Part shown: one piece after another, positions 1 through 64,000 of the stretch
How positions within the stretch are numbered: position 1 is the stretch's first letter
Layout of the letters: the number at the start of each line of letters is the position of its first letter
From: an uncultured Bacilli bacterium
Lineage (GTDB): Bacteria; Bacillota_I; Bacilli_A; RF39; UBA660
Length of the DNA stretch: 64,000 bases
Reading direction: 5' to 3'
NCBI GenBank assembly: GCA_947628965.1
Contig: CANRBV010000002.1
Coordinates: 16,247 to 80,246, forward strand
Program-made: the position numbers and the translations under genes
The notes under the pieces: generated by a model
What the model saw: the letters and a program-made list of their open reading frames with translations, nothing else
Databases searched by the model: none
Told to the model about the DNA's origin: nothing

Positions 1-617
1 AACCATTAAAAGTTGTTTAAATATTTGAGGGCTTTGAGGTAAGGCATAAAAAGATCCTTTATTTACACGAGAAGGTACGATATAGTCTCTTGCTCCTTCT
101 GGTGTTGATTTACATAGAATTGGTGTTTCAATTTCTAAAAATTCATGATTATTTAAATATTCTCTAGCTGCTGATGTAATTAAATGACGTGTTTTAATTG
201 TTTTTTGTAACTTTTCTCTTCGAAGATCTAGATAACGATATTTAAGTCCAATATTTTCACTAATTTCCCTATCTTCATAAACGTTAAAAGGAAGAGGATC
301 TGCTTCACTTAAAATTTCTAGATTTTCGACCATTAACTCAACCTCTCCAGTAGGAATTTTAGGGTTAATCATATCGTCTGTTCGAGCAATTAACTTACCA
401 CTTACTTTAATACAGTACTCATTTTTAAGGCTTTCTGCTAGAGAAAAGTCATCTTTTAAGAAGCGACGATTAAAAACAACTTGTAAAAAACCAGAACGAT
501 CTCTTAGATCAACGAAGATAACGCCACCCATATCACGTCTTTTATTGACCCAGCCATAGACGGTATATTCTTTATCTATATCCTTTTTTCTAAATTCTCC
601 ATTATTATATAGTTTCA
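1..617 (-). CDS. aspS: aspartate--tRNA ligase, N-terminal ~205 aa; the rest of the gene lies beyond the window start
   Basis: Reverse-strand ORF that runs off the window edge and is absent from the track. Translation MKLYNNGEFRKKDIDKEYTVYGWVNKRRDMGGVIFVDLRDRSGF...GARDYIVPSRV...FYALPQSPQIFKQLLM matches the AspRS anticodon-binding OB fold plus class IIb motif 1. ATG at 615-617 with GGAAAGAAAGG upstream. Confidence 0.8.
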
Positions 618-741
618 TTTTTTTCTTTCCTTTCTTTTTCTATGATTTCATTTATTTTGTTTATTTGTTTATCACTAAATAAACCTTTTAAATAATTTCC
701 CTTTTTAATAAAGTAGTCAGCGATAAATCCATGCGTACTAC

Positions 742-2106
742 CTAGTACTCACAATTTCCTGGTGTTCTTGGATAAGGAATGACATCGCGGATATTTTCAA
801 CACCTGTTAGATAGATTAATAATCGCTCAAATCCCATACCAAAACCAGAATGAACACAAGTACCATATTTTCTTAAATTTAGGTACCAATCTAAACTTTT
901 GGTATCCATTTTTAATTCGTTCATACGAGAAAGTAGTTTTTCGTAATCTTCTTCTCTTTGGCTACCACCCATTAATTCTCCTGCCCCTGGAACCTCTAAA
1001 TCCACAGCGGCAACGGTTTTGCCATCACTATTTTGTTTCATATAGAAAGCTTTAATTTCTTTTGGCCAGTTTTTAATGAAGACTGGACCATTAAAGTATT
1101 CCGTAATGTATTTTTCATGCTCTTTGGCGATATCTCCACCATAAGTTGGTACAAAATCCCATTTAATATCTGCTTTTTGGAGTAATTCTATAACATCTTT
1201 ATAATCAATTCTGGTAAATTTTGCGGTAACGAGTTTATTTAGTTTTTCAAGTAAACCTTCCTCGACAAATTGATTGAAGAAAGCCATTTCTTCTTTGCAA
1301 TGCTCTAAACAATAGGAAACAACATATTTTAACATATCTTCCATAATATCCATGTCGCCTTCTAAATCGCAGAAACACATTTCAGGTTCAATCATCCAAA
1401 ATTCAGCGGCATGAGTTTTAGTGTTTGAGTTTTCTGCACGGAAAGTTGGACCAAAGGTATAGGTCTTTTTATAAGCAGTTGCAAACGTTTCAGCTTCTAG
1501 TTGACCACTTACGGTTAAATTGGTCATTTTGCCAAAGAAATCTTTGGTGTAATCAGGACTTTCTTTTATTTTATCTATTGGAAGAGTCGTGACTTGGAAC
1601 ATTTCTCCTGCTCCTTCGCAATCACTTGCGGTAATTAATGGAGCATGAAAATAAACAAATCCTCTTTCTTGAAAATAGTTGTGTATGGCGTATGCTGCAA
1701 CGCTTCTGATGCGAAAAACAGCTTGAAAAAGATTCGTACGAGGGCGAAGATAAGCCATTTCTCTTAAAAATTCTCTTGTGTGTCTTTTGGGTTGGATTGG
1801 ATAATCTTCAGGACAAGAGCCTAGTACAACAATTTCTATTGCTTTTGCCTCATAGTCTTGTTTTCCATTAGAAGGAACTAATATTCCTTTAATATGAAGG
1901 GCGCTTCCTACTAAAATTTTACTTATTTCATTAAAATTAGCTAAAGTAGTATCATAAACAATTTGTAAATGTTGAAAACAAGTTCCATCACTAAAATCAA
2001 TAAATCCAAAATCTTTTTGACGACGATGATTACGTACCCAACCATCAAGTTCAATTTCTTTATTTTCTAATTCTTTTGCTTTTACAAACAATTCTTTTAA
2101 GTCCAT
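742..2106 (-). CDS. asnS: asparagine--tRNA ligase
   Basis: 454 aa with TFGPTFRAENSNTKTHAAEFWMIEPE, GAGEMFQV and HSGFGMGFERL, all typical AsnRS class IIb signatures. Confidence 0.9.
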   Translation of the reverse strand: MDLKELFVKAKELENKEIELDGWVRNHRRQKDFGFIDFSDGTCFQHLQIVYDTTLANFNEISKILVGSALHIKGILVPSNGKQDYEAKAIEIVVLGSCPEDYPIQPKRHTREFLREMAYLRPRTNLFQAVFRIRSVAAYAIHNYFQERGFVYFHAPLITASDCEGAGEMFQVTTLPIDKIKESPDYTKDFFGKMTNLTVSGQLEAETFATAYKKTYTFGPTFRAENSNTKTHAAEFWMIEPEMCFCDLEGDMDIMEDMLKYVVSYCLEHCKEEMAFFNQFVEEGLLEKLNKLVTAKFTRIDYKDVIELLQKADIKWDFVPTYGGDIAKEHEKYITEYFNGPVFIKNWPKEIKAFYMKQNSDGKTVAAVDLEVPGAGELMGGSQREEDYEKLLSRMNELKMDTKSLDWYLNLRKYGTCVHSGFGMGFERLLIYLTGVENIRDVIPYPRTPGNCEY

Positions 2107-2115
2107 ACTATTCTC

Positions 2116-3369
2116 CTATCTAGATACAATATAATCAATGATTTCATTTTCATCGACTTTCTCTTCTTCTTTTGTTAAATTGTCTTTTACAGTAATTAAA
2201 CCTTTCTTTAAATCTTCACTATTTAAAAGTATTAAAAGTTGCGCGTTGTTGCGGTCTGCTTCTTTAAATTGACTTTTCAAGCTTCTTCCTGTTGTATCAT
2301 AATCAACGCTTATTCCACTTAAACGAAGATCTTGGGCAAGCATTAAAGCTTTCATTTTTTCTTCTTCATTTACATATAAGATGTAGCAATCAAGTGCTCT
2401 TTTTTCTGTTTCTTCGAACTCATCCATCGCAAGCATAACTCTTTCTAGTCCGCATGCAAAACCAATACATGGAGTTGATGGACCACCTAGAGTTTCTACT
2501 AAATCGTTATAACGCCCACCAGCTGCGATGGTACTTGCTCCACCTAAAACATTGGCATCGCTTTCAATTTCAAATACGGTATAATCGTAGTAATCTAGGC
2601 CACGTACTAAATGCGAATCGATTTCATAATCAACATCTAAAAATTCTAAATATTTTAATACTTTATTAAAACGGTTTTTGGATTCTTCCGTCTGATAGTC
2701 TAAAATATTTGGTACATTTTTTAAAATTTCGGAATCACGATCGACTTTACAATCTAAAATCCGTAATGGGTTGGTTTCAAATCTTTTTTTACAATCGCTA
2801 CATAACTCGTTTAAGTGTGGTTTTAAATATTCTTTTAAAGCGATTTTATACTTTTCTCTATCTTCTTTAGAGCCAAGGCTATTGATACGTACATTTAAAT
2901 CTTTAAACCCAAGTTCTAAAAACATGTGATAAGGCATAGAAATAACCTCGGCGTCTATAGCAGGATCATTACTCCCTAATACCTCTACACCAAATTGGGT
3001 AAATTCACGATTCCTTCCATTTCCTGGTCTTTCATAACGATACATCGTGCCATTATAATAAAGTTTTCTTGGCATATTAGAACCATACATTTTATTTTCA
3101 ATAAAGCTTCTAACGACTCCTGCTGTACCTTCTGGTCGTAGTGTTAAATCTCTTTCGCTTCTATCTTTAAAATCATACGTTTCCTTGGTTACGATATCCG
3201 TTTCTTCTCCAACCGTTCTATGAAATAATTCACGTGCTTCAAAGATTGGCGTACGAATATAATCGTAATTATAAAATTCACAAGTATACTCAATTAAGCG
3301 ATTAATCTTTTGTAATTTTAAGGCTTCCTTATCAATTACATCATATGTTCCTTTTGGTTTTGTTATCAT
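2116..3369 (-). CDS. hisS: histidine--tRNA ligase
   Basis: Class IIa HisRS motifs (RPEGTAGVVR, RYERPGNGRNREFTQFG, GGRYD). The track start at 3387 reads through the RBS; ATG at 3367-3369 is preceded by GGAGGAG 5 nt upstream. Confidence 0.9.
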   Translation of the reverse strand: MITKPKGTYDVIDKEALKLQKINRLIEYTCEFYNYDYIRTPIFEARELFHRTVGEETDIVTKETYDFKDRSERDLTLRPEGTAGVVRSFIENKMYGSNMPRKLYYNGTMYRYERPGNGRNREFTQFGVEVLGSNDPAIDAEVISMPYHMFLELGFKDLNVRINSLGSKEDREKYKIALKEYLKPHLNELCSDCKKRFETNPLRILDCKVDRDSEILKNVPNILDYQTEESKNRFNKVLKYLEFLDVDYEIDSHLVRGLDYYDYTVFEIESDANVLGGASTIAAGGRYNDLVETLGGPSTPCIGFACGLERVMLAMDEFEETEKRALDCYILYVNEEEKMKALMLAQDLRLSGISVDYDTTGRSLKSQFKEADRNNAQLLILLNSEDLKKGLITVKDNLTKEEEKVDENEIIDYIVSR

Positions 3370-3394
3370 TTTTCTCCTCCTAAACATAAAAAAA

Positions 3395-3605
3395 CCTAAT
3401 AAACGTAAGGACGAGATCTTCCCGCGGTGCCACCTTACTTTACTAGGTACTCTTCATTTATTTATCACGAAATTTATCGCGTTCTACGTATACTTAAAGT
3501 TGTCTTTTCAAAAAATGTTCTTTAGGCATTTTCAGCAGGTAAGCCCTCTCTTTTAAAGAATTGATTTTTTTACTTTTTCTTTAACGCAGAAATTTAATAT
3601 AGTCT
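3395..3605 (-). promoter_or_regulatory. T-box riboswitch leader upstream of the hisS-asnS-aspS operon
   Basis: Minus-strand AAGGTGGCACCGCGG at 3420-3436 matches the conserved T-box core (GGGTGGNACCGCGG). It is followed by a GTAAGG/CCTTAC stem and a U-run (3388-3398 region) immediately before the hisS RBS. An AGAGAG box lies in the 5' part of the leader. Confidence 0.65.
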
Positions 3606-3606
3606 T

Positions 3607-3635
3607 ATTTTATTACGAATTTAGTGGTAAGTCAA
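3607..3635 (-). promoter_or_regulatory. putative sigma-A promoter driving the T-box leader (TTGACT-17-TAAAAT)
   Basis: Minus-strand hexamers with 17-nt spacing, located about 200 nt upstream of the T-box core. Confidence 0.35.
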
Positions 3636-3677
3636 CTAAATATTTTGTAACAATTTCGTAATGATCTTATACTTTTA

Positions 3678-4526
3678 TTATTTTAAACTTAATTTTCTTA
3701 CATATGGTTTTAATTCAGTCAGTACACTATCTTCATTTTCATATCTTGTATTTGCCATATTCATAATTTTTTTTAATATTTCTGAATCAATAATTTCCGT
3801 ATAAATTTTGCTATAACGAATTTTATCATTACATAATCCTTGTTGAATTGCAAAACTTGCGTTTTTTAATTTAACATTTGATACTTTATTATCTTTTAAT
3901 GTCCTATATTCATTAAAATACATAGGATTTTCATAATAATAACGTCCATCTCCATGTGTTTCACTATGTTGCATAAATGAAATGTCCCCATCCGTTAGTA
4001 ACTCGAAACTTAACAAATCTGTTAAACTTTTACCATGAACTAAAGTATAAGTTTGATTAGGATTCGCACCATAAATATATATTGGATATTTACTTTGTTG
4101 CTCTATCTTTTTTCGTATACTTAATTCTTCTGCCATTTTTCTTATTTTTATTTTTCCATCTTCACTTAAATTTTGTTCATAATAAGATAAATCCATATTT
4201 GGATTATAGCTTAAATTTAATAGCTCGCAACGCATCGAATCCCAAAAAATATTGCCACTAAAAAATTTTTCTTGGTATAATCCGTTATGAATATCAACTT
4301 GACGATCTATACCATCTCTAGTTAAACAAATATCTTGGAATAATTCTTTATAGTTTTGATTTTTATAGTAATAATATAATTTTTGAGTTAATTGTTGCTC
4401 ACTAATTTGATAAATACCATTTTTACAAAGTAATGATAAAAGAACTGCTACAAAGTCATGTTCAGTAAAACTTGGGTTATAAAACATTTCTAAATATTTT
4501 TGTGTATCTTTATTTAATTTTGACAT
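3678..4526 (-). CDS. hypothetical protein (282 aa)
   Basis: Long ORF between the T-box promoter and murE; no family recognised. Confidence 0.5.
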   Translation of the reverse strand: MSKLNKDTQKYLEMFYNPSFTEHDFVAVLLSLLCKNGIYQISEQQLTQKLYYYYKNQNYKELFQDICLTRDGIDRQVDIHNGLYQEKFFSGNIFWDSMRCELLNLSYNPNMDLSYYEQNLSEDGKIKIRKMAEELSIRKKIEQQSKYPIYIYGANPNQTYTLVHGKSLTDLLSFELLTDGDISFMQHSETHGDGRYYYENPMYFNEYRTLKDNKVSNVKLKNASFAIQQGLCNDKIRYSKIYTEIIDSEILKKIMNMANTRYENEDSVLTELKPYVRKLSLK

Positions 4527-4653
4527 ACTATACCTCTCAAATTTTTTAATTTTTTATTTATTATACGATCAATATATAAAAATGACAAGCACTTTTGTTT
4601 TTCCCTTTATTTAATTGTATCTTTATAGTTGATTCATTATCTTAAATAGGAAT

Positions 4654-6030
4654 TCAGCAATCTTTAATGCTTTCTAAAACGATTTCTTTATCACTAAAAT
4701 GTTGCTTTTCTGTACCAATAATTTGGTAATCTTCATGCCCTTTTCCTAAAATCATTAAAATATCATTTTCTTGTAATAAAGAAATTCCCTTTTGGATGGC
4801 TTCTTTTCGATTATAAAGAATTTCATGATTCTCTTTTTTAACGCCACTTAATATGTCTTCCATAATTTGGGTTTCTGCTTCTGTTCTAGGGTTATCATTC
4901 GTAAAAATTACATAGTCGGAATTTTCTTCAGCAATATGTCCCATAATAGGTCTTTTGGTTCGATCACGATCTCCTCCGCAACCGATAATGGTAATAATTC
5001 TTCCTTTTTTATATTCTAAAGCACTTTTTAAAACATTTTCTACAGCATCAGGAGTATGGGCATAATCAATGAAAATGCTATTGGTTTTGTATGTTAGTTT
5101 TTCCATTCTTCCACTTGGTGCTTCTAAAACATTACTTAAACTTAAAATGTTTTCCAAAGAAAATCCCATTTTATGTACTAAAAATACAGCGGTTAAATAG
5201 TTATAGACATTGTATCTTCCGACCATTTTAATTGAGGTTTCATAGTTTTTTTCTTGATAAGTAAACTGAATCTTTGTATCATTATGACTAAATGTTAAGT
5301 CGTTGATTACAATAGAATTGGTTGGATGAATACCTATTAAAAGATTGTTATTTTCTTTTAATAAAAACTCTTTAACATACGGATCATCTCCATTTAAGAT
5401 AGCAACTTTTTGATTTCTTGTTTTTAGAAATAATTTTTTCTTGGCATTACAATAATTTTCCATTGTTTTATGATAATCCAAGTGATCTTGTGTTAAGTTA
5501 GTGAAAGCAACCTCATCAAAGGTAAGTCCATAAATACGATTTTTATCTAAAGCATGGCTACTAACCTCCATTACGATGCTATCACATCCAGCCTCTTTCG
5601 CTTCAAGTAACATTTCATATAATAAATCAACATCAGGTGTGGTGTTATTTAAAACTTTTTTAGTGTCTTTATAATAAAAACCAATTGTTCCTATATAAGC
5701 TGGTGTTTTGCCTAGTTTTTGAAGCATTTGATAAACTAAAAAGCATGTGGTTGTTTTGCCGTTGGTTCCTGTAACACCAATAAACGTCATATCTTCTATT
5801 TTCGGATAATAATGGGTATACAAATACTCATTTAAATATTGTCTTGTGTCTGGTACTAGTTCAGTTTCAACCGAAAAATTACCTTCCTCACAAATAATTT
5901 TAGAGGCTCCATTTTCAATGGCATTTTTTATATAATCGTGACCATCACGTGTTACATTACGTATAGCAATAAAAGTATCCCCAGGTTTTACTTTTCGAGA
6001 ATCTGTTTTTAAATTTATCATATATTTCAC
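4654..6030 (-). CDS. murE: UDP-N-acetylmuramoyl-L-alanyl-D-glutamate--2,6-diaminopimelate (or L-lysine) ligase
   Basis: Mur ligase motifs GVTGTNGKTTT, DSRKVKPGDTFIAI and C-terminal ILGKGHE. Confidence 0.85.
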   Translation of the reverse strand: MKYMINLKTDSRKVKPGDTFIAIRNVTRDGHDYIKNAIENGASKIICEEGNFSVETELVPDTRQYLNEYLYTHYYPKIEDMTFIGVTGTNGKTTTCFLVYQMLQKLGKTPAYIGTIGFYYKDTKKVLNNTTPDVDLLYEMLLEAKEAGCDSIVMEVSSHALDKNRIYGLTFDEVAFTNLTQDHLDYHKTMENYCNAKKKLFLKTRNQKVAILNGDDPYVKEFLLKENNNLLIGIHPTNSIVINDLTFSHNDTKIQFTYQEKNYETSIKMVGRYNVYNYLTAVFLVHKMGFSLENILSLSNVLEAPSGRMEKLTYKTNSIFIDYAHTPDAVENVLKSALEYKKGRIITIIGCGGDRDRTKRPIMGHIAEENSDYVIFTNDNPRTEAETQIMEDILSGVKKENHEILYNRKEAIQKGISLLQENDILMILGKGHEDYQIIGTEKQHFSDKEIVLESIKDC

Positions 6031-6115
6031 CTATTAGTAGTATAGCACAGAAATTAAAAAAGGTGTAAATATTACCTCTTTTAGCCTTTTAATTCATATC
6101 TTCCAAATGTTCTTT

Positions 6116-6952
6116 TTACATTCCATATTTTTTATTAAATTTTTCAATTTGTGAAAGACGCTTTTCTTTTTTTAAAATAGGAGTATCTGTAATTTCTTTT
6201 TTAGCATTTATATCTGTATAACCAATATGTCCATTATGTTGACATGGATATATCGTAATAATTTCATTTGTAGGATTAAGAGCAATTATTCGAAAATAAT
6301 CTAAATTTTCACCTTCTTTACTCTTTCCACAAGCATCATATTTAAAAAAAGCATAATAACAAGAAATAGAACGATAAATAGCATGAGTTGTAGGGAGCAT
6401 TGGTTTTATTTGTTCCAAAACCTCATAAATAGGAAAATCTTCATTAAATTTAGAAATGTAAGGAATAGATGATGTATACAAATGTTTTTGAATATGTTTT
6501 ATAAAACGGTTTTCTTGATAATCTATAATTTGTTGCATCATATAACCATTATGTATAAAATTATTGTATTTTTTATCATGATTCCATTTTAAAATAGACA
6601 CTAAATCTATTTCATCTAGATGTTCTAAATCTATTTTTTCTAATAATTCATACGCCGTTTTAAAATCTTTTTCTATAAATTTTAATTTAATTAAAAGCGT
6701 GTGATAAAAATGGAATCCTACTCGATTAAAATTACTCATATTTTTCATATCTTCAAAAAAACGTTCCGCTTCTTCAAATTTGCCTATTTTTATTAATAAA
6801 TCTACATAATAAATATAAGCTATTGCATCTTCAGGATAATTTTGAAAATATAATTGAAATCCTTTTAATGCTTTTTCGTAATTTTCATTATTTAAATATT
6901 CTTTTATTTTTTCTAAATGTTCTTGACTATAATATTCTTTTCTTTGCTTCAC
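6116..6952 (-). CDS. TPR-like repeat hypothetical protein
   Basis: 278-aa helical-repeat-like ORF with AIAYIYYVDLL and KFEEAERFF motifs; function unknown. Confidence 0.45.
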   Translation of the reverse strand: MKQRKEYYSQEHLEKIKEYLNNENYEKALKGFQLYFQNYPEDAIAYIYYVDLLIKIGKFEEAERFFEDMKNMSNFNRVGFHFYHTLLIKLKFIEKDFKTAYELLEKIDLEHLDEIDLVSILKWNHDKKYNNFIHNGYMMQQIIDYQENRFIKHIQKHLYTSSIPYISKFNEDFPIYEVLEQIKPMLPTTHAIYRSISCYYAFFKYDACGKSKEGENLDYFRIIALNPTNEIITIYPCQHNGHIGYTDINAKKEITDTPILKKEKRLSQIEKFNKKYGM

Positions 6953-6972
6953 AAAAAATCCTTTCTACCCCT

Positions 6973-7416
6973 TTATTTTTCTTTAGAATCAAGCAAAATG
7001 GTTACGGGTCCATCGTTTATTATATTTACTTGCATATCACTGCCAAAAATTCCCGTTTGTACATTTATATACTTACTTAATTCTTCATTAAAAGCATCAT
7101 ATAATTTTATTGCCCTAGCACCATTCATAGCTTTTAAATAACTTGGTCTGTTTCCTTTTTTAGTATCTGCATATAAAGTAAATTGGCTAATGGAAAGAAT
7201 AGATCCCCCAACTTCTAAAATACTTTTATTCATAATACCTTTTTCATCGTTAAATATTCTTAAATTTAAAATTTTGCGAACTAAATATTCTATATCTTTT
7301 AAAGTATCACCTTCTGTAAAACAAACAAAGAGGACAAAGCCAAAGGGAATGGAAGAATAAAGTTTTTCTTGAATAGAGACATGACTCTCTTTGCTTCTTT
7401 GAATTAAAACACGCAT
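6973..7416 (-). CDS. dtd: D-aminoacyl-tRNA deacylase
   Basis: 147 aa with MRVLIQR N-terminus and SQFTLYAD motif; lies immediately downstream of relA as in Bacillus. Confidence 0.85.
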   Translation of the reverse strand: MRVLIQRSKESHVSIQEKLYSSIPFGFVLFVCFTEGDTLKDIEYLVRKILNLRIFNDEKGIMNKSILEVGGSILSISQFTLYADTKKGNRPSYLKAMNGARAIKLYDAFNEELSKYINVQTGIFGSDMQVNIINDGPVTILLDSKEK

Positions 7417-9560
7417 TATCTCTTACCTGCTTTCTTTACAAAAGATAAAGAATATAAGCTATCTATAAAATCCTTTAATTCATTACTATTTTTTACTTTA
7501 ATTGTTAAATTGTATATAGTATTTTCATTCGTATCATTTGTCGTGAAAGACACAACATTTATATTTTTAATAGAAGCTTTATTAATAATATCTGTGACAT
7601 AATTTTTATCATTCATTGTTTCAATATAAATATCTGTATAATATTCATTTTCTGAATTATCACTCCAAGAAACAGGGATTAAACGTTCCTTTTTATCCAA
7701 AATATTTGGACAATCAACATTATGAACAGATATCCCTGATCCCTTTGTGATGTAGCCGATAATCTTATCGCCTTTAACAGGTTTACAACATTTGGCAAGA
7801 GTAACTAGTATATCATTGTATTCTCCAACAATAATATCATTTTTATTGCTTGTTCTAGGAATACGATTCTTATTGCTAACTTTTTCAATTAAGGCATCGG
7901 TAACAGTATGCTTTTCTTCTGTAGATAATTTTATAATATAGCCAGCTGTATAGCGAAAAGAACCAATAGCTAAATAAATATCATCCATTTCTTGCATTTT
8001 CAAATCTTTTAAAATTTTAGTAATTTTTTCTTCGCTAAAAATTTCATTAAACGATAATTTTTGTTTTCGAAGTTCTCTTTCTAAAATATTTTTACCATTT
8101 TCAATATAATCAATTCGATCTTGCTTGCTAAAATAAGATTTTATTTTACTTTTAGCAGCGGTCGTTTTTACAAAATCTAACCATTCTTTACTAGGAGTAG
8201 AATTTTTATTCGTGTTAATTTTAATAACATCATTATCTTTTAATTCATAAGATAATGGAACAATTTCATCATTTACAATAGCACCTACTGTGGTATCTCC
8301 AACACGAGAATGGATGCGATAAGCAAAATCTACTGGAGTTGAGCCTTTTGGAAGCTCTACAACATCTCCTTTTGGAGTAAATACATAAATTAGATCCCCT
8401 AAAATATCGGTATTAACATTCGTTGCAAAATCAAGATCGCTCGTAGTTTCTTTATAGGTATCAATCATATTGCGAAACATTTCTAATTTTTGTTCCATCA
8501 TCGTTTGAATTTTTTTGGTTCCTTGTTCTTTATAAGACCAATGAGAAGCAATTCCTTTTTCTGCAATTTCATCCATTTCATGTGTTCTTACTTGAATTTC
8601 AAAAATTTTACCATCAATTCCGAAAACACCTGTATGTAAACTTTGATACATATTTTCTTTTGGCATGGCTATATAGTCCTTAAATCTTTTGGGAAGCGGA
8701 TGAAATTTAGAATGAATTAAACCAATAGTTAAATAGCAATCACTTTCTTTTTCTACTATAATTCTTAAAGCTAAAATATCATAAATTTCGCTCCATTTTT
8801 TGCCTTTACTTAATTTTTTATAAATACTATAAACACTTTTTACCCGACTTTTAATTTTAAATTTAATACCATGTTCCATCAAAATTTCAGAAATACTTTC
8901 TTGCATAGCATCTAAAACTTCTTTTAATTCATCAATAGAAGCATCAAGTTGCTTTAAAATATCTTGATAGACATCGTTTTTTAAGTATTTTAGACATAAA
9001 TCCTCTAATTCGCTTTTCATAGAATAAATTCCTAAGCGATGGGCAATTGGAATTAAAACATTCATTGTTTCATTGGCTTTTTTCTTTTGTTTTTCTGGAT
9101 TTACAGCCCAAATGGTACGCATATTATGCAAACGATCGGCAAGTTTAATAAATAGTACACGCACATCTTCCGCAAGTCCGACAAGTACTTTTCTTAAATA
9201 AATAGCACTTGATTCTTTATCATCGGGTAATTCTAAACGATTAATTGTACTAATACTTTTAACAATTTTTGTTATCTCATGGCCAAAATTTTCTTCTAAT
9301 TCTTCTTCGGTTGTTTCAGCATTATTAATAACTTCATGTAATAAAGCAGCCATAATAGTTATTTTATCTACATTTAAATCACTTAAAATTAGTGCTACAT
9401 TTAATGGATGCGTAATATAAGGATCTTTTGTTAGACGGTACATACCTTTGTGTTTTTCATTTGCAAAATCATAAGCTCTTTTAATTTCATTTAAATCATT
9501 CTTTGAAAAATCATTCTTTAATTTTTCAAGCAAATCCTCAATTTTTGGTTCTATATTCAT
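7416..9560 (-). CDS. relA: bifunctional (p)ppGpp synthetase/hydrolase
   Basis: 714 aa with an HD hydrolase domain, a synthetase motif (HTGVFGIDGKIFEIQVRTHEMD) and TGS/ACT regions. Confidence 0.9.
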   Translation of the reverse strand: MNIEPKIEDLLEKLKNDFSKNDLNEIKRAYDFANEKHKGMYRLTKDPYITHPLNVALILSDLNVDKITIMAALLHEVINNAETTEEELEENFGHEITKIVKSISTINRLELPDDKESSAIYLRKVLVGLAEDVRVLFIKLADRLHNMRTIWAVNPEKQKKKANETMNVLIPIAHRLGIYSMKSELEDLCLKYLKNDVYQDILKQLDASIDELKEVLDAMQESISEILMEHGIKFKIKSRVKSVYSIYKKLSKGKKWSEIYDILALRIIVEKESDCYLTIGLIHSKFHPLPKRFKDYIAMPKENMYQSLHTGVFGIDGKIFEIQVRTHEMDEIAEKGIASHWSYKEQGTKKIQTMMEQKLEMFRNMIDTYKETTSDLDFATNVNTDILGDLIYVFTPKGDVVELPKGSTPVDFAYRIHSRVGDTTVGAIVNDEIVPLSYELKDNDVIKINTNKNSTPSKEWLDFVKTTAAKSKIKSYFSKQDRIDYIENGKNILERELRKQKLSFNEIFSEEKITKILKDLKMQEMDDIYLAIGSFRYTAGYIIKLSTEEKHTVTDALIEKVSNKNRIPRTSNKNDIIVGEYNDILVTLAKCCKPVKGDKIIGYITKGSGISVHNVDCPNILDKKERLIPVSWSDNSENEYYTDIYIETMNDKNYVTDIINKASIKNINVVSFTTNDTNENTIYNLTIKVKNSNELKDFIDSLYSLSFVKKAGKR

Positions 9561-9868
9561 AAAATTGTATCCTCTTCATTTATTTGTATTTTCATATCCT
9601 CATCTTCTAAAATATTTGTTTCTAGACGATTTATAGGTGCTAAATAACTTATTAATTCTTTTTCTTCTATATAAAATATATCATTTACAATATCATATAA
9701 AGTTAAATCCAATTCATTACACCATTTCGTATTTTTTAAATAATTCCATAAATCTTTTTCTGTTATAAAAGAATACCCTTTTCCCTTTAATTCTTTTACT
9801 TTTGATTTAAGAGCTGGTGCAATTCTTAAATATAATTCTTTTAGATTCTTAAAATTTTCAGATACCAT
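9557..9868 (-). CDS. ComN-like post-transcriptional regulator (small cytosolic protein)
   Basis: 103-aa ORF; the stretch LKELYLRIAPALKSKVKELKGKGYSF...LWNYLKNTKW resembles Bacillus ComN/YrzD. It is adjacent to a SpoVB-like flippase, as in B. subtilis. Confidence 0.35.
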   Translation of the reverse strand: MVSENFKNLKELYLRIAPALKSKVKELKGKGYSFITEKDLWNYLKNTKWCNELDLTLYDIVNDIFYIEEKELISYLAPINRLETNILEDEDMKIQINEEDTIL

Positions 9869-9932
9869 AATTTACCTCCTAAATCATATATTTATTATAA
9901 AGCATTTTATATTATTTTTAAAGGGGCATATT

Positions 9933-11231
9933 ATGAAAAATAAATTTTTATCTTCAACAATCATTTTAATTTTAGGAGGATTTATTACAAGAATTTTAGG
10001 TTTTGTTATTAAAATTGTTTATACACGAATGATTTTAGAAGAAGGTGTCAGTTTGCATTCTTTGGTTATGCCAACTTACTCTCTTTTGGTTACCATATCC
10101 TCTCTTGCCTTACCGCTAGCCATTTCAAAATTAGTTGCTGAAGAAAAAACAAGAAGTATTAAAATTATTTCTTCTAGTGTAGTCATTATAATATTTGTCA
10201 ATATAATCCTTTTGGTTACTATGTTTTTAGGCAGTAAATTTATTGCCTTTCATTTGTTAAAAAACCCCAATGTATACATATTATTGCTTGCTTGCACTTT
10301 AACACTTCCCTTTATAAGTATTTCAAGCATTGTAAAGGGTTACTTTTTCGGAAAACAAAGAATGTTTCCTTATACTTTATCGAATGCCATCGAACAAATT
10401 GTAAGACTTATTTTAATTTTATTTTGTCTTCCTTATTTTGTAAAAAAAAGTGTTTTATGGGGAGTTTGTGCACTTATTTTATTTAATATTGCCTCTGAAA
10501 TCTCTTCTGTTCTTGTATTTCTATTTTTCATTCCTAGAAATGCCGTTATTACTAAACAAGATTTAAAACCAAATAAATATACCATTAAAGATGTTTTAGA
10601 TGTCAGTCTTCCGACTGTATCTTCTAGATTTATTGGCAATATTGGATTTTTCTTTGAACCTATTATTCTTACCAATATTTTATTATATGTTGGATATTCT
10701 AATGAATTTATTATGTTGGAATATGGTGCCTATAACGCCTATTCAATAGCTCTTCTTACCATGCCCAGTTTTTTTGTTGGAGCAATATCCAGTGCTTTAA
10801 TACCAGAAATAAGTAAATTCCATGAACAAAAAAATAGTATTATGGTAAAAAGAAGATTTTATCAAGCTTTAAAAATTTCCTTTCTTTTAGGTTTATTTTT
10901 TAGTTTATTTATACTTCTTTTTAAAGATAAACTTTTATGGATTTTGTATCATACAAAAAGTGGCTCTAACTATATTAAAGTGCTTGCGCCAATATTTGTA
11001 TTATTTTACTTAGAAAGTCCACTTATTAGTACGTTGCAAGGTTTAGGGCTTGCCAAATTTACTATGAAAATTACTTTAATTGGGGTAGTTCTTAAAAATA
11101 TAGTTCTTGCCTTTTTTTCGTTTTTTCATATAGGAATATATGGTTTAATTATTTCTGAAATTGTCAATATTATTTTTGTAGTTGGGACAAATTTTTATAA
11201 AATTCAAAAAGTTTTTAAAAAACAACTATAA
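9933..11231 (+). CDS. MOP-superfamily polysaccharide/lipid-II flippase-like membrane protein (SpoVB/MurJ/Wzx-like)
   Basis: 432-aa polytopic membrane protein with about 12-14 hydrophobic segments; genomic context matches B. subtilis spoVB-yrzD-yrbG. Confidence 0.65.
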   Translation: MKNKFLSSTIILILGGFITRILGFVIKIVYTRMILEEGVSLHSLVMPTYSLLVTISSLALPLAISKLVAEEKTRSIKIISSSVVIIIFVNIILLVTMFLGSKFIAFHLLKNPNVYILLLACTLTLPFISISSIVKGYFFGKQRMFPYTLSNAIEQIVRLILILFCLPYFVKKSVLWGVCALILFNIASEISSVLVFLFFIPRNAVITKQDLKPNKYTIKDVLDVSLPTVSSRFIGNIGFFFEPIILTNILLYVGYSNEFIMLEYGAYNAYSIALLTMPSFFVGAISSALIPEISKFHEQKNSIMVKRRFYQALKISFLLGLFFSLFILLFKDKLLWILYHTKSGSNYIKVLAPIFVLFYLESPLISTLQGLGLAKFTMKITLIGVVLKNIVLAFFSFFHIGIYGLIISEIVNIIFVVGTNFYKIQKVFKKQL

Positions 11232-11903
11232 ATTATCTTTTTTAATTAAGAAAATTTTATTTTTCTTTTGAAAAGCGTAAAAGACATCTTCAATTTTTAA
11301 TCCTTTTTCTGCTAAAACTTGTTCTAACCATTTCTTATCTTTTTTAATAAAATTTAAGGCTTTTTCTTGCAAACTGCCATCGACAATAATTGGCATAGGA
11401 TAATTACTTTTAGTCTTAAATAGATTGTATTTAAAGATAGAAAGTTTACCATTAGGCTCTAAAAAAGCATATTCAATTTCATCAATACTTTTAATGCCAC
11501 TTTGACGCAAACTTAAAAGCAAATCGTCCATACTATATCTTTGACGAACCATTTCTTTATAATTTACATTTCCATTGGCAATAATTAAAGAAGGTTTACC
11601 GCCAAAAAGGGTTCTAAAAATTCTTGATTTTATACTTATAAAAGCAAGTCCTAGTTCTAAAAGAACCAATAAAGCTATCGGAATAATTGTAAAAAAAATA
11701 GTATCTTCCCTATTTTCAATACTAATCGCTACTAATTCTGCAATTAAAATGGATACAATTAAATCAATGATGCCTAGTTGTCCAATTTCTCTTTTGCCCA
11801 TAATTCGATAAGCAAGAACAATAAAAAAGTAAAAAAATGTTGTTCGAAAAACGATAGTTAAAAGTTCCATACCATCACCTACTTTTATTATGAACAGCTT
11901 CAT
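11226..11903 (-). CDS. DUF421 (YetF/YrbG family) membrane protein
   Basis: RIMGKREIGQLGIIDLIVSILIAELVAISIE matches the YetF-family N-terminus. Confidence 0.65.
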   Translation of the reverse strand: MKLFIIKVGDGMELLTIVFRTTFFYFFIVLAYRIMGKREIGQLGIIDLIVSILIAELVAISIENREDTIFFTIIPIALLVLLELGLAFISIKSRIFRTLFGGKPSLIIANGNVNYKEMVRQRYSMDDLLLSLRQSGIKSIDEIEYAFLEPNGKLSIFKYNLFKTKSNYPMPIIVDGSLQEKALNFIKKDKKWLEQVLAEKGLKIEDVFYAFQKKNKIFLIKKDNL

Positions 11904-11935
11904 AAGTTTTTAAACAAAATCATATACATTAATAG

Positions 11936-12307
11936 GTGATTTTAATGAAATATGTAAAAGAATATGGATTTTCTTTACTTAAATTTTTAGGATTTTTACT
12001 AGGTGGAAGTCTTATCATGAGTCTTTTTTATTACTTCTTACTTCCAACAAAAATAACCAATATTGTAGCTTTTCTTTATATGGTTTTGGTTTTCTTTTTC
12101 TTTGGGCTATCTTTTGGTAAAAGGTGCGAAAATAAAGGTTTTATAGCTGGACTAAAAATAGGAATTTTACTTCTACTTCTTTTAATTTTCTTTAATGTAA
12201 TCTTCTATCAAAGTAGTTTTAAATTTATAAGAGTTATCTATTATTTGGTTCTTCTATTTTCAAGTGTTATTGGCTCTTCTATTGGTATTAATATAAAAAA
12301 AGAATAA
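11936..12307 (+). CDS. small polytopic membrane protein
   Basis: 123 aa with 4 hydrophobic segments. Confidence 0.5.
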   Translation: MILMKYVKEYGFSLLKFLGFLLGGSLIMSLFYYFLLPTKITNIVAFLYMVLVFFFFGLSFGKRCENKGFIAGLKIGILLLLLLIFFNVIFYQSSFKFIRVIYYLVLLFSSVIGSSIGINIKKE

Positions 12308-12328
12308 AGGATATGCCTTTATTTTTTA
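12306..12328 (+). terminator. rho-independent terminator
   Basis: AAAGG-atatg-CCTTT stem followed by a T-run. Confidence 0.4.
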
Positions 12329-12346
12329 ATTTTGGTTTAAAAATTC

Positions 12347-13793
<1,447 letters not shown>

Positions 13794-14819
13794 CTACTTA
13801 AGAAACATTGCATCTCCAAAAGAGAAAAAACGATATTTTTCTTTAATGGCTTCTTCATAGGCATGTAAAATATATTCCTTTTTAGAAAAAGCACTTACAA
13901 GCATAATAAGTGTACTTTTTGGTAAATGAAAATTCGTAATTAATCCATCGATGGCCTTAAATTCAAATCCTGGATAAATAAAGATATCCGTATTCCCACT
14001 ACACTCCTTAAAAGTACCATATTTACTCATAATCGTTTCTAAAGTTCTCGTAGTAGTTGTTCCAACCGCTATAATTCTTCTATTCTTTTTTTTGGCTTCA
14101 TTTAAAATAGAAGCTACTTCTTTACTCATTTCATAGTATTCACTATGCATTTTATGCTTGGTTACATCACTAACCTCAACGGGTCGAAAAGTTCCCAATC
14201 CAACATGTAAAGTAATTTCTACAATTGTGATTCCTTTCTTTTTTATATTGTTTAGTAAATCCGTAGTAAAATGTAGTCCTGCCGTAGGAGCAGCGGCACT
14301 CCCTATATTTTTGGCATAAATGGTTTGATAACGGTCTTTTTCTTTTAATTTTTCATGAATATAAGGCGGAAGTGGCATTTCCCCAAGTTTATCTAAAATT
14401 TCCAAAAAAATTCCTTGATAAGAAAAACGAACAATTACCATTCCCTCTTCTTTTTTTTCTAAAACTTCTGCTTGCAATAAATCATTACCAAATGAGATTT
14501 TTGTTCCTACATGTAAACGTTTAAAAGGACGAGATAAACATTCCCAAGTATCATTTTCTATATTTTTTAAAAGAAGCAGTTCTATAGTTGCAAAAGTGTC
14601 TGTTTTAGAACCGATTAAACGAGCAGGAATCACCTTCGTATTATTTAAAACAAGAACATCTTCTTCGTTTAATTCCTCTAAAATATCTGTAAAATGTTTA
14701 TGTTCTATTTCTCCTGTTTTTCGGTCCATTACTAAAAGACGAGAAGAAGCCCTATCTTTTAGAGGAGTTTGAGCGATTAATTCTTCTGGTAATTCATAGT
14801 CAAATTCTTCGGTACTCAC
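13794..14819 (-). CDS. queA: S-adenosylmethionine:tRNA ribosyltransferase-isomerase
   Basis: N-terminus [18 protein letters not shown] and APTAGLHFT motif; queA-tgt gene order. Confidence 0.9.
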
Positions 14820-15588
14820 TTAAATCATCTTCCTTTTTTACAAATTTATAGGTCCAATCTATTACTTCCTCCTTATATTTTGAATAGTCAAATAAAGAAA
14901 GAGAAAAAAATTTTTGTCCATTTTGCATTTCTTTTATAAAATTAGATTGTTCACGTGATAATAAACGACAATCATAAACAATCATAGTTTCCCTATTTTT
15001 TTCATCATAATCAAATCGTAATAATGGATAGTAACGCATCAAAACTTCTGCCATATCCGTATTTTCTTGATCAATAGAAAGTATTTTTTGGCATAAATCT
15101 TTATCTTGAATTAAACCTAAATTTAAAATCGTTCGTGCAAGTTCTCTATGCCCTCCGCTTTTTGGTACAATTTGCTTTAAATCTTTCGTTATAAAACAAG
15201 GTACATAATCCTTATCTATTTCGAAAGGTTTGATACTTAAATCTCTGTCACTTACAAATGTTATAATTTCTTTTCCAAATTTATAAGGAACATAATCTTC
15301 TAATCCTTTAGAATACCTTTTTAATTTATAACACCTATTTTCTAAATTACCAATTAATAAAAAATTTTTTCGTAAGCTAATATTAAAGAGTTGATAACCC
15401 AAATAGCCAAAAACAAAATCAAAATAAGGGGCAAAATAGGTATAATCTTTACTAAAGGTTTCAAATTCTTCTAAATTTTCTTCACTTATAGAACAATACT
15501 CTTCACAAATTTCTTTACATTTTTCTTCTATTTCATAATAGAGGCAATTTATTTTACTACCATTAGGAGCAAGTATTTCTGCAACCAT
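14800..15588 (-). CDS. hypothetical protein with Cys-rich N-terminus
   Basis: 262 aa containing [18 protein letters not shown]; no family recognised. Confidence 0.45.
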
Positions 15589-15602
15589 ATTCTAATCTCC
15601 TT

Positions 15603-16187
15603 TTACTTTTTTTTACTTCTTGATGCACCAATTGAAAATAAGTCTTGAATATTTTGATAAGCTTCATCAAAGTTATCCATTGCTAATTTTAAAACATGAA
15701 TAGAGGTATTTTCTAATTCTTTACATAAGTCAAAATAAATTTTTTGTTGATTTGCACTATTTTCAATGCTAAAAGCTTGATAATTATGATGTGCTTCTCT
15801 TGCTAATCTTTTTCGATACAATTCAATATTTTTTAAATATAAAACAATAAAATAGATTTCATAGTCTAAATTTTGTAATTGTTGAGTTAAAGACTCATAA
15901 ACATCCGTAAAAGAATATTCTTTATATCCTAAACGAGCATAGACTTCTTCTGTAAAAAATGTTCTATCAAAAATCATATTCATAGGAATACTTTGCATCA
16001 CTTTTAAATACTCTATTAAAGCATTATACATTTTTGTACTATACTCTTTACCCGTTTTTGTTTTATCACTTTGACCTGATAAGCGATATAAATTAGAAGA
16101 GGAAATATTTTCACGTAAATAATTCGTTAAAGTTGTCTTTCCTGTTCCTTGTGGTCCTTCTACAATAATTAATTTCTTTTTTTCCAT
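15603..16187 (-). CDS. P-loop NTPase, deoxynucleoside/nucleotide kinase-like
   Basis: IIVEGPQGTGKTTL Walker A motif; 194 aa. Confidence 0.5.
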   Translation of the reverse strand: MEKKKLIIVEGPQGTGKTTLTNYLRENISSSNLYRLSGQSDKTKTGKEYSTKMYNALIEYLKVMQSIPMNMIFDRTFFTEEVYARLGYKEYSFTDVYESLTQQLQNLDYEIYFIVLYLKNIELYRKRLAREAHHNYQAFSIENSANQQKIYFDLCKELENTSIHVLKLAMDNFDEAYQNIQDLFSIGASRSKKK

Positions 16188-16209
16188 ATTTTATTCCCCC
16201 ATTCTAGAT

Positions 16210-17214
16210 TTAAAATAAAGATTCGTTATGACTGATTTGTAAATGATTATAGGCTTTATCCGTTGCCATACGTCCACGTGGTGTTCTTTTAATAAAACCT
16301 TCTTGTAGTAAAAATGGTTCGACTACATCTTCAATAGTTGATACCTCTTCTCCAATGGATGTTGCAATTGTCTCTACTCCAACAGGACCACCATTAAATT
16401 TAGTAATTAAACTCGTTAAATACTCAATATCAATAGAATCTAACCCAAATTGGTCCACTTTTAAACGATCTAAAGATTTCAAAGTCAATTCTTTATTTAT
16501 GGTACTATCCCCTTCAACAAGGGCAAAATCCCTTACTCTTTTAAATAAGCGATTGGCAATACGAGGAGTCTTACGGCATCTCTTACTTAATTCTTCTGCA
16601 GCATCATCTGAAATAGGCATATCAAGTACGCGGCTGGTTCTTTTAATAATGCGTTGCAATTCTTCCGATTTATAATACTCTAACTTTGAAATAATTCCAA
16701 AACGATCTCTTAAAGGGGCAGAGATATCTCCCGCACGAGTTGTTGCACCTACTAAAGTAAAGGGAGGCAAATCAATTTTAATGTTTTTGCTTTTTCCTTC
16801 TGTTCCAATTACTAAGTCGATTTCAAAATCCTCCATCGCTGGATATAACACCTCTTCTATAAATTTAGGCATTCTATGGATTTCATCAATAAATAAGACA
16901 TCTCCTGGTTCAAGAGTTGATAAAATAGCCGCTAAATCTCCTGTTTTTTCAATAGAAGGGCCACTTGCTGTTTTAATATTGCTTCCAAGTTCATTGGCAA
17001 TAATATGGGCAAGAGTCGTTTTACCAAGACCAGGAGGACCATATAGTAAAACGTGGTCGAGTGGTTCTTCGCGCATGATCGCAGCTTTAATAAACACACG
17101 CAAATTTTCTTTAATTTCATTTTGTCCTACATATTCGTCTAAGCTTTGAGGACGAATATTTTTTTCAAAAACATCTTCTTCTTTTTCAAATGCATCGATT
17201 ATTCTATCTTCCAT
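16210..17214 (-). CDS. ruvB: Holliday junction branch migration helicase RuvB
   Basis: [14 protein letters not shown] and the AAA+ motif set. Confidence 0.9.
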
Positions 17215-17226
17215 ACAAATTCCTTT

Positions 17227-17778
17227 CTATTTTAGTAACAATTTTAATGCTTCTTTAATTTGCTCTTCAATTTTTAATTGATTATTAATTTTAGGAAGTA
17301 CTTTTTTAATATCTACAGATTTATATCCTAAACTTTCTAAAGCTTCAACAACTTCCTCAGTGCCTTTAACAATGGTTTCTTCCCCTTTTACTAATTTTCC
17401 TTTTAAATCTAATATAATTTGACGCGCTACTTTTTCTCCAACTTTAGGAAATTTTGTTAAATAAAGAATATTTTCGCGATCAATGGCATCCATTATTCCA
17501 GAAACACTTCCTAAAGCAAACATCGGTAAAGCAAGTTTAGGCCCTACGCCCTTGACACTAATCAATTTTAAAAATAATTCTCTTTCTTCTAAAGAGTTAA
17601 AGCCATATAAAGAGAATTCATCTTCTTTTATATATGTATAGATAAATATTTGTTTTTCCTCTCCTATTGAATAACTATAGGGATTGGCTACAAAAACTTT
17701 AAATCCTATACCTGAATTTTCAATAGTAATGTAATTTTTTTCTGTTTCTTGAATAATCCCCTTAATAAAACTAAACAT
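17227..17778 (-). CDS. ruvA: Holliday junction DNA helicase RuvA
   Basis: N-terminus MFSFIKG...GIGFKV and HhH motifs. Confidence 0.85.
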   Translation of the reverse strand: MFSFIKGIIQETEKNYITIENSGIGFKVFVANPYSYSIGEEKQIFIYTYIKEDEFSLYGFNSLEERELFLKLISVKGVGPKLALPMFALGSVSGIMDAIDRENILYLTKFPKVGEKVARQIILDLKGKLVKGEETIVKGTEEVVEALESLGYKSVDIKKVLPKINNQLKIEEQIKEALKLLLK

Positions 17779-17871
17779 CTAAATCACCTAAATTTATTTT
17801 AGCATACAATTGTACTTACATACAAGAAAAATGCCTACAAAAATATAGACAAGTTTCATTTTTATTCTAGC

Positions 17872-19470
17872 TCATTTTTTTAAAGTAAGAGTATATGTTT
17901 CTTCTAAATTTTTAGCACTCTTTTCTAATAATTTAATTGCACGATAATATTGATAATATTTTAGAGAAGATTCCGTTTTATCCGATTTGAATTGATTTAA
18001 TTCCATTAGATAAGGGCCATGTCTAAATCGAATAACTTCTTGAAAGTTAATAGGAAGTTGTTCAATTAATTTAAGCCAATCATAATAATTTAAAGAAGGA
18101 TATTTCTTTTGCAATTCCAATAATTTCCCTTTCATACCATATTCTTCTTTATCATTGGATTCATCATCTAAAATATAGTACTTTAACTTTTTCGCATAAG
18201 ATGAATTTCTTAATTTGTGTAAAGAGGCTTCTTCTATTTGACGAATACGTTCTGCTGTAACATGGAATTTTTTTCCCACTTCTTCCAATTTATAACATTT
18301 TCCATCTACTAAACCAAAGCGTAAACCAATCACTTCTTTTTCTCTTGCTGTTAATACAGTTAATAAAGCATTTACATCGTTTTTTAAAAATTTAGCAATT
18401 ACAACATCTTCTGGGGAAGCAATTTTATCATCAACAATATAGTCTTCTAAAGTAGAATTTTGCTCTTCGCCAATGAATGTATTTAAGGAAATTGGTTCTG
18501 TATCTAATCTTAATAATGTATGTATTTCTTTTGGATTCATGTTCATTAATCTAGCTAATTCCTCGATGGATGGTTCATAACCATATTTTAAAGTAAATAA
18601 TTTTTTTTCTTGATTTATTTTGAAGATTTTTCTTTCAATACTATCGGGTAGATGAATTGTTTTTACTTTATTTTTTAGAGCATTAATGATATTTTTTCGA
18701 ATGCACTTATTTGCAAATGTAGAGAATCGAACGCCTCTTTTATAATCAAAGTAATCCACTGCTTTTAATAAGCCTTCGTTTCCTTCCTGTATTAAATCAG
18801 AAATAGGCAAACCTTTTCCTATAAAATCTTTGGCAATACTTATAACCAAACGCAAATTATGTTCTATTAATTTTTTTCTAGCTTCTTGATCTCCCCTATC
18901 TTTTTTCTTAGCAAGTTCTATTTCTTCTTCTTTGCTTAATATGGGAATTTTTTTGGTTTCCCGTAAGTATATTTTAATTGAATTATTAAAATCGATTTCA
19001 CTTAAATATTCTTCTTTTTCATATTCAAAAGATTCTTCAACTTCCTTAGTCTGTCTATCTAAATAGCTATTATACAAATTCTTAAAGTTTAAATCATTTA
19101 AATCTAAAAATAGAGAATCAGGATTTTGTAATAAAGAAGAAAAAAATTGGTCAAAAATAGATAACTCTAATAAATTTATTATGTCTTCATTCGTTAGAGT
19201 ATAGTTCGTATCATTTAAAAATTGTAAAAAATAAGTCATTTTTTCAATAGAAAAATTTTCATTAATTTCGAGTAATTCTAAATAATTTTGCATTATCTCA
19301 AAATTCATATTCTTTTCTAAATAATTCATTATAAATTCATGTAACGCTTCGTCAAAATTTAAACTTTTCTTAGCTTTTTCAAATAATTTACTAAAAACGG
19401 ATTCTGAAATAGTACTATATTTATATTTTTGGTAATATTCTATTTGTTCTTCATCTAACATTATACTCAA
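17872..19470 (-). CDS. sigma-70 family RNA polymerase sigma factor, SigA-like but divergent in region 2.4 and carrying N- and C-terminal extensions
   Basis: Region 2 DLIQEGNEGLLKAVDYFDYKRGVRFSTFANKCIRKNI and region 4.2 LTAREKEVIGLRFGL...LEEVGKKFHVTAERIRQIE. The conserved ATWWIRQAI is replaced by ANKCIRKNI. About 95 aa follow region 4.2. Confidence 0.8.
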   Translation of the reverse strand: MSIMLDEEQIEYYQKYKYSTISESVFSKLFEKAKKSLNFDEALHEFIMNYLEKNMNFEIMQNYLELLEINENFSIEKMTYFLQFLNDTNYTLTNEDIINLLELSIFDQFFSSLLQNPDSLFLDLNDLNFKNLYNSYLDRQTKEVEESFEYEKEEYLSEIDFNNSIKIYLRETKKIPILSKEEEIELAKKKDRGDQEARKKLIEHNLRLVISIAKDFIGKGLPISDLIQEGNEGLLKAVDYFDYKRGVRFSTFANKCIRKNIINALKNKVKTIHLPDSIERKIFKINQEKKLFTLKYGYEPSIEELARLMNMNPKEIHTLLRLDTEPISLNTFIGEEQNSTLEDYIVDDKIASPEDVVIAKFLKNDVNALLTVLTAREKEVIGLRFGLVDGKCYKLEEVGKKFHVTAERIRQIEEASLHKLRNSSYAKKLKYYILDDESNDKEEYGMKGKLLELQKKYPSLNYYDWLKLIEQLPINFQEVIRFRHGPYLMELNQFKSDKTESSLKYYQYYRAIKLLEKSAKNLEETYTLTLKK

Positions 19471-19538
19471 AAACCTTTCTAATTAATGTATTCTATTATA
19501 TAACTATTCTAAAAGATTGCAAGAAAAAAGCCCAGCTT

Positions 19539-20240
19539 TTAAGACAGAAAAAAATCAATTAAAACTGGTGCTAAAATAATAAGCAACATCATTGGAACAA
19601 AAAATAATACGGAAAGAACACTAATTTTTGTAGGAAGCTTGGAAATTTCCGCTTTGGTTTCTAGAATTTTCTTTTCTCTTAAATATTCTAATTGATTATT
19701 AATACTTGTAGCAACATTATTTCCATAAATACTTGATTCTGTTAAATTTAAAAGAATCGTATTAATAGCTTCGCTAGGAATTCTTTCTTTCATTAAAGCT
19801 AAACTTTCTGAAAAACTTTTTCCCATTTTTACATCAGAAAGCGTTTTTTTAAATTCATCGGATAATTCACTATCAATATTCTTCGTTGTAAGTTCTAATG
19901 CTCCTTTTAAGTAGGGATTGGTTTCGAGAGTTAAACTTAAAATTTCAAAGAAAAATAAAGCTTCATTTTCTAATTTCTTACAGCGCTTTTTAATTTTACT
20001 ATCGAATACTATTTGTTCACTAAAAAAGGAAAAAAGTACGACACTTACTGGGGCAAGAATAGCACCATGTTTTGTAAAAAATAGAAAGAATAGAAATAAA
20101 AGTATAGAACCAAAGAAACGAAAATTTAAAAAAGTAAATTCATCCATATTTTTATCTAGTCCTAAATAATTAGCTTTTTTATGAATCCTTTCTATCGTTT
20201 TTCTAGGATAAATATGATATGCAAAATAACTTCTTTTCAT
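19539..20240 (-). CDS. tadC: TadC-like pilus assembly platform protein (T2SSF domain)
   Basis: TM segments flank a cytoplasmic T2SSF-like domain. Last gene of the tad cluster. Confidence 0.55.
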   Translation of the reverse strand: MKRSYFAYHIYPRKTIERIHKKANYLGLDKNMDEFTFLNFRFFGSILLFLFFLFFTKHGAILAPVSVVLFSFFSEQIVFDSKIKKRCKKLENEALFFFEILSLTLETNPYLKGALELTTKNIDSELSDEFKKTLSDVKMGKSFSESLALMKERIPSEAINTILLNLTESSIYGNNVATSINNQLEYLREKKILETKAEISKLPTKISVLSVLFFVPMMLLIILAPVLIDFFLS

Positions 20241-21244
20241 TATATTTTCACCTCTAAAATCTTTTTAATGACCCATATATAAGATATATATAAAAGTAAA
20301 ATTAGTCCAAAAAGGATCCATCCAATTGGTGTTGAAAACAGAGGGTGAAAATAATTTGGATTTAAAAGAAGGATAAAAGAAACAAGAACTAAAGGTAAAA
20401 AAACTAAGATACGATATACAAATAGGCTTGAAGCAGTCAAGCTTTTTAATTCATCTCGCATTTTTTTCTTATTATAAAAAGATTTTTCAATAGTTTCAAA
20501 AACATTGGTAATATTTCCCCCAGTCTTATTTAATAAAGTTAGGGAAGAAGCAATATATTTTGCATCTTCTAGTTTTATTCTTTCATAAAATCGATTAAAA
20601 ACAACTTCTAAACTAAGCCCATAAGTCATATCTAAATAAATTTTTTTAAATTCATCTGAAATCGGTCCACTCAATTCATTTTTTACTGTTACAATGGCTT
20701 GCATAATATTTTTTCCAGATCTAAAGCTATTATTTAAAACCATTATGGCTTTCATTAAATCCTGCTCGATACTTTTCTTTTTTTTAGCAAATTGAATTTT
20801 TAAAAAAATATCAGGTAAGAAAAAACCTAAGATAAAAATAAATACTGTATAAAGAAATAGAATATGTTTTGTTTTAATAAGTGAAGTTACAATACTTAAA
20901 ATTGCACATAAGAAACCTACAAAAAATTTAATGGCTATATAATAAATAGGTTCTTTCTCATTTTTTTCCTGAAAAGAAATATATTTTTCATAGGAAAAAG
21001 CATACTTAGACAAAACCGTTGATTTTTTTAAAACTTTGCTAAATTTTTTTAAAAATATCTCTAGATGAAAAATAATTCTATCAAAGAAAGAAATGATTTG
21101 GTCTTCGTTTGTATGTAAACTAAACGCTTGAAAGCGCTTATTTAACTTAGCGTCTTGTAACCCATTATAAATGCCAAAAATAAGAAGAAAAATACCAATA
21201 AAACTTGCAAACAAAAGCAATAAAATAGGTATAGATATGCGCAT
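20240..21244 (-). CDS. tadB: TadB-like pilus assembly platform protein (T2SSF domain)
   Basis: 334-aa polytopic protein with a T2SSF-like C-terminal part; its ATG overlaps the tadC stop. Confidence 0.55.
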   Translation of the reverse strand: MRISIPILLLLFASFIGIFLLIFGIYNGLQDAKLNKRFQAFSLHTNEDQIISFFDRIIFHLEIFLKKFSKVLKKSTVLSKYAFSYEKYISFQEKNEKEPIYYIAIKFFVGFLCAILSIVTSLIKTKHILFLYTVFIFILGFFLPDIFLKIQFAKKKKSIEQDLMKAIMVLNNSFRSGKNIMQAIVTVKNELSGPISDEFKKIYLDMTYGLSLEVVFNRFYERIKLEDAKYIASSLTLLNKTGGNITNVFETIEKSFYNKKKMRDELKSLTASSLFVYRILVFLPLVLVSFILLLNPNYFHPLFSTPIGWILFGLILLLYISYIWVIKKILEVKI

Positions 21245-21268
21245 AAAATCACTCCTTTCCTTTTATTT

Positions 21269-22615
21269 TTATTCTTCATTTTTTTTAAATATATCTTCTA
21301 AATCGTAAATACCGCGCGAAAGTATTTTTTTATATACTTTTGGAATATAATCATTTAATATAAATTCCCCATCTACTTCACCACTTTCAGTTACCCCTAT
21401 TTGTTTAAAACTAAATATTTCTTTTAATTTAATTCTTTCTTCTTCAAAGCCTACAATTTCTGAAATGGAAGTAATTTTTCTTTTTCCATCGTTCATTCTT
21501 TCAATGTTTACAACAATATCAATGGCACTTGTTATATATTCTCGAATTGCTTTAATAGGAATATCTAAGCCACTCATTAAAACCATTGTTTCTAAACGAT
21601 TTAGGGCATCATGAACACCATTGGCATGCAAAGTAGTTAACGATCCATCGTGACCAGTATTCATTGCTTGTAACATGTCAAATGCTTCTTTACCACGAAC
21701 TTCTCCAACAATTATACGATCAGGTCGCATACGAAGCGAATTTTTAACTAAATCGCGTATAGTAATTTCTCCATCCTTATCATAATTTGTTACTCTTGTT
21801 TCCAAAGAAATAACATTTTTTTGATGTAAACGTAATTCAGCAGCATCCTCTATTGTTATAATTCTTTCTTGTGAGTTAATAAAACCGCTTAAAATATTAA
21901 GTAGAGTTGTTTTCCCACTCCCTGTTCCTCCACAAACAATAATATTCAGTTTCCCTTTTACTGCAGCTTCTAAAAATCTTGCCATATAGGGAGTAAGGGT
22001 ACCTATGCGAATTAAATCTTCAATACTAACCATCGTTTCTTTAAATTTACGAATTGTAATTACAGGTCCTTTCGTAGAAAGTGGTGGAATAACAGCATTT
22101 ATTCTAGAACCATCTAAAAGCCTAGAATCTACCATAGGATTTGCTGCATCGATAGTTCTACCAAGAGGTTCAATTAAACGCTCTATCGTTCTAATTATAT
22201 GTTCATCATTTATAAATGAAACGCTTTCATCTTTAATCAAACGACCATCAATTTCAATATAAATCTCATTTGGACTATTCACCATAATTTCCGTAATATT
22301 TTTATCTTCTAATAATTCTGTAAGAGGTCCATAGCCATTGATTTCATTATCAATTAAATTAAATAAGTGACTTCTTTCTAAGTTAGTTAAATCTTGTCCT
22401 TCAATAGCGGACTCAATTTCTTCATTAATAAATTCATTTAATATTTTTCCTTCAGGAATTTCTTTATCAATTAAATTTTCAACAATCCTTGTTCTTAAAT
22501 CATCTAACAATTTCTTATCAGGAAAGATTTCATAATCGGTAATGCTTTCTATTTTAGGGGTTTTTCTTTCTATATTAAAAGCATCAATTAGGCTTGTTTT
22601 ACTCATGAACATCAC
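21269..22615 (-). CDS. tadA: CpaF/TadA family secretion ATPase
   Basis: Walker [17 protein letters not shown] and the conserved [12 protein letters not shown] motif. Confidence 0.85.
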
Positions 22616-23384
22616 CTACTTTTTCTTTTTTTTCATCCAACAAATCTAAAGCCATATTCATTAGAGTTTCATAATCTTTATTAAAAGTAATGGCCATTTT
22701 ATTTTGTAAAGTAATTATTTCACCATTCATAACATAATCGTCAATGTTTTTTATATAAAAATTACTGGATAGAGTATAATCAATATTAGATTTTATAATA
22801 TTTTTAATATCAAATATAGAAAAATAATCTTTATAGGGATCACGACTATTATTAAGAAGAATTTTATAGTTCGTAATATTCGAATCTTTAAAAATGCTCA
22901 TTAATGATTTCATATTTTTTAAATCGAGTGGATCATTGGATAAAATAAAGAGTATTGTATCTACTTTATCTAGTGTGGTTACATTCATTTCATTTAAAAT
23001 ATGATTCGTATCAATTAAAACAACATCATAGTTGGATTCAGCCTTATCAATTAAAATATCCATATATTTTGAATCTATTTTATTACATTGCCTAGGATCT
23101 TTTGGACAAGGCAATATGTCAATATAATCATCATATTTTGTAACATAATTTTTAAATTCTTCATAGCGATTGTTATTATAATCGTCCACAAAATTAAAAA
23201 TTGTTTTTTCAAAAGGGCGGTTGAGGGCCATACTAATTCCTCCACTAGATAAATCCAAATCAAGTATCAAAATTTTCTTTTCTAAATGTTCAAAAATTCC
23301 CGCTAAATTGGTTGTAATTATTGTTTTTCCAACTCCACCTTTGGATGAAAAAACGCACATTGATTTTCCTTTTGATTTTGACAT
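22599..23384 (-). CDS. tadZ: TadZ/CpaE-like ParA/MinD-family ATPase
   Basis: Deviant Walker A SSKGGVGKT; overlaps tadA by 17 nt. Confidence 0.65.
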   Translation of the reverse strand: MSKSKGKSMCVFSSKGGVGKTIITTNLAGIFEHLEKKILILDLDLSSGGISMALNRPFEKTIFNFVDDYNNNRYEEFKNYVTKYDDYIDILPCPKDPRQCNKIDSKYMDILIDKAESNYDVVLIDTNHILNEMNVTTLDKVDTILFILSNDPLDLKNMKSLMSIFKDSNITNYKILLNNSRDPYKDYFSIFDIKNIIKSNIDYTLSSNFYIKNIDDYVMNGEIITLQNKMAITFNKDYETLMNMALDLLDEKKEKVGDVHE

Positions 23385-23393
23385 AGTATCCCT

Positions 23394-23771
23394 CTATTCT
23401 TTTTCTATTTTTAGTTCATTATTGATATAGAATACACTTTTTATTGCATAAGATTTTATTCCTATTATGTTTCCAAATATACTCTCTTTTTCATATTGTA
23501 CCTTAATTCTTACAAAATCTTTTTTATTCTCGATTTGCAAATTGTATGTAGGTATTTCATTTTCTTCTAATAAAGAAATGATTTTATCATCAAAAGATGC
23601 ATTTTCTTTTTCTTTATACGTTGTTCTTAAAATTGTTCTTAAAGTACTATTTAATCGTGTTTTTTCATTTAAAATAGTCCCAGTATCTACTACAAAAGCT
23701 AGTAATAAAAGAAGAAGTGGCAATAATAGAATAAAGACAATCAATGTTTGTCCATGCCTATTCATTGTCAA
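23394..23771 (-). CDS. TadE/TadF-like pseudopilin
   Basis: N-terminus GQTLIVFILLLPLLLLLLAFVVDTG is a TadE-like hydrophobic segment. Confidence 0.5.
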   Translation of the reverse strand: MTMNRHGQTLIVFILLLPLLLLLLAFVVDTGTILNEKTRLNSTLRTILRTTYKEKENASFDDKIISLLEENEIPTYNLQIENKKDFVRIKVQYEKESIFGNIIGIKSYAIKSVFYINNELKIEKE

Positions 23772-24111
23772 TCACTCTTTTTGCTGTTGCAACATATGGA
23801 TTTTTTAAAATCATATTTAATCCAGGTGTTATTACAGCAATTTCTTTTTTTAAAAATAAAGTTTCGTTTGTTTCATCTTTTGTTATTTCAAGGAATATAT
23901 GATCATGAGTAAGATCTAATTTCTTATCAATTTCCTCTAATGTATTCTCATTTTTGTATTCTGTAATGACATCATCCATTTTACTTTCTAAATTGTTCTT
24001 CACATATAATATTTTTCCAAAATCTAACATACTAAACAACATAAAAATAAAGACGGGTAAAAGAATGACAAACTCAACTAATGCTTGTCCATTACGTTTT
24101 GCTAACAACAT
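23758..24111 (-). CDS. TadE-like pseudopilin
   Basis: Internal ATG at 24109-24111 with GAAGGGG RBS gives MLLAKRNGQALVEFVILLPVFIFMLF, a TadE N-terminal motif. The track ORF extends upstream through the RBS. Confidence 0.5.
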   Translation of the reverse strand: MLLAKRNGQALVEFVILLPVFIFMLFSMLDFGKILYVKNNLESKMDDVITEYKNENTLEEIDKKLDLTHDHIFLEITKDETNETLFLKKEIAVITPGLNMILKNPYVATAKRVIDNE

Positions 24112-24172
24112 ATCACTACCCCTTCTATTATCGTTTTTTATTATAACATAAAAAAAACGCAAAGAAAAGTCT

Positions 24173-24376
24173 TTACGTATTTTTTTCTTGGCAAGTTCCT
24201 TCACCTGGTTTATTACCAGAAACATATTCTTGATCGACTAAAGAGCAGGAAGTTTTTGTTATAGAATCTTTTAAATAACCTCCAAAATAGCTAACTAAAG
24301 AAACGATTATGACACTAATAAGTGCAATAATTAGAACGTATTCAACTAACGTTTGTCCCTTATTATTTTTTAGCAT
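24173..24376 (-). CDS. flp: Flp-family type IVb prepilin
   Basis: ATG at 24374-24376 with AGGTGG RBS gives MLKNNKGQTLVEYVLIIALISVIIVSL... The class III leader G/QTLVEY fits the Flp prepilin motif; 67 aa. Confidence 0.7.
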   Translation of the reverse strand: MLKNNKGQTLVEYVLIIALISVIIVSLVSYFGGYLKDSITKTSCSLVDQEYVSGNKPGEGTCQEKNT

Positions 24377-24398
24377 TTTACCACCTACTCTTACCATA

Positions 24399-24427
24399 AA
24401 TATATAAGAAAAAAGAGGTAAAGTCAA
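24399..24427 (-). promoter_or_regulatory. putative promoter for flp (TTGACT-17-TATATT)
   Basis: Minus-strand hexamers with a 17-nt spacer, 25 nt upstream of the flp RBS. Confidence 0.35.
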
Positions 24428-24437
24428 ATCTTTTATA

Positions 24438-26057
24438 TTATTTTAAAATTCTTTTTCTCACCATTGAATCAGTATCTTCTACAAATAATTTAGAGTATTC
24501 ATCTCTATTTTCAATAATGTTTTCATATTTTTGGGCTTGTAATAATGTAATTAAATAATTCAAAGTATCCCTTTCTGTATTTCTTTCTTCTTTCTTTGCG
24601 CGTAAATATTGAATTGCTTGCTTTAATTTTTCTCTATTTGCACCTTCAATATTTTCAGCAAATTTATATAAATATTCAGCATTTTTGGTTTGAATAATAG
24701 CATCCTCTAATTTTTCTATATTTGCTCTTTTAATATCTTTGGCAAAATAATAAATATATTCAGCATTTTTGGTTTGAATAAGTGCATCTTCCAATTTTTC
24801 TATATTTGCTCTTTTAATATCTTTGGCAAAAGAATAAATATATTCAGCATTTTTGGTTTGAATGATAGCATTCTCTAATTTTTCAATATTTGCTCCTTTG
24901 ATATATCTAGCAAATTTATAAATATATTCAGCATTTTGAGTTTGAATAAGTGCATTTTCTAATTTTTCAATGTTTGCTCTTTTAATATCATTGGCAAAAT
25001 AATAAATATATTCAGCATTTTGAGTTTGAATAAGTGCATCTTCTAATTTTTCAATGTTTGCTCTTTTAATATCATTGGCAAAATAATAAATATATTCAGC
25101 ATTTTGAGTTTGAATAAGTGCATCTTCTAATTTTTTAATATTTGCTCTTTTAATATCTTTGACAAAATAATAAATATAATAAGCATCTTTAATTTGAATA
25201 AGTGCATCTTCTAATTTTTTTCTATTTGCTCTTTTAATATCTTTGGCAAATAAATAAATATAATTAGCCTTTTTGGTTTGAATAAGTGCATTTTCTAATT
25301 TATTTATATTTGCTCCTTTGACATTGCTAGCAAATTTATAAATATATTCAGCATTTTGAGTTTGAATAAGTGCACCTTCAATATTTTCAGTAAATTTATT
25401 CATATATTCAACATTTTGAGTTTGAATGAGCGCATTCTCTAATTTTTCAATATTCGCTCCTTTATTATCTCTAGCAAATTTATAAATATAATAAGCATCA
25501 TGAATTTGAATTATGGCGTCTTCTAATTTTTCTATATTTGCTTCTTTGACATTGCTAGCAAAAGAATAAATATATTCAGCATCATGAATTTGAATTATGG
25601 CGTCTTCTAATTTTTCTATATTTGCTCTTTTAATATCTTTGGCAAATAAATAAATATAATTAGCCTTTTTGGTTTGAATAAGTGCATCTTCCAATTTTTC
25701 AATGTTTGCTTCTTTGACATCGCTAGCAAAAGAATAAATATATTCAGCATTTTTGGTTTGAATAAGTGCATTTTCTAATTTATTTATATTTGCCTCTTTG
25801 ACATCTCTAGCAAAATAATAAATATATTTGGCATTTTCAGTTTGAATTATAGCATCTTCTAATTTTTTTACATTCGCGCCTTCAATATTTTTAGCAAATT
25901 TATAAATATATTCAGCATTCTTAATATCAATAACAGTATTACAACCTAATTCTTTGTCAATAATTCCTAGATTTACTAATTTTATAAAATAACGAAAGTC
26001 CTTTGCCATTATCATTTGTACATTTGAATTCATACTAAAACCTCCTATAATAATCAT
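24438..26057 (-). CDS. tandem-repeat protein: about 16 copies of a 28-aa repeat NAEYIYxFAxDIKxANIEKLEDALIQTx
   Basis: 539-aa ORF with no signal peptide. The repeats are near-identical at DNA level (84-bp period), with a unique N-terminal 45 aa and C-terminal about 60 aa. Confidence 0.7.
   Translation of the reverse strand: MIIIGGFSMNSNVQMIMAKDFRYFIKLVNLGIIDKELGCNTVIDIKNAEYIYKFAKNIEGANVKKLEDAIIQTENAKYIYYFARDVKEANINKLENALIQTKNAEYIYSFASDVKEANIEKLEDALIQTKKANYIYLFAKDIKRANIEKLEDAIIQIHDAEYIYSFASNVKEANIEKLEDAIIQIHDAYYIYKFARDNKGANIEKLENALIQTQNVEYMNKFTENIEGALIQTQNAEYIYKFASNVKGANINKLENALIQTKKANYIYLFAKDIKRANRKKLEDALIQIKDAYYIYYFVKDIKRANIKKLEDALIQTQNAEYIYYFANDIKRANIEKLEDALIQTQNAEYIYYFANDIKRANIEKLENALIQTQNAEYIYKFARYIKGANIEKLENAIIQTKNAEYIYSFAKDIKRANIEKLEDALIQTKNAEYIYYFAKDIKRANIEKLEDAIIQTKNAEYLYKFAENIEGANREKLKQAIQYLRAKKEERNTERDTLNYLITLLQAQKYENIIENRDEYSKLFVEDTDSMVRKRILK
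24590..25920. repeat. 84-bp in-frame tandem DNA repeats (about 16 units, several adjacent units at least 98% identical)
   Basis: For example, 24962-25045 and 25046-25129 differ by 1 nt. The period equals 28 codons. Confidence 0.8.
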
Positions 26058-26108
26058 TTGTCCTAGTTTTTCTAGTTTTTTATAAATTTTTCTTTTTGAT
26101 TGATAGTT

Positions 26109-26137
26109 ATTGTAGCATACTTTTAAAAGTTTAACAA
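26109..26137 (-). promoter_or_regulatory. putative promoter for the repeat-protein gene (TTGTTA-17-TACAAT)
   Basis: Minus-strand hexamers with a 17-nt spacer, upstream of the 26057 start. Confidence 0.3.
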
Positions 26138-26156
26138 CGAAAAAAAATTAGTTGTA

Positions 26157-27278
26157 CTAATCCTTATAAACACTATCAATACCAAAATATTCTTCTAGAG
26201 TTAACCAATCTCCATTGTTATAAAGTTTTGTTGCCAATTCTTCCCCAACATAACGAAAATGCCATGCTTCATATTTAAAACCCGTAACGTCTTGTTTTCC
26301 TTTTGGATATCTTAAAATAAAACCATACTTATAGCAATTCTCACTTAACCAATTGGCTTCTGGTGTTCCAATAAATTTATCACTAACTTCGTTTACATCG
26401 AAGGTTAAACCAGATTGATGTTCTGAGTAGCCTGGCCTTGCAGAATAGGTATCCGCCGCTTCTTTACCATCTCTTTTCACATAGTTATCATACAAAGTTA
26501 CTTGTCGATCGTAAGATCTAAATCCACTTGCAATATAAATATTTAAGCCATCTAATAAAGCAGCAGATTGCATTTTTTTAAATGCTGTATTTGTATCATT
26601 AGTAAGACCATTTCCAAAGTTAGAAGGTAGTCCATAACTTTTATTTACAATTAATGTTCCATCAATATAGGTAGCACCATCTCTTACGACACCTTGAAAT
26701 CCTTTAGAAGTCGTAAAATAAGTTTCATTACTAGAAGAACCTAATACTTTTAATGTAAATTCTTCTTTTTTTTCATTTCCACTACTATCTTTAGCAACAT
26801 AATAAAGTCTATATTCTCCTATTTCATTGAAATTATATTCACCTTCTACATAAACTGTTATATTCTCTCTAGAATTATCAGTAGCTAAAACATTTTTTAA
26901 TAAATCTATTTCTTTTCCTTTTTCTGTTGTAAGTGTATTTTGATAGGTAATCACAGGAGATTCTTTATCTACAACTTTGAAAGTAACGTTATAAGTCTTT
27001 TGTAGACCAAAAAAAGTTTTAAAAATTACTACAACTTTCTTTTTACCTACGGTAGAAGTATCTAACATCTCGTCTTTATTTAAAATTTCTCCATTATGTA
27101 CTTGTTTAACAATCTCTTCAATCGTTTTTTCTTCATTTAAAGAAAGAAAAATCTCTTTATTTATAAATAATTTAGAACTATTCCATATTACGAAAACTAC
27201 TATTACAAATAAAAATAAAAATAATAAAATTTTAACTCCCTTTTTTATTCTTCTTTTTTTGTGTTTCATCTTAAACAT
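26157..27278 (-). CDS. VanY-family D-alanyl-D-alanine carboxypeptidase (M15B), membrane-anchored
   Basis: N-terminal TM; catalytic motifs SGFRSYDRQ, SEHQSGLTFDV and EAWHFRYVG. Confidence 0.8.
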   Translation of the reverse strand: MFKMKHKKRRIKKGVKILLFLFLFVIVVFVIWNSSKLFINKEIFLSLNEEKTIEEIVKQVHNGEILNKDEMLDTSTVGKKKVVVIFKTFFGLQKTYNVTFKVVDKESPVITYQNTLTTEKGKEIDLLKNVLATDNSRENITVYVEGEYNFNEIGEYRLYYVAKDSSGNEKKEEFTLKVLGSSSNETYFTTSKGFQGVVRDGATYIDGTLIVNKSYGLPSNFGNGLTNDTNTAFKKMQSAALLDGLNIYIASGFRSYDRQVTLYDNYVKRDGKEAADTYSARPGYSEHQSGLTFDVNEVSDKFIGTPEANWLSENCYKYGFILRYPKGKQDVTGFKYEAWHFRYVGEELATKLYNNGDWLTLEEYFGIDSVYKD

Positions 27279-27368
27279 TACCTCAACTTAATTTCATTAT
27301 AATGCACATTTTTTAAAAATTCTATCTCTTTAGAACAAATTTGACAGTTTTGTGATATGATGTATTAG

Positions 27369-27701
27369 GTGATACTTTTGAAATTACAATTAGAAGAAAA
27401 TACGTTTGAAATTAAAATAGCCACAAACTTTTCGGATCGTTTGATGGGATTTATGGGAAAAACAAATATAAATTATGGTATTTTATTTCCAAAATGCAAT
27501 AGTGTCCATACCTTTTTTATGAAAGAAGAAATTGATATTATCGGTTTAAATGAAAAAAACGAAATTTTATTTATTGAACGCAATTGTTCTAAAAATAAAA
27601 TTATTAAAATTAACTCTCCTATTAAAAAAACAAGTATTTTAGAATTACCTAAAAATACCAGTTTTTCTTTAAATATTGGAAATACCATTCATTTTATTTA
27701 A
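27369..27701 (+). CDS. DUF192-family protein
   Basis: GTG start; motifs RLMGFMG and SVHTFFM resemble DUF192/COG1430. Confidence 0.45.
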   Translation: MILLKLQLEENTFEIKIATNFSDRLMGFMGKTNINYGILFPKCNSVHTFFMKEEIDIIGLNEKNEILFIERNCSKNKIIKINSPIKKTSILELPKNTSFSLNIGNTIHFI

Positions 27702-27982
27702 CCATAAACTCTTTTTAAATAATATTCTTGATTCTCAATAACAAGTAAAAGAAATTCTTTTTCATTTAATCGTAGGAAGGCTTCTTTATTTAAATTTGGC
27801 ATAATTTCAAAATAAAGTGGAACTTGTGACATTAAAATTTCTTCTTTTATATACAAACAATCTCCTACATTAGGTTTATTTTTAAGACCATAAAAATCCA
27901 TATTTAAAGCATGCATTTCATTATCAATATCGCGAAGGGTATAGTTGTAATCTTCTATCTTTTCTATCACACATTTTATCAT
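27698..27982 (-). CDS. hypothetical protein (94 aa)
   Basis: ORF coupled (4-nt overlap) to the upstream LRR gene. Confidence 0.4.
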   Translation of the reverse strand: MIKCVIEKIEDYNYTLRDIDNEMHALNMDFYGLKNKPNVGDCLYIKEEILMSQVPLYFEIMPNLNKEAFLRLNEKEFLLLVIENQEYYLKRVYG

Positions 27983-29163
27983 CTTTTTCTTTCCTCCGAT
28001 TCCACCATTTCTATTTTTCCTAAATATTCAGGATGTTGTTGAATAAGCATTTCATAAACTTGTTCATTATTTGGTATACGAATTTTTAATAGACTATGAT
28101 TATTTGCCATAAAATCATATCCAAATAGTTTCAGATTTTCTAAATTCAAATCTATTACTGAATTATTCCAAAATAAAAAATAATCTCCTATTACTTGAAC
28201 ATTTGGTAAATTTACTTTTGATAATACATTGTTTACAAACAATAAATAATTTCCTATCTTTTGAACATTTGGTAAATTAAGAGAAGTTAATGAATTATTT
28301 CTTCCTAAAAAACTATCTCCTATTTTTTGCACATTTGGCAAATTAAGAGAAGTTAAAGAAGTATTTCCTTCTAAAAAATTATCTCCTATTTTTTGCACAT
28401 TTGGCAAATTAAGAGAAGTTAAAGAAGTATTAAAACGTAAAAAACTATCTCCTATTACTTGAACATTTGGTAAATATAACTCTAGTAATTTAGAATTATC
28501 ATATAAAAAAGCATTTCTTATTTTTTGCACATTTGGCAAATTAAGAGAAGTTAAAGAAGTATTAAAAAGTAAAAAATTATCTCCTATTACTTGAACATTT
28601 GGTAAATATAACTCTAGTAATTTAGAATTATCATATAAAAAAGCATTTCCTATTTTTTGAACATTTGGTAAATTTAGTGTTGATAATATAATGTTGTCAC
28701 ATAAAAAATTATCTCCTATTTCTTCTACATAAGGATTATCAAGACCAATTATCCTATTTTCATTATCTACTTCTAATGTTACTAAGCCTTTCATTGTTTC
28801 AAATTTAATAATTTTGCTGTTTGTTTTCACTTCTACACTAATTTTTTTGATAGGATTGTCTTGAAACATTTTCGTAAAACTATCCTCATTATTTGTACAA
28901 TTAAAAATTGTTTTTTCCTTCATATCAATGATAAAATAATCTGCTAGAATATAATGATCTTTTGGTAATTTGCTTGGCTCATGTTGTTTTAAGACTATAT
29001 TATTTGGACAATAATAGGTATTATCTATTTCATAATTGTATTTATAGTATTTACCATTACTATCTTGTACATAGTGTGGTATTTCAAATTGATTTATAAA
29101 ACTTTGTTCTAAACCATAATGTTCGGCAAAACTTTCTGTTAAGCCTTCTATAATATTATCCAA
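27979..29163 (-). CDS. leucine-rich repeat protein (BspA-like 22-aa LRR units LPNVQKIGDNFLxxNTSLTSLN)
   Basis: At least 8 consecutive 22-aa LRR repeats; TTG start; no signal peptide in this ORF. The upstream frame stays open, as described in the findings. Confidence 0.65.
   Translation of the reverse strand: MDNIIEGLTESFAEHYGLEQSFINQFEIPHYVQDSNGKYYKYNYEIDNTYYCPNNIVLKQHEPSKLPKDHYILADYFIIDMKEKTIFNCTNNEDSFTKMFQDNPIKKISVEVKTNSKIIKFETMKGLVTLEVDNENRIIGLDNPYVEEIGDNFLCDNIILSTLNLPNVQKIGNAFLYDNSKLLELYLPNVQVIGDNFLLFNTSLTSLNLPNVQKIRNAFLYDNSKLLELYLPNVQVIGDSFLRFNTSLTSLNLPNVQKIGDNFLEGNTSLTSLNLPNVQKIGDSFLGRNNSLTSLNLPNVQKIGNYLLFVNNVLSKVNLPNVQVIGDYFLFWNNSVIDLNLENLKLFGYDFMANNHSLLKIRIPNNEQVYEMLIQQHPEYLGKIEMVESEERKR
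28173..28713. repeat. 66-bp in-frame tandem repeats encoding the LRR units
   Basis: Repeated LPNVQ(K/V)IG blocks are visible at DNA level. Confidence 0.7.
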
Positions 29164-29336
29164 GTTATTGGAAAAAGTAGCATCGCATTGATCAACCGTA
29201 TGATTATATCGATTTTTAATGGATAAAATATGATAGGGATTACGATCGAATTGAATACTAATAACACTTGTTCCATATAAATCTTGTCTTTCTGGATTTT
29301 TAAAATCTTCTCGTTTAATAGCCTCTACATTTTTCT

Positions 29337-29771
29337 TTACTGCAAAGAAAACATGACATTTTTTAAACGTCCACCTCTAAATGTACAAAGTTCTTCTCTT
29401 GGAGCATAATATTTTTTAAAACTTTGAATCTCTTCTTCACTTTTACATTCATATAAATTGTAACCAGCTTCACTTAACAATTCTTGTGGTGTTTTTATAT
29501 TAGAATTTGTTTGTTCCTCGCTTCTTTTATCAAATTGTTTATAGATAAAATCTTTAAAAGCCATTTCCAAATCCTCTTTTTGCAAATCTTTATATAAAAA
29601 TTTAGAAGGTTCAAACCACTTTAATAACAAATTGGTTAAAACACCCTCTTGTTCTAAAATTGTTGAAAAAGCATCACGACAAAAGTGAGCCATTTCTTCC
29701 CCGTACTTTTTCTTGATAATTTTTAAATCAGAATTCATAGCTTCACCTCGTTTTTTACTCTTTAAATTCAA
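29337..29771 (-). CDS. hypothetical protein; possibly the 5' part of a frameshifted gene continuing into the LRR ORF
   Basis: 144-aa ORF. The +1 frame is open from 29376 down to the LRR TTG start. A T6/A6 tract at 29361-29366 is a candidate slip site. Confidence 0.4.
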   Translation of the reverse strand: MNLKSKKRGEAMNSDLKIIKKKYGEEMAHFCRDAFSTILEQEGVLTNLLLKWFEPSKFLYKDLQKEDLEMAFKDFIYKQFDKRSEEQTNSNIKTPQELLSEAGYNLYECKSEEEIQSFKKYYAPREELCTFRGGRLKNVMFSLQ

Positions 29772-31029
29772 AGATATAATCTAGAATTTGGACTTCGTCT
29801 CCACGTTTTGCACCCATTCGTTCTAGTTCCTCTTCAACGCCCATTCCTTTTAACTTACGAGCAAATCTTAATACAGCTTCTTCTTCCGTAAATCTTGTCA
29901 TACGAAATAAATCTTCAATTTTCTTTCCTTCTAAAACCCATATACCATTTTCATTACGAATTGTATAGGGTTTTTCATTTTGAAATTTATAAACAACGTA
30001 ACTTTCATATTCGTTTTCATTATAAAGATTGTCTTCTTCTATAGTATCTAATAAATCGGCGATATAGGTTAAACAGGCATCTAATCCTTCATTTTTTATA
30101 GCACTTACTTCAAAGATTGGTACATTTGAAATTGCTTTTTTAAATTTTTTTAAATTTTCTTTGGCATGATCTAAGTCCATTTTATTGGCAATGATAATTT
30201 CTTTTTTTATTTTTAGTTTTTCACTATAGGCCTCTATTTCTTTACGAATAATTTTATAGTCATCGATTGGATTTCTACCTTCTATAGATCCCATATCAAT
30301 AACATGAGCAAGTATTTTTGTACGCATAGCATGGCGTAAAAATTGATGCCCTAAACCAATTCCTTCACTCGCACCTTCAATTAATCCTGGTAAATCTGCC
30401 ATAACAAATTTACGTCCATCTTTTAAAGAAACCATTCCTAGATTTGGTGATAAAGTTGTAAAATGATAACTAGCAATTTTGGGTTTAGCGGCACTAATTA
30501 AACTAAGAATGGTACTTTTTCCCACACTTGGCATTCCAATTAAACCAACATCTGCCATAACTTTTAATTCACATTTAATTATTTTATCTTCTCCCATTTC
30601 ACCTAATTCACTAAATTTAGGAGCAGGTTCGTTATGCGTTGCAAAGGCTTTATTACCTCTTCCACCACGGCCACCTTTACAAACAACTACTCTTTGTTTA
30701 TCATTTTTTAAATCCGCAAGTACTAAGTTTGTATCTGCATCATAAACAGTTGTACCTTCTGGAACTTTTAAAATAATATCTTGGGCATTTGCACCATTAC
30801 ACGAAGAACCTTTTCCATTTATTCCTTTTTCCGCTTTAATTATTTTTTTGTATCGTAAATCAATTAAAGTTTTCAAACTTTTATCAACTTCGATAATAAT
30901 GTCTCCACCTTTTCCACCATTCCCACCATCTGGGCCTCCCATAGGAACATATTTTTCACGACGAAAAGAGGTACAGCCATCTCCACCTTTTCCAGCAATT
31001 GCATGAATGATAACTTCATCTACAAACAT
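29755..31029 (-). CDS. obg: GTPase Obg
   Basis: Gly-rich Obg fold N-terminus GKGGDGCTSFRREKYVPMGGPDGGNGGKGG followed by a G domain. Confidence 0.9.
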   Translation of the reverse strand: MFVDEVIIHAIAGKGGDGCTSFRREKYVPMGGPDGGNGGKGGDIIIEVDKSLKTLIDLRYKKIIKAEKGINGKGSSCNGANAQDIILKVPEGTTVYDADTNLVLADLKNDKQRVVVCKGGRGGRGNKAFATHNEPAPKFSELGEMGEDKIIKCELKVMADVGLIGMPSVGKSTILSLISAAKPKIASYHFTTLSPNLGMVSLKDGRKFVMADLPGLIEGASEGIGLGHQFLRHAMRTKILAHVIDMGSIEGRNPIDDYKIIRKEIEAYSEKLKIKKEIIIANKMDLDHAKENLKKFKKAISNVPIFEVSAIKNEGLDACLTYIADLLDTIEEDNLYNENEYESYVVYKFQNEKPYTIRNENGIWVLEGKKIEDLFRMTRFTEEEAVLRFARKLKGMGVEEELERMGAKRGDEVQILDYIFEFKE

Positions 31030-31136
31030 AAAAACACCTCTTTCTCATTACTATTAGTATACCATAAAAAGAAAAAGAACTAAATTAAAGTTCTCTTTTC
31101 TTCGAGTGACAACTTTTTCTATAAAGAAAATAAGTG

Positions 31137-31160
31137 TTAAAAAAACGAGTTTCCTCGTTT
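31137..31160 (-). terminator. rho-independent terminator downstream of the 31162-31737 gene
   Basis: AACGAG-tttc-CTCGTT hairpin plus T-run on the minus strand. Confidence 0.5.
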
Positions 31161-31161
31161 T

Positions 31162-31737
31162 TTATAAACTTTTTGTATCGGTTTGCTCTTGATTTCTAGA
31201 ACCAAAAAGAAATTCTTGTGCTTCTCGATATTTTGGTAAAAGTTTCTTTTGTTGTTCTATCGCTTTTTGAAATTTTTCTTGCATTTCTTTAGAAATAACA
31301 ATAGGATTTTCTCTAATATCTTTTTTTGTAGCATTGGTTTGTCTAACAATTGCTTTGGAATAATATTCGGCTTGTTTTATAATATTATCGTATTCTTGAA
31401 AAATCGTTAGTACGCGAATAGAAGCTTTAAGTTTTTTATAGTCAAAGTTTTCTTCTAAATGCAAATCCATTTCTTTAATAACAGCTATCATATTATTTAT
31501 AAAAGGAGTATTGTCTTGCTTTCCATATTCGGGATGAATATTGGGTAAACAAGATTTTAGTTCTTGATATTTTTGATTCAATTTCAAATAGGTTTCTCTA
31601 AATTTTTGCCAATCTTGAAAATTTTCTAAAGGATATTGATTTTTGATTACTTGAAATTTCAAGATGGTTATTTGATTATCACATTCTATAAAAGATTTTA
31701 ATATCTTATCTTGTGAATCCATTTTATTCGCCTTCAA
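31162..31737 (-). CDS. hypothetical coiled-coil protein (191 aa)
   Basis: ORF between trmB and obg; no family recognised. Confidence 0.5.
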   Translation of the reverse strand: MKANKMDSQDKILKSFIECDNQITILKFQVIKNQYPLENFQDWQKFRETYLKLNQKYQELKSCLPNIHPEYGKQDNTPFINNMIAVIKEMDLHLEENFDYKKLKASIRVLTIFQEYDNIIKQAEYYSKAIVRQTNATKKDIRENPIVISKEMQEKFQKAIEQQKKLLPKYREAQEFLFGSRNQEQTDTKSL

Positions 31738-32372
31738 TCTTTATATTGAGCATCCACATAATATATGGGACGGTGCTCTTTTTCATATTGGACTTCAAAA
31801 TCAGTCATTACATTGGGAATTTTTCTTTCATCATGATGTAGATCTAGACTGACTCTATGAAAAGTGTACCAAAATTCACTTAAATTTTCAAGAGAACTAG
31901 CAAAAAGAATTTTATTGTCTGTTTTTAAAATAATATGTTTATTTTTTTTGAAAATTCGATCGTATATTTTTAAATAATTAGGAGAAGTAAATCTCTTTTT
32001 TTCATCTTGTTTTTTTGGCCATGGTTCTGAAAATGTTAAGTAAATCGTATCAATTTCTTTTCCAAAATAATTTATTAAATTGTTTGCATCATTACAAATT
32101 ATTTTTAAATTATTTAGTTTTTTTGTGCCAATATTTTGAATAGCGTTTGCTGTTTGTGAAGCATCAATTTCGATTCCAATAAAATTTTTATCAGGATTTG
32201 ATTTGGCCATTTCAATTAAAAAAATACCTCTACCCATTCCGAGTTCCAAACAAATGGGATTCTTATTTTGAAAAATGTTCGACCAATTATTTTTATAATT
32301 TTCAGGATGTTCAATAATATACGGACTGTCCGATAAAATTTTTTTGGCTCCCTTTACAACGTTATATCTCAT
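31734..32372 (-). CDS. trmB: tRNA (guanine46-N7)-methyltransferase
   Basis: SAM-binding ELGMGRG..IGIEI and C-terminal TrmB motifs. Start chosen at ATG 32370-32372 (AAGGTG RBS) to avoid overlap with rplS. Confidence 0.8.
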   Translation of the reverse strand: MRYNVVKGAKKILSDSPYIIEHPENYKNNWSNIFQNKNPICLELGMGRGIFLIEMAKSNPDKNFIGIEIDASQTANAIQNIGTKKLNNLKIICNDANNLINYFGKEIDTIYLTFSEPWPKKQDEKKRFTSPNYLKIYDRIFKKNKHIILKTDNKILFASSLENLSEFWYTFHRVSLDLHHDERKIPNVMTDFEVQYEKEHRPIYYVDAQYKD

Positions 32373-32451
32373 TTTATAACACCTTCTTAATTTTATTTTA
32401 ACAAATGCCGTGATAAAAGTCCATTCTAAGAAATAATAAAAAAAAGAAGCT

Positions 32452-32814
32452 TTACTTTGCTTCTTTGACACTGCTATTTCTTTCTTTAACTTTATATTCT
32501 TTACGCATATTTTTTATAAAGTTAAGTTTAGCACGACGTACCAATCCTTTTTTCACAACAGTAATTTTATCAATTGTTGGTGCATTTATTGGAAATACTC
32601 TTACAACTCCTACACTTCCTGATTTTTTACGTACAGAAAATGTTTCAGATACACCACTACCTTTTTTGGCAATTACAATTCCTTCAAAAGCTTGGATTCT
32701 TTCTTTTTTACCTTCTTTTACCCAAACATCAACTCTTACAGTATCTCCTACACGAAATTCAGGAACGTTTGGTTTCATATGCTTTTCATTAATTCGATCG
32801 ACTAAATTTGCCAT
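32452..32814 (-). CDS. rplS: 50S ribosomal protein L19
   Basis: FRVGDTVRVDVWVKEG...RIQAFEGIVIAKKG matches the L19 family. Confidence 0.9.
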   Translation of the reverse strand: MANLVDRINEKHMKPNVPEFRVGDTVRVDVWVKEGKKERIQAFEGIVIAKKGSGVSETFSVRKKSGSVGVVRVFPINAPTIDKITVVKKGLVRRAKLNFIKNMRKEYKVKERNSSVKEAK

Positions 32815-32901
32815 CTTTTATCATCCTTTCTATTTAAAAATTTCTCTTCTGCAATCATAATATATTCTTATCAGCGGATTACATGCTTAAAAAGCGTATT
32901 C

Positions 32902-32930
32902 ATTATACCAAAAAGAAAAGAAATATGCAA
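32902..32930 (-). promoter_or_regulatory. putative sigma-A promoter for rplS (TTGCAT-17-TATAAT) with an ~85-nt leader
   Basis: Hexamers read on the minus strand; the leader may be the L19 autoregulatory leader. Confidence 0.4.
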
Positions 32931-32957
32931 ATTTTTTTTAAATTATGCTTATTTTTA

Positions 32958-33416
32958 TTATCTACTATGTCCTTTTTCCATTTCTTCAGAATAGATTTGT
33001 CTTTCATGTAAATTTAAAATAATGATTTTTTCTTTTAATTCGGCTTCTAAAATTTCTATTCGTTTTAAATATTTTTCTCGTTCTTCTTTTTTTATATATT
33101 CTTTATACTTGCGTTGTAGCACATTTTTTTCTTTTGTAAGCTCACTTAGAGCTATCATGGCATCTCCCGTTGTCGTATCTTCACTTTTTAAAATTTTTAA
33201 AATCATCGCAGCAATGCTACGAAAAGTTTTATCACACTTTTTTATTAAAATGGAGTTCGTTATTTCGGGATTTAAAATTGTTAAGCTACTAATTTCAATT
33301 AAATCGTTATTTTTAATATTTGGTTTAAAAACATAACCTTCATTTTCAAAATTAAATTTCCCTAATTTTTTATTTTTATTTTTCTTTTTTATTACATAAT
33401 ACTTCATCATACTCAC
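32958..33416 (-). CDS. hypothetical protein (152 aa, Lys/Glu-rich C-terminus)
   Basis: ORF between trmD and rplS. Confidence 0.45.
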   Translation of the reverse strand: MSMMKYYVIKKKNKNKKLGKFNFENEGYVFKPNIKNNDLIEISSLTILNPEITNSILIKKCDKTFRSIAAMILKILKSEDTTTGDAMIALSELTKEKNVLQRKYKEYIKKEEREKYLKRIEILEAELKEKIIILNLHERQIYSEEMEKGHSR

Positions 33417-33418
33417 CC

Positions 33419-34081
33419 TTATTGTAACAAATCTTTTCTTTTTTCCTCTGTTTTTTTAAGTTGCTCCTCTTTTCGCCATTTTTTAATTTCTTCGTGATTG
33501 CCATTTAATAAAACATCTGGTACTTTTAATCCTCGAAATTCCCGTGGTCTAGTATAAGTTGGATAATCAAGTAAGTTAGTCGTAAAGGAATCTTCCATAT
33601 AAGAATCCTTTTTAATAACGCCATCTAATAATCTTATAATACTATCGGAAATTACCATAGCTGGCAATTCTCCACCTGTTAAGATATAATCACCAATACT
33701 CATTACTTCATCCACAAAATTATGAATGCGTTCATCAAATCCTTCATAATGTCCGCAGACTAAAATAATATGTTTTTCTTTTTTTAACGAATATGCATAG
33801 CTCTGCTTATAGGTCTTTCCTTCTGGAGAAAGTAAAATAACTTTTGAATCTTTTGTTTTATAATGTTCAATAGCATCGACAAGAGGTTCGAGCATTAAAA
33901 CCATGCCACTTCCTCCTCCATAGGGAGTATCATCGACCTGAGCATTATTGAATTTAGAAAAATCGCGAAAATTTATAATATTTATTTCTACTTGTTTTTT
34001 TTCGATTGCTCTTTTAATAATAGATTCACTTAAAAAACCATCAAACATTTTTGGAAAAAGGGTTAAAATATCAATTCTCAT
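33419..34081 (-). CDS. trmD: tRNA (guanine37-N1)-methyltransferase
   Basis: N-terminus MRIDILTLFPKMF, SPEG and GHYEG motifs. Confidence 0.9.
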   Translation of the reverse strand: MRIDILTLFPKMFDGFLSESIIKRAIEKKQVEINIINFRDFSKFNNAQVDDTPYGGGSGMVLMLEPLVDAIEHYKTKDSKVILLSPEGKTYKQSYAYSLKKEKHIILVCGHYEGFDERIHNFVDEVMSIGDYILTGGELPAMVISDSIIRLLDGVIKKDSYMEDSFTTNLLDYPTYTRPREFRGLKVPDVLLNGNHEEIKKWRKEEQLKKTEEKRKDLLQ

Positions 34082-34572
34082 AGCATTAAATCACGACCTC
34101 CAACGACCTCAACAATCCCGTTTTTTAAGTCAACTTGTTTGATAAATGCATCTTTTAGTGGAATATAAAATTTTTTATTTCCTTCCACCAATAACAGGAT
34201 ATTGGCTTTATTATACACGATTTCTTTAATTTTACCTAATGTTTTTTTATTTTCTTCAACATTTAATCCAATTAAATCTTCGTATAGGTAATCTTTTTCC
34301 CCTAAATGCAGATCATTTCTTTTTACATAAACTGGTTTATTTTTATATTTTAAAACTTCATTAATATTTGTGTAATTCTTTAGTGTAACCATATCAAATT
34401 CTTTATGCACTCGATAAGTATTTATCATTTCTTCTTTTTTTTCAATACCAATATAAAGTTTAAAATTGGGTTTAAAAACAGATGTTTTTCTTTCAAATTG
34501 TGATAAAATTCGCATTTCTCCTTTAATACCATGTGTGTTTACAATTCTTCCTACATAAACATAATCATTCAT
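34078..34572 (-). CDS. rimM: ribosome maturation factor RimM
   Basis: VGRIVNTHGIKGEMRI motif and PRC barrel. Confidence 0.85.
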   Translation of the reverse strand: MNDYVYVGRIVNTHGIKGEMRILSQFERKTSVFKPNFKLYIGIEKKEEMINTYRVHKEFDMVTLKNYTNINEVLKYKNKPVYVKRNDLHLGEKDYLYEDLIGLNVEENKKTLGKIKEIVYNKANILLLVEGNKKFYIPLKDAFIKQVDLKNGIVEVVGGRDLML

Positions 34573-35284
34573 TTACATCACTCATTTCATACATCAAAAT
34601 ACTAGCTGCAACTCCCGCATTTAAAGATTCACAATCCAAATGCATTGGTATTTTTATAAAATTAGAGGCTTGTTTTTTTAACTCCTCTTTTATACCTTGA
34701 CCTTCATTGCCAATTAATAAAGCTATATTTTCTTTTTTAGCTATTTGTCTTATATTTTCTCCTTTTTTTACATCTGTAACTAAAATTTGATAATTATGTT
34801 TAATGCTTGTTAAAAAAGTATTTAAATCTTTTTTAACAATATTTATTCCAAATAATAGACCTTCGGATGCACGAATTGTTTTTTCATTATAAACATCTAC
34901 TGTATCCAAACTTAAAATAATATCTGTAAATCCAAAAGCAACAGCACTACGAATCATAGTTCCTAAATTTCCTGGATCTTGAATACCATCTAAAAGAAGC
35001 AGTTTATTTTGTATATTTTTTTCTTTTAGTTTATGACAAACTGCTATTCGTTTTGGAATACTCACTTGAGAAGATATTTTTTTCATAATTGTTTCCGTTA
35101 CGTAATAGTTCGCTTCCATTTGCTCATCCATGGATATAATTTCTTGAATAACATTCTTTTTTTTAGCTTCTATGATTAAATGTTCTCCTTCAATTAAGAA
35201 AAGATTTTTTTGATCACGAAACTTTTTTTCTTTTAATTTACACCATTCTTTAACATGAGGATTATTAATTGATTCTATTTTCAT
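34565..35284 (-). CDS. TrmH/SpoU-family RNA 2'-O-methyltransferase
   Basis: DGIQDPGNLGTMIRSAVAFG, LLIGNEGQG and SLNAGVAASILMYE SPOUT motifs. Confidence 0.75.
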   Translation of the reverse strand: MKIESINNPHVKEWCKLKEKKFRDQKNLFLIEGEHLIIEAKKKNVIQEIISMDEQMEANYYVTETIMKKISSQVSIPKRIAVCHKLKEKNIQNKLLLLDGIQDPGNLGTMIRSAVAFGFTDIILSLDTVDVYNEKTIRASEGLLFGINIVKKDLNTFLTSIKHNYQILVTDVKKGENIRQIAKKENIALLIGNEGQGIKEELKKQASNFIKIPMHLDCESLNAGVAASILMYEMSDVNE

Positions 35285-35288
35285 ATGC

Positions 35289-35930
35289 TTAGCTCCTTAA
35301 TCTTTTTCTTGCTTCTTTGTATTTAGGATAATACTTTTCTACATGTGTCCAAAACATTGCACTATGATTGGGTTCATAAAAATGACATAATTCGTGAATA
35401 ATGACATAATCGAGTAAATCTATGTCTTTCTTTAAAAGTTCAGTATTTAAAGTAATGGTATTATTTCCTCTATTATTAACCCCCCATCTTGTTTTCATAT
35501 TGCGAAATTTTAAGGTAAACTTTGGTATATTATCAAAATAAGGAAGTATACGATTGACTTCACTTGTAAAAATTCTTTCTACTTCTTTTTTGTAAAATTT
35601 ATCTAAATTCTTTTTATTTTTTATAAAAAGTAGTTCTCCATCAAATGTAGGTTCTTTTATATTTTCATTATAGACGACTGTATATTTTTTCCCTAAATAT
35701 TGAAAAAAAAGTTCTTCATTTTGTGTTTTTTTCACTCTTTGATACATTTTTGTAATCTTTTCTTGATTTTCATTAATCAAATTTAAAATATCTTTTTCTT
35801 TCACTAAGCGATTGCAGGTTGCAAGTAATGTTCCTTCATCATTAAAACGAAGATATATATTTTTATTTTTTTTATATAAAATTTTAACTGTGACAATATC
35901 TCCATCTAATATGACTTGCATACGAACCAC
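35289..35930 (-). CDS. YgjP-like (DUF45/M48-family) metal-dependent hydrolase
   Basis: HExxH in VIIHELCHFYEPNHS; 213 aa. Confidence 0.65.
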   Translation of the reverse strand: MVRMQVILDGDIVTVKILYKKNKNIYLRFNDEGTLLATCNRLVKEKDILNLINENQEKITKMYQRVKKTQNEELFFQYLGKKYTVVYNENIKEPTFDGELLFIKNKKNLDKFYKKEVERIFTSEVNRILPYFDNIPKFTLKFRNMKTRWGVNNRGNNTITLNTELLKKDIDLLDYVIIHELCHFYEPNHSAMFWTHVEKYYPKYKEARKRLRS

Positions 35931-36380
35931 CTTGCCTTTATTTTACCACGGATATTATAGATTAGTAAATGAAAGAAAAAATTATTGTATTTAAAAAAAG
36001 GAATTTTATGATAAATATTCCTTTTATTGGTAAAGATTTTATTACCCAAGATAATTTAGACTATTTATATTCATTAATAAATTATGTTCCTAGTGATTAT
36101 GATAAATGTGATTTAAAAAGTTTATTTATTGACTATAGTAATAACAATAAAATGTTTAGAAAGTGTTTTGCATATTAAAGAAAGAACAAATGCCGACTTG
36201 TTAATTGAAGATGAAGAAGCAAAAACAATTATGTCAATGTTTGAAAAATAAACATTAAAAATCTATAACAATTTTTTAACTAAAATAGGGTGTTTAACTA
36301 CACTCTTTTAAATTCATTTAAAATAACTTAAAAAAATAGAAAAAATAGCCAAAACCAATGTAGCTATTTTTTAATTTCTA

Positions 36381-37190
36381 TTAATATTTTAAGGATTCTA
36401 ATAAATTTCTAACTTCCTGTTCAGCTTCATCTAATGTTCTTTGATAAAAATATAAATTAAAATCATATCTTATATTATCATAATCTAATATAATTTGATA
36501 CCTTCTTAACTCATTATGATCTTGATAAGGCTTTATAATATAAGCCGTTGTATTTAAATTGTCTATAAAATATTCTTCTTCTCTGTATGCTCCTGAAATT
36601 TGATATCTTAACTTTTCTTTTTCTTCATCGGAAGCATTTTTAGTTATTAAAGTAAAACTCATTTGTAATTGTTTATCATGAACATCCGATTTTGTAAAAT
36701 TTTCAATACCAAACATAGCATAGGAAATTTTATTATTTATTTTATTTGTTACATATTGATATAAAACATCATTTTTATAATATTCACTTTTTAAAATTCT
36801 TATACCTAATAATTGTTCTAATTTACTAAAAGAATATAGTCTATCTTCAAAATCATCATTTTTTTCATTATAATTTTTAAATTCTTTTTCAGGAATATCA
36901 TTGTCCCCATTTAAGTTCACTACTGCATTTGTCTCTATTGTTGTAGAATATTTTTCTTCATGATGAGTTATTATGAACTCATTTATTATGTTTTTTATTT
37001 CTCCTGCATAAGTAACTCCTAAACTACAAATTATTATAAACAATATAAGTGTACAACATAGTGCATATTTAAAAAATATTTTATTCTTTTTTTTATTTAA
37101 AATAATATTTTGATAAACCTCATCGCTTCTTTCTTTAGAAAGACTAATTTTATTAAATGCTTCTTTATATTTTTTATTTAAATTTATCAT
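36381..37190 (-). CDS. putative anti-sigma factor, single-pass membrane protein
   Basis: ATGA overlap with the upstream ECF sigma gene; about 35-aa cytoplasmic N-terminus, one TM segment, extracytoplasmic domain. Confidence 0.4.
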   Translation of the reverse strand: MINLNKKYKEAFNKISLSKERSDEVYQNIILNKKKNKIFFKYALCCTLILFIIICSLGVTYAGEIKNIINEFIITHHEEKYSTTIETNAVVNLNGDNDIPEKEFKNYNEKNDDFEDRLYSFSKLEQLLGIRILKSEYYKNDVLYQYVTNKINNKISYAMFGIENFTKSDVHDKQLQMSFTLITKNASDEEKEKLRYQISGAYREEEYFIDNLNTTAYIIKPYQDHNELRRYQIILDYDNIRYDFNLYFYQRTLDEAEQEVRNLLESLKY

Positions 37191-37657
37191 TGATCATTCC
37201 CCATTTCTTTTTTTAATTTTTCTTTACCACGCTTTAATCTTAATTTAATAGCAGATTCAGACACTTTTAATAATTTAGATATTTCTTTAATTGAATATCC
37301 CTCGTAATAATATAAATAAAGAGAAATGCGATATTTTTTGGGTACATGAGAAATAAAATCAAATAAATCATCTCCCTTTGAATATTCTCCAAAGATATTG
37401 ATATCTTCTGGAACAAAACTATTCTTTTTCCAAAAAGAATTTAAATAATTTTTAGAATTATTTATTGCCACTCGAAATATCCACTTTTTTACCTCGATAT
37501 TAGTTTTATTAAATTTATTTATATTCTTATATAATTTTATAAATGTTTGTTGCAAAATATCTTCAGCATCGCTAAAATTTAAAGTATAACTATAAATTAA
37601 TCTAAAAACATCATCTTTATATTTTAAATAAATGTCATCAAATAATTTAGGCATCAC
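37187..37657 (-). CDS. ECF-type sigma-70 family sigma factor
   Basis: Region 2 (DAEDILQQTFIKLY) and region 4 HTH (YSIKEISKLLKVSESAIKLRLKRG); 156 aa. Confidence 0.75.
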   Translation of the reverse strand: MMPKLFDDIYLKYKDDVFRLIYSYTLNFSDAEDILQQTFIKLYKNINKFNKTNIEVKKWIFRVAINNSKNYLNSFWKKNSFVPEDINIFGEYSKGDDLFDFISHVPKKYRISLYLYYYEGYSIKEISKLLKVSESAIKLRLKRGKEKLKKEMGNDQ

Positions 37658-37710
37658 TCATTTATCTCCTCTCACTATATTAACAAATCAAATAGAGAAA
37701 AAGTTACAAT

Positions 37711-37757
37711 AAATAAAAAAACTGTTTGATAAATTTAAATTTTTCAAACAGTTTTAT
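37711..37757 (-). terminator. terminator after the secreted-paralog gene
   Basis: 10-bp stem AACTGTTTGA/TCAAACAGTT with a T-run on the minus strand. Confidence 0.45.
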
Positions 37758-37764
37758 TTATTTA

Positions 37765-38673
37765 TTATAAACTGACTTTTAAACCTGTCATATTATCAAA
37801 ATAAGAACCATACCCATTACTATAAACTAAAACTCCACCTAAACCAGAACTGCCAAAAGTATAGGATTGTGATGTTGCTAATGATATATTACTAACAGCA
37901 TGTTGATATGTTCCAACAATATAGCTACCTAATGAATCATGAGATGTAACATCATAAGTTAGCCAAAAATCAGTACCATCATCATGTAAATTCATTGAGA
38001 CTCCTATACCGTTACCTCCAAATTTTGTATTTGATCCGTTTAAATCATAATCAGTGAATCCAGCACTAGAATTTTGATGAGTTGTATAATATGTAATGGC
38101 ACTTTTCGAAATGCTGTTTTCAAAACGAAAGGCTAAAACATCGTAAGATTTCACTTTTGGTACGGTATGCCAAGTAACATCAAAATAAGCACTATATCTA
38201 TATGTATTTGAATTACTATATGCTATAAATATCGTTTTACTCTCTGTACTATATTCATCATCTTCAATATATCCTATAGTGACTGGCATATTAGAAACGT
38301 CTTGTAATTTACCGTTAATAACATGTAAATTTTTATTATATTTTACTGCTTCTGCTTCTTGTTCAGTAGCTTCTATTGTACTTACATTTTTAAGTAAACC
38401 ATACTTACTATATGTATAAGTTGTAATATATGATTGTTTTTTAGATGAAGTTTTTGCATTATTATCACCATATTTATTTACTTGAAGTTGCTCTAAATGA
38501 TTAATTGTATTTTCATTAAAATGCAATAAAAGTGTATTATATTGCTCTTGAGTAATGATTGCTCCATTATCATTTGTATAGCTTCCATCCTTATTAAGAA
38601 CCATAGCATTGACTGAATTTGTACATAATAAAATTGCAATTAAACCTGTTAATAAATAATAAATTTTTTTCAT
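37765..38673 (-). CDS. secreted protein, paralog A (signal peptide; Ser/Thr/Tyr-rich beta-type domain)
   Basis: Sec signal MKKIYYLLTGLIAILLCTNSVNA; shares the PxVKSYDV...YQHAxxxISL core with the 42255-42983 product. Confidence 0.55.
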   Translation of the reverse strand: MKKIYYLLTGLIAILLCTNSVNAMVLNKDGSYTNDNGAIITQEQYNTLLLHFNENTINHLEQLQVNKYGDNNAKTSSKKQSYITTYTYSKYGLLKNVSTIEATEQEAEAVKYNKNLHVINGKLQDVSNMPVTIGYIEDDEYSTESKTIFIAYSNSNTYRYSAYFDVTWHTVPKVKSYDVLAFRFENSISKSAITYYTTHQNSSAGFTDYDLNGSNTKFGGNGIGVSMNLHDDGTDFWLTYDVTSHDSLGSYIVGTYQHAVSNISLATSQSYTFGSSGLGGVLVYSNGYGSYFDNMTGLKVSL

Positions 38674-38908
38674 TTTTTCCTCTTTTCTATTTTTTTTATT
38701 TTTTATTTAAAAATAATTATTTGTAATAAATACAATGTTATATTTATTACAGAATAAGCAAATTTTTATATTAAAATTCTATTAGCTCATTAATATTAAA
38801 AAAATATTTATACTATTTGTCATAATATGACATTTTTTGATTTTGTATTATTATATCTTTAATTAAATAAATTTTCAGTGTCTAATGTAATGCATATGAC
38901 TTTTAATT

Positions 38909-39520
38909 TTAGTTAGAATCAACAACTTCACAATTATAATTTTCTAAAGAGCATTTAAAGTCAAAGCTTGTAGGTATGCTTGCGTCATATTTATAGGTCA
39001 AGCCACTAAAATAAAGAAAATTATCTTCTATTTTAACAATTTGTTCGATATAGAAACGATCATATGTCACATCATTTGGTATAGTGAAATGAAGACTTTT
39101 CTTTTCTATTTTTTCTTTATCTAGTACATATTCTGTAATCATTAAGAATTCAGGAGTTTCAACTTTATAAAATTTATTGTTATAAAAATAATTATAATTA
39201 CTTAAATTATTGTTATCATTAAAATCTGTACGAGCAGGATAAAACTCTGCTAGTAAAATATAATCTTGTTCATCTACTTGATAAAACAACCCCGATCTTG
39301 TTTCTGCTATATTTCGATCATTATCCATTGATATATCTGCTAAATAATAATTTTGAGTTTTCCCATTTTCATCCATATAGGCATAATGTACTTTATCATT
39401 CTCTTGTAAATTATAATGTTTATAACTAGAATAGTCTGTTTTTCTATTGTTACATCCACACATAAATAAGATTAACATTATTAATACTCCAAATTTTATT
39501 TTCCACATTTTAAATTTCAT
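38909..39520 (-). CDS. putative lipoprotein
   Basis: Signal peptide with LFMCGC lipobox-like site; 203 aa. Confidence 0.45.
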   Translation of the reverse strand: MKFKMWKIKFGVLIMLILFMCGCNNRKTDYSSYKHYNLQENDKVHYAYMDENGKTQNYYLADISMDNDRNIAETRSGLFYQVDEQDYILLAEFYPARTDFNDNNNLSNYNYFYNNKFYKVETPEFLMITEYVLDKEKIEKKSLHFTIPNDVTYDRFYIEQIVKIEDNFLYFSGLTYKYDASIPTSFDFKCSLENYNCEVVDSN

Positions 39521-39550
39521 TCCTTTATACGATTATAACATAAGTTTAAT

Positions 39551-41854
39551 TTAATACCAAGCCCTTTCTTTTCCAGCACTTGCATACTCTAGACCAACAC
39601 TTACAAAACAATTAAATTCTTCATAATCTTCTGAACTTCCTAATCTTCTTACTTCATCTACGAACATATTCCAAGGTCTTGATGCTCCTGGATTTACTTG
39701 ATTATTTCCATTTATTTTTATCTTATCACCAGGATATAACATTCCTTGATAATTAATACCATTAAAATATGGTACAGGTTTATTTATTGTAAAAATCATT
39801 GGGTCATATCCAGAACTAGTAATAGGATGAAAAATATAAGTATTATTACTAGGGTCGTAGTTTACTCTAGAAAAAAGTTCTTGATATTTAGGAATTTGAG
39901 CATAATTTTCTTCATATACATTTGAACTCAAAATTCCAGGGCCACCTTCAATATAACCTACTTTAACATCTAAACCATCATTATACATTACTTTATGTAT
40001 ATGATCACTTATACCAGGATTGGCTAAACCAAAAAATATATAAAAATCATTTTCTTTAATTTCACCAATTATATTACCATCAACTATATATCGTAATCCT
40101 GCACTCGTATCAGTTGCTTTTTTACTATCATAAACTGGAATAGATGAACCAGCTCGATTAATTATTATAAATGAATTTTGATTAGTATTTAAATTCTCAT
40201 ATGGTAAATCAGAATACTCTTGTGAAATTCCTTGATACCTTCCTGAAAAGCCATCTTTATCTATTTCAATAGATTCATTATTTGCAGATATAGTAGTTGT
40301 AGCAAATTGATCAAAAGCCCAATTTTCTGGAATAATAAAGCCCAAATTACCACTAAACCCAGTAGACATATCACTAACAAAACTGCTACAAGCATACCCA
40401 GCATCACAAACTTTAGTACAAACATTTCTTGTGCCATAAACACCTACGCGGTATTTTCCGCCACTTCTAGTTATAAATGTGCTATATAATGATTTAAAAT
40501 ATGGTAAAATATAATCAGTAATTTGTTGATCTGTTGCATCAAAATCAATTGCAAAATATACAATAACACCAAATTGTAAATACAATTTTTCTGTATATTC
40601 AACACCGTATTCACCATCTAAAGCACCATTATTTGTAGTAAAATACTCGATATTATTAGCTGCCCTTTGATGTATTGGAAATAATCTAATATTATTTTTA
40701 AATATAATTTTAATTTCTTCCAAAGTCATTGCTTTATCTAGACCTCCTGGAACATTAGATAAATATCTTCCAATGTATTTATAACCATTTTTAGTTAGGG
40801 CTGTCACATTTTCTGAATTAATATGAGTTATACAGTCACATGCTATTGCTGGTCTATTTACATTTCCACAACTAATTAAAAGCGATAACCAAGTATTAAA
40901 ATCTATAATTCCCGTTTCGGGAATAGCATATTGCTTTTGAAATTCAGTAATTACTTCGCTTTTTAAATCTACTTCTATTTCACCAGAACCAAATCCATTA
41001 AAATATAATGCTATATTAGCTAAATTTCTAAATCTAATTATATTTTCACTAGAATATTGTTCTCCATTATAATTTAAACCATAAGTTTGCCCATTCATTT
41101 GATAAGAACCATTATATGGAATATTCGGTAAACTTTTTTGTGTTGCAGGACCGCAATTTCCATTTGCAACACTTATAGGCATTTCTTCTTCTGCTTGTAT
41201 TGCATAAATTAATGCTTGATTCGTTCTTCTACCATATACTCCATCGCATGGTCTTAATCCAATATAATCTTCATAATATCTGTTCAAATATCTTTGCATA
41301 TTTATAATATTTTTAGTTCTTTCTGAAGTATTATAAGAAGTAAAATAATCCATAGATAATAAAGCTTTCATAATATTTAATGTAACAACAGATGTTGTAT
41401 CTGATATTCCAGCATCTAATTTTAACTTTTTAATGGCATTCCCAACTCCAGACAAAAATCTACAAGTAATCTGTCCCCCTGCACCATAATCATATCCTTT
41501 ACAACTTAAACTTCCTTGAATAATTCCATATATATTATACATAGTTTCAGTTGATAATTGATTGTCAAATCCATGTTGCGGAACTGTATCAGGATCTAAT
41601 TGTTCTTCAATTCCATTAGGAAAATTTTTACGAAATGCTGCTTCGGTACTAGGTCCGAAATTATCTGCAGGATTTTCTATTCCTAAACAAATTTGGAATG
41701 CTCTAATAAATCCATATATTGTTGCCCATCCAGTTTTTCCATTTTCAGGAACTTCTTCATAACCCTTCATTCCCCTAAATGTATTATTTAACCACTCTTG
41801 TGCATTATAAACATATGGATCTCCATCTCTAGTATTCGCTTTTGCCATTTTCAT
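39551..41854 (-). CDS. large cell-wall-targeting protein: three PG_binding_1-like repeats plus a DUF1906 (Rv2525c-like glycoside-hydrolase-fold) domain plus an unknown C-terminal domain; no signal peptide
   Basis: DNFGPSTEAAFRKNF, DGVYGRRTNQALIYAIQ and GNCGPATQKSL PG-binding repeats; GYKYIGRYLS...LTLEEIKIIFKNNIRLFPIHQ is DUF1906-like. Confidence 0.55.
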   Translation of the reverse strand: MKMAKANTRDGDPYVYNAQEWLNNTFRGMKGYEEVPENGKTGWATIYGFIRAFQICLGIENPADNFGPSTEAAFRKNFPNGIEEQLDPDTVPQHGFDNQLSTETMYNIYGIIQGSLSCKGYDYGAGGQITCRFLSGVGNAIKKLKLDAGISDTTSVVTLNIMKALLSMDYFTSYNTSERTKNIINMQRYLNRYYEDYIGLRPCDGVYGRRTNQALIYAIQAEEEMPISVANGNCGPATQKSLPNIPYNGSYQMNGQTYGLNYNGEQYSSENIIRFRNLANIALYFNGFGSGEIEVDLKSEVITEFQKQYAIPETGIIDFNTWLSLLISCGNVNRPAIACDCITHINSENVTALTKNGYKYIGRYLSNVPGGLDKAMTLEEIKIIFKNNIRLFPIHQRAANNIEYFTTNNGALDGEYGVEYTEKLYLQFGVIVYFAIDFDATDQQITDYILPYFKSLYSTFITRSGGKYRVGVYGTRNVCTKVCDAGYACSSFVSDMSTGFSGNLGFIIPENWAFDQFATTTISANNESIEIDKDGFSGRYQGISQEYSDLPYENLNTNQNSFIIINRAGSSIPVYDSKKATDTSAGLRYIVDGNIIGEIKENDFYIFFGLANPGISDHIHKVMYNDGLDVKVGYIEGGPGILSSNVYEENYAQIPKYQELFSRVNYDPSNNTYIFHPITSSGYDPMIFTINKPVPYFNGINYQGMLYPGDKIKINGNNQVNPGASRPWNMFVDEVRRLGSSEDYEEFNCFVSVGLEYASAGKERAWY

Positions 41855-42220
41855 ATTACCTCCATTTTGGCATTTAATTAATTTGATATAATTTTATACA
41901 AGGATGGTCATCACTTTCATATTAAATTTATATATGTTAATAACTACACTAGAATTGTTAGACTATTACCCATCCTTGTTGTAGCTATTTATAAATATTA
42001 ATATGAGAACATTAAATTCTAAAAATCATTTGTAAATTTTTTTGCTACCTCCTTTCAATTATTAAACTTACTAACTAGATTTAACAAATGCTTACAATAT
42101 ATTGTCTCTAAAAAAAATACAAAATATTATAAGATTTTCAAATATGTCATAATTTCCTCTTGTCAACCAAAATTTATCATTATTTTTGTGAATAATAAAG
42201 GACTTGTTAAGCTACATTTA

Positions 42221-42248
42221 AAAAGAAAAAAATGAGCTTATTAAGCTC
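42221..42248 (-). terminator. terminator (GAGCTTAATAAGCTC hairpin plus T-run)
   Basis: Near-identical hairpin to the one at 43035-43049. Confidence 0.45.
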
Positions 42249-42254
42249 AAAAAA

Positions 42255-42983
42255 TTAAATAGCAATATCTACACCACCCATTTGATCATAGTAACTTTTT
42301 ACTGAACTATCAAATAAAAATACATTACCATAGCCTGTCAAATCAATAGAATATTTTTTACTATTATTTAAAGAAATGCTTTTTTTAGCGTGTTGGTAAC
42401 TTGCATAAACTCTTCCACTACCTGAAACTTTAAATGTTTGAGTAATAGATAAATTTGATCCTGCCGATGGAATTTTTACAGAAACTCCAAAACCATTATT
42501 ATCATATTGTGCTTCAACATAACTAGTAGTAGTTTCGGATGTAATGACTTTGGTGTTGGGTATATTATCTAGTGTAACGTTGCTTAAAAAAGCACCCATA
42601 ACATCGTAGCTTTTTACAGTAGGTTCTCCAAACCAATTTGCGACAACTCCAACTAAAACATAAGATGAAAAAACAGATTTAGTAATTTTTAAAGATTTTG
42701 CAGATGTAGTATGTTCAGTTCCAGTAAGTTGATATCCATTAGGTTGGTAATTTCTAAAATATTTAGTTTCAATTTGATTACTTATACCATCTTTAAGAAT
42801 ATCATTATAATCCTCGGCTGTCATACTTTTTTGATATCCATCAAAAAACATTTTAGTAACAAAATCATATTCTTGTTTAGTAAATTGCACACCATTATCA
42901 TTAGTATAATATATTTCCGATGCATTTACATTAACGCTAATAAATGATAATAATAATATCAATATAAAAAATATTTTTTTCAT
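42255..42983 (-). CDS. secreted protein, paralog B
   Basis: Signal peptide MKKIFFILILLLSFISVNVNA; shares conserved core blocks with the 37765-38673 product. Confidence 0.55.
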   Translation of the reverse strand: MKKIFFILILLLSFISVNVNASEIYYTNDNGVQFTKQEYDFVTKMFFDGYQKSMTAEDYNDILKDGISNQIETKYFRNYQPNGYQLTGTEHTTSAKSLKITKSVFSSYVLVGVVANWFGEPTVKSYDVMGAFLSNVTLDNIPNTKVITSETTTSYVEAQYDNNGFGVSVKIPSAGSNLSITQTFKVSGSGRVYASYQHAKKSISLNNSKKYSIDLTGYGNVFLFDSSVKSYYDQMGGVDIAI

Positions 42984-43025
42984 TGGTACCTCCTTTCTGT
43001 TTTACATTAAACAATAATTTTAGTG

Positions 43026-43049
43026 AAATAAAAAGAGCCTATTAAGCTC
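43026..43049 (-). terminator. terminator (GAGCTTAATAGGCTC hairpin plus T-run) overlapping the stop codon
   Basis: Differs by 1 nt from the hairpin at 42234-42248. Confidence 0.4.
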
Positions 43050-44163
43050 ATTTTATTAATAATTCGTATGTATTGTGCCAAAAATCATCAATTTTTTCTT
43101 TTTCATTTTGACAAGATCCAAAAGTACATTTAATACTATTAAGATAAGTAAAAGAAAATATAGCTTCATTATCATTATTATATTGAGTATAAGTTAATTC
43201 CTTATTTGAAAGATTTAAACTCCATTCTTCAATAATTCTTAAGTTTATTCTTGTTAAATAAAGATTATTTAATAGCTGCATATAACTATATGTTAATACA
43301 CTGTTTTTATCTTTATATTCAAATATATAATTATCATTTTGTAAAGTAAATTTTTCTTTAATCTTTTCAACCAAAATACTTGAATCAGTATTTTTTACTT
43401 CATTTACATCAAAATTATTATTTACTACTTCTTTATAATTAATTTTAAATAAATTATCATTAATATAATCTTCCGTTAACCATAATTTTATATTATCAGT
43501 ATTACCATTATTATAATTTGCTTCAAGATATAAATTTGCAATTATATAATTAATTTTAGTGAAATCAAAATATGAATCATATCCATAATAATCAATAAAA
43601 TTAATATAGTTATTATCACTAGAATATATAACAACTTTACCATTATTTTCATCTTGGTAGTATAAAGTTAAATGTTCTATGGAATCATCACTGACAGTAT
43701 CATCAATTCTAAAATAAATTTTATTTTTAGTTTCGACGAAAATACCATCAAAATATTTAATTGAATCTTTTATTCCAGTTATAGTATAAACTTTAATAGA
43801 TTTGTATGACATTATAAAGTAATATATTAAAAAAAGTATTAATATTGCAAAAATTGTCAATAATAATATCGATATTATTTTCTTACGTTTATTATTGCTA
43901 TCATATAATTTCAAAGTAATTTTATTAACTATTGAATTCTCCTCTTTTTTAGACAATCTAGAGCCAACTAATATCTCATTTATAGTTACATCAAATATGT
44001 CACTTAATCTTAACAAAGTTGAAGAGTCAGGAATAGTTACTCCTCGTTCCCATTTACTTACAGCACCTCTACCAATTGGTATTAAATCTGCTAGTTGTTC
44101 TTGTGTTAATTCTTTTTCTTTTCTAAGTTCGTGAATAAATTTTCCAATATGTTCAGTATTCAT
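43048..44163 (-). CDS. membrane-anchored XRE-family transcriptional regulator with a large extracytoplasmic domain
   Basis: N-terminal HTH (LTQEQLADLIPIGRGAVSKWERG), a TM segment around residues 96-118, and a ~250-aa C-terminal domain. Confidence 0.65.
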   Translation of the reverse strand: MNTEHIGKFIHELRKEKELTQEQLADLIPIGRGAVSKWERGVTIPDSSTLLRLSDIFDVTINEILVGSRLSKKEENSIVNKITLKLYDSNNKRKKIISILLLTIFAILILFLIYYFIMSYKSIKVYTITGIKDSIKYFDGIFVETKNKIYFRIDDTVSDDSIEHLTLYYQDENNGKVVIYSSDNNYINFIDYYGYDSYFDFTKINYIIANLYLEANYNNGNTDNIKLWLTEDYINDNLFKINYKEVVNNNFDVNEVKNTDSSILVEKIKEKFTLQNDNYIFEYKDKNSVLTYSYMQLLNNLYLTRINLRIIEEWSLNLSNKELTYTQYNNDNEAIFSFTYLNSIKCTFGSCQNEKEKIDDFWHNTYELLIK

Positions 44164-44306
44164 AATATTACCTCAATAATAGTAAATATTTTAAAAAAAT
44201 TATAACATTTAAAATATTATCTCAATATGCAATAATTTTACCTAAAAAATATTTATAAAATTCTAATTAAATCCGATATTAAATTTCAAATATATTTTTG
44301 ATATTT

Positions 44307-44639
44307 TTAAACCTTTAATTTTTCTTTCTGTAAAAGCATTTCATTTTTTTTCCAATCTTCAAAATAAAAATTTGCATCTTGTCCATATACCATTATAGCC
44401 ATAATTAATACTTTAGATGAAAATTCATCTCTATCATTTTTAGCTTCTATTCTTCTCAAAGATTGTGGTTGTAAATCTAATAATTGTGCAGCGTGGTCTA
44501 ATTCCATATTGGCTAGTTTTCTTGCAATACGAATATTTTGACATATATTATGCTTTAATTTAAAAAGTGTATAATTATATTTATTTTTATCATAAACTTC
44601 CATTGAATTTAATAAATAATTAAAATCCTCTTTATCCAT
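44307..44639 (-). CDS. XRE-like HTH protein
   Basis: Start ATG 44637-44639 with GGTGA RBS; HTH-like NIRIARKLANMELDHAAQLLDLQPQSLRRIE. Confidence 0.45.
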   Translation of the reverse strand: MDKEDFNYLLNSMEVYDKNKYNYTLFKLKHNICQNIRIARKLANMELDHAAQLLDLQPQSLRRIEAKNDRDEFSSKVLIMAIMVYGQDANFYFEDWKKNEMLLQKEKLKV

Positions 44640-44883
44640 TATTTCACCAACTTTGCTACAAAACAATTTTATATTAATTATGATTTTTATTTGTAGCATT
44701 TACTGGCAATTTTTTATATAGTAACCTATAACTACTTAAATATACAACAATGTTACTTTTAATTAAATTTTTGATGTCTTCTAATTTAGGTTCACATCAT
44801 ATTTGCTACATTAGTTTTTTATTATTAAATGTTAAAAAAAGGAATTACTTACATAAAACTTAATTCAAATTTTTATGATTTCA

Positions 44884-44930
44884 TTAAAAAAAACACTATA
44901 TCAAAAAATAGAATTCATATGATATAGTGT
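44884..44930 (-). terminator. rho-independent terminator of the lemA-DUF2207 operon
   Basis: 12-bp perfect inverted repeat AACACTATATCA/TGATATAGTGTT plus T-run. Confidence 0.55.
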
Positions 44931-44961
44931 TAAAAATTAATAGATATAACTAAATTATACT

Positions 44962-46842
44962 TTAAAAGCCATGGCCTCCTCCGCCGCCTCCGCCGAAGCC
45001 TCCACCGCTAGAGAATCCACCTCCGCCTCCACTTCCGCTAGAGTAAGAAGATGATGCACGACTTTCGGTAATTGCAGTAGTATTACTTTGTACAGCACTG
45101 TGAACAATATGATTAAAAGAATTAAAGAAATGATAATCACTAAATGTATTCGAAACCTCTATATCTATGTCAGAACTTGCTAATTCTTTTATTTTAACAT
45201 TCATAGCTTTAGATACTTTATCAGCAAGTCCAAAAACAGTAGCATATACCATATAGCGTTCCCACAAAGCAATTTCTGGTAATTCTTTAGTATCAAATGT
45301 TCCAAAATCATTTAAGAAATTCTTAAATGCTTTCCACTTGGCATAATCTTCATTTCCTTTCTTAGTTCTTTTAAAAAAGGATAAAGTATATATAAAGAAA
45401 ATAACCGAAACAATTACATTAATTTTTGTAAAGGGTAATATAACGTTTAATCGATTTTTTAAAACTGTTAATAGAACACTAAAAAATAAAAAGAGTATTC
45501 CCGTTACTTTTGCAGGTACATTATTTTCAAAAAAATTTTGTTTCTTTGCATCGTTTAAAACACTTTTTTTCCAAGCTGTATAATTAGCTGAAAATTCTTC
45601 ACATGTATAACTTTGTTCTGCATAGGCTCTTAATTCAATTGTTGAAAAACGATTTTCTTTGCCTATTTTATTAAATAAAAAATCAATCAATTGTTTTTCC
45701 GTTGCATTTAGGTTTTCTTCATTTTGTAAAACAAAATCGTATTCCATTTTACCTGATTTAGTAGGCATTTTTTCAGCTTTAATATTTTTTTTGTAAATTA
45801 AATTCAATATAGAAGCTGATAATGCATTAGGAGTAATATTTTTATGCATCAAATAATCAACAACCTCTACATTATATTCATCGATAAATTCACGGTTATA
45901 TTTTAAATTAAAGGAAGATTTATATTCCTTATCAAATTTATGATAAATGAATATCCATGCTATTAGTAAACTTAATAAATGAACAATTGAAGAAATAAGT
46001 ATACTATAATAAAATAATTTCATTCTAAATCTATCTTTATTTGCTACATCTGCTCTTTTTGTTTCGACCATAACAATTTTATCAAGAGCCTCTTCATTTG
46101 TTTTTTTACTAACTTTATTCTCGTCAACAAGATTTTTAGAAAAAGTAGCACGAATATCTACAGGACTATAAGCATTTAATTTTTTTACAGTTGCAAGTAA
46201 GTATTGATTATCATAAGGTTGAATTTCTCCTGCCATATCTCCATGAGCCCAAACTTTAAATAAACCACTAGTATCTTTAGATGGCAAATTTAACTTTATT
46301 TGTAAATCATTAATAGCATCACTGTATTCTTCACCAATGAAAGTAAAATATAATTCTCCAACATCTTGATGCAATACAACTACATCTTTAACTATGTATT
46401 TTATTCGAAAAGCGACTTGTTCTTTTTCGGATTTAAAATACATTTTGTAACTAAAACCATTAGCAATATCACTTACTAAATAACCTAAATTGGCTGCTTT
46501 TCCTTCTTTTAAAGTGACAAAATCCGTATCTTTTAAAGTATCAAAAGTAACATTATCTACTTTTTTAGCAGCAATATTTTCTATTTCAATTCCAGTAGCA
46601 TTATAAATGGCATTACTTTCATATCCACTTGTTCCAAGTTTAGGATTTTTGTAAACAATCTCTCTAATATACCCATTAAAGCTTCCTTTTAAAACAATTA
46701 ATTCTGTTACTTCTAAATTACCATTTTCTAAAATATCAGCATTGATATAATAATTTTTAATTTTATAATTTACTGTATCTGCATTCGTATAAATTGGCAT
46801 TAAAAATATAAACGCAATTATATACCAAATCCATTTTTTCAT
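44962..46842 (-). CDS. DUF2207-family membrane protein with Gly-rich C-terminal tail
   Basis: Start at ATG 46840-46842 (GGGAGG RBS) gives signal peptide MKKWIWYIIAFIFLMPIYTNA. It has an internal TM pair and the C-terminal tail SGGGGGFSSGGGFGGGGGGGHGF. It is paired with lemA. Confidence 0.7.
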   Translation of the reverse strand: MKKWIWYIIAFIFLMPIYTNADTVNYKIKNYYINADILENGNLEVTELIVLKGSFNGYIREIVYKNPKLGTSGYESNAIYNATGIEIENIAAKKVDNVTFDTLKDTDFVTLKEGKAANLGYLVSDIANGFSYKMYFKSEKEQVAFRIKYIVKDVVVLHQDVGELYFTFIGEEYSDAINDLQIKLNLPSKDTSGLFKVWAHGDMAGEIQPYDNQYLLATVKKLNAYSPVDIRATFSKNLVDENKVSKKTNEEALDKIVMVETKRADVANKDRFRMKLFYYSILISSIVHLLSLLIAWIFIYHKFDKEYKSSFNLKYNREFIDEYNVEVVDYLMHKNITPNALSASILNLIYKKNIKAEKMPTKSGKMEYDFVLQNEENLNATEKQLIDFLFNKIGKENRFSTIELRAYAEQSYTCEEFSANYTAWKKSVLNDAKKQNFFENNVPAKVTGILFLFFSVLLTVLKNRLNVILPFTKINVIVSVIFFIYTLSFFKRTKKGNEDYAKWKAFKNFLNDFGTFDTKELPEIALWERYMVYATVFGLADKVSKAMNVKIKELASSDIDIEVSNTFSDYHFFNSFNHIVHSAVQSNTTAITESRASSSYSSGSGGGGGFSSGGGFGGGGGGGHGF

Positions 46843-46876
46843 GATAGCCTCCCAAAAAGAAAATTTTAAGCATTGC

Positions 46877-47425
46877 TTAAAATTTAACTTGTACATTTGC
46901 TCTTTCAGTTTCATTTGCTTCAAAAAACATTTCTGTTTTAAATTTGAAAATAGAAGCAACAAAATTACTTGGTATTGTTTGTACTTGATTATTATAAGTT
47001 AAAACTGTATCATTATAGAATTGACGTGCACTTGCAATTTTATCTTCAGTTTCTTGTAATTCTGTTTGCAATGCCACAAAATTTTCATTCGCTTTTAAAT
47101 CTGGATAACTTTCTGCTAAAGCAAACAATTTGGAAATAGCTTTTGTAAGTTCTCCATCCGCTTTCATTTCTTCTTCTGGAGTATTTGCACTTAGAAAAGT
47201 ATTTCTCGCTTTAACAACGTTTTCTAATGTTTCACTTTCATGTTTTGTATATCCTTTTACAGTTTCCACTAAATTAGGTATTAAATCAAATCTTCTTTTT
47301 AATTGTACATCTATTTGTGCCCATTGATCCTTTACTCTATTTCTTAAAGTAACCAATTTGTTATAAGTTGATATAACAAACAAAATAATGAAAATAACTA
47401 TAGCCAGTACTATCCATTTAAACAT
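46877..47425 (-). CDS. lemA: LemA family protein
   Basis: N-terminal TM followed by [39 protein letters not shown]. Confidence 0.8.
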
Positions 47426-47492
47426 TTTATCTTCCTCCTATATTTATATTTTATCATATGTTCTTTCTTTAAGCAATACAACATAAAATGTA

Positions 47493-48305
47493 TTGGTGAA
47501 ATTTATGATTTTATTTACTGGATTTCTAATTGGTGTGGTAAGTCTAATCCCAGGTATAAGTGGAGGCACCATTTTAATGCTAACAAAACAATATGAAAAT
47601 ATCGCTTATGCTATTACACATTTTAAAGAAAAGAATAATTTTTTAACTCTATTTATTTTGATAATTGGAGTTATTCTAGGGGCTATTACATTTGCTAGAA
47701 TTATAGAATTATTTTTTTACTTTGCCCCAAATGCAACAATAACGTTATTCAGCGGTTTTGTTTTATTTTCAATTCCCGATCTCATAAAAAGTGAAAAAAT
47801 AAAACCAAATCTTGTTTGGTTTTTTCTAGGAACTCTACTTATTTATTTTTTATCTTGTATTCGCATTCCAACAACCCCTGTCATTATCAATTACCCAAAA
47901 ATTACAATTCTTTTTTTAATTATTTTCACTTTTTTTGGGATTTTAGATGGTTTTTTTACCATTTTACCAGGTATATCTGGCTCTATGATAATGATGATAC
48001 TGGGGCCTTATTTTTTATATAAATCTTACCTAGCCAACTTAAATATCCATAACCTTACTTTTCTTTTTCCACTATTTTTTTATTTTATTGGAGACATTTT
48101 AGGATTTTTTATTGGCAGTAAAGTTTCATTGTATTTTCTAACAAAGCATCGTAAAAAATTTTTAAGTTTACTGTTAGGAATGGTAGTCATGAGTGCATTA
48201 ATACTCTTACCAATTCATAATATTTACCCAAATAATATATTATTATACGTTGCTGTTTTTTTAGTAAGTTTTATTCTATGTCAAGCCTTAAAATTAATTA
48301 AATAA
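47493..48305 (+). CDS. DUF368-family membrane protein
   Basis: Duplicated (I/L)PGISG(G/S) motifs in a polytopic membrane protein. Confidence 0.55.
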   Translation: MVKFMILFTGFLIGVVSLIPGISGGTILMLTKQYENIAYAITHFKEKNNFLTLFILIIGVILGAITFARIIELFFYFAPNATITLFSGFVLFSIPDLIKSEKIKPNLVWFFLGTLLIYFLSCIRIPTTPVIINYPKITILFLIIFTFFGILDGFFTILPGISGSMIMMILGPYFLYKSYLANLNIHNLTFLFPLFFYFIGDILGFFIGSKVSLYFLTKHRKKFLSLLLGMVVMSALILLPIHNIYPNNILLYVAVFLVSFILCQALKLIK

Positions 48306-48312
48306 TTTCTAT

Positions 48313-49890
48313 TTAACTGGCTGATTCAGAACTAGCATTTTTTTCTACAGACAAAACGATACGAAAACCAATCGTATTATCTTGGGAACCATCTTTATTT
48401 GAAAAGCCAAAAATACCAGCATTTGTTGGAGAAGTCATATTAAATCCCCGTATAAAATAGTAGTTAGTATTAAATACGAATTCAGCTTTGTCATTCCAAA
48501 ATGAACTTTGGTTACTTTTAAAAGGACCAACTTCTCCTGTTGCATCTCCCAAAATTCTTGTACTATAGTTATCATTTTTTGTATTATAATTATAAATATC
48601 ATAATATTTATTCTCTTTTGGAAAGTTTTCTTCTGTAAAATTTGACTTTGTACCATATTGCAGTGTCGTACTGTCATTTCCATACATTATTGCCATAACT
48701 TCTTCTCTTGCACCACCACTCATATCATAAATTCCTGTATAATTTCCAGTTGTACTTGCTTTTACACTATTAATGTCATTATAGTTATAAGAGTTGCTAT
48801 TACTTTTACCTGCACTTACTGCACCAGCAGTTTTATTAGCCGTTGCTCCACTAAATCCTGTAATATAATTACTATTATTATTTATATATACTTCTTCACA
48901 AGATATTACGCCATCTTCTGCTTTTGTACACTTACCATAAATGCTTTTTGCTAGATATGCAACAGCTCCCCACTCTGTATTCTTCATTAAATGACTTTGT
49001 AAATCCGATTTATAATTAAATGAAGTTCTAAAAGCATTTCCGATACTTATCTTTCTCCAACTATAAACATTTGGTCTTATTATAATGTTTGCAGCCTCTG
49101 TATCGTTATTATGATTTTGTGCAGTTGTTTTATTTGTTATATTACTATTACTGGTCTCAAACTTCCCTACCCAAAATCCGTTAGTGTTTTCGAAAGCTAA
49201 GAATGCAGGATGGGTCATCCACATACCTTCTTTACAACTTCCTTCATCTCCAGATTTTTCAGGAGTTTTACATTCTTTATAATCTGAATCTGTTTCTTCA
49301 TCATCTTTGGTATTTTCTAGTCCAAACTCAATTTCTATTGCTTGATTTTGTTTTTCCGTATTTAATGTTCCATTATCATTTTCATAATTTCCTAATTGTT
49401 CATCAAATAGTTTATATTTATACTTAGGTATCCAGACAAAATAACTTTCGATATCACTCTCGGGTATTTGGTCTCCATTTTTATAATCATCCGCTGATTT
49501 TCCATCTACTAAGATTACGGCATTTGCCCAATTCTTTTTTTCATAACTATACCAATTATGGGTTATATCAGTTTTATATACATTTCCACTACTAGCTCCT
49601 ATACTAACAGGTATCATTCCATCTCCAAGCACTGGATCTGCTCCATTTAAAAAATCTTCTTTATAAATTTCACTTGGTTTATCGATATCAGGAGATTCTA
49701 AATCTGGATTTCGTAGAAGTTCAAAACCAGGAAGATCGTTTAAATACTCTTGGATATTTTGTTTTTCATGATTTAATAATACTCTATTTTTAGCATAACT
49801 AGCTGAAATCATTAAAAGAGTTACTAAAAAAACTAAAAAGAAGGAATAGATTAAAGAAATCGCTATAAACCCCTTATTGTTATTCTTCAT
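48313..49890 (-). CDS. membrane-anchored protein with pilin-like N-terminus and an FGE-sulfatase (SUMF1/EgtB/PvdO-like) domain
   Basis: N-terminus MKNNNKGFIAISLIYSFFLVF resembles the ComGC-like pilin at 57508 but lacks Glu5. The C-terminal half has NTEWGAVAYLA, GIYDMSGGAREEV and GFRIVL, which resemble FGE-sulfatase motifs. Confidence 0.45.
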   Translation of the reverse strand: MKNNNKGFIAISLIYSFFLVFLVTLLMISASYAKNRVLLNHEKQNIQEYLNDLPGFELLRNPDLESPDIDKPSEIYKEDFLNGADPVLGDGMIPVSIGASSGNVYKTDITHNWYSYEKKNWANAVILVDGKSADDYKNGDQIPESDIESYFVWIPKYKYKLFDEQLGNYENDNGTLNTEKQNQAIEIEFGLENTKDDEETDSDYKECKTPEKSGDEGSCKEGMWMTHPAFLAFENTNGFWVGKFETSNSNITNKTTAQNHNNDTEAANIIIRPNVYSWRKISIGNAFRTSFNYKSDLQSHLMKNTEWGAVAYLAKSIYGKCTKAEDGVISCEEVYINNNSNYITGFSGATANKTAGAVSAGKSNSNSYNYNDINSVKASTTGNYTGIYDMSGGAREEVMAIMYGNDSTTLQYGTKSNFTEENFPKENKYYDIYNYNTKNDNYSTRILGDATGEVGPFKSNQSSFWNDKAEFVFNTNYYFIRGFNMTSPTNAGIFGFSNKDGSQDNTIGFRIVLSVEKNASSESAS

Positions 49891-49936
49891 ATCTATTCCT
49901 CCTTATTTTTTTTAATTATAAACTATTTTAAGTATT

Positions 49937-50092
49937 CTAGCAATAATTTTTATTATAAATTCTTCGTATAGAAGAACCGACTGTACGACCCAATTCCAGT
50001 ACGGTAGTAATTAATCTAGCGACAGAATTTAATAAATTTGAAGTAATGGCTCCTCCTTTTAATTCATATAATTCAATTTCTTTTAATTTCAT
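49937..50092 (-). CDS. double-glycine-leader peptide (51 aa), candidate two-peptide bacteriocin component
   Basis: Absent from the track because it is under 60 aa. Translation MKLKEIELYELKGG/AITSNLLNSVARLITTVLELGRTVGSSIRRIYNKNYC; RBS AAAGGAA 8 nt upstream. Confidence 0.55.
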   Translation of the reverse strand: MKLKEIELYELKGGAITSNLLNSVARLITTVLELGRTVGSSIRRIYNKNYC

Positions 50093-50103
50093 ATTATTCC
50101 TTT

Positions 50104-50241
50104 CTAATTACATTTTAAAGGGCGTAGAATTCCATCAACTACTCCTGCTACAAAAACACCAACAGCTGTTAAAATACCAAGAAGTGTATAGCTAATTCCC
50201 CCTCCTACAATTTGATTTAATTCTTGCTCTTTTAAATACAT
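50104..50241 (-). CDS. double-glycine-leader peptide (45 aa) with GxxxG-rich hydrophobic core, candidate two-peptide bacteriocin component
   Basis: Absent from the track. Translation MYLKEQELNQIVGG/GISYTLLGILTAVGVFVAGVVDGILRPLKCN; RBS AAAGGTGAG. Confidence 0.6.
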   Translation of the reverse strand: MYLKEQELNQIVGGGISYTLLGILTAVGVFVAGVVDGILRPLKCN

Positions 50242-50248
50242 ATCCTAC

Positions 50249-50674
50249 TCACCTTTCTATTATTGATTTTGCTATTTTTTTAAGCAATCTTTCTTTGTTT
50301 TTATAAATTTGCATTGTAACAAATTCATTTTGATTCCCCTGAAATTTTTTTACTTTTAAAGAAATATTTTGTAAGGCATTATTATTACTATCCAAAACAG
50401 GATCTGAAAATGAAACGGTTTCTATTTCATAAGTTTTATGATTAATTTTAATAAATTCATAAATAAAATCTGTAGTGGGATAAAAAAAGTTAATAGTGCA
50501 TTCTTCTTGGCAAAAAATTTGTCCTTTTACTTCTAAAACATCATAAGCTTCTTTTTTGTAAGCATAAAATAAAAGTATTAGAAAAAGGCAAAAAGGAATT
50601 AACCAAAAAAAGCTATATTTATTTTTATCCTTATTTAAATAACTTGGTAAATTGTATTTTAAATATTCTGACAT
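50249..50674 (-). CDS. single-TM protein, candidate bacteriocin immunity or short accessory protein
   Basis: 141 aa with one TM segment; overlaps the ABC transporter stop by 16 nt. Confidence 0.35.
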   Translation of the reverse strand: MSEYLKYNLPSYLNKDKNKYSFFWLIPFCLFLILLFYAYKKEAYDVLEVKGQIFCQEECTINFFYPTTDFIYEFIKINHKTYEIETVSFSDPVLDSNNNALQNISLKVKKFQGNQNEFVTMQIYKNKERLLKKIAKSIIER

Positions 50675-52725
50675 AAAAGCTTGCTAAAATCATAAACTTC
50701 ATCAAAATATTGTTCCTGTTTTTTATGGCTTACATAAATAATCGTTTTATCTTTAAAATATTCCTTTAATTTTTTTATAATACTTATTTCTAATTCATCA
50801 TTTACTTCACTTAATGCTTCATCTAAAATAAGAATTTGAAAGTTGTTAAGTAAAGCCCTTGCTAAGATAATTCGTTGTCTTTCACCACCAGAAATATTAG
50901 TAGAATCTTTCATAAGAAACGTTTCATAACGTAATGGTTTTTTAGAAACAATACTCTCTATTTCACATATTTGTAAAATATCTAAATATTTACTTTCTAT
51001 TATCTCACGATTTAACAAAATATTGTTTTTAATGGTATCTTGAAATAAATTTTCTTTTTGACTTACATAAGTAATATTTTTGCGAATAGTTTCTAAGCTA
51101 TAGTCGTTAAGACTCACTTCTCCAATCTTAATATTATTATTTTTTACTTCAATTAAACGACTTAAAATTTGACATAAGGTACTTTTTCCACATCCGCTTG
51201 CTCCCTTAAATAAGACACAACTTTTTTCTTTAATTTCCAAAGAAAAATCTTGAAATAATTTAGAAAAATCATTATAAGAAAAATTTAAATGTTCTATTTT
51301 AACATTACCATTTTTAAAATCTTGTAGACCGATTTTGTCTTGCTCTTCTTCAATAGTATAAAAATCATTTAATTTTTGAATATTTACTTTTACATAATTG
51401 TAGCTTGGAATTAAATTAATAATTGATTTAAATGGGGTGAAGAAGAAGGAAATTAAACTTTCAAATGTTATTAAATTAATTAAACTACAACGATTGTTTA
51501 ACATTTCATATAAACCTATTGAAATAAGACAAAAATCAAGTAATTGCTCTAAAAAAGTTGCTAAGCTACTTGTTTGCATGACTTTCTTGTTTAAATCATA
51601 AGATTGATTTAAAAATTGAACTAAATGCATTTCAATTTTTTGAAAAAACAATTGCAAAATATTTAGATTTTTAAGAGAAATAATTGATTCTACATTTTCT
51701 AAGACGGTCGATTGAAACTGCACTTCACTATCATTTACTTGCAAAGCTTTCTTATACATTATTTTGCCAGAAATCATTCCAAAAACAATATAACAAAAAA
51801 CAAAAAAACAAAGAATAAAAAATAGTTTTTTATGAATGTGCCATAGAATGATGCCTACACTAAATGATAAAATAGAATCTAAACCTATCGTGACAATAAT
51901 TTCGGAAAATACTTCTTTCATATTTTCTAATTCTTTTATACGAACCATAATTTCACCAGTTGTTCTATCTTTCATAAAATAATGAGGAAGTAAAAATAAA
52001 TGATGCAAAAAATTGTAATACAATTGTCCATCTAAATTTTTATTTAAATAAGTTTTAAAATGATTGCGAAAAAACATAAACAAATACTTTAGAACATGTA
52101 AAGCTAAAAAAATAAGCATTACACACAAAAGAACTTTTTTATCTTCGCTATCTTGAACAAAATTTAAGCCAACTTTAAAATAAAAGCCAGTTAAGATTGT
52201 TATAAAAGTCAAAAACCCTGTTAAGAAAAAAAGTTTTAATAAGTTTTTCTTTTCATTTTTAAAGAACTCTATGATCATTTCCAACAAATGATTTTGATTC
52301 ACTACTTTTGGAAGAGGATTTTTAGGATACAAGCACAAGATATTACCAGTCCAAATAGCTTCAAAATCATTTTTAGTCATTTTTATATTCCCTTTAGCTG
52401 GATCCATTATTTCTATGTCTAAAGAATTTATTTTATAGATTACTAGGAAATGTGTGTAATGATTGATTTCGACATGTGCAATAATGGGTAATAAAGTTCC
52501 TTCTAGATCTTTTAAACTTTCTAATTTCATTCCATAGGCATCAAATCCATAATTTCTAGCTGTTTTAATAAGATGATAAGCCGTTGTCCCCTCTATAGAC
52601 GTTTGCGTATCTATCCGTAATATTTCAAGTGGTACATATCCGCCATAATATTTTATAATAGAAAGTAAAGAACAGATTCCACAATCTTTTAAATCCTGTT
52701 GTCTAACTACAATATTTTTTTTCAT
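50659..52725 (-). CDS. peptidase-C39-domain bacteriocin/peptide ABC exporter (ComA/LagD type)
   Basis: N-terminal C39 Cys motif QQDLKDCGICSL, 6 TM segments, Walker A GASGCGKST, signature ISGGERQRI. Start ATG 52723-52725 with AGGAGGTG RBS; the track's GTG start reads through the RBS. Confidence 0.85.
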   Translation of the reverse strand: MKKNIVVRQQDLKDCGICSLLSIIKYYGGYVPLEILRIDTQTSIEGTTAYHLIKTARNYGFDAYGMKLESLKDLEGTLLPIIAHVEINHYTHFLVIYKINSLDIEIMDPAKGNIKMTKNDFEAIWTGNILCLYPKNPLPKVVNQNHLLEMIIEFFKNEKKNLLKLFFLTGFLTFITILTGFYFKVGLNFVQDSEDKKVLLCVMLIFLALHVLKYLFMFFRNHFKTYLNKNLDGQLYYNFLHHLFLLPHYFMKDRTTGEIMVRIKELENMKEVFSEIIVTIGLDSILSFSVGIILWHIHKKLFFILCFFVFCYIVFGMISGKIMYKKALQVNDSEVQFQSTVLENVESIISLKNLNILQLFFQKIEMHLVQFLNQSYDLNKKVMQTSSLATFLEQLLDFCLISIGLYEMLNNRCSLINLITFESLISFFFTPFKSIINLIPSYNYVKVNIQKLNDFYTIEEEQDKIGLQDFKNGNVKIEHLNFSYNDFSKLFQDFSLEIKEKSCVLFKGASGCGKSTLCQILSRLIEVKNNNIKIGEVSLNDYSLETIRKNITYVSQKENLFQDTIKNNILLNREIIESKYLDILQICEIESIVSKKPLRYETFLMKDSTNISGGERQRIILARALLNNFQILILDEALSEVNDELEISIIKKLKEYFKDKTIIYVSHKKQEQYFDEVYDFSKLLCQNI

Positions 52726-52730
52726 TTTTT

Positions 52731-52780
52731 TCACCTCCTACTTATATATATACACTCTAAATTTGCAATTTCCTTTTTTT
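52731..52780 (-). promoter_or_regulatory. conserved 50-bp promoter/operator-like element, copy A (contains dyad AAATT-TGC-AATTT, TATATATA and RBS)
   Basis: 46/50 identical (ungapped) to 61364-61413, which lies upstream of comEA. Confidence 0.4.
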
Positions 52781-52815
52781 GGAGGCAAAAAGTTTATCAT
52801 TTCTATTAAGTTTTT

Positions 52816-53016
52816 TTATTTTTCATAAAAAATCGTATCGGGAGTACAACCCAGTATATTAGCAATATCTATGGCAATTTCATAATAAAGTTTTCTTTCT
52901 TTATGTTCCAATTGCCAATAAAAAGATTTGCTAATTTTTAACATAGTGGCCATATCTTGATAACTTAAGTTTTTTTGCATTCTTAATTTTTTTAATTTTT
53001 TATAACACTTTTTCAT
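52816..53016 (-). CDS. small XRE-family HTH regulator (about 66 aa)
   Basis: HTH LSYQDMATMLKISKSFYWQLE; ATG 53014-53016 has GAGGGA RBS. Confidence 0.55.
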   Translation of the reverse strand: MKKCYKKLKKLRMQKNLSYQDMATMLKISKSFYWQLEHKERKLYYEIAIDIANILGCTPDTIFYEK

Positions 53017-53118
53017 TTTATCCCTCATTTTTTAAATTATAGCACATTTTTATTACAATAACCCACCAATTTACGAATTTAAACTATTTTTTAGAGAAAA
53101 TTAGTATTAGGTGATTGT

Positions 53119-53565
53119 ATGTTAGATAAATTAAAGGAATTAAGAGAATACGAAGGTCTAACACAAAGAGAAGTTGCAGAAAAATTACATGTTAAAAGAA
53201 GTACATATGCTGGATGGGAAAATGGTAAAGATATTATTCCTTTAGAAAGATTAAATGCGCTTGCCAATCTTTATCACACTAGCTTGGATTATTTAATCGG
53301 CAATTCGCCAACCAAAGAGCAAGTTTTAGAGATTCAAAAGATTAATCAACAAGAATTTTCCCAAAATTTAAAAAAATTTCGAAAAGAAAAACATCTTACT
53401 CAAGAAAAATTAGCTGAAAAATTAAAAACAAGCCAATCTAATATTCATAAATATGAGAATAATAAGAGTTTAATTACAACCACATATGCCTTAGAATTCA
53501 CAAAACAGTACCATTATTCTTTAGATAAACTATTAGGAAGAAAAAAAACAACTAGCACAAAATAG
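53119..53565 (+). CDS. tandem-HTH XRE-family regulator
   Basis: Two HTH_3-like modules: LTQREVAEKLHVKRSTYAGWE and LTQEKLAEKLKTSQSNIHKYE. Confidence 0.65.
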   Translation: MLDKLKELREYEGLTQREVAEKLHVKRSTYAGWENGKDIIPLERLNALANLYHTSLDYLIGNSPTKEQVLEIQKINQQEFSQNLKKFRKEKHLTQEKLAEKLKTSQSNIHKYENNKSLITTTYALEFTKQYHYSLDKLLGRKKTTSTK

Positions 53566-53573
53566 TTGTTTTT

Positions 53574-53816
53574 TTAAAACATTTTATCAATATTTTTTGG
53601 AACTTTGTCATTAACAATTGTATTAATAATTTTATCTTCTTGTTCTTTCGTAACATTTTTACCTGTCATTAGACTTAATGTTGATATAACTTCTCTTAAC
53701 GTATTTTCATCTTTCATATTTCCTTGTTGAAGTTTTTTAGCTAAATTAACAATTGTATTTTTATCAACTTTAGTCTTTTTTTCGACTTTTTTAAAAAAGT
53801 CGTCTTTTAATTCCAC
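53574..53816 (-). CDS. small helical hypothetical protein (80 aa)
   Basis: ORF between XRE modules; no family recognised. Confidence 0.35.
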   Translation of the reverse strand: MELKDDFFKKVEKKTKVDKNTIVNLAKKLQQGNMKDENTLREVISTLSLMTGKNVTKEQEDKIINTIVNDKVPKNIDKMF

Positions 53817-53862
53817 TTTATCACCTACTAAGTATTATATGACAAAATTCTAATGGGTTTCT

Positions 53863-54075
53863 CTAATTTTTAAACTCTTCATAAAAAATATCATCAGGTT
53901 TTAAATGAAAAATAGAAGCAATTTCTTTAGCCATATCATAAGAAAGACGCCTATTTTTATGTTCAATTTGCCAATAATAAGCTTTGCTAATATTTAAAGA
54001 TTTTGCCATATCTTCACAACTTAAATTTCTTTTTTCACGTAAATTTTTTAATTTCTTTATATAGGTTGACTTCAT
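53863..54075 (-). CDS. small XRE-family HTH regulator (paralog of the 52816-53016 product)
   Basis: LSCEDMAKSLNISKAYYWQIEHKNRRL. Confidence 0.55.
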   Translation of the reverse strand: MKSTYIKKLKNLREKRNLSCEDMAKSLNISKAYYWQIEHKNRRLSYDMAKEIASIFHLKPDDIFYEEFKN

Positions 54076-54195
54076 AACTCCTCCGAATGATATTAATCAT
54101 ACCCTATATTTTAATAATTGTCAATTTTTGTGCAGTTCTAGTGTAGTAGACTTGTAAAATATAAAAATCTATTATTTATATTAAGGATGTGAAGT

Positions 54196-54453
54196 ATGAA
54201 AATAGAAACAATTATCGGAAATAATTTAAAATATTTTCGATATCAATCTAAATTATCTCAAGAAAAGTTTTATGGACAATTTGGAATGAATTATCGCTAT
54301 TTAGCAAGCATCGAACGTGGAAAAATTAACATGTCTGTAGAATTTTTAGACAACTTAGCTAAAGTATTAAAAGTGGATATTCGTGATTTTTTCAATCCCG
54401 ATAAAACCAGATGGGTATTTAAAAAACGTATTGATGGAAAAGAGAATAAATAA
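54196..54453 (+). CDS. XRE-family HTH regulator
   Basis: LSQEKFYGQFGMNYRYLASIERGK. Confidence 0.55.
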   Translation: MKIETIIGNNLKYFRYQSKLSQEKFYGQFGMNYRYLASIERGKINMSVEFLDNLAKVLKVDIRDFFNPDKTRWVFKKRIDGKENK

Positions 54454-54507
54454 ATTTTTTATTCCCTTTTTCTTTATTTTCAATATAATTATTATAAGGA
54501 GGTATCA

Positions 54508-55731
54508 ATGAAAAAAATTTTAAAAAATTATAGGGAAACTTTACTATTATTAGTTTCTATTTTACTTGGAACGCTACTTGGTATTCTTTTTGGTGAAAAA
54601 ATATTAGTTTTAAAACCTTTTGGAGATATTTTCATCAATTTATTATTTGTCATTATTGTCCCACTGGTTTTCTTTACGATTACAGATGCTATTATCCAAA
54701 TGAAAAGTCCTAAAAGATTAGGAAAAATTATAGTTCGCATTACCATTACATTTTTAATTATGGCTTTTATAGCGGCGTTTATTGGAATTATTGTAACACA
54801 TTTTATTCCTTTAGTTGAGATTCAAAACAATGCAAATATTTTAGAACTAATGGATGACAGCGTAAATGTTTCTTCTGACTTATCCCTATTAAAAAGAACG
54901 GCAAATTTACTAACAGTTAGCGATTTTTCTTTGCTATTTAGTAAAGAAAATATCATAGCACTTCTTGTATTTTCTATTCTCTTTGGTCTAGCTATTCGAA
55001 AAAGTAAAGAAAAGGAAAATGTAATTAAAATAATTCATAGTTTAAATGAAGTCGTTTTAAATATGGTGAATCTTATAATGTATTATGCTCCTATTGGATT
55101 GGGATGCTACTTTGCAACACTAATCGGTACATATGGTAAAACGATTGCACTAGGCTTTTTGAAAACATTTTTAATCTACACTGGAACTGCCCTTTTTATA
55201 TACTTTGTAGTTTATTCTCTTTATGCTTTTTTAAGCGGAGGCAAAAAAGGATTTATTACTTACTGGAAACATATTCTGCCCACTACTTTAACATCACTTG
55301 CTACTTGTTCTTCAGCAGCGTGTATCCCTATTAATATTCAATCTACCAAAAAGATGGGTATTGCAAGTGATATAGTTGAAACTACAATACCTATGGGAAC
55401 AAGTTTCCATAAAGATGGTTCCGTTGTTGGAAGCGTATTTAAAGTCATGTTTTTAGTTTACCTATTTTCATCAAAGGCAAGTATAGGTACAATTCTAATT
55501 GTTTCATTACTTGCAACACTACTTGTTTCAGCGATTCCAATTGGTGGTGGCACCATATCAGAAATGTTTATCTTAACCTTTATGGGATTTCCAGTATCTT
55601 CGCTACCTATTCTTACTATTATTGCAACCATTATTGATGCACCTGCAACTGTACTAAATGTCGTTGGAGATAGTGCATCTTCTATGATTGTTGGACGAAT
55701 GGTCGATGGAAAAAATTTTTTAAAAAAATAA
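54508..55731 (+). CDS. dicarboxylate/amino acid:cation symporter (DAACS/GltP family)
   Basis: LKPFGDIFINLLFVIIVPLVF N-terminal motif and NVVGDSASSMIVG C-terminal motif. Confidence 0.8.
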   Translation: MKKILKNYRETLLLLVSILLGTLLGILFGEKILVLKPFGDIFINLLFVIIVPLVFFTITDAIIQMKSPKRLGKIIVRITITFLIMAFIAAFIGIIVTHFIPLVEIQNNANILELMDDSVNVSSDLSLLKRTANLLTVSDFSLLFSKENIIALLVFSILFGLAIRKSKEKENVIKIIHSLNEVVLNMVNLIMYYAPIGLGCYFATLIGTYGKTIALGFLKTFLIYTGTALFIYFVVYSLYAFLSGGKKGFITYWKHILPTTLTSLATCSSAACIPINIQSTKKMGIASDIVETTIPMGTSFHKDGSVVGSVFKVMFLVYLFSSKASIGTILIVSLLATLLVSAIPIGGGTISEMFILTFMGFPVSSLPILTIIATIIDAPATVLNVVGDSASSMIVGRMVDGKNFLKK

Positions 55732-55733
55732 AA

Positions 55734-55756
55734 AAAGAGTTCAATCCTCTTTTTTA
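55734..55756. terminator. bidirectional terminator between the symporter gene and der
   Basis: AAAGAG-ttcaatc-CTCTTT flanked by A- and T-runs. Confidence 0.5.
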
Positions 55757-57051
55757 TTTTTAAATTGTATCAGAATAGGTGTACCCATCAAATCAAAGTT
55801 TTCTCTTATTTTATTTTCTAAATATCGCTCATAACTAAAATGAACTAAACTTTTATTGTTAACTCTTAAAGTGATTTTTGGTGGCTTTGTATCTGTTTGA
55901 TTTGCAAAATAAATTTTTAATCTTTTCCCTTTATAAGATGGAGGTTCATGCATTACAACAGCATCAAAAATAACATTATTTAAATCACTGGTCTTTATTT
56001 CTTTACGATTATTTTCATATGCTCCAAAAATAGCGGGCATTAAAGTATGTATTCTTTTTTTGGTTTTAGCAGATAAAAATACCACAAAAGCATACGATGC
56101 AAACATAAAATGTGACTCAATATTTTTCTTCCATAATTTTAATTCTTCATCAGGATTTTCGATTGTATCCCATTTATTGACCGCTATGACAATTCCTTTT
56201 CCAGCATCAATGGCATAAGATAAAATATGCTTATCTTGTTCAATAATTCCTTCTTTTGCATCGATTACTAGGACGCACACATCACTTCGATCAATAGCTT
56301 TTAAACTACGAACGATACTATATTTTTCTACTTCTTCATAAATACGACCTTTTTTTCGTATTCCTGCTGTATCAATGGCAACAACTTCTTCTCCTTGATA
56401 TAAAAAAGGAGTATCCGTAGCATCCCGAGTTGTTCCTGCTATGTCACTTACAAGCACTCTTTCTTCATTCAATAAGGCATTTATTAAACTACTTTTACCA
56501 ACATTTGGTCTGCCAATAAAACAAAATTTAACTCGATTATCTTCAATTTCCTCATTTTCTTTAAAATCACGACATATTTCTTCTAGTAAAGTATCTATTC
56601 CTAAGTTATGAGTTGCACTTATTGGAAAAACAAGAGGAAAACCCAATTCATAATAATTATAAACATTATTGCTTCTTTTTTCATTATCCAGTTTATTCAC
56701 TGCAACAATAACTTTTTTATTTGTTTTTACTAAAATATCTCTTATTTTTAAATCACTACTGCTAATTTCTTCTTTACCATCTACGACAAAAACTATTATG
56801 TCTGCTTCTTCAATAGCCAAGGTTGCTTGCATTAAAATATCTTTATTCCAATTATCGTTTCCTTCTTCTATTCCTCCTGTATCAATTAGTAAAAACGTCT
56901 TATTTTGATAATGGACATCTCCATAAATACGATCTCTAGTTACCCCAGGTGTATCCAAAACAATCGATTTATTTTCTTTAATCAATCGATTAAAAATAGT
57001 GGATTTTCCAACATTGGGTTTTCCTATTAAACAAACCGTTTGTTTCATCAA
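55741..57051 (-). CDS. der: ribosome-associated GTPase Der/EngA
   Basis: Two tandem G domains (GKPNVGKST and GRPNVGKSS) plus a KH-like C-terminus. Confidence 0.9.
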   Translation of the reverse strand: MMKQTVCLIGKPNVGKSTIFNRLIKENKSIVLDTPGVTRDRIYGDVHYQNKTFLLIDTGGIEEGNDNWNKDILMQATLAIEEADIIVFVVDGKEEISSSDLKIRDILVKTNKKVIVAVNKLDNEKRSNNVYNYYELGFPLVFPISATHNLGIDTLLEEICRDFKENEEIEDNRVKFCFIGRPNVGKSSLINALLNEERVLVSDIAGTTRDATDTPFLYQGEEVVAIDTAGIRKKGRIYEEVEKYSIVRSLKAIDRSDVCVLVIDAKEGIIEQDKHILSYAIDAGKGIVIAVNKWDTIENPDEELKLWKKNIESHFMFASYAFVVFLSAKTKKRIHTLMPAIFGAYENNRKEIKTSDLNNVIFDAVVMHEPPSYKGKRLKIYFANQTDTKPPKITLRVNNKSLVHFSYERYLENKIRENFDLMGTPILIQFKNKKED

Positions 57052-57097
57052 AAAGCACCCCTTTCTTAAAGATTAGATTAGGTTATTTTATCATACT

Positions 57098-57508
57098 TTA
57101 AGTTCGATCACAAGTTGAATTTATTTTTTCATCATTAAAATGAACATAAAAACGATTATATTTGATATATACAATTAATTCCATATCATCCATTCCTGAA
57201 TTATCACGAGGGTCTAAAATGTAAGGAGCAATATTATTATCCTTTTTCAAATCTCCACTATTAATTAAATCCATAACTGTAATTTTTTTGCTGGAATTAC
57301 CATCATAATTTTCAGTAAAACTTTCTTTACGATCTTCTCCATATAATCTAGCTGCTGTTTCAATTGAATCTATTTTTTTACAATACATATTCGTTTTTAA
57401 TTTATTTGAAATCGAAATGGTACTTGGCACTGCAACGGCAATTAATATTGCTAAAATCACAATAACAGCAAGTAATTCTACCAATGTAAATCCTTTGTTA
57501 TTTTTCAT
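57098..57508 (-). CDS. type IV pilin-like / ComGC-like pseudopilin
   Basis: Start ATG 57506-57508 (GGGTGAG RBS) gives MKNNKGFTLVELLAVIVILAILIAV, a prepilin class III leader with Phe+1 and Glu+5. Confidence 0.7.
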   Translation of the reverse strand: MKNNKGFTLVELLAVIVILAILIAVAVPSTISISNKLKTNMYCKKIDSIETAARLYGEDRKESFTENYDGNSSKKITVMDLINSGDLKKDNNIAPYILDPRDNSGMDDMELIVYIKYNRFYVHFNDEKINSTCDRT

Positions 57509-57582
57509 ATATCTCACCCAATTTTAGTATACCACGATTCCATAAAATCTTAGTATAAGTTTTTTAATAAGTGTCAAATACT

Positions 57583-58518
57583 CTATTCCCAAATTTTTAA
57601 TAAAAGTGTTTTCAATTCTAAAAAACGATCTTTTTGTCCGCTTTTAATGTGATAATCAATATTGCTGAGTTCTTTTAAAATGTTTTTTAAATCTTCTTCA
57701 TAATAATAGTTTGCGTTCGTGATTGCTTTATTGATTTGCCAATCTTGCAAACCCAGTTTTTTCCCTATATCTGCTTTTCGATACCCATTTCTTAATAAAA
57801 ACTCTACGCTGTACATAAGACGATATTCCCTTGCTAGTAACATAAGTAAACTAATTGGTTCTACTTTTAAAATATACAAATCCTCTAATATTTTTAATGC
57901 CAATTGACTATCTTTTTTTACTACGGCATCCAAAAACTTAAAATTATTATCCATGAGGGTTTTAGAAATTATTTCATAAACGTCGGCTTTTTCTATTTTT
58001 TTAGGGGTTTCATAATACAAAAAAATTTTTTGTAATTCATTAAATATTAAATCAAAATTATTTTGACAGGTAGTCAAAATATACTCAATTGTTTCTGTCT
58101 CTATTTTGAATTTATTTTGAAAAACCATATCTCTAACTTTATTTATTAAATCAAACTTATTAACAAGATCCGTAGCTTTTACTGGGTATTTTTGAGAAAA
58201 TTCTTTATACACTTTTTTTCGAGCATCAACTTTTGAAGAACATGTAAAAATAATTGTAGTTAAAGGTATAGGATTTTTTATGTACTTTAAAAATAGTTCT
58301 ATATCTTCTTCTTTTGATTTATTGCTTGTAAAAAAATTAGCATTGCGAACAATAATATATTTTTGTTCTTGAAACATCGAAACATAAGTTGCTTCTTCTA
58401 TTACATCTTGTAATGTTGAAACACTTAAATCCATCGTTAAAACATTGTTATTCCCTTTAATAATTTTTTCTATTTCTTCTTCGATTAAACGAAAACTTTC
58501 ACCATAAAACAAATACAT
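57583..58518 (-). CDS. holA: DNA polymerase III delta subunit
   Basis: 311 aa; N-terminus YLFYGE; position after comEC is typical of Firmicutes. Confidence 0.75.
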   Translation of the reverse strand: MYLFYGESFRLIEEEIEKIIKGNNNVLTMDLSVSTLQDVIEEATYVSMFQEQKYIIVRNANFFTSNKSKEEDIELFLKYIKNPIPLTTIIFTCSSKVDARKKVYKEFSQKYPVKATDLVNKFDLINKVRDMVFQNKFKIETETIEYILTTCQNNFDLIFNELQKIFLYYETPKKIEKADVYEIISKTLMDNNFKFLDAVVKKDSQLALKILEDLYILKVEPISLLMLLAREYRLMYSVEFLLRNGYRKADIGKKLGLQDWQINKAITNANYYYEEDLKNILKELSNIDYHIKSGQKDRFLELKTLLLKIWE

Positions 58519-58661
58519 TAAAAATCCTCCTTATAAAACTATCATACCATATTATTTAAAGGATATAAAAAGAAAAAAGAAGAAAATTTTCCTCTTTATC
58601 TATATAAACACTATCATAGTGTACTTTATTTTATGCTAAATTTTATCATAAGTGAAATTTT

Positions 58662-60719
58662 TTAGGGATTATGCGTAATGATCTTATAATAGTTTTGCGA
58701 TAATTTAATTTCGATCGTTCCTTTTTGATCAGTTCTTAAAATAGTCGAATTTGCTAACGTATTTAAAACGCTTGCTTTGGGATGTCCATAGCGATTTTTT
58801 TGCCCAACGGATATAATACTGTATTTTGGAAGCATTGTATTTATAAACTCAGTACTTGAAGAAGTATCTGAACCGTGATGTCCAACCTTTAAAAAATCAA
58901 CTTTAAAATGATAATTTTTTAAAAAATCTTTTTCCACATTTTTAGAGGCGTCCCCCATCAATAAAAATGTTTGATTATAAATGTTTATTCTAGTTAGAAT
59001 ACTATTCTCATTTTCATTATCATACTCTCTTAAAAAATAAGTTTTAAAATCAAAGCATTTAGAAGAATATTTGGTTACTTGCCGATAGGTTTCAATTAAC
59101 TCTGCTTCTTTTTCCGTTAACGATCCATGGTTAATCATGACATTTTTAAAAAATATTTCTTTCCCAATTGCACTTGCATAACCAATATGATCCATATCTC
59201 CATGGGTAATCAATAATAAATCTATTTTTCTTATTCGAAGACTTTTCAAAAAAAGAATTATATTGTCACTTAATTTAAATTCTTTATTTTGAACTTGATA
59301 ATCTTTTTTAGGATATGAAGTATTTCCCCCTGTATCAATTAGAATTACTTCTTTATTTTTTGGAGCTACAAATAATGTAGCATCCCCTTGCCCAACATCT
59401 AAAAAATAGACAGAATAACTTCTTTCTAATAAATTTTTATTATATAAAAAAATAAAAAAAAGAATGAAAAAAACAAATAAGCGTTTTAAATGAAATTTAA
59501 AACCTAATACTAAAAAAACATAGAGTAGTAAAACTTCCCATAATTGTATTTTTCCGATTATAATAGGACAAGCAAATGTTTGAAAAAAAGTGTTTAAATA
59601 TCCTAAAATCCCAATACTTATTTGAAATAATGGTAAAAAAATAGGTATAAAAAAGGATAAAAAAGCAAGTGGAAAAACAATAGCGCTAATAAAAGGAACT
59701 AAAAGAATATTAGCCAAGATAGAAAATAAATTTACTTCATAACTTATATATATGGTAATAGGCATACTAAATAAAAAAGTAATTAGACTTATTAAAATAA
59801 TTTTTTTAAATTTATTTTGTTTTTTTAATAAATCGCTGGTATAGATAAGAGAAAACGTAATGGTAAAGGTATACCAAAATCCAATATTATAGATATAAAA
59901 AGGATTATAAAGTAAAAGAAAAAAGGCTGTTAAAAATAAAATTTTTATTGGTGATAAATTAAATTGTCCTCTTTTGTTTATCTTTGTGAAACCCAAAAAT
60001 AAAATAGCTCGTATAAATGAAATAGAAAATCCCGTCACAAATAAGTAAAAAAATAGAAACAAAAAAATAATGATTGTTTTATATTTTAATTTTTTTAATA
60101 TTTTATTTAAAAAAAGATAAATAAAAGATAAATGCATTCCTGATAATGCAAATAAATGACCAACACCATTATTCATAATTTGATCATATTCTTTAGAATC
60201 AATAAAAGTCTTATCTCCAAGGATGAAAGCTCTTAAATAGGCATTATTGCCCAGTTTTTTTAATCGTTCATCTATTTTATTTTTTATTTGGTTTGCAAAA
60301 GAAATTGGAATATTTTGAATTTTTATTTTTGAAGCGGAAAAGCAATAATAAATTCTTTCATGATACAAATATTTTTTATAATCAAAAGTATTAGGAATGG
60401 TTGGATTCTTAATTTCTTGTTTTTCTCCGTACAATGTAATGGTAAGACCAATTTTTAAATTTTTTTCTAAATCTATTTTTTCCTCTTCACTTTTTAAATA
60501 ATAAGTAGCTCTAATTTTTTCTTTATTTTTAACAAGCAACCGAACTTTATCTCCATCAATAGAATAAGATAAAATTTTAGCAGTGATCTTTTGGGTTTCA
60601 TCGGGAATATGTGTTTTATAAGTAATAATTTGGGTAAAAAATAAAACATAGAAAAAAACAAAAGAAAAAAAACAGAAATAAAAGCTATTCGACTGTAATA
60701 GAATCTTTAATTTTTTCAT
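58662..60719 (-). CDS. comEC: DNA internalization competence protein ComEC/Rec2
   Basis: Polytopic competence domain plus C-terminal metallo-beta-lactamase motif (YFLDVGQGDATLF...ITHGDMDHIG). The start is uncertain. ATG 60717-60719 overlaps the comEA 3' end by 35 nt. Confidence 0.8.
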   Translation of the reverse strand: MKKLKILLQSNSFYFCFFSFVFFYVLFFTQIITYKTHIPDETQKITAKILSYSIDGDKVRLLVKNKEKIRATYYLKSEEEKIDLEKNLKIGLTITLYGEKQEIKNPTIPNTFDYKKYLYHERIYYCFSASKIKIQNIPISFANQIKNKIDERLKKLGNNAYLRAFILGDKTFIDSKEYDQIMNNGVGHLFALSGMHLSFIYLFLNKILKKLKYKTIIIFLFLFFYLFVTGFSISFIRAILFLGFTKINKRGQFNLSPIKILFLTAFFLLLYNPFYIYNIGFWYTFTITFSLIYTSDLLKKQNKFKKIILISLITFLFSMPITIYISYEVNLFSILANILLVPFISAIVFPLAFLSFFIPIFLPLFQISIGILGYLNTFFQTFACPIIIGKIQLWEVLLLYVFLVLGFKFHLKRLFVFFILFFIFLYNKNLLERSYSVYFLDVGQGDATLFVAPKNKEVILIDTGGNTSYPKKDYQVQNKEFKLSDNIILFLKSLRIRKIDLLLITHGDMDHIGYASAIGKEIFFKNVMINHGSLTEKEAELIETYRQVTKYSSKCFDFKTYFLREYDNENENSILTRINIYNQTFLLMGDASKNVEKDFLKNYHFKVDFLKVGHHGSDTSSSTEFINTMLPKYSIISVGQKNRYGHPKASVLNTLANSTILRTDQKGTIEIKLSQNYYKIITHNP

Positions 60720-61356
60720 AGATAGCTTCTCCAATTCCTGACACATTTTTAATTTCAGATATGTCTTTAAATGGTGTTTTAGTTCGATACTCAATTATAT
60801 TGAGTGCTTTTGCTTCTCCAATTCCCGACAATGTCATTAATTCTTCCTTTGTAGCGGTATTTAAAGAAATTTTTTTATTCGTTACTATAGAAGATGGATT
60901 GCTATTTAAGGATGTAGTTTTATTTGCAGAAGTACTGGTTTTATTAGATACGGTTGTCTTTGTAGAGGAAGCAATTGTACTATTTAACTTTTTTACTTCA
61001 CTTTTAGATAAAATAACAATCATATCTTCATCATTAAGTTTTTTACTTAAGTTAATATTATCTGTTGTGCCCTCGCTTTTAAGACCACCTGCTAATTTTA
61101 TTAAATCGTTAATAATTGTGCCCTCTTCTACTTCATAAACTCCTGGATTCTTTACATAGCCTTTAAGATCTACTTTTATTTTAGGGGATTCTGTATTATC
61201 TTCCGTAGTAGATGCTTCTAAACAAGGTTCACAAGGTATTATTGGTTCTTTTTCATTAAAAAGAAAATACAAAGTAAAAAGATTGGTTATAAAAAGAAAA
61301 ACAATTACAACAAAATAGACTAATTTTCCTTGTAGACACTTTTCTAAAAAAAACAT
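60685..61356 (-). CDS. comEA: competence protein ComEA (DNA receptor; SLBB plus tandem HhH)
   Basis: N-terminal TM, then VDLKGYVKNPGVYEV and LSGIGEAKALNIIEYR...VSGIGEAIYEKIK. Confidence 0.8.
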   Translation of the reverse strand: MFFLEKCLQGKLVYFVVIVFLFITNLFTLYFLFNEKEPIIPCEPCLEASTTEDNTESPKIKVDLKGYVKNPGVYEVEEGTIINDLIKLAGGLKSEGTTDNINLSKKLNDEDMIVILSKSEVKKLNSTIASSTKTTVSNKTSTSANKTTSLNSNPSSIVTNKKISLNTATKEELMTLSGIGEAKALNIIEYRTKTPFKDISEIKNVSGIGEAIYEKIKDSITVE

Positions 61357-61363
61357 AAAATTA

Positions 61364-61413
61364 TCACCTCCTACTTTTATATATACACCATAAATTTGTA
61401 ATTTCCTTTTTTT
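61364..61413 (-). promoter_or_regulatory. conserved 50-bp promoter/operator-like element, copy B, upstream of comEA
   Basis: 46/50 identical to 52731-52780; ends 7 nt before the comEA ATG and includes AGGAGGTGA. Confidence 0.4.
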
Positions 61414-61473
61414 ATATTTAATTAATGCAAAAAAAAAGATAATTTTTATAATAAAATTATCTTCTTTTCGTTT

Positions 61474-62634
61474 TTATAACTGAGCCATTTCTCTTTTAAT
61501 TAAGTTTTCTTTATTTTCGATTGCAACTTCTTCTACAACAAAAAGCATCAATATCAGATTTAAAGTATAACTACCTCCATACGTTAAGAATGGAATAGGA
61601 ACTCCCGTTAAAGGTATAAGTGCAAGTACACCCATTAAATTTATAATTAAATGTAATAAAATATAGGAAAAAGTCCCATAACATAAAACCATATTTCTAA
61701 TATTCCCCCGTGCATTTTTGCCTATTTTTAAAATACGATATAAAAGGATAATATATCCTATTAATACAACAATACCTACAATTGCTCCTAACTCTTCTAC
61801 TAATATTGGAAAAATAAAATCAGTATGAGCTTCGGGTAAATACAAATATTTTTGAGTAGAATTTCCCAGTCCTACCCCAAACAATCCACCATTATGAATG
61901 GCAATAAAACCATTGCACACCTGATATCCTGTATCTTCAGAATATCTTGAACAAGGATTTTTATACTGTAAACGAGAAAGTTGTTTTTCATTTAAAATAC
62001 CTGTTCCAAATATCATTAAAGCTATACTAGCAAGAACAACTAATACTCCCATCGTTATAAATAATTTTAACTGATTTTTTTTATCAAAGGGAATCGTCAT
62101 AAAAGTTAAAAAAGCTATACCCGCAATAATAATTGCACCACCTAAATCGGGTTGCATCGCAACAAGAACAAACATAATTCCTGCTAAAGCTAGTGGAATT
62201 AAATTATAATATAAATTCGTATTCTTCTTTTTCATACTATGGTCATAAAAAACAGCCATAAAGAAGATTAAAATCGTTTTGGCAAATTCCGATGGTTGAA
62301 GATTAAAAAATTTTAAATCATACCAACTTTGAGCATGATTTGTAATAATGCCTTTAAAAAATAAACCAACCAATGCTCCAATGATCCCTACAACCATAAA
62401 GGGAGTAAAAAACTCATACATCTTTGTTTTATGCCGTAGAATAAAAAATAATCCAATTATAAAAGCACCGACAACAACGATTAATTGACGAATAAAAAAA
62501 TGATAAGTAGAAAATTTATAACGCAAAACAGCTGAAACAGAAGAGGCACTCAAAATCATAATAAGCCCAAGAATAGTAAAAATTATCATTAAAACAAACA
62601 AAGGAATGTCAATTTTAGCAAAGCGTTTTCTCAT
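61474..62634 (-). CDS. FtsW/RodA/SpoVE-family peptidoglycan glycosyltransferase
   Basis: 386-aa polytopic SEDS-family protein. Confidence 0.8.
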   Translation of the reverse strand: MRKRFAKIDIPLFVLMIIFTILGLIMILSASSVSAVLRYKFSTYHFFIRQLIVVVGAFIIGLFFILRHKTKMYEFFTPFMVVGIIGALVGLFFKGIITNHAQSWYDLKFFNLQPSEFAKTILIFFMAVFYDHSMKKKNTNLYYNLIPLALAGIMFVLVAMQPDLGGAIIIAGIAFLTFMTIPFDKKNQLKLFITMGVLVVLASIALMIFGTGILNEKQLSRLQYKNPCSRYSEDTGYQVCNGFIAIHNGGLFGVGLGNSTQKYLYLPEAHTDFIFPILVEELGAIVGIVVLIGYIILLYRILKIGKNARGNIRNMVLCYGTFSYILLHLIINLMGVLALIPLTGVPIPFLTYGGSYTLNLILMLFVVEEVAIENKENLIKREMAQL

Positions 62635-62780
62635 TTCTGTTCGTCACCTATTATTATAATATCATATTTTTTCTTATTTTTTAGAAAAATATAAAAAACT
62701 AGACACATCTAGGTATTTTTAAGTAGCAAAATTTAGAAAATAAAATAAACTATATTAGATACATAAAGGAGGTATAATGT

Positions 62781-62978
62781 ATGTATTATTACGGAAATAA
62801 CGGCTACTATAATGCTGGTTATGGTAGCGGATATGGTGCTCCTTGTTGTTCTAATACTGGCTATGCTGGATATACTTCTGGTTACGGTATCGGAGGCGCT
62901 ATATGGATTGTCCTATTTATTCTTCTTATCATCATTATTGGTGCTGGATGGAATTGGGGCAACAATTATAACAACTAG
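62781..62978 (+). CDS. YjcZ-like small Gly/Tyr-rich protein with C-terminal hydrophobic segment
   Basis: AAGGAGG RBS 8 nt upstream; MYYYGNNGYYNAGYGSGYGAPCCSN...WIVLFILLIIIIGAGW resembles the Bacillus YjcZ family. Confidence 0.45.
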   Translation: MYYYGNNGYYNAGYGSGYGAPCCSNTGYAGYTSGYGIGGAIWIVLFILLIIIIGAGWNWGNNYNN

Positions 62979-63042
62979 GAAGTTTTATCTTCCTTTTTTT
63001 GTGATTTCTTGATACAATAAGGTTCGAAAGAAAGGGATTAAT

Positions 63043-63594
63043 ATGAAGTTGCCCGAAATAAAAATATTAGATGAAAAAGATAAAAGACTTCATGAACCAA
63101 GTCAAGAAATTTCTTTTCCTTTAAAAAAAGAAGATAAAAAAAATATAAAAGACATGCTTTTATATTTAAAAATGAGTCAAATAGATGAATATCGTGAGCA
63201 ATATAATTTACGCGCTGGAATGGGACTTTCTTATATCCAAATTGGTATACCTAAAAGAATATTTGTTGTAGTTGATGAAGTGGAAGAAAATGTATTTGAA
63301 GACTATGTACTAATTAATCCCAAAATAATCAGCAATAGCGAAGAACTAATATATGTTGGTGAGGGAGAAGGATGTTTAAGTATAAATCGCGAAGTGGAAG
63401 GAATTGTACCAAGATACGCAAGAATTACCGTAGAAGCTTACGATGTAGAGGGAAATTTATTTACAATACGAGTTCGTGAAGAACTAGCTGTTGCTTTTCA
63501 ACATGAAATAGATCATCTAAATGGCATTTTATTTGTAGATAAAATTGATTCTCAAAATCCATATAAAAATGCCGATAAAATGAGAGAAATTTAA
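63043..63594 (+). CDS. def: peptide deformylase
   Basis: GxGxAAxQ-like GMGLSYIQIG, EGCLS and QHEIDHLNG motifs. Confidence 0.9.
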   Translation: MKLPEIKILDEKDKRLHEPSQEISFPLKKEDKKNIKDMLLYLKMSQIDEYREQYNLRAGMGLSYIQIGIPKRIFVVVDEVEENVFEDYVLINPKIISNSEELIYVGEGEGCLSINREVEGIVPRYARITVEAYDVEGNLFTIRVREELAVAFQHEIDHLNGILFVDKIDSQNPYKNADKMREI

Positions 63595-63595
63595 A

Positions 63596-63620
63596 AAATC
63601 CCAAAAGGATTTTTTATTTT
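63596..63620. terminator. bidirectional terminator between def and smc
   Basis: AAATCC-caaaa-GGATTT stem with flanking T/A-runs. Confidence 0.5.
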
Positions 63621-64000
63621 TTAAGATACATTTTCTAATTTTACACTTACTATTTTTGACACTCCTGATTCTTGCATCGTTATTCCATATAAATTATCTG
63701 CATATTCCATTGTTCTTTTTTTATGAGTAATCAAAATAAATTGACTATTTTCTTTGTATTCTTGTAAATATTTTCCAAAAGCATCGACATTGGCCTCATC
63801 TAAAGCAGCTTCCACTTCATCCAATACACAAAAAGGAATCGTTTTTACATTTAAAACCGCAAATAATAAGGAAATGGCTGTTAAAGTTTTTTCTCCTCCA
63901 CTTAAAAGACCAATTGAATTTAATTTTTTTCCAGGAGGTTCAGCAATAATATCAACTCCAGTTTCTAAAATATTTTCAGGATCCGTTAGTTTTAATAATC
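63621..64000 (-). CDS. smc: chromosome segregation protein SMC, C-terminal ABC signature region; the 5' part lies beyond the window
   Basis: LSGGEKTLTAISLLFAV...VLDEVEAALDEANV...ILITH, the SMC C-terminal head motifs. The frame is open to the window end. Confidence 0.8.
   Translation of the reverse strand, partial: LLKLTDPENILETGVDIIAEPPGKKLNSIGLLSGGEKTLTAISLLFAVLNVKTIPFCVLDEVEAALDEANVDAFGKYLQEYKENSQFILITHKKRTMEYADNLYGITMQESGVSKIVSVKLENVS

Follow-up and report, generated by a model that had tools for sequence, protein, structure and literature searches.

In Bifidobacterium, Tad pili have been proven to act in gut colonisation, and the TadZ/CpaE localisation ATPases classically carry an N-terminal receiver-like domain. 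In the gut commensal Bifidobacterium breve UCC2003, the minimal monoderm Tfpc set comprises a pilin, a pair of minor pilins, TadZ, an ATPase and a pair of platform paralogues (PMC6916266), encoded by flp, tadE, tadF, tadZ, tadA, tadB and tadC, with tadV at another locus and with no secretin and no RcpB/RcpC/TadD (PMC6916266; PMC13091076). The Bifidobacterium order is tadZ-A-B-C followed by flp-tadE-tadF (PMC13091076). The Tfpc of Micrococcus luteus is likewise monoderm; it has a small Flp of 68 residues, duplicated loci, TadG replacing TadZ and a demonstrated role in DNA uptake (PMC6916266). Bulleidia extructa PP_925 (Erysipelotrichales), a small-genome, wall-bearing member of the Bacillota with Com-type pilins, harbours a 13-gene operon in which tadV comes first, two pilin genes and TadG are present, and a DUF192 gene is the penultimate, co-directional member (PMC12786226).

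The locus described here lies within the window (the whole 64 kb stretch of DNA that was analysed) and, judged by domain content and the integrity of its reading frames, is a Tad (type IVc, Flp) pilus operon of seven genes, all intact, and of the simple single-membrane (monoderm) type. The host is an uncultured gut bacterium that is classed in public records as Bacilli, Tenericutes or Mollicutes. The genes are consecutive minus-strand ORFs from 24376 to 19539, and their Pfam matches bear out the set and identities given in an earlier note on this DNA. The profile searches proposed there (Flp_Fap, TadE, T2SSF and CpaF/T2SSE) place the domains of all seven products above curated cut-offs:

24376..24173, minus strand: flp, Flp-family major prepilin, 67 aa (Pfam Flp_Fap 33.7 bits, 3e-8; cut-off 32.2)
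24111..23758, minus strand: tadE1, TadE-like minor pilin (pseudopilin), 117 aa (Pfam TadE 2e-10)
23765..23394, minus strand: tadE2, TadF/TadG-like minor pilin, 123 aa (Pfam Tad, PF13400, 2e-6; TadE 3e-5)
23384..22599, minus strand: tadZ/cpaE-like ParA/MinD-family ATPase, 261 aa (Pfam AAA_31 1.5e-13, CbiA, ParA)
22606..21269, minus strand: cpaF/tadA pilus assembly ATPase, 445 aa (Pfam T2SSE 1e-62)
21244..20240, minus strand: tadB, inner-membrane platform protein, 334 aa, single T2SSF domain (Pfam 1e-11)
20240..19539, minus strand: tadC, second platform paralogue, 233 aa, single T2SSF domain (Pfam 2e-13)

The gene set is that of B. breve, likewise with no secretin and no RcpB/RcpC/TadD. The Bifidobacterium-like order previously claimed does not hold beyond this shared content, however, as the two blocks are reversed and the pilin genes come first here. 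Further differences from B. breve are a longer mature pilin (60 aa versus 44 aa) that has a Cys-Cys hairpin at its C-terminus, a short TadZ comprising the ATPase domain alone, and a host from the low-GC Bacillota rather than the Actinomycetota. With the diderm prototypes, Cpa of Caulobacter crescentus and Tad of Aggregatibacter, the locus has in common CpaF/TadA, TadB/TadC, the Flp motif G/XXXXEY (the slash marking the cleavage site) and TadE/TadF, but it lacks the secretin (CpaC/RcpA), CpaB/RcpC, TadD, TadG, CpaA/TadV and the N-terminal domain of TadZ. The mature Flp (60 residues) is similar in size to that of M. luteus. Unlike Bulleidia, there is no tadV at the locus, and the DUF192 gene is divergent and upstream. 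The TANB77 pilus cluster, which is also Tad-related and conserved in an uncultured gut clade of low GC, was considered as the same system and rejected, given its CpaB, two ParA-like genes, 640-aa TadA, 693-aa fused TadC-TadB and downstream pilin-like genes (PMC11680825). In sum, the system is well known and this locus an ordinary representative of it, apart from its link to an uncharacterised DUF192 gene; current understanding of Tad system function is unchanged by these results.

The Flp product displays a class III leader, MLKNNKG, with a mature start of QTLVEY as read from the sequence, and its processing motif G/Q-x-L-x-E-Y is invariant, with G7, E12 and Y13 fixed across 26 homologues. The mature part contains an invariant Cys44...Cys62 pair, and an AlphaFold2 model (pLDDT 83) predicts a helix over residues 6-46 and a beta-hairpin. 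Amongst 1578 homologous clusters, the best 120 are all at least 70% identical. Both minor pilins are of TadE/TadF type by Pfam; their N-termini read MLLAKRNG/QALVEF for tadE1 and MNRHG/QTLIVF, with no Glu at +5, for tadE2.

The assembly ATPase belongs to the CpaF/TadA clade, since its closest PDB match is Caulobacter CpaF 8RKD (also 8RJF and 9E24; E ~2e-101), followed by archaeal GspE/FlaI at 4e-45, and its Walker A (GGTGSGKTT), Asp box, Walker B and His box can be read directly as intact. TadB and TadC are paralogues (24% identity, E ~5e-6) with one T2SSF domain each. The TadZ-like protein has a KGGVGKT Walker A and belongs to the ParA/MinD superfamily; its best NCBIfam and PDB matches are ParA, MinD and FleN, with no solved TadZ at E ≤ 1e-3 in the PDB (best MinD and FleN), and its 261 aa include no N-terminal receiver-like domain. 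It does, nonetheless, occupy the canonical site, a position immediately upstream of cpaF that all relatives conserve; the two genes overlap by 8 nt. The name TadZ is a provisional one, given by position and superfamily membership only.

Full-length matches to the locus are common to more than 60 related genomes of uncultured Bacilli (loci L001-L062), with CpaF identities of 63-88% in L001-L061 and 56% in L062, and four independent assemblies contain identical copies. The tadE1 gene is conserved in 57 of the 62 related loci. In L002, tadZ-cpaF-tadB-tadC are kept, with DUF192, flp and both tadE genes missing at the site. Comparison with the two closest loci, L001 and L003, gives dN/dS values of 0.07-0.24 (0.12-0.23 for tadE1), which are approximate as dS is saturated (>1), and neither contains internal stops, including in the TadA, TadB and TadC homologues, whose pseudogenisation had been named as evidence against the proposal. 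All seven genes are intact and, on these ratios, under purifying selection.

Junction lengths depend upon the starts selected. With ATG starts preceded by a Shine-Dalgarno sequence, which public gene calls also use, the junctions from flp to tadC are, in order, +61, -8, +9, -8, +24 and -1 nt, with overlaps of 8 nt for tadE1/tadE2, 8 nt for tadZ/cpaF and 1 nt between the tadB stop and tadC start. The overlaps of 14-17 nt proposed before appear only when the longest ORFs (TTG/GTG starts) are used. The region upstream of flp and the flp-tadE1 spacer harbour three candidate control elements:

24427..24399, minus strand: P1, sigma-70-type promoter TTGACT-17 nt-TATATT, 10/12 consensus match, ending 22 nt before the flp ATG
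24178..24150, minus strand: terminator/attenuator-like hairpin and T run, 9-bp stem at 24178..24157, overlapping the flp stop codon
24148..24140, minus strand: P2, extended -10 promoter TGTTATAAT, ending 28 nt before the tadE1 ATG

P1 was correctly placed directly before flp by the earlier note, with the flp Shine-Dalgarno sequence (AGGTGG) lying between the two. As a single match it is not significant, given that 72 promoter-like sites occur in 11 kb and 72 in shuffled sequence; its position, however, is conserved across species. Of 24 related loci, 18 have TTGAC[AT]-N16-18-TAnnnT in the 120 nt upstream of flp (background 0.11 per kb), and P1 is almost identical in L001 and L003 despite different upstream genes. 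Hexamers, spacing and positional conservation together point to a sigma-70-type flp promoter. For P2, TGnTA[TAC]AAT is found in the flp-tadE1 spacer of 15/24 loci (background 0.49 per kb), always ending 24-32 nt before tadE1, and tadE1-tadE2-tadZ-cpaF-tadB-tadC is a tightly packed unit behind this putative promoter. Similar post-flp hairpins with T runs are seen in many relatives (including L018, L020, L022, L024, L029, L033, L040, L041 and L058). The hairpin and P2 are both additions to the account first given of this locus.

As previously reported, the window has no prepilin peptidase: no Peptidase_A24 gene was found in its 64 kb using a motif scan, a four-seed TadV HMM, Pfam on every multi-transmembrane ORF and clade-closer peptidase queries. 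None was detected in the 10 kb past the right end of the window or, in 62 relatives, at distances of up to 10 kb from the locus. Because of this, processing of Flp by such an enzyme is assumed, and the description of the locus as complete is unproven, the peptidase not having been located in any region searched. The core of the original reading, a monoderm-type Tad/Flp locus with its own promoter and a prepilin peptidase presumably encoded elsewhere, is supported. Other class III signal proteins with a KNNKG leader are encoded in this genome at 57508..57098 and 49890..48313.

Based on established Tad biology, P1 and the hairpin would generate a surplus of pilin transcript, with read-through and P2 supplying transcripts for the machinery genes. 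The Flp prepilin would insert into the membrane, and an A24 prepilin peptidase encoded elsewhere would cleave it after Gly7; this enzyme may also process the ComGC-like pilins of the genome, whose leader (MKNNKG/F) is nearly identical. Assembly would be primed by the two TadE-like minor pilins, and a hexamer of CpaF, seated on the TadB/TadC platform and placed by the ParA-like TadZ, would polymerise Flp into a thin filament that passes through the wall without a secretin. Attachment to gut mucus, epithelium, or other particles or cells is the most likely role for this predicted pilus, and the least secure step of the scheme.

That the filament serves mainly in DNA uptake, as a competence pilus rather than an adhesin, is an unlikely but real prospect, as M. 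luteus depends on Flp/Tad pili for natural transformation (PMC6916266). The window encodes ComEA (60685-61356), ComEC (58662-60794) and HolA (57583-58518), alongside an orphan ComGC-like pilin (57098-57508) for which no comGA or comGB was found in the 64 kb. The tad locus is, however, unlinked to these com genes, and relatives such as L030 possess a separate PilB/ComGA-like ATPase with GFTLVE pilins; therefore, a dedicated Com-type machine is probably located elsewhere in this genome too. Decay of the operon into an orphan machine that makes no pili, with the peptidase or other partners missing, is the least probable of the alternatives. It would accommodate the failure to find a peptidase in any sequence examined around the locus, the loss of pilin genes at the site in L002, and the existence of Bifidobacterium species without tadV (PMC13091076), but sits poorly with seven intact genes at such low dN/dS, invariant Flp processing and catalytic motifs, conserved promoters and a pilin with 70% identity or more across over 100 clusters.

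Only marginally more credible is acquisition of the locus by horizontal transfer, with the locus being a colonisation island or belonging to a mobile element. Tad loci are classically termed a widespread colonisation island, that of Bulleidia has been judged horizontally acquired (PMC12786226), and the best NCBIfam match of CpaF is a conjugal-transfer-associated TadA family, albeit below cut-off (319 vs 373 bits). Against this, GC content (~26% overall in the host DNA) and skew of the locus equal those of its flanks, no integrase, tRNA or repeat boundaries were found at the locus, and the obg-DUF192-tad-ruvAB neighbourhood recurs in several species at CpaF identities down to ~76%. With composition matching the flanks and obg...ruvAB synteny conserved, the locus is not considered an island. 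It is, instead, probably a chromosomal, vertically inherited minimal monoderm Tad operon with a P1/hairpin/P2 layout, for which an adhesive pilus is the likeliest role. As such, the minimal machine and conserved pilin suggest a means by which uncultured Bacilli with small genomes, a widespread clade, may attach in the gut; Flp, as a conserved surface antigen, could be tracked or targeted; and the locus appears to be a clean, compact example of a two-promoter and attenuator layout.

The surroundings of the operon are as follows:

27369..27701, plus strand: DUF192 gene, 110 aa, without a signal peptide (Pfam DUF192 7e-9)
27278..26157, minus strand: VanY-family gene (best NCBIfam match LD-carboxypeptidase LdcB, below the model's cut-off)
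26057..24438, minus strand: repeat-protein gene (28-aa unit, 84 nt, ~15 copies)
19461/19470..17872, minus strand: sigma-factor gene, downstream of tadC

The upstream flank is indeed a VanY-family gene and a repeat-protein gene, as first described, whilst the sigma factor, formerly thought divergent, is co-directional with tadC. It follows tadC in three close relatives only, is fast-evolving and has its own promoter-like site. The notion of a self-contained module is weakened by the DUF192 gene, which lies beyond the region originally delimited and is a conserved partner of flp in relatives. Here the VanY-family and repeat-protein genes are inserted between the two, but in 20 related genome loci DUF192 and flp are immediate divergent neighbours, and the two are also divergent in 16/76 metagenome loci spanning three different genomic contexts. 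In other lineages DUF192 is found next to tadC or a prepilin peptidase: it immediately follows tadC in L147, L157 and L158, and a Peptidase_A24 gene in L139 and L143; its association with tad genes in Bulleidia is an independent literature report (PMC12786226). With its position within the Bulleidia tad operon, DUF192 is thus found in four independent arrangements, the others being beside flp, after tadC and after Peptidase_A24.

This linkage to flp is the new element of the present analysis, and gene neighbourhood suggests that DUF192 is probably an accessory partner of flp. A broader proposal, which we advance tentatively as possible rather than probable, is that DUF192 is an unrecognised accessory of monoderm and some diderm Tad systems that acts on Flp or its maturation, for example as a prepilin-peptidase partner or regulator, or as a cytoplasmic pilin-handling factor. 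In this proposal flp and DUF192 would form a conserved divergent pair, and the Tad pilus would be the chief appendage on the surface of a large clade of gut Bacilli with reduced genomes; the predicted Flp would be extremely conserved, with its Cys-Cys-pinned C-terminal hairpin invariant in the homologues examined. The recurrent linkage offers a lead, open to testing, on a Tad accessory function that has been missing. The DUF192 subfamily itself displays the motif C-N-S-I-H-T-F-F-M...I-D...E.

The locus at 24427-19539 on the minus strand is, as judged from its sequence, an ordinary, intact and well-conserved monoderm Tad operon consisting of the following seven genes:

24376..24173, minus strand: flp, 67 aa, leader MLKNNKG followed by QTLVEY; Pfam Flp_Fap
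24111..23758, minus strand: tadE1, 117 aa; Pfam TadE
23765..23394, minus strand: tadE2, 123 aa; Pfam Tad/TadE
23384..22599, minus strand: tadZ-like (ParA/MinD), 261 aa; Pfam AAA_31/CbiA/ParA
22606..21269, minus strand: cpaF/tadA, 445 aa; Pfam T2SSE (1e-62)
21244..20240, minus strand: tadB, 334 aa; Pfam T2SSF
20240..19539, minus strand: tadC, 233 aa; Pfam T2SSF

The family assignment of all seven, proposed in an earlier note from sequence alone, is borne out by a Pfam search of the locus, in which every product lies above the curated cut-offs, and by a PDB comparison in which CpaF matches the solved Caulobacter CpaF (E 2e-101), the next family being archaeal GspE/FlaI (4e-45). Sequence comparison reveals that the products of tadB and tadC are mutual paralogues; the TadZ-like protein, a putative TadZ, comprises the ATPase domain only, and has no specific TadZ match in NCBIfam or the PDB. 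Start codons were refined and agree with public gene calls on identical contigs. The resulting junctions, from flp to tadC, are +61, -8, +9, -8, +24 and -1 nt, and the 14-17-nt overlaps previously described are an artefact of taking the longest ORFs. A Shine-Dalgarno sequence precedes each of the seven genes.

Searching genomes with CpaF as the query identified 62 related loci (L001-L062) of 56-88% identity, all from uncultured gut MAGs, with record labels of Bacilli, Tenericutes, Mollicutes, Erysipelotrichaceae, 'Clostridium sp. CAG:710' and Candidatus Coprosoma. Closed genomes of 1.2-1.3 Mb occur amongst these relatives, which presumably represent RF39-type reduced-genome Bacilli. Truncated contigs excepted, tadZ, cpaF, tadB and tadC are syntenic across the 62 loci, with tadE2 present in most, tadE1 in 57, and flp at the head of approximately half. 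The TadA, TadB and TadC homologues, whose possible pseudogenisation in related strains had been raised, are intact, as no internal stops occur in the seven genes by comparison with the two closest species, and dN/dS values are 0.07-0.24 (approximate, as dS is saturated). Identical copies of the locus are present in four independent assemblies, and the interpretation of the locus in the earlier note is supported; what was described is largely correct, four points being amended here (orientation of the sigma gene, overlap lengths, repeat unit and the order in Bifidobacterium). A genomic island is made unlikely by this conserved synteny and by a composition profile that is uniform through the region. 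In L002, a close relative with a CpaF 81% identical, obg is followed directly by intact tadZ-cpaF-tadB-tadC-ruvA (1-6300), and DUF192, flp, tadE1 and tadE2 are all absent from the tad site; DUF192 and the pilin module have therefore been lost or relocated together. Large type IV pilin-like proteins with GFTLVE N-termini (340-1074 aa) lie within or beside the tad operons of relatives, and TadB in these genomes often bears an N-terminal Ig-like extension of ~170 aa, resembling the Ig-like domain of the VanY-family protein in the window. Sites of such large pilins or extended TadB proteins are L058 4856-8080, L051 2840-4095, L018 13534-14892, L035 6712-8451 and L020 11332-12852. No account of the locus in RF39-type Bacilli was found in the literature searched; Tad loci in small-genome Bacillota have already been described, for example in Bulleidia (PMC12786226). 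The interest of the locus is modest, residing mainly in how widespread and how conserved this pilin is in an uncultured gut clade, together with the linkage to DUF192.

With regard to transcription, the TTGACT-17-TATATT site before flp (24427..24399) is, taken alone, at chance level for such AT-rich DNA, as a scan yields 72 promoter-like sites and shuffled sequence also yields 72. The claim that flp has its own promoter is upheld by positional conservation, as, of the 24 loci that carry flp, 18 have TTGAC[AT]-N16-18-TAnnnT no more than 120 nt from the gene (background of 0.11 per kb). L001 and L003, two relatives in which the upstream gene differs, retain the site almost unchanged. Overlapping the flp stop codon is a 9-bp hairpin followed by a run of T (24178..24150, minus strand), which has equivalents in many relatives. 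This is followed by an extended -10 element, TGTTATAAT (24148..24140), 28 nt upstream of tadE1, which is found 24-32 nt from tadE1 in 15 of the 24 loci (background of 0.49 per kb). The likely layout is thus a first promoter, flp, an attenuator, a second promoter and then the six assembly genes. Such an arrangement is the usual means of obtaining excess pilin. A riboswitch or leader RNA for flp was rejected, as Rfam is empty across the window and the distance between the -10 element and the ATG is just 22 nt.

In gene content, the locus corresponds exactly to the minimal monoderm type IVc set known from B. breve (PMC6916266). The gene order had also been said to match that of Bifidobacterium, which is true of content but not of order: in that genus tadZ-A-B-C precedes flp-tadE-tadF (PMC13091076), whereas in the window the pilin genes come first. 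The pilus cluster published for TANB77 (PMC11680825) differs in architecture, so that the two cannot be equated. The most likely role for this Tad pilus is adhesion, with DNA uptake being the main functional rival.

The Flp pilin has 1578 homologous clusters, the best 120 of which are at least 70% identical, and its members carry the NCBI name 'Flp family type IVb pilin [Bacilli bacterium]'. Across 26 sequences, residues G7, Q8, E12 and Y13 of the cleavage motif are invariant, as are C44 and C62. The AlphaFold2 model (pLDDT 83) predicts a helix at 6-46 followed by a β-hairpin (49-52 and 61-64), and the two invariant cysteines (C-x17-C) flank this C-terminal hairpin. A fold search of the PDB with this model gave no informative match.

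The earlier note's observation that the window contains no prepilin peptidase is confirmed for Peptidase_A24 by scanning for motifs, by an HMM based on four TadV seeds and by Pfam on every multi-transmembrane ORF. Using as queries the DUF192-adjacent A24 proteins of the metagenome loci L139 and L143, there was likewise no match in the window or in the tad neighbourhoods of the clade; such proteins have only 22 database homologues, from a different lineage. Peptidase_A24 is also absent from the 10 kb past the right end of the window and, in the 62 relatives, from the 10 kb to either side of the locus. In Bifidobacterium, tadV always lies outside the tad locus, and one group has a type IVa system without tadV (PMC13091076). 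Processing of Flp is indirectly supported, with the invariant cleavage motif, other class III proteins with KNNKG leaders, the type IV genes of relatives and the Bifidobacterium precedent all suggesting that it may occur. A further ATPase, of PilB/ComGA type, is encoded in those relatives along with GFTLVE pilins. Within the window, the KNNKG of the Flp leader recurs in an orphan ComGC-like pilin (57508..57098, minus strand; MKNNKG followed by FTLVE) and in a 525-aa pilin-like protein (49890..48313, minus strand; MKNNNKG followed by FIAIS). Near the former are holA, comEC and comEA (57583-61356, minus strand); neither comGA nor comGB is present in the 64 kb.

A further element of the tad neighbourhood is a divergently oriented gene:

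27369..27701, plus strand: DUF192 gene; Pfam DUF192

It directly adjoins flp, in divergent orientation, at 20 loci of related genomes and is missing wherever flp is missing; in the window, the VanY-family and repeat-protein genes are inserted between the two. When the DUF192 alignment was used as a query against metagenomes, DUF192 in this clade was often found to adjoin obg in the absence of tad genes; its proximity to flp is therefore in part plain synteny. The divergent flp/DUF192 pair occurs in 16 of 76 metagenome loci, in three genomic contexts with no other tad genes nearby (e.g. L175 and L177). Unrelated contigs of higher GC (L147, L157 and L158) display the order T2SSF (tadC), DUF192, FHA protein by Pfam, and tad genes are present in four of the six higher-GC DUF192 contigs that extend 3 kb or more to either side. 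In L139 and L143, DUF192 is directly 3′ of the Peptidase_A24 gene, a pairing that persists across IS605/HNH insertions, with homologous contigs also carrying T2SSE/T2SSF or PilN/PilO genes. In the homologous contigs L165 (10001-12798) and L168 (10001-12811), an IS605 OrfB/Cas12f-like or HNH endonuclease gene sits exactly between the two. For Bulleidia, a DUF192 gene is independently reported as 'consistently adjacent to Tad-related genes' (PMC12786226). Four arrangements are therefore recognisable: divergent from flp, after tadC, after Peptidase_A24 and, from the literature, within the Bulleidia tad operon; DUF192/Tad sites are L020 7721-8065, L175 9743-10324, L177 9715-10321, L147 841-1179 and L143 3996-5320. 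The subfamily bears an invariant C-N-S-I-H-T-F-F-M...I-D...E signature, with G27, M29, F40, C43, N44, H47, T48, F49, F50, M51, I55, D56 and E92 as invariant residues. Several of these results argue for a functional link between DUF192 and Tad; a role in pilin maturation is put forward purely as a hypothesis.

As to the flanks, the VanY-family and repeat-protein genes do lie upstream as first described, but the sigma factor gene is on the same strand as tadC, downstream of it, and so is not divergent. The VanY-family gene (27278..26157) has LD-carboxypeptidase LdcB as its best NCBIfam match, below the model cut-off, and only the window and L001 have a complete VanY/LdcB-like gene before flp. 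Weak 'VanY' matches between cpaF and tadB in relatives might suggest a conserved wall-remodelling component; this was rejected, as they represent the Ig-like extension of TadB, with no peptidase domain (e.g. the 506-aa TadB of L020). The upstream repeat protein (26057..24438, minus strand; 539 aa) has a repeat unit corrected here to 28 aa (84 nt) in about fifteen copies (24624-25923), and 10 nt lie between the stop codon of its gene and the -35 element of flp. A second repeat protein (27979-29163, minus strand) is leucine-rich-repeat-like, with 22-aa (66-nt) units. Both are lineage-specific and without a signal peptide, and neither is present at the site in the 62 relatives, except for a 40-aa, 58%-identical match to the 28-aa-repeat protein in L003.

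The RpoD-like sigma gene (19461/19470..17872, minus strand; 529/532 aa) is followed by ruvA and ruvB, with a weak hairpin as well as a TTGCAA-16-TATAAT site between it and tadC. It follows tadC only in the window, L001 (13124-14836) and L003 (13119-16079), and is fast-evolving (39-40% identity; dN/dS 0.47-0.64 vs ~0.1 for ruvA). Its region 2.3/2.4 reads FSTFANKCIRKNIINAL in the window as opposed to the canonical STYATYWIRQAITRAI in L001, with conserved residues lost. This restricted distribution, together with the promoter-like site of its own, the elevated dN/dS and the lost residues, lends no support to its being a regulator of the operon. The L003 copy extends to 986 aa, with about five C-terminal repeats of ~65 aa. 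No tRNA genes and no Rfam matches at the gathering threshold were found in the 64 kb; this tRNA-free window harbours several aminoacyl-tRNA synthetase and ribosome-associated genes.

Follow-up and report, generated by a model that had tools for sequence, protein, structure and literature searches.

A predicted HEAT-like solenoid of 28-residue repeats, encoded beside a Flp/Tad locus in an uncultured Bacilli bacterium

The repeat gene and its array

We analysed a 64,000-nucleotide stretch of DNA (the window) from an uncultured Bacilli bacterium. A gene consisting largely of tandem 84-bp repeats lies on its minus strand, at 24438..26057 when read as the longest open reading frame (539 aa, from an upstream ATG at 26057). 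The initial annotation had placed this gene directly upstream of a Flp/Tad pilus locus, and Pfam matches confirm that locus, with Flp (PF04964), TadE (PF07811), Tad (PF13400), a TadZ-like AAA_31 protein, T2SSE and two T2SSF proteins in the order flp-tadE-tadE/G-tadZ-tadA-tadB-tadC after the repeat gene. Flp_Fap, TadE, Tad and AAA_31 were found by Pfam scan, and T2SSE and T2SSF come from Pfam annotation precomputed for a contig of 100% identity. The GC content of the repeat gene is that of its neighbours, and a horizontal-transfer island was rejected as a candidate because GC content is uniform.

The true start of the gene is almost certainly ATG 26033 rather than 26057, since a Shine-Dalgarno sequence lies just upstream of it and the N-termini of orthologues, which begin MNDNIKFLMNNNF or MNKNIEKILHQNF, align there with MNSNVQMIMAKDF of the repeat protein. 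The product had been described as 539 aa with about 16 repeats of 28 aa; the repeat count stands, on 84-bp repeats, whereas the length is likely 531 aa. The features of the gene, all on the minus strand, are as follows.

26109..26137, minus strand: promoter-like sequence TTGTTA-17-TACAAT with TG before the -10, 9/12 consensus matches (consensus match only)
26041..26046, minus strand: Shine-Dalgarno sequence AGGAGG, 7 nt before ATG 26033 (read from the sequence)
24438..26033, minus strand: coding sequence from the preferred start, 531 aa plus stop (ORF list, Shine-Dalgarno sequence, orthologue N-termini)
25920..26033, minus strand: N-terminal cap (a degenerate helical pair resembling a repeat), covering aa 1-38 of 531
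25416..25919, minus strand: repeat block 1, units 1-6, 6 x 84 bp, 6 x 28 aa
25356..25415, minus strand: unit 7, 20 aa, NVEYMNKFTENIEGALIQTQ, with 8 residues (ANIEKLED/N) missing
24600..25355, minus strand: repeat block 2, units 8-16, 9 x 84 bp, unit 16 being a degenerate C-cap
24936..25271, minus strand: units 9-12, a recently duplicated or homogenised block, pairwise dS 0-0.10
24441..24599, minus strand: C-terminal tail of 53 aa, in which short helices come after a long one

The promoter that had been proposed for the gene is present as a site, although such sites are no commoner in the AT-rich region than in shuffled sequence (37 found, 47.9 expected).

Parsed in register, the array holds 16 units, 15 of them full 28-aa units and one, unit 7, of 20 aa, in agreement with the single truncated unit reported earlier. 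TRF detected period 84 at 24624-25388 (9.1 copies, 86% matches, score 1017) and again at 25402-25919 (6.2 copies), together with higher-order periods of 168, 252 and 480; only this array and a 66-bp LRR array (28155-28721) reached a TRF score of at least 200 in the window. The closest pair of units, 11 and 12, is identical at 83 of 84 bases (25020-25103 and 24936-25019) and is the pair quoted in the initial annotation in another register, and the longest exact internal repeat (95 bp, copies from 24957 and 25041) falls inside the block of units 9-12. Unit-to-unit identity averages 80% at the DNA level (range 50-83 of 84) and spans 10-27 of 28 residues in the protein. With a median dN of 0.17, a median dS of 0.49 and a median dN/dS of 0.33 between units, the term 'nearly identical' overstates their likeness. 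Most units diverged long ago (dS 0.3-1.0) and evolve under purifying selection, and units 9-12 alone look recently duplicated; the recent or ongoing expansion that had been read from high DNA identity applies to that block, but not to most of the array.

Both ends of the protein recur in its relatives. The N-cap motif F..FIKLVNLGIIDKE is common to orthologues, and phmmer with the N-terminus matched P0023, P0188, P0022, P0152, P0074, P0142, P0140 and others; phmmer with the C-terminus retrieved orthologue-like proteins that have the tail motif ..L..LL....YE.II.N...Y..LF.. in common. Orthologue-like proteins with matching N- and C-termini carry 4-16 units and, judged by this comparison, array length has changed among orthologues. 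In-frame gain and loss of 84-bp units shifts array length over evolutionary time, probably by unequal recombination or slippage, with purifying selection at the protein level kept throughout these changes.

Predicted fold and comparison with known repeat proteins

The protein has neither a signal peptide, as had been noted, nor a transmembrane segment on hydropathy (maximum Kyte-Doolittle(19) 1.05, GRAVY -0.53), and a cytoplasmic location is inferred. Its predicted secondary structure is all-helical, with turns of 2-5 residues. In the AF2 model (539-aa numbering) the N-cap comprises helices H9-19, H21-29 and H35-45, and pLDDT is 93-98 over units 1-5, drops over unit 6 beside the break and reaches 53-58 at aa 191-230; a long helix spans 216-245. 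The truncated unit 7 is thereby predicted to break or hinge the solenoid. A sub-model of block 2 (pLDDT 93.6, pTM 0.81) shows each unit as helix(10)-turn-helix(10), and the long C-terminal helix appears as H475-507 in the AF2 model and as H241-273 in the sub-model. The helical solenoid that had been anticipated is thus borne out by the AF2 models. In architecture, sixteen 28-residue units predicted as helix-turn-helix, one of them internally deleted, stand between an N-terminal cap and a C-terminal helix with its tail.

Two antiparallel helices per unit, stacked in the prediction as an alpha-solenoid, place the protein with HEAT and HEAT-like repeats at the level of fold, and we count these among the closest known systems (the PP2A A subunit and symplekin; in bacteria the PBS-lyase-type CpcE/CpcF and E. 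coli YibA). At the level of sequence, Pfam and NCBIfam searches for HEAT families (PF02985, PF13646, PF03130 and relatives) found none, at E<=0.1 for the protein and E<=10 for the consensus block. The period of 28 residues had been held not to match TPR, ankyrin, Sel1 or PPR repeats, and hmmscan supports this, with no profile match. TPR and Sel1 proteins resemble the repeat protein as two-helix solenoid repeats and are common bacterial protein-interaction modules, but their periods are 34 and 36-44 residues; hmmscan detected no TPR family, not even when a 4-unit consensus of the 28-aa (84-bp) repeat was run at E<=10, and Pfam gave no match to Sel1 (PF08238). The sole link to Sel1 is a Foldseek match to the Sel1 protein 6ok3 (E 1e-4, TM-score 0.17-0.19), which lies at the level of generic fold. 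Ankyrin units have 33 residues and a beta-hairpin or long loop, whereas the present units have 28 residues and are predicted to be all-helical, and Pfam returned no ankyrin match. De novo designed helical repeats (the DHR series, THR and related blocks) also count among the closest systems; they are artificial and have no evolutionary relationship to the repeat protein, which, in contrast to DHR and THR, is natural, is capped and includes a truncated hinge unit as well as a conserved C-terminal tail.

A moderately large family without a functional name

Searches for homologues retrieved 1,331 clusters (50% identity) at E<=1e-3, 726 of them at E<=1e-10, and, from a 90%-identity collection, 351 of the candidates that were scored, again at E<=1e-3 and none with a functional name; all of the ~1,300 clusters are likewise unnamed. 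Period 28 is dominant across the homologues (567 spacings of 28), and the family consensus of the unit is [ND]A[EK]YIYxFA[RK][DN][IV]KGANIxKLEDAIIxTx. Where a member carries an organism name, its source is a low-GC gut bacterium that was deposited under Bacilli, 'Firmicutes bacterium' or 'Mycoplasma sp. CAG'. Pattern scans yielded three loci from genome contigs, where the peptide patterns came mostly from unique stretches, and three from JGI metagenomes, of which L029 was inspected.

No family emerged when the protein, ~20 relatives and a 4-unit consensus were scanned against Pfam and NCBIfam; the output was summed sub-threshold noise with 0 matched stretches. The names within this noise included DUF1184, NCH2, OHA and YerC/YecD. 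A PDB sequence search with the single repeat protein found nothing, and one with a 40-sequence 4-unit profile found nothing at E<0.8, its best hit being the TrpR-like YerC (E 0.83, not significant). Literature searches on PcfJ and on any published 28-residue solenoid family gave nothing informative. The repeat protein is a member of a sizeable and so far undescribed family of HEAT-like solenoids that low-GC gut bacteria encode.

Function and gene neighbourhood

We consider it probable, at roughly 0.6, that the gene encodes a soluble cytoplasmic alpha-solenoid of this undescribed HEAT-like family which acts as a stand-alone protein-binding scaffold or adaptor and whose adjacency to the Tad genes is incidental. 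The scaffold or adaptor role is the most likely one and is a class-level reading of the predicted fold. Every unit keeps the same residues at buried positions and at several surface charges, and variation is striped along the exposed faces of both helices, at positions 3, 7, 10, 11, 14 and at 18 and 26.

Gene neighbourhoods offer some support for a role in the cell envelope. In three relatives (L001, L007 and L032) the gene lies 45-59 nt after a same-strand M50 protease gene, and in a fourth (L009) a 239-aa gene stands between the M50 protease gene and the homologue; all four homologues lie downstream of a dacB-like gene, two Gate genes, mreC, an mreD-like gene and an M23 gene. In the window, the repeat gene begins 99 nt after a VanY gene (PF02557, E 9e-40) on the same strand, and elsewhere homologues adjoin a FemAB gene (L011) or an lspA-like signal peptidase II gene (L003). 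The protein might then be a cell-envelope or morphogenesis adaptor working with peptidoglycan or shape enzymes, co-expressed with mreC-mreD-M23-M50 in relatives and with a VanY-type carboxypeptidase here. We regard this as possible but unlikely: the four mreCD loci belong to one syntenic clade and count as a single observation, the neighbours at other loci are unrelated (WhiA, EF-Tu, adenylosuccinate synthase, a metal ATPase), and envelope genes are common enough that the adjacencies may be due to chance.

The count of 16 units comes from one short-read assembly, and units might have been miscounted or joined chimerically in the metagenome assembly. Contigs from other samples with 99.6-100% identity to the flanks stop at window positions 24407, 24434, 24567 and 24735, and none crosses the array. 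The sole contig that spans it (L025, an ENA SPAdes NODE with ~9x coverage) is 100% identical to the window, overlaps its neighbouring contig by exactly 55 bp and probably derives from the same reads as the window assembly. The 95-bp exact repeat would also favour such an error, yet it is within the span of 150-bp reads. The reading frame is unbroken across all units, and full units other than 11 and 12 cannot come from collapse or duplication errors because they differ at at least 5 of 84 bases (median dS 0.49). Relatives in independent data have 11-13 units, and arrays in L029 are longer. We therefore find it quite unlikely that the array is partly an artefact, and the uncertainty concerns at most the copy number of unit 11/12.

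Other features of the family hint at more specific biology. Paralogues form tandem clusters in four loci (L004, L006, L014 and L029, the last with four in a row), and a few relatives are fused to a PcfJ-like domain (PF14284) that also matches phage families, for example phrog_3169. Both would fit a rapidly diversifying paralogue family, linked to immunity, defence or mobile elements, that neutralizes toxins or foreign proteins. This is improbable for the window gene, which is single-copy in the 64 kb, with host-like GC, housekeeping neighbours and no adjacent toxin gene. For the family, PADLOC gave 0 families, PHROGs gave summed sub-threshold scores with 0 matched stretches, and tblastn, which matched none of 50,697 phage records, gave a single weak match among plasmids. 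Two scans of IMG/VR, one based on peptide patterns drawn for the most part from unique stretches and one using a degenerate DNA pattern for the conserved motif ANIEKLEDAII, were both empty.

From its position, the gene had been suggested to encode a pilus-associated scaffold or regulator, in other words a cytoplasmic protein, co-transcribed with flp, whose task in this lineage would be to organize or regulate the assembly of pili. The repeat gene and flp are on the same strand with a stop-to-ATG gap of 61 nt, in which no terminator-like hairpin was found, and read-through co-transcription of the repeat gene with the pilus operon is possible on this arrangement. Yet the same gap holds a better promoter-like site for flp itself (TTGACT-17-TATATT) and an AGGTGG ribosome-binding site, and a terminator-like hairpin follows 3' of flp. 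Searching 12 homologue loci (7.7-20.8 kb each) by tblastn with the seven Tad proteins of the window, we found adjacent Tad genes in none of the 12; the only Tad match was an orphan flp ~6.5 kb from the homologue in L003. In four related genomes the gene lies between the M50 protease gene and rplU. All-against-all BLAST of the neighbours revealed no conserved partner family beyond one syntenic clade, and Pfam and NCBIfam gave no Tad-family match for the repeat protein. The L003 locus is further informative in that flp directly adjoins a DUF192 gene, whereas the window has VanY and the repeat gene between those two. Because DUF192 and flp are direct neighbours in L003, this suggests that VanY and the repeat gene were placed between them in the window by rearrangement.

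TadD, an exported lipoprotein, differs from the repeat protein, which lacks a signal peptide and has relatives without Tad linkage. As the TPR protein of diderm Tad systems, it does show that a Tad system may make use of a helical-repeat protein, and it is essential for assembly of the Tad secretin, which monoderm Tad systems have lost (PMC6668835). The five key functions listed for type IV filaments, namely ATPases including TadZ, platforms, pilins, prepilin peptidases and secretins (PMC6668835), contain no protein of this kind. Since none of the 12 homologue loci is Tad-adjacent, no neighbour recurs outside one clade and flp has its own promoter-like site, a pilus accessory is distinctly improbable. 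The place upstream of flp-tad looks incidental, a lineage-specific accident of gene order with no functional coupling.

The conserved surface residues of the units, K13, N16, K19, E21 and D22, could mark a specific periodic ligand rather than generic stacking. It is very improbable that the protein founds a natural class of very short-period (28-residue) helical repeats whose units form a modular code for a periodic ligand, be it a nucleic acid, an extended peptide or a polymer of cell-wall precursors, in which the helix A stripe at 3, 7, 10, 11 and 14 would set specificity and gain or loss of units would retune the ligand length read, a PUF/PPR/TALE-like logic in a new fold variant. Least probable of all is a reader of a linear polymer (RNA, DNA or extended peptide) with one 28-residue unit per monomer and variable positions setting specificity as in PUF, PPR and TALE proteins: these have periods of 36, 35 and 34 residues and a basic face, whereas the repeat protein has a near-neutral charge (pI 8.0, K+R 83 and D+E 81), a conserved acidic pair per unit, no profile match to them and a structural similarity to them that is generic only.

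If the stand-alone scaffold reading is right, the finding of the 28-residue family opens no long-standing question, and it carries a warning against reading function from one gene adjacency, as the link to Tad vanishes once relatives are compared. With ~1,300 clusters in gut Firmicutes-like bacteria and neither a model nor a functional name in Pfam, NCBIfam, PADLOC, PHROGs or PDB, the family would then merit definition. Few natural two-helix solenoid repeats are as short as its 28-residue unit, which is predicted with very high confidence, and this makes the unit attractive for repeat-protein engineering and for the study of how arrays grow and shrink.

Array architecture and unit divergence

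Because an AGGAGG lies 7 nt upstream of the ATG at 26033, and the orthologue-like N-termini MNDNIKFLMNNNF, MNKNIEKILHQNF and MNANIKLLLKEDF align there with the window's MNSNVQMIMAKDF, this ATG is most likely the start of the repeat gene, with a product of 531 aa. An in-register parse gave the following organization, all on the minus strand:

24438..26057, minus strand, repeat ORF in its longest form (539 codons in the ORF list)
N-terminal segment, 38 residues from the preferred start
Units 1-6, six of 28 residues
Unit 7, 20 residues, without ANIEKLED/N
Units 8-16, nine of 28 residues, the final one degenerate
C-terminal tail, 53 residues

Tandem Repeats Finder (TRF) recovered the 84-bp period at 24624-25388 (9.1 copies, 86% matches, score 1017) and at 25402-25919 (6.2 copies), together with higher-order periods of 168, 252 and 480 bp. 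At scores of at least 200, only this array and the 66-bp array of a BspA-type LRR gene were found in the 64-kb window.

The initial annotation had read the gene as about 16 nearly identical units, one of them truncated, and the parse bears out both the number and the short unit. Its pair matching at 83 of 84 bases also holds (units 11/12, 25020-25103 versus 24936-25019). Near identity applies to units 9-12 (dS 0-0.10) and fails across the array, where pairwise DNA identity averages 80% (range 50-83 of 84) and the unit-versus-unit medians are dS 0.49, dN 0.17 and dN/dS 0.33. Given these medians, and low dS only in units 9-12, the array is on its substitution pattern mostly old and under purifying selection, with one young block; units 9-12, and less so units 14-15, are the only ones that look recently duplicated or homogenised.

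Predicted fold and sequence family

AlphaFold2 predicted the helical solenoid that had been suggested for structural checking, both in the full protein (86-sequence alignment; mean pLDDT 89.6, pTM 0.71) and in a separate model covering units 8-16 and the tail (pLDDT 93.6, pTM 0.81). In each unit two 10-residue helices are predicted, the first followed by a turn of 5 residues and the second by one of 2-3 residues. Within the array, confidence is low only where unit 7 falls (pLDDT 53-58) and, since this unit also parts the two solenoid blocks, a hinge or break is predicted there. As modelled, the protein is a generic HEAT-like two-helix alpha-solenoid without a close structural twin. No hydrophobic segment was found in it (maximum Kyte-Doolittle 1.05), it has zero proline and zero tryptophan, and its pI is 8.0 with basic and acidic residues near balance (83 versus 81); judged from its sequence it should be soluble and cytoplasmic.

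Pfam and NCBIfam returned summed sub-threshold scores only, with zero individual matched stretches; a profile scan of a four-unit consensus at E<=10 gave no TPR, Sel1, HEAT, ANK or PPR match, and PADLOC, PHROGs and PDB sequence searches were empty. A word-indexed search retrieved 351 relatives at E<=1e-3 among scored candidates, none with a functional name, and an exhaustive search retrieved 1,331 clusters (50% identity) at E<=1e-3, 726 of them at E<=1e-10. The source names available for family members were 'Firmicutes bacterium', 'uncultured Bacilli bacterium' and 'Mycoplasma sp. CAG:776'. In the best 120 relatives a unit HMM detected 4-13 units per protein, the window protein being highest with 16; the 28-residue spacing predominated (567 spacings), and spacings of 31 and 33 were also present. 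A variant in contig L003 (9833-10954) has units of ~31-32 residues (KDAYYIYYFACDVKNLTEGNINDLTKAICET) with added residues in the inter-helix turn, so the period is not fixed across the wider family.

The family consensus unit is [ND]A[EK]YIYxFA[RK][DN][IV]KGANIxKLEDAIIxTx, with the highest entropy at positions 7, 18, 10, 26, 28, 3 and 11. Mapped onto the AlphaFold2 helix boundaries, these positions would line up as i/i+4/i+7 stripes along the exposed face of each helix. Amino-acid identity between units is 65% inside the window protein versus a median of 41% inside a typical member, and averages 37% between units of different proteins; the higher within-protein identity agrees with some concerted evolution. 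This is a new sequence family of a structural kind already well known. Reasoning from fold class, we consider it probable (about 0.6) that the repeat protein, as a member of a new family of HEAT-like repeats, serves on its own as a binding scaffold in the cytoplasm.

Gene neighbourhoods and alternative readings

We compared twelve loci of relatives: three from genome-collection genomes, eight from exact-protein look-ups and one from a metagenome pattern scan. In L001, L007, L009 and L032, which form one syntenic clade, the repeat gene lies between an mreC-mreD-M23-M50 cluster and rplU-ysxB-rpmA; all-against-all neighbour comparison found no gene family common beyond this clade. Adjacency to mreCD-M23-M50 in these relatives, and to VanY in the window, would suit an envelope or morphogenesis adaptor, a role we regard as unlikely.

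Rather less probable is an assembly miscount of the array, limited to units 11/12. The flanking genes recur in contigs of several samples at 96-100% identity. Contigs coming from the Tad side stop at window 24407, 24434, 24567 and 24735, and the sole contig reaching the array from the opposite side is L025, a SPAdes node of ~9x coverage. Because L025 is 100% identical to the window across 13.3 kb and overlaps its adjoining node by exactly 55 bp, it was probably built from the same reads as the window. The longest exact repeat inside the array is 95 bp. Against a miscount, the reading frame is unbroken and full units, the 11/12 pair aside, differ pairwise at >=5 of 84 bases, which would confine copy-number doubt at most to the unit 11/12 copies.

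Other samples' short-read contigs also stop inside the LRR array (28155-28721, minus strand; 22-aa units, 8.6 copies), the window's second tandem array; L016, for instance, stops at window 28620. A 144-aa ORF (29337..29771, minus strand) and the 394-aa BspA-type LRR ORF (27979..29163, minus strand, TTG start) look like one gene, apparently split by T6 at 29359-29364 versus T7 in a 97-99% identical strain. In both samples that yielded that strain, a segment of 620 bp (29075-29694) has the opposite orientation to the flanks on either side (window 27979-29771 compared with L019 2310-2952 and L026 1577-2197). The junctions are identical in both samples, lie inside coding sequence and have no obvious inverted repeats. 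In L026 (811-1425, another sample) the LRR gene encodes 204 aa versus 394 aa in the window. Through inversion and split, a surface LRR protein may undergo phase or structural variation.

A role linked to immunity or mobile elements has a small probability, lower than that of a miscount. Some relatives occur as tandem paralogues (two genes in L004, two in L014, four in L029), and in L006 the units are spread over more than one gene:

L029 2714-10413, paralogue cluster
L004 4332-7314, paralogue cluster
L014 6001-8756, paralogue cluster
L006 2685-8325, paralogue cluster

Up to four clustered genes are consecutive (496-678 aa), with a conserved but different C-terminal domain (..INEIRLRIYFDYLNN..EEYIRYVSMFYGEK..); a collagen-like protein gene follows the L029 cluster, and another lies two genes upstream in L002. 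Three relatives (P0107, P0141 and P0221) combine the 28-residue repeats with a fused PcfJ-like domain (PF14284, E 1e-10 to 1e-12; phrog_3169). The possibility stems from these clusters and fusions and is weakly supported given the remaining evidence: tblastn of the family against 50,697 phage records gave no match, IMG/VR was negative in one protein-based and one motif scan, the one match in PLSDB was weak, and the gene's GC content is that of its neighbours.

Slightly less likely again is a Tad accessory protein. The Flp/Tad locus described downstream of the repeat gene is genuine and of monoderm type:

19539-24376, minus strand, Tad locus: flp, tadE-like, tadE/G-like, tadZ-like, tadA, tadB, tadC
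24173..24376, minus strand, flp (PF04964)
24427-24399, minus strand, flp promoter-like site TTGACT-17-TATATT (10/12 consensus matches)
24178-24157, minus strand, terminator-like hairpin 3' of flp, the only one found in 21000-27500

The TadZ-like protein is a ParA-type ATPase, and no prepilin peptidase gene (TadV/CpaA) was seen inside the locus. Directly after tadC come genes for a 532-aa RpoD-like sigma factor, RuvA and RuvB. The flp promoter-like site and an AGGTGG ribosome-binding site both lie in the 61-nt gap between the repeat gene and flp. The hairpin overlaps the next gene if that gene is taken in its long-ORF form. Together with the promoter-like site, it would suit strong expression of the pilin and attenuation of read-through into tadE. 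As no terminator-like hairpin was found in the 61-nt gap, read-through from the repeat gene into flp may occur. The promoter assigned to the repeat gene (TTGTTA-17-TACAAT) is present at 26137-26109, but such matches are not above shuffles here.

Across the twelve loci, tblastn with seven window Tad proteins gave a single match, an orphan flp located 6.5 kb (eight genes) away from the repeat gene of L003. PMC6668835 discusses five key functions conserved in type IV filament systems, as well as TadZ and TadD; nothing like the repeat protein is among them. With no Tad adjacency in these loci and no neighbour kept outside one clade, the proposed pilus-associated role is unsupported; none of the comparative tests places the repeat gene within the Tad locus.

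In L003 (2695-3307) a DUF192 (COG1430) gene directly adjoins the orphan flp, whose product is 73% identical to the window Flp. The window's DUF192 gene (27369..27701, plus strand) is 3 kb from flp, with VanY and the repeat gene between them; the association may be worth a look. L003 (CAYOWI010000002.1) was deposited as an 'uncultured Muribaculaceae' MAG. Its genes include those for a sortase-like protein and a Flp pilin, along with an AT-rich member of the repeat family that resembles its counterparts in Bacilli-type genomes; because this content sits against its label, the contig may be mis-binned.

A modular polymer reader is the least probable role.

Array length among relatives

Lengths were compared among proteins with the cap F..F.KLV.LGIIDKE, the tail ..YE.II.N...Y..LF.., or both:

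P0142, 191 aa, 4 units
P0139, P0140 and the L002 protein (uncultured Bacilli MAG), 237-266 aa, 5-6 units
P0023, 361 aa
P0052, 457 aa
Window protein, 531 aa, 16 units, the longest given

The variation in array length anticipated by the initial annotation is thus seen among orthologues, from 191 aa (4 units) to 531 aa. In the cytoplasmic binding scaffold that we favour, array length would drift through in-frame gain and loss of units.

Follow-up and report, generated by a model that had tools for sequence, protein, structure and literature searches.

A horizontally mobile cassette in a Bacilli genome encodes a BacA-family protein and a co-varying lipoprotein that may act as a wall-targeting effector and its protective partner

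What is a large protein with peptidoglycan-binding repeats and a glycoside-hydrolase-like domain, yet no signal peptide, doing among regulators and secreted proteins in the genome of an uncultured Bacilli bacterium from the gut? The locus lies in a 64-kb stretch of DNA (64,000 nucleotides; hereafter the window) and was originally predicted to be an AT-rich accessory island for cell-wall remodelling or secreted-effector delivery. It comprises eight ORFs, all on the minus strand and all intact, at the positions first assigned to it (36381–44699; Table 1), and it is flanked, as proposed, by conserved genes: YgjP-like/SpoU/RimM/TrmD at one end, DUF2207/LemA at the opposite end. The AT-richness proved marginal: at 24.7% G+C versus 27.3% for the remainder, the cassette falls within the lowest 1% of 8.3-kb windows, yet only ~2 standard deviations under the mean, and its GC3 is similar to that of flanking genes.

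Table 1 Features of the cassette, listed along the forward strand of the window
Feature	Position	Strand	Evidence
Single-pass membrane protein, 269 aa, putative anti-sigma	36381..37190	-	stop/start overlap with sigma gene
ECF-type sigma factor	37187..37657	-	Sigma70_r2 E 2.6e-13; Sigma70_r4_2 E 1.6e-13; TIGR02937 E 4.9e-23
Candidate autoregulatory ECF-type promoter	37680..37708	-	conserved 5′ of ECF gene
Secreted protein B, 302 aa, paralogue of A	37765..38673	-	BLASTP
Lipoprotein, 203 aa, predicted immunity/neutralising partner	38909..39520	-	lipobox, co-occurrence
Effector residues 545-767, SH3b-like beta domains, lineage-restricted module	39554..40222	-	structure model
Effector residues 352-534, Rv2525c-like (DUF1906) TIM-barrel glycoside-hydrolase-like domain	40253..40801	-	PF08924 E 1.4e-38
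Effector residues 1-335, peptidoglycan-binding-type repeats	40850..41854	-	PG_binding_1 E 2.7e-10
Untranslated region, 400 bp, 5′ of effector gene	41855..42254	-	
Terminator-like hairpin 3′ of secreted protein A gene	42233..42249	-	
Secreted protein A, 242 aa	42255..42983	-	
Terminator-like hairpin 3′ of XRE regulator gene	43035..43049	-	
Membrane-tethered XRE-family one-component regulator, 371 aa	43048..44163	-	HTH_3 E 4.9e-14
130-aa protein, weak HTH-like stretch	44307..44699	-	sub-threshold HTH_25, E 0.015

The genes form an accessory cassette that moves horizontally. Conspecific contigs carry it at the same site, while the site is empty both in the nearest relatives (YgjP 80–82% identical) and in more distant ones, bearing out its predicted accessory status. 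A collinear cassette in another lineage adjoins integrases and uvrB, the copy filling the cargo slot in a conjugative element of the Tn916 type. Gene order in that lineage is conserved at 33–72% protein identity and the eight ORFs are intact, which argues for selection on the whole cassette.

By sequence comparison, the 767-aa protein (hereafter the effector) is a member of the BacA/YbfG/YkuG family, being 38% identical to BacA of the bacteriocin Bac41 (pBEE99) over residues 12–542 (~530 aa; E = 1e-98). The original prediction recognised its DUF1906 domain, though not this family. Profile searches matched the barrel weakly to 1sfs and to the solved structure of Rv2525c, and D340, D437, D439, D495 and D515 are invariant among 25 family members. 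Profile comparison identified residues 7–72 and 175–240 as repeats of each other (96% probability). The predicted count of three peptidoglycan-binding repeats is approximate, Pfam reporting a single stretch; two more such segments were judged by eye only. The C-terminus, initially described as unknown, was modelled confidently as SH3b-like domains (pLDDT 93.5) and is predicted from this model to serve in cell-wall binding or targeting, looking like a binding module rather than a toxin. Neither a signal peptide nor any hydrophobic stretch was found at the N-terminus, as had been noted, and an alternative upstream start is excluded by an in-frame stop 13 codons 5′ of the ATG with no start codon between; the ATG itself is preceded by GGAGG. 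The promoter presumably lies in the 400-bp region upstream, a position at which related cassettes have a 72-aa XRE gene. No remnant of that gene was detected in the window, and the region showed no significant RNA fold (z = −1.57) and no Rfam match.

Relatives of the effector are carried by 350 species. Across the family the N-terminal 545 aa are constant and the C-termini form 15 clusters of 120–1560 aa, one of which has DUF6531, 22 RHS repeats and a C-terminal tip that is HNH-nuclease-like by eye; others have hydrophobic tails of the Ybfg_C type. Among 54 non-redundant loci, the neighbour family was shared by 42 of 272 pairs with the same C-terminal type and by none of 1159 pairs with different types, a value that 0 of 2000 permutations reached in a test not corrected for shared ancestry of the loci. 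An N-terminal hydrophobic anchor is present in 44 of the 54 neighbour proteins, and in Bacillus glycinifermentans three tandem paralogous two-transmembrane genes follow the YbfG homologue. In the window, the corresponding gene starts 31 bp 3′ of the effector gene and encodes the predicted lipoprotein, whose lipobox (LFMCGC) and two C-terminal cysteines are conserved among its homologues. These are genes located after other effectors of the same C-terminal type (E ≤ 4e-21) and were found only beside such effectors. A constant N-terminus, a variable C-terminus and a co-varying membrane partner together constitute the pattern of effector/immunity pairs, and the most likely role of the lipoprotein is to shield the producer on the external side of its membrane.

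The remaining genes encode regulators and secreted proteins, largely as first described. The sigma factor is of the ECF type, lacks region 3, and its stop codon overlaps the start codon of the 269-aa membrane protein, with which it is translationally coupled. This putative anti-sigma factor has a single transmembrane segment (~residues 38–60) and an extracytoplasmic domain of ~205 aa; it remained without a Pfam match even at E = 1, and its orthologues in two related cassettes (L003 and L013) are 39–40% identical. The motif TGTAAC-N17-TGTTAA is conserved 5′ of the sigma gene across three orthologous cassettes and is the sole intergenic match on the correct strand in the window, making it, on sequence grounds, a candidate autoregulatory promoter. 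The second regulator combines an HTH_3 domain (residues 10–64) with one hydrophobic, membrane-spanning segment (~96–118) and an extracytoplasmic domain of ~250 aa of no known family, and at many loci it is paired with a secreted protein A homologue, whether or not an effector is present. Secreted proteins A and B are indeed paralogous (29% identity over 168 aa, E = 2e-12), both with cleavable VNA| signal peptides. In A the signal peptide is followed by a small helical domain and an Ig-like beta-sandwich similar to domains of Gram-positive pilins and adhesins; B orthologues in L003 and L013 are 51–52% identical. The hairpins after the XRE regulator and secreted protein A genes are near-identical (family D7). 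What had been called a small XRE protein gave no significant HTH match and, having no homologues in related cassettes, is specific to this strain's version.

How might a protein without a signal peptide leave the cell? Action outside the cell finds support in the wider family: clostridial members bear Sec signal peptides, and a Phage_holin_4_1 homologue lies within 10 kb of 9 of 47 signal-less members versus 0 of 19 signal-bearing ones. The window encodes no export route, and it contains no holin, BacL1-like partner or integrase. A tblastn search across the whole 64 kb found no homologue of Phage_holin_4_1 or M23, in line with the predicted lack of a holin; the gaps of the cassette contain no small membrane ORF, and no homologue of BacL1, BacL2 or BacI was found there either.

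We consider it fairly probable that the cassette encodes a BacA-family wall-targeting effector directed at competitors, with a cognate protective lipoprotein, two envelope-spanning regulators and Sec-independent export. The membrane-tethered XRE protein and the ECF sigma/anti-sigma pair, each adjoining one of the two paralogous Ig-like secreted proteins, would set the timing of effector and lipoprotein production; the effector would exit by a Sec-independent route encoded outside the cassette, attach through its binding domains to the wall of related competitor cells, and damage or loosen the glycan by means of its TIM-barrel domain, while the lipoprotein would neutralise it on the producer. 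For Bac41, published work reports secretion of the effectors BacL1 and BacA, both required for lysis, and immunity conferred by BacI (bioRxiv 10.1101/2020.11.20.391417; PMC13532309). Several points speak against our reading: the window has no homologue of BacL1, the second enzyme that Bac41 needs; no export route is encoded; the effector's C-terminus is binding-like, which would leave an immunity partner without an obvious target; and even BacA has shown no peptidoglycan-degrading activity.

Of the two options originally offered, remodelling fits less well than a secreted effector, given the BacA homology and the polymorphic C-termini, and we regard it as rather unlikely. It would have an autolysin-like protein work on the wall of the cell that makes it, with the lipoprotein as regulator or anchor and the ECF and XRE proteins linking expression to envelope stress, for which a sigma/anti-sigma pair and a membrane-tethered regulator are typical devices. 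The wall-binding fold of the C-terminus is also found in autolysins, and no peptidoglycan-degrading activity of BacA was detected (bioRxiv 10.1101/2020.11.20.391417). In B. subtilis, the sole phenotype of ybfGFE is beta-lactam sensitivity and lysis of the ybfF mutant; ybfF, which follows ybfG, guards against beta-lactam-induced lysis, a phenotype compatible with a housekeeping wall function as well, and no antagonism has been reported there. However, one would expect a housekeeping autolysin to carry a signal peptide and to keep its synteny, whereas this cassette is accessory and is spread by conjugative elements and plasmids, C-termini in the family are polymorphic, RHS toxins included, and have co-varying neighbour genes, and the closest characterised homologue belongs to a bacteriocin.

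A lysis module that has decayed within a prophage or other mobile element, i.e. a non-functional unit with a signal-less endolysin whose holin was lost, appears improbable. The missing signal peptide would suit it, as would matches of the effector to PHROG 15213 (unknown function; residues 13–549, E = 2e-145) and of its barrel to an endolysin PHROG (E = 3.6e-13), Phage_holin_4_1 and M23/CW_7/LysM genes adjoining some relatives, and an Alicyclobacillus phage DUF1906 protein annotated as endolysin. Yet the family matches only 2 of 50,697 phage records, one of them with the full N-terminal module, versus 564 plasmid records; phage structural genes, integrases and holins are all missing from the window, and neither the intact ORFs nor their preserved order suggest decay, so that the original rejection of a prophage lysis cassette holds. 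Least credible is a mating-associated hydrolase opening peptidoglycan for the conjugation channel of a carrier element: type IV secretion genes (VirB4-like, TraG/VirD4-like, PrgI) do adjoin relatives in L011, L014 and L016, but the window has no transfer genes, the L011 transfer module already encodes a CHAP hydrolase (Pfam did not identify the hydrolase gene at the corresponding L014 position), the family also resides on small non-mobilizable plasmids of 5–9 kb, and a channel-associated hydrolase would not be expected to combine a polymorphic C-terminus with a co-varying partner.

Among known systems, the effector/lipoprotein reading brings the cassette closest to Bac41 of Enterococcus faecalis (bacL1, bacL2, bacA, bacI; pYI14, pBEE99). 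The pBEE99 operon runs from a BacL1-like amidohydrolase through a BacL2 family protein, a holin, a secreted 175-aa protein and BacA to a membrane protein of 180 aa that occupies the BacI position; the record names BacL2 only and the other assignments follow gene order. The homology spans the peptidoglycan-binding and Rv2525c-like module, BacA too lacks a signal peptide at its start, a secreted protein gene lies directly upstream and a small membrane protein gene directly downstream in both, and both are carried by mobile DNA. In contrast, the window lacks the BacL1 endopeptidase, the BacL2 regulator and the holin, its own regulators being the ECF sigma/anti-sigma pair together with the membrane-tethered XRE protein; its partner lipoprotein bears no relation to the polytopic protein at the BacI position; and the SH3b-like domains, whose SH3 counterparts are repeats on BacL1, are here fused to the BacA-like protein, BacA itself ending in a hydrophobic tail of the Ybfg_C type.

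YbfG and YkuG of B. subtilis share the family and the N-terminal architecture, but are chromosomal in Bacillus and have another C-terminal type; the B. glycinifermentans YbfG homologue, 37–41% identical to the effector, has Ybfg_C and is followed by membrane protein genes. The N-terminal module also recurs in proteins combining peptidoglycan-binding domains, an Rv2525c-like barrel and a TelC toxin, described in work on the Lipocone superfamily as a probable cell-wall conflict system, which its authors interpret as directed against the walls of rival bacteria (10.1101/2025.01.14.632903). These too have fast-diverging neighbours, including a secreted Ig-domain protein or small membrane protein, although our effector has no TelC-like domain, and sequence comparison did not confirm TelC likeness for the C-terminus (PF27189, YkzU) found in its sister clade. 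WapA/RHS polymorphic toxins resemble the family in their constant N-terminus, variable C-terminus and adjacent co-varying small protein, and some family members are true RHS fusions; here, however, the C-terminal domain is binding-like, not toxin-like, and no dedicated secretion system was identified. Lysostaphin, enterolysin A and the phiSM101 endolysin likewise join an enzyme-like domain to SH3b-type wall-targeting domains, whereas the effector has a putatively catalytic domain of another family, the Rv2525c-like barrel, and extra peptidoglycan-binding repeats, belongs to a family rare in phages, and would be countered by a lipoprotein instead of wall modification. The cassette would be a variant of an already known kind of weapon.

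The eight cassette genes, all on the minus strand between the YgjP-like/SpoU/RimM/TrmD genes and the DUF2207/LemA genes, were found exactly where the original prediction had placed them, and their best-supported reading is that of a BacA-type effector-immunity cassette that is both accessory and transferable. In such a cassette, the 767-aa protein (the effector) would be a wall-binding and probably wall-damaging protein, the 203-aa lipoprotein encoded directly after it would be a cognate partner protecting the producer, and two envelope-spanning regulators would control production. Family membership, domain anatomy, mobility, the polymorphism with its co-varying neighbor gene and the lack of signal peptide and holin are shown; antagonism, immunity, catalysis, the wiring of regulation and the export route are inferred. 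The effector indeed combines a DUF1906 barrel (PF08924, E 1.4e-38) with peptidoglycan (PG) binding (PG_binding_1, E 2.7e-10). Of the three PG-binding repeats proposed, however, Pfam detected one and profile comparison paired residues 7-72 with 175-240 as repeats, leaving a count of three weaker than claimed. A lipobox is present in the lipoprotein, the 371-aa membrane-tethered regulator (XRE-TM) carries an HTH_3 domain and one transmembrane segment, and the two secreted proteins, A (242 aa) and B (302 aa), are paralogs (29% identity over 168 aa, E 2e-12). The ECF sigma factor comprises regions 2 and 4 only (TIGR02937, E 4.9e-23), and its gene is translationally coupled to that of a 269-aa single-pass, N-in membrane protein (the anti-sigma-like protein), in which no Pfam anti-sigma domain was detected even at E 1. 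Two earlier descriptions fared less well: the 130-aa "small XRE" protein yielded only a sub-threshold helix-turn-helix match, and the AT-rich island does have a lower G+C content than the rest of the window (~27% G+C), but by just 2.5 points.

The window further contains an FtsW/RodA homolog, a VanY homolog and an undecaprenyl-phosphate translocase-like gene, indicating that the source organism, an uncultured bacterium of the Bacilli living in the gut, makes peptidoglycan. Between the cassette and the YgjP-like gene lies a small ORF (56-69 aa) that gene callers recognize in conspecific contigs and in which neither a transmembrane segment nor a known family was detected.

Positions of features in the window and in related loci (L-numbers)
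Feature	Locus	Position	Strand	Sequence
T2SSE-type secretion ATPase	window	21269-22615		
Small ORF next to YgjP-like gene	window	35969-36178	+	
Eight-gene cassette	window	36381-44699	-	
Secreted protein B gene	window	37765-38673	-	
Terminator-like hairpin after protein A gene	window	42233-42249		
Secreted protein A gene	window	42255-42983	-	
Terminator-like hairpin after XRE-TM gene	window	43035-43049		
Class II bacteriocin locus	window	49937-52734, with 52816-54453	- (49937-52734)	
Double-glycine-leader peptide	window	49937-50092	-	MKLKEIELYELKGG...
Double-glycine-leader peptide	window	50104-50241	-	MYLKEQELNQIVGG...
Peptidase_C39 ABC exporter	window	50659-52734	-	
Near-identical ~45-nt element, two copies	L003	~4007-4065, 7194-7253		AATTCGCCTTG[TC]AAGTAGTGTAATTAATTGTCGATTATTG
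Free-standing C-terminal-domain ORF (184 aa)	L009	6055-6609		
Three tandem two-transmembrane genes	L063	12283-13787		
FtsX-type ABC transporter	L095	9529-12435		

Searches yielded 1091 effector homologs, and a genome scan detected relatives across Bacilli, Clostridia and Actinomycetota (350 species); the nearest named relatives stem from MAGs such as Candidatus Ventrenecus, Coprosoma and Caccenecus. A search of plasmids brought up the Bac41 bacteriolysin operon on the Enterococcus faecalis plasmid pBEE99, which encodes, in this order, a peptidoglycan amidohydrolase (BacL1), a BacL2 family protein (the only one that the record names), a phage holin family protein, a secreted 175-aa protein, BacA, and, at the position of BacI, a polytopic membrane protein of 180 aa; BacL1, BacA and BacI were assigned by gene order. 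The protein in the BacA position (726 aa, annotated only as "glycoside hydrolase domain-containing protein") shares 38% identity with the effector over residues 12-542 (E 1e-98), and the two are collinear, with PG-binding repeats followed by the PF08924 barrel, which places the effector in the BacA/YbfG/YkuG family. The family also includes Bacillus YbfG, identified by its Ybfg_C domain (37-41% identity between the effector and a Ybfg_C-bearing homolog), and YkuG is the annotation of a plasmid homolog. Across an alignment of 25 members, the acidic barrel residues D340, D437, D439, D495 and D515 do not vary. According to published work, lysis requires two secreted effectors, BacL1 and BacA, with BacI conferring immunity and BacL2 acting as a positive regulator (10.1101/2020.11.20.391417; PMC13532309), and peptidoglycan-degrading activity of BacA was not detected (10.1101/2020.11.20.391417). 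Profile matches of the effector to solved structures were confined to Rv2525c and 1sfs, both weak, and sequence searches returned no solved relative of secreted proteins A and B, the lipoprotein or the full 767-aa effector. Proteins A and B were also considered as kin of the secreted 175-aa protein upstream of BacA, and no relation was found.

The C-terminal ~250 aa of the effector, singled out earlier for structure prediction, were modeled confidently over residues 545-767 using 62 homologs (pLDDT 93.5), and the model predicts SH3b-like, putatively wall-targeting domains. The whole module has just 15 representatives in 1.84 billion proteins, most of them the ends of ~750-aa proteins or fragments, and viral models gave a single weak match to it. 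A free-standing 184-aa ORF in locus L009 (also present in L010, L029 and L055) consists of this type of C-terminal domain alone, with 39% identity to residues 570-767; it occupies the place of the full effector and lipoprotein in the related contig L007 and could represent either an orphan module or what a deletion left behind.

ORFs were called and clustered in ~90 family loci. While the first 545 residues are conserved across the family, the C-termini fall into 15 clusters ranging from 120 to ~1560 residues. One of these, from Clostridium species, comprises DUF6531 and 22 RHS repeats, with a tip that appears HNH-nuclease-like as judged by eye; other types carry Big_2 plus dockerin, CARDB plus Flg_new, a helical PF27189 domain, or Ybfg_C, the latter ending in a Gly/Ala-rich hydrophobic tail. 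The PF27189 C-terminus of a sister clade was considered as TelC-like, for which a PDB sequence search gave no match. The gene after the effector is in nearly all cases small and membrane-anchored (N-terminal hydrophobic stretch in 44 of 54 non-redundant cases) and changes with C-terminal type: none of 1159 locus pairs of differing type had a neighbor family in common, as compared to 42 of 272 same-type pairs. In a permutation test, 0 of 2000 permutations reached the observed value; as the statistic ignores the shared ancestry of loci, this co-variation is supportive rather than conclusive. Homologs of the window lipoprotein occurred only after effectors with the same SH3b-like C-terminus.

With its constant N-terminal region, variable C-terminus and adjacent small protein that changes in step, the family has the layout of polymorphic effector-immunity systems, although the effector itself does not end in a toxin domain of the kind expected in such systems. 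A related architecture, which joins PG-binding domains to an Rv2525c-like barrel and TelC, has been interpreted as a system that probably mediates conflict directed at the cell wall; its rapidly evolving neighbors are small membrane proteins or secreted proteins with Ig domains (10.1101/2025.01.14.632903).

That the island is accessory, as originally proposed, was borne out by related genomes having the site without the cassette and by the cassette residing elsewhere in another context. A metagenome scan with the YgjP-like protein gave only six short loci, and exact-protein look-ups took its place. Contigs from other samples with an identical YgjP-like protein (L001, L103-L105) carry the same cassette. 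The two nearest distinct relatives (L107 and L108; YgjP 80-82% identical; GCA_947632355.1 and GCA_947632625.1) have a different, unrecognized gene directly upstream of YgjP and no cassette genes in the sequence available, both contigs ending inside this upstream gene, ~1.6-1.7 kb before ygjP. At 60% YgjP identity (L097), DUF2207 directly adjoins YgjP, and at 40% (L095), the YgjP-SpoU-RimM-TrmD order is kept with other cargo at the site, namely an XRE-TM regulator, a secreted protein A homolog, a 153-aa protein and an FtsX-type ABC transporter. This transporter lies at the YgjP-proximal site of the window cassette, behind the XRE-TM/protein A pair; FtsX-type ABC transporters recur beside family genes (also in L007, L009, L016 and L019) and might act in immunity or export.

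In another lineage (L003-L006 and L013), a cassette collinear with that of the window encodes an effector with 72% identity, followed by the ECF sigma factor (60%), secreted protein B (52%), secreted protein A and the anti-sigma-like protein (40% each), the lipoprotein (36%) and the XRE-TM regulator (33%) in descending order of conservation. It precedes a gene for a protein with sigma region 4, one for an excisionase-like HTH_17 protein and a pair of tyrosine integrase genes, past which uvrB is located. In L014, an effector-lipoprotein version devoid of secreted protein B and the ECF pair is located just downstream of a VirB4-like transfer ATPase. Taken together, the integrase context and this ATPase assign the cassette (L003, L013 and L014) to the cargo slot of a Tn916-like conjugative element. 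Effector relatives are also present on 564 plasmid records, 384 of them from Enterococcus, including 5-9-kb non-mobilizable plasmids. At the island ends in the window, neither integrase or small-XRE remnants nor flanking direct repeats beyond AT-rich chance matches were found.

The main rival to the effector-immunity reading is an endogenous wall-remodeling enzyme under envelope-stress control. It is kept alive by BacA, with its lack of detectable activity, and by B. subtilis ybfF, the membrane protein gene after ybfG, whose loss leads to beta-lactam-induced lysis, yet it fits the mobility and polymorphism of the family poorly. By analogy with Bac41, beta-lactam lysis would make sense if YbfF were a BacI-like immunity protein against YbfG, in which case the lysis of ybfF mutants may depend on ybfG; the preprint sections consulted cover only single deletions in the ybfGFE operon and describe no ybfG ybfF double mutant. 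In Bacillus glycinifermentans (L063), three tandem paralogous two-transmembrane genes follow the YbfG homolog.

In agreement with the original prediction, the effector has no signal peptide: a hydrophobic stretch is absent from the N-terminus, and the ORF cannot begin further upstream, as the 13 codons that separate its ATG from a preceding stop include no start codon and GGAGG is positioned ahead of the ATG. Clostridial family members carry clear Sec signal peptides and a linker ahead of the first binding repeat, which argues that the PG-binding and barrel module works outside the cell; Bacilli-MAG, enterococcal and actinobacterial members have none. Among 47 signal-less members, 9 have a Phage_holin_4_1 homolog within 10 kb, versus 0 of 19 signal-bearing ones, and one such homolog resides inside the Bac41 operon. 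The whole 64-kb window contains no homolog of a holin or an M23 peptidase, and no small membrane ORF was found in the cassette gaps. The secretion route typical of polymorphic systems (Sec, T7SS and the like) is thus not apparent for the effector, which has neither signal peptide nor holin in the window. A prophage lysis cassette was disfavored by the original prediction, and a decayed lysis module of this kind is unlikely: there is no holin and endolysin set in a phage genome, and relatives occur in just 2 of 50,697 phage records. PHROG 15213 (prophage-derived, function unknown) does match the N-terminal module. Likewise unlikely is a hydrolase serving conjugation, for which the VirB4-like ATPase of L014 speaks and against which the non-mobilizable plasmids speak. 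As for anti-phage defense, PADLOC models returned generic HTH matches only.

The XRE-TM and secreted protein A genes form a self-standing two-gene unit, which precedes effectors with either of two C-terminal types, neighbors an ABC transporter, or stands by itself. The trio of secreted protein B and the ECF/anti-sigma pair accompanies the effector only in the window, L003-L006 and L013; in L034, the ECF/anti-sigma pair stands alone on the opposite strand. Three cassettes share a candidate ECF promoter, TGTAAC-N17-TGTnnA, ahead of the ECF gene, and the window contains no other such site on the correct strand; this motif suggests that the ECF sigma factor may be autoregulated and does not indicate other targets. 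Near-identical terminator-like hairpins (GAGCTTAATA[AG]GCTC, then a T-run) follow the XRE-TM and protein A genes. The effector gene is separated by 31 bp from the lipoprotein gene, and the two probably constitute an operon of their own, preceded by a 400-bp leader region. A structured RNA in this leader was not supported (z -1.57, no Rfam matches), and no regulatory element common to the intergenic regions of the window was found. In L003 and L013, the ~45-nt element precedes both the effector and secreted protein B genes, suggesting their co-regulation in that cassette; a counterpart is absent from the window. No similarity was seen between the outside domain of XRE-TM and that of the anti-sigma-like protein, a comparison prompted by the idea of a shared sensor domain, which would have pointed to paralogous receptor-ligand pairs with secreted proteins A and B.

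A more far-reaching scheme, which we regard as rather improbable, would make the BacA/YbfG N-terminal module a general Gram-positive wall-breaching delivery platform with interchangeable C-terminal warheads or targeting domains, whose signal-less forms exit by a holin-type or unknown Sec-independent route. Here, the two paralogous pairs of Ig-like secreted protein and regulator (XRE-TM and ECF/anti-sigma) would serve as an outside-in sensing circuit, firing effector and lipoprotein immunity only upon wall damage or the presence of competitors.

Some 5 kb from the cassette lies a class II bacteriocin locus, which also encodes a 141-aa accessory protein and is adjoined by a small XRE-type gene cluster, so that the neighborhood holds two different antagonism systems. 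Elsewhere in the window, a T2SSE-type secretion ATPase was noted with its neighbors; in the related contig L108, Flp, TadE and ParA-like genes stand beside its homolog, which indicates a Tad/Flp-type pilus locus in the lineage.

BacA-type proteins are widespread and barely studied: hundreds of plasmids from enterococci and lactobacilli encode them, as do ~350 species of Bacillota and Actinomycetota. In its behavior, the family resembles a polymorphic effector paired with membrane partners that match it. The cassette ties the BacA-like module to dedicated envelope-spanning regulators and clearly poses the general question of how signal-less wall-active proteins exit Gram-positive cells.

As Bac41, the YbfG/YkuG proteins and TelC-bearing relatives have been described, a cassette of this kind is already known. 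Like the effector, BacA starts without a signal peptide. The cassette departs from Bac41 in that tblastn with BacL1 gave no match in the 64-kb window, from which BacL2, BacI and holin homologs are absent as well, and in that the lipoprotein does not resemble the 180-aa protein at the place of BacI. Moreover, SH3 repeats reside on the separate enzyme BacL1 in Bac41 (10.1101/2020.11.20.391417); here, unlike in Bac41, the BacA-like module is joined to its own predicted wall-targeting domains. New, then, are the lack of a BacL1-type co-effector and holin, the lipoprotein partner, the two sensor-regulator units, each beside an Ig-like secreted paralog, and the fusion of a modeled SH3b-like C-terminal module to a BacA-like enzyme. 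Compared to Bac41, the cassette would represent a simpler natural variant, in which putative SH3b-like wall-targeting domains sit on the BacA-like enzyme itself and no BacL1 partner accompanies it.

Follow-up and report, generated by a model that had tools for sequence, protein, structure and literature searches.

A conserved pair of double-glycine leader peptide genes in an operon with a C39-ABC exporter in uncultured gut Bacilli, a candidate class IIb-type two-peptide bacteriocin

Two very short ORFs that lie close to the gene for a C39-type ABC exporter in an uncultured Bacilli bacterium raise the question of whether they are genes at all and, if so, whether their products form a two-peptide bacteriocin or an exported pair with some other task. 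The window analyzed here, the whole stretch of DNA of 64,000 nucleotides (27% GC), had been read previously by eye of a model, and the original prediction was that both minus-strand ORFs encode class IIb candidates with 14-residue leaders and good ribosome binding sites (RBS). Both ORFs were recovered at the positions and with the translations first proposed (Table 1). Gly-Gly falls at residues 13-14 of either precursor, which gives the 14-aa leaders expected, and either gene starts at ATG, 7-9 nt behind an RBS that reads AAAGGTGA before peptide 1 and AAAGGA before peptide 2. The leaders share the class II consensus of L(-12), E(-8), L(-7), I/L(-4), and then G-G. The genes had been called hidden, and they are indeed absent from an ORF track with a 60-aa floor; public gene callers, on the other hand, annotate both on every contig that bears the locus, and they are therefore hidden solely from that track.

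Table 1. Features of the locus in minus-strand order; coordinates are counted from the first letter of the window, and a negative gap is an overlap
Feature	Coordinates	Strand	Gap after preceding gene (nt)	Length	Remarks
XRE-type HTH protein	52816..53028	-		70 aa	Pfam HTH_19 3e-11
C39-ABC exporter (PCAT)	50659..52734	-	81		C39 protease, 6-TM domain and ATPase; from Pfam domains and PCAT1/ComA alignment
p141, bitopic membrane protein	50249..50674	-	-16	141 aa	overlaps exporter stop
Peptide 1 precursor	50104..50241	-	7	45 aa
Peptide 1 leader	50200-50241	-		14 aa	MYLKEQELNQIVGG
Peptide 1, predicted mature	50107-50199	-		31 aa	GISYTLLGILTAVGVFVAGVVDGILRPLKCN
Peptide 2 precursor	49937..50092	-	11	51 aa
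Peptide 2 leader	50051-50092	-		14 aa	MKLKEIELYELKGG
Peptide 2, predicted mature	49940-50050	-		37 aa	AITSNLLNSVARLITTVLELGRTVGSSIRRIYNKNYC
p525, downstream membrane protein	48313..49890	-	46
p525, part common to relatives	~49666-49890	-		~residues 1-75

A strict GG-leader pattern applied to the small ORFs of the 64-kb window matches exactly two of them, peptides 1 and 2. The conservation that had been proposed as a check was found by word-indexed homology searches, with 13 homolog clusters for peptide 1 and 14 for peptide 2 at 64-90% identity, and the best-conserved portion of both peptides is the predicted mature region. Rates of substitution were estimated by the Nei-Gojobori method from orthologues in 11-12 genomes. 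The mature regions give dN/dS of 0.13 (peptide 1) and 0.12 (peptide 2) at pS of about 0.6, and constraint is looser in the leaders (0.37 and 0.43, respectively); strong purifying selection acts on both genes. When 1.84 billion representative sequences were searched exhaustively with a profile of the peptide-2 alignment, a family of at least 290 representatives at 50% identity emerged (E <=1e-3), with 35 matches at E <=1e-10. Short ORFs are abundant in a genome of 27% GC, but the reading of these two as chance, unexpressed ORFs is effectively refuted by their conservation and substitution pattern, by the size of the family, by RBSs and short spacers that are kept across orthologues, and by dinucleotide-type shuffles, which yield a mean of only 0.3 strict leader matches per shuffled window. 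That both ORFs are real genes is almost certain.

The genes follow one another on the minus strand in the order C39-ABC exporter, p141, peptide 1, peptide 2. The peptides had been placed immediately 3' of the exporter; this needs correction, as the gene for the 141-aa protein p141 intervenes. No terminator-like site was found inside the run from the HTH gene to p525, no Rfam family matches the window at gathering thresholds, and searches of plasmid and phage collections returned no match to the module. The exporter starts at GTG 52734 in the ORF list (691 aa), while public callers choose an ATG 9 nt downstream (688 aa). It is, as had been claimed from its C39 motif, a C39-type ABC exporter: Pfam identifies Peptidase_C39 (8e-33), ABC_membrane (3e-18), and ABC_tran (5e-25), the catalytic Cys, His, and Asp (DCG...THF...MDP) are conserved relative to PCAT1 and ComA, and the ATPase motifs are intact. 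An N-terminal catalytic C39 domain fused to a 6-TM ABC exporter is the architecture of a PCAT, and the alignment to PCAT1 of Clostridium thermocellum (4RY2, 1e-84) and to ComA of Streptococcus (8HF7, 3e-81) runs the full length. Scores fall below the cut-offs of both relevant curated models, TIGR01193 (355.6 bits against 523.85) and NF045998, the Mbov_0121-family PCAT (321 bits against 500), and the protein therefore represents a divergent PCAT branch. It also differs from PCAT1 and ComA in being paired with a small bitopic protein. Given this exporter and these leaders in a single operon, both peptides are very probably PCAT substrates.

The two predicted mature peptides differ in character much as had been described. 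Peptide 1 (net charge +1, 3159.8 Da) is hydrophobic, and with a GRAVY of 1.29 it essentially resembles a TM helix; peptide 2 (4110.7 Da) is cationic and amphipathic, with a net charge of +4 and muH of 0.69. In the AF2 model, peptide 2 is a single long helix (pLDDT 80 overall, >90 across the core). The tandem GxxxG motifs attributed to peptide 1 turn out to be a single canonical GxxxG (precursor G33-G37) preceded by a GxxxA. Peptide 2 has a GxxxG of its own, G35-G39, which had been missed and which is invariant across the family. In an alignment of 25 diverse peptide-1 members the invariant columns are G14, G37, P41, and C44, and 90% or more of the members keep G33 (one has SxxxG). In the corresponding alignment of 40 diverse peptide-2 members the leader GG and G35xxxG39 are the sole invariant columns, and 90% or more have the C-terminal Cys. 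The wider peptide-2 family keeps the same signatures. Nearly all members are 50-57 aa long, with a modal leader length of 14-15 aa, and among the 150 family matches listed the GG leader is recognizable in 137, GxxxG followed by a small residue in 135, a Cys within the last eight residues in 132, and exactly one mature Cys in 114.

How far does this resemblance to class IIb bacteriocins go? Members of the class have a 15-30-residue double-glycine leader on both preforms, an ABC transporter dedicated to them whose peptidase domain cleaves the leader, GxxxG (or AxxxA/SxxxS) motifs, and an immunity gene in the operon (PMC2850506). At this locus the two peptide genes lie 11 nt apart on the same strand, in an order conserved in 27 loci; both precursors carry the leader, which at 14 aa is one residue short of that range; a C39-ABC exporter is encoded within the same operon; and GxxxG occurs in both peptides. 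The designation as a class IIb two-peptide candidate is thus supported, every sequence-testable feature of the class being present bar a recognizable immunity gene.

Profile comparisons, which had also been suggested as a check, point the same way from a distance. Six of ten divergent peptide-1 relatives pass TIGR03949, the lactobin A/cerein 7B model (21.6-28.4 bits), so the peptide-1 family borders on that family, although the window's peptide 1 itself scores 11.7 bits against a cut-off of 21.5. The two families share a GG leader and a Gly-rich hydrophobic core, and TIGR03949 lacks the G-x-x-D-G-x-x-x-P-x-x-C-N tail and the obligate amphipathic partner of the present family. NF038034 (lactococcin G-beta/enterocin 1071B) gives the window's peptide 1 a score of 34.7 bits (E 1.5e-8, cut-off 37), the best of 25 diverse peptide-1 sequences, 24 of which match weakly and none of which reaches the cut-off. 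Neither of the window's own peptides scores at or above the cut-off of any curated model. For peptide 2 and its relatives none is above threshold, and their weak class II/IIb matches are consistent with leader-driven similarity. Peptide-1 and peptide-2 profiles have no meaningful match among PDB sequences, two-peptide bacteriocins included; a fatty-acid synthase match to "AGvvDGilRPLKC" was set aside as coincidence (13 residues, E 0.26). Literature searches with the peptide sequence motifs returned unrelated papers only, and nothing in the Hungate1000 supplements.

The likeness to lactococcin G that had been proposed accordingly holds for the GxxxG motif and for a weak model match, and that match is sub-threshold and falls largely on the leader and GxxxG region. 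Shared with lactococcin G and enterocin 1071 (NF038034 and NF038035) are two adjacent GG-leader peptides whose locus also encodes a C39-ABC transporter, one GxxxG per partner, a motif held responsible for parallel pairing of the helices in the membrane, and a cationic C-terminal tail on one partner. Here, in contrast, the gene for the hydrophobic peptide leads, a LagC-like immunity gene is lacking, the solved lactococcin G chains in the PDB are not matched, the accessory protein has 141 aa, and each chain has a conserved single Cys. Lactococcal accessory proteins are much larger, HlyD-type proteins, and lactococcin G is not known to contain Cys. Plantaricins EF and JK and carnobacteriocin XY also consist of helical peptides of 25-40 aa with GxxxG-mediated pairing (PMC2850506); their NMR structures are solved, and sequence similarity to the window peptides is not detectable. 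On all the evidence, it is reasonably likely that the two ORFs encode precursors of an unmodified class IIb-type bacteriocin-like pair.

The distribution of the locus bears on what such a pair might do. One genome of each GTDB species was scanned with the peptide-2 alignment, yielding 17 loci, nearly all in MAGs of uncultured Bacilli/Tenericutes from rabbit and mouse gut. All of the loci are of 23-33% GC, and the single "Agathobacter" and "Muribaculaceae" labels among the hosts are therefore probably binning errors. Twelve species-level genomes share the gene order ABC-p141-pep1-pep2-(pilin-like gene)-PopT-LemA-DUF2207. More distant genomes keep an ABC-pep1-pep2 core, some with a p141 analogue and some lacking one, and there the neighbors are other housekeeping genes, either that of a CCA-adding enzyme or rpsU-yqeY. 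Over the 12 genomes with synteny, identity to the window's proteins is 62-90% for the peptides, 76-86% for LemA, 55-78% for the exporter, and 31-67% for p141; the peptides are about as conserved as LemA and more so than their own exporter or p141. It would appear that the locus is vertically inherited and slowly evolving. A metagenome scan anchored on PopT found the pair in 0 of 80 loci, with almost no close relatives among them (the positive control gave 12 of 12). This indicates that PopT adjacency is clade-specific synteny without a functional link, and a connection to undecaprenyl-phosphate metabolism or UppP-type receptors, considered on the strength of that adjacency, was dropped.

Such slow inheritance is unusual for bacteriocin loci, which tend to be strain-variable, and peptides that outconserve their exporter count against a weapon, as do the variable accessory gene content and the lack of a recognizable immunity gene. 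The pair could instead use bacteriocin-type export machinery for a non-antagonistic, lineage-conserved role, for example as a heterodimer in the producer's own membrane, a sporulation- or envelope-linked factor, or an intercellular signal. Housekeeping-context synteny in at least 12 species, a peptide 1 that is in essence a TM helix, and the adjoining of the module by sporulation genes (spoVIF, spoIIIAH, gerE, gerM) in several contexts all fit such a role. Against it, all family-level similarity is to class II/IIb bacteriocins, no receptor or kinase is encoded nearby, and conserved chromosomal bacteriocin loci do exist. We consider a non-antagonistic role rather unlikely and keep it in view because of the slow vertical inheritance, the lack of plasmid or phage matches, and the lack of a recognizable immunity family.

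The argument from immunity depends on the accessory genes. No known immunity family was matched at the locus. There are two single-TM candidates, p141 and the N-terminal module of p525, neither of them universal. Class IIb immunity proteins are diverse, with 1-4 TM domains, and single-TM examples without a recognizable family are known (PMC6957408); the absence of an identifiable immunity gene is for that reason weak evidence, and an immunity role for p141 is conceivable. The p141 protein has a helix at its N-terminus, a single TM helix, a beta-rich domain outside the cytoplasm, and a tail, KNKEKLLKKI, that is conserved. Its gene is syntenic between exporter and peptides in most loci and missing from three (L018, L019, and L021). 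The window's p141 has no match in Pfam or NCBIfam, and scans of other members gave noise apart from a single match, of the L020 homolog to NF045999, "MAG1140 family protein" (28.2 bits, cut-off 35, positions 5-126 of 126). The window copy being without a match, kinship between p141 and MAG1140 is distant at best. Matches of a p141 profile to PDB sequences were rejected as noise (LspA, E 0.07; streptokinase, E 0.27), and an AF2 model built from a 3-sequence alignment is of low confidence (pLDDT 57). The protein could serve as an export accessory, an immunity protein, or both.

NF045999 is numbered next to NF045998, the model for Mycoplasma PCATs to which the exporter bears a resemblance, and no papers describing a function or substrate for either family were found. 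Mbov_0121 and MAG1140 thus offer a similar exporter with a small partner, to which both scores are below cut-off, and the parallel suggests that the same exporter and small-partner module may occur in the wall-less Mycoplasma relatives. This uncharacterized Mycoplasma pair is a further point for the non-antagonistic alternative, in which the peptides may be a membrane factor exported by a Mycoplasma-type PCAT and its partner.

The N-terminus of p525 is pilin-like (MKNNNKGF, then IAISLIYSFFL) without Glu5, and its N-terminal part is what it has in common with the 234-272-aa proteins encoded at this position in relatives, the remainder being variable. This module is 59-75% identical in L006-L017, and the distant locus L038 has it behind peptide 2 as a protein of 65 aa (31% identity, E 2e-9), while a p525-type gene is absent from L018-L021 and from the rpsU-linked loci. 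No match to p525 was found in Pfam, NCBIfam, or PDB. It is possibly an immunity or associated protein, and its membership in the system is uncertain. Weighing the class IIb signatures against the conservation of the locus, we lean modestly toward an antimicrobial function for the pair. The gene pair would then be an uncharacterized two-peptide bacteriocin of class IIb type, its activity inferred from sequence.

Whether two peptides act as one agent can be asked of the comparative data indirectly. The pep1-pep2 pair occurs in the same order in all 27 distinct related loci examined that had enough flanking sequence, all of them from AT-rich uncultured gut Bacilli/"Tenericutes". Ten distant peptide-2 representatives were looked up, nine of them with sufficient upstream sequence, and in 9 of 9 a peptide-1-like ORF lies directly upstream and ends in G-x-x-(D/N/S/H/Y)-G-x-x-x-P-x-x-C. 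The Cys near the C-terminus that had been noted in both peptides is present in 22 of 22 tabulated pairs for peptide 1 and in 21 of 22 for peptide 2, and a single C-terminal Cys is found in both peptides of all pairs recovered later. A lone Cys is unable to bridge intramolecularly, which makes an interchain disulfide a natural hypothesis. A limited literature search found no precedent for one among two-peptide bacteriocins, and we know of no characterized unmodified two-peptide bacteriocin that has one; disulfide formation in the anaerobic gut is uncertain.

Charged residues lie inside the GxxxG motifs, Asp in peptide 1 (G33-V-V-D-G37) and Arg in peptide 2 (G35-R-T-V-G39). Over 28 pairs, Arg in peptide 2 goes with Asp in peptide 1 in 19 of 19, and a residue other than Arg goes with Asp in 2 of 9; the other non-Arg pairs are S-Y, N-V (twice), S-E (twice), H-D, and Y-K. 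The association gives a Fisher p of 3e-5 over the 28 pairs and of 0.06 when these are collapsed to about 11 lineages, and a prospective test of the covariation failed, the Lys-bearing peptide 2 (P0055, in L037) being partnered with Tyr, not Asp. On both counts the covariation is only suggestive, and with that reservation it hints at direct helix-helix contact between the two GxxxG motifs.

The peptides might still be two independent one-peptide (class IId-type) bacteriocins that share an exporter. Loci in which one PCAT serves several bacteriocins are common, and L037 has a third GG-leader ORF; strict pairing and order in 27 of 27 loci over a range of ~30-90% identity, invariant GxxxG motifs in both peptides, and a co-conserved single Cys in each, along with the suggestive Asp-Arg covariation, make independence improbable. 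An obligate heterodimer is the probable arrangement. A bolder version, in which the heterodimer is disulfide-linked, paired through GxxxG with Asp and Arg buried, or else the pair serves gut Bacilli of reduced genome as a membrane factor that is inherited vertically and has no part in antagonism, is speculative and in our view doubtful.

The pair could also be ComC/BlpC-type quorum-sensing pheromones processed by the PCAT. The leaders do give sub-threshold matches to Pfam ComC (18 bits, cut-off 20.4) and to BlpC models, and the window has several HTH regulators near the locus. Plantaricin EF/JK and carnobacteriocin XY are regulated by a three-component quorum-sensing module. That module is without counterpart here, as no histidine kinase or response regulator is encoded in the 20 kb surrounding the locus (~10 kb to each side) or in the related loci. 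Conservation of the module does not extend to the nearby HTH genes; the XRE-type gene upstream of the exporter is kept in L006 alone among related loci, and so is not a conserved part of the module, though it is possibly a local regulator. The mature peptides (31 and 37 aa) are long, membrane-like, and paired, unlike known pheromones with their short mature signal, and conservation is higher in their mature regions than in their leaders. A pheromone role is very improbable.

With the class IIb-type reading preferred, a course of events can be proposed. The C39 domain of the exporter would bind the 14-aa leaders and cut after Gly14, and the exporter would release a 31-aa hydrophobic and a 37-aa cationic amphipathic peptide, with p141 helping export, shielding the producer, or both. 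Outside the cell, the two helices would join in a membrane through their GxxxG faces, with Asp and Arg paired, and an interchain disulfide might form between the C-terminal Cys of each peptide. The heterodimer would then permeabilize membranes of related bacteria, probably after docking on a conserved membrane protein.

No existing concept is overturned by this peptide pair. Its clean signatures (GxxxG, a single Cys per chain, and a candidate Asp-Arg pair) make the class IIb helix-helix model directly testable, and a disulfide-linked heterodimer, if true, could be the first among unmodified two-peptide bacteriocins. The exporter and p141 offer an initial idea of function for the Mycoplasma-type PCAT and its MAG1140-like partner. 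Should the peptides prove active, the uncultured, AT-rich Bacilli/"Tenericutes" in the guts of rodents and rabbits would hold a large uncharacterized two-peptide bacteriocin family of at least 290 clusters at 50% identity.

Genes neighbouring the module (the C39-ABC exporter, p141 and the two double-glycine-leader peptides) vary in how far they accompany it. A PopT/DUF368-type gene adjoins the module throughout the clade, and a link between this gene and the receptors that lactococcin G-type bacteriocins use in the undecaprenyl cycle was considered and rejected. The peptide pair is found in 0 of 80 distant PopT loci, and the proximity of PopT and module therefore looks like mere synteny. At its C-terminus, the neighbouring DUF2207 protein carries an extended tail rich in Gly and Ser (...SSGSGGGGGFSSGGGFGGGGGGGHGF), and the longest ORF for this protein overlaps the terminal part of the upstream LemA gene. 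A scan of the whole window (1-64000, both strands) with Rfam found no family at gathering threshold, and thus no riboswitch, T-box, rRNA or other curated RNA.

The membrane protein p525, encoded downstream of peptide 2, looks chimeric from its sequence. Residues ~1-75 match pilin-like proteins of 234-272 aa found at the same position in related genomes, and residues 73-515 show 46% identity to a protein encoded at another site in the related contig L006, beside der. The C-terminal region contains the motifs GIYDMSGG and GFRIVL, which we take to be reminiscent of formylglycine-generating-enzyme-type domains; searches of Pfam, NCBIfam and PDB gave no match. The window also encodes a canonical pilin or pseudopilin (N-terminus MKNNKGF/TLVELLAVIVIL), its gene located between holA/comEC and der. 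The signal-peptide starts of this protein and p525 are alike, p525 lacking Glu5.

Additional small ORFs accompany the peptide pair in certain distant loci. Because one such locus (L037) has a third double-glycine-leader ORF directly upstream of the pair, some members of the family may have three-peptide loci. In L020, a leaderless ORF contains AGRIVGTYIR, resembling the peptide 2 core GRxxGSxIRR; this ORF may be a duplicate that has decayed, or may encode a small, immunity-like membrane peptide.

Features in the window and in related loci (prefixed L)
Feature	Position	Strand	Remarks
DUF2207 membrane protein	44962-46962	-
PopT/DUF368-type polyprenyl-phosphate transporter gene	47493-48305	+
p525	48313-49890	-	chimeric-looking
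p525-related region	L006:530-1768		
Four small XRE-family HTH genes	52816-54453
Type IV pilin or pseudopilin gene	57098-57508	-	Pfam N_methyl, 9e-10
Third GG-leader ORF	L037:2460-2582		40 aa, MEKINSKNLLEYVGG/SLLGTLTHILISVISLTLTIRKVVK
Leaderless ORF	L020:6362-6520		short; directly after peptide 2
CmpB-family (PF06541) genes	L007:4818-5600; L014:6559-7302; L021:4632-5063; L023:2020-2814		directly upstream of exporter

The GTDB records of two contigs with the peptide pair, L010 and L022, are labelled Muribaculaceae and Agathobacter. Both contigs have 26-28% GC and gene content in common with the Bacilli loci (in L010 the synteny too); binning errors most likely explain how these MAG contigs came to be labelled in this way.

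Directly upstream of the exporter, the XRE-family cluster includes a pair of 70-aa paralogues that share 57% identity, along with a 148-aa double-HTH protein, with a spoVIF homolog interspersed. These genes are partly kept in L006 and are otherwise not conserved alongside the module in other genomes. In several related genomes, a gene for a CmpB-family membrane protein directly precedes the exporter, and before it, on the opposite strand, come spoIIIAH, a gene for a gerE-type regulator and a gerM-like gene. Sporulation genes are thus recurrent neighbours of the module, and hosts labelled "Tenericutes" evidently carry them.
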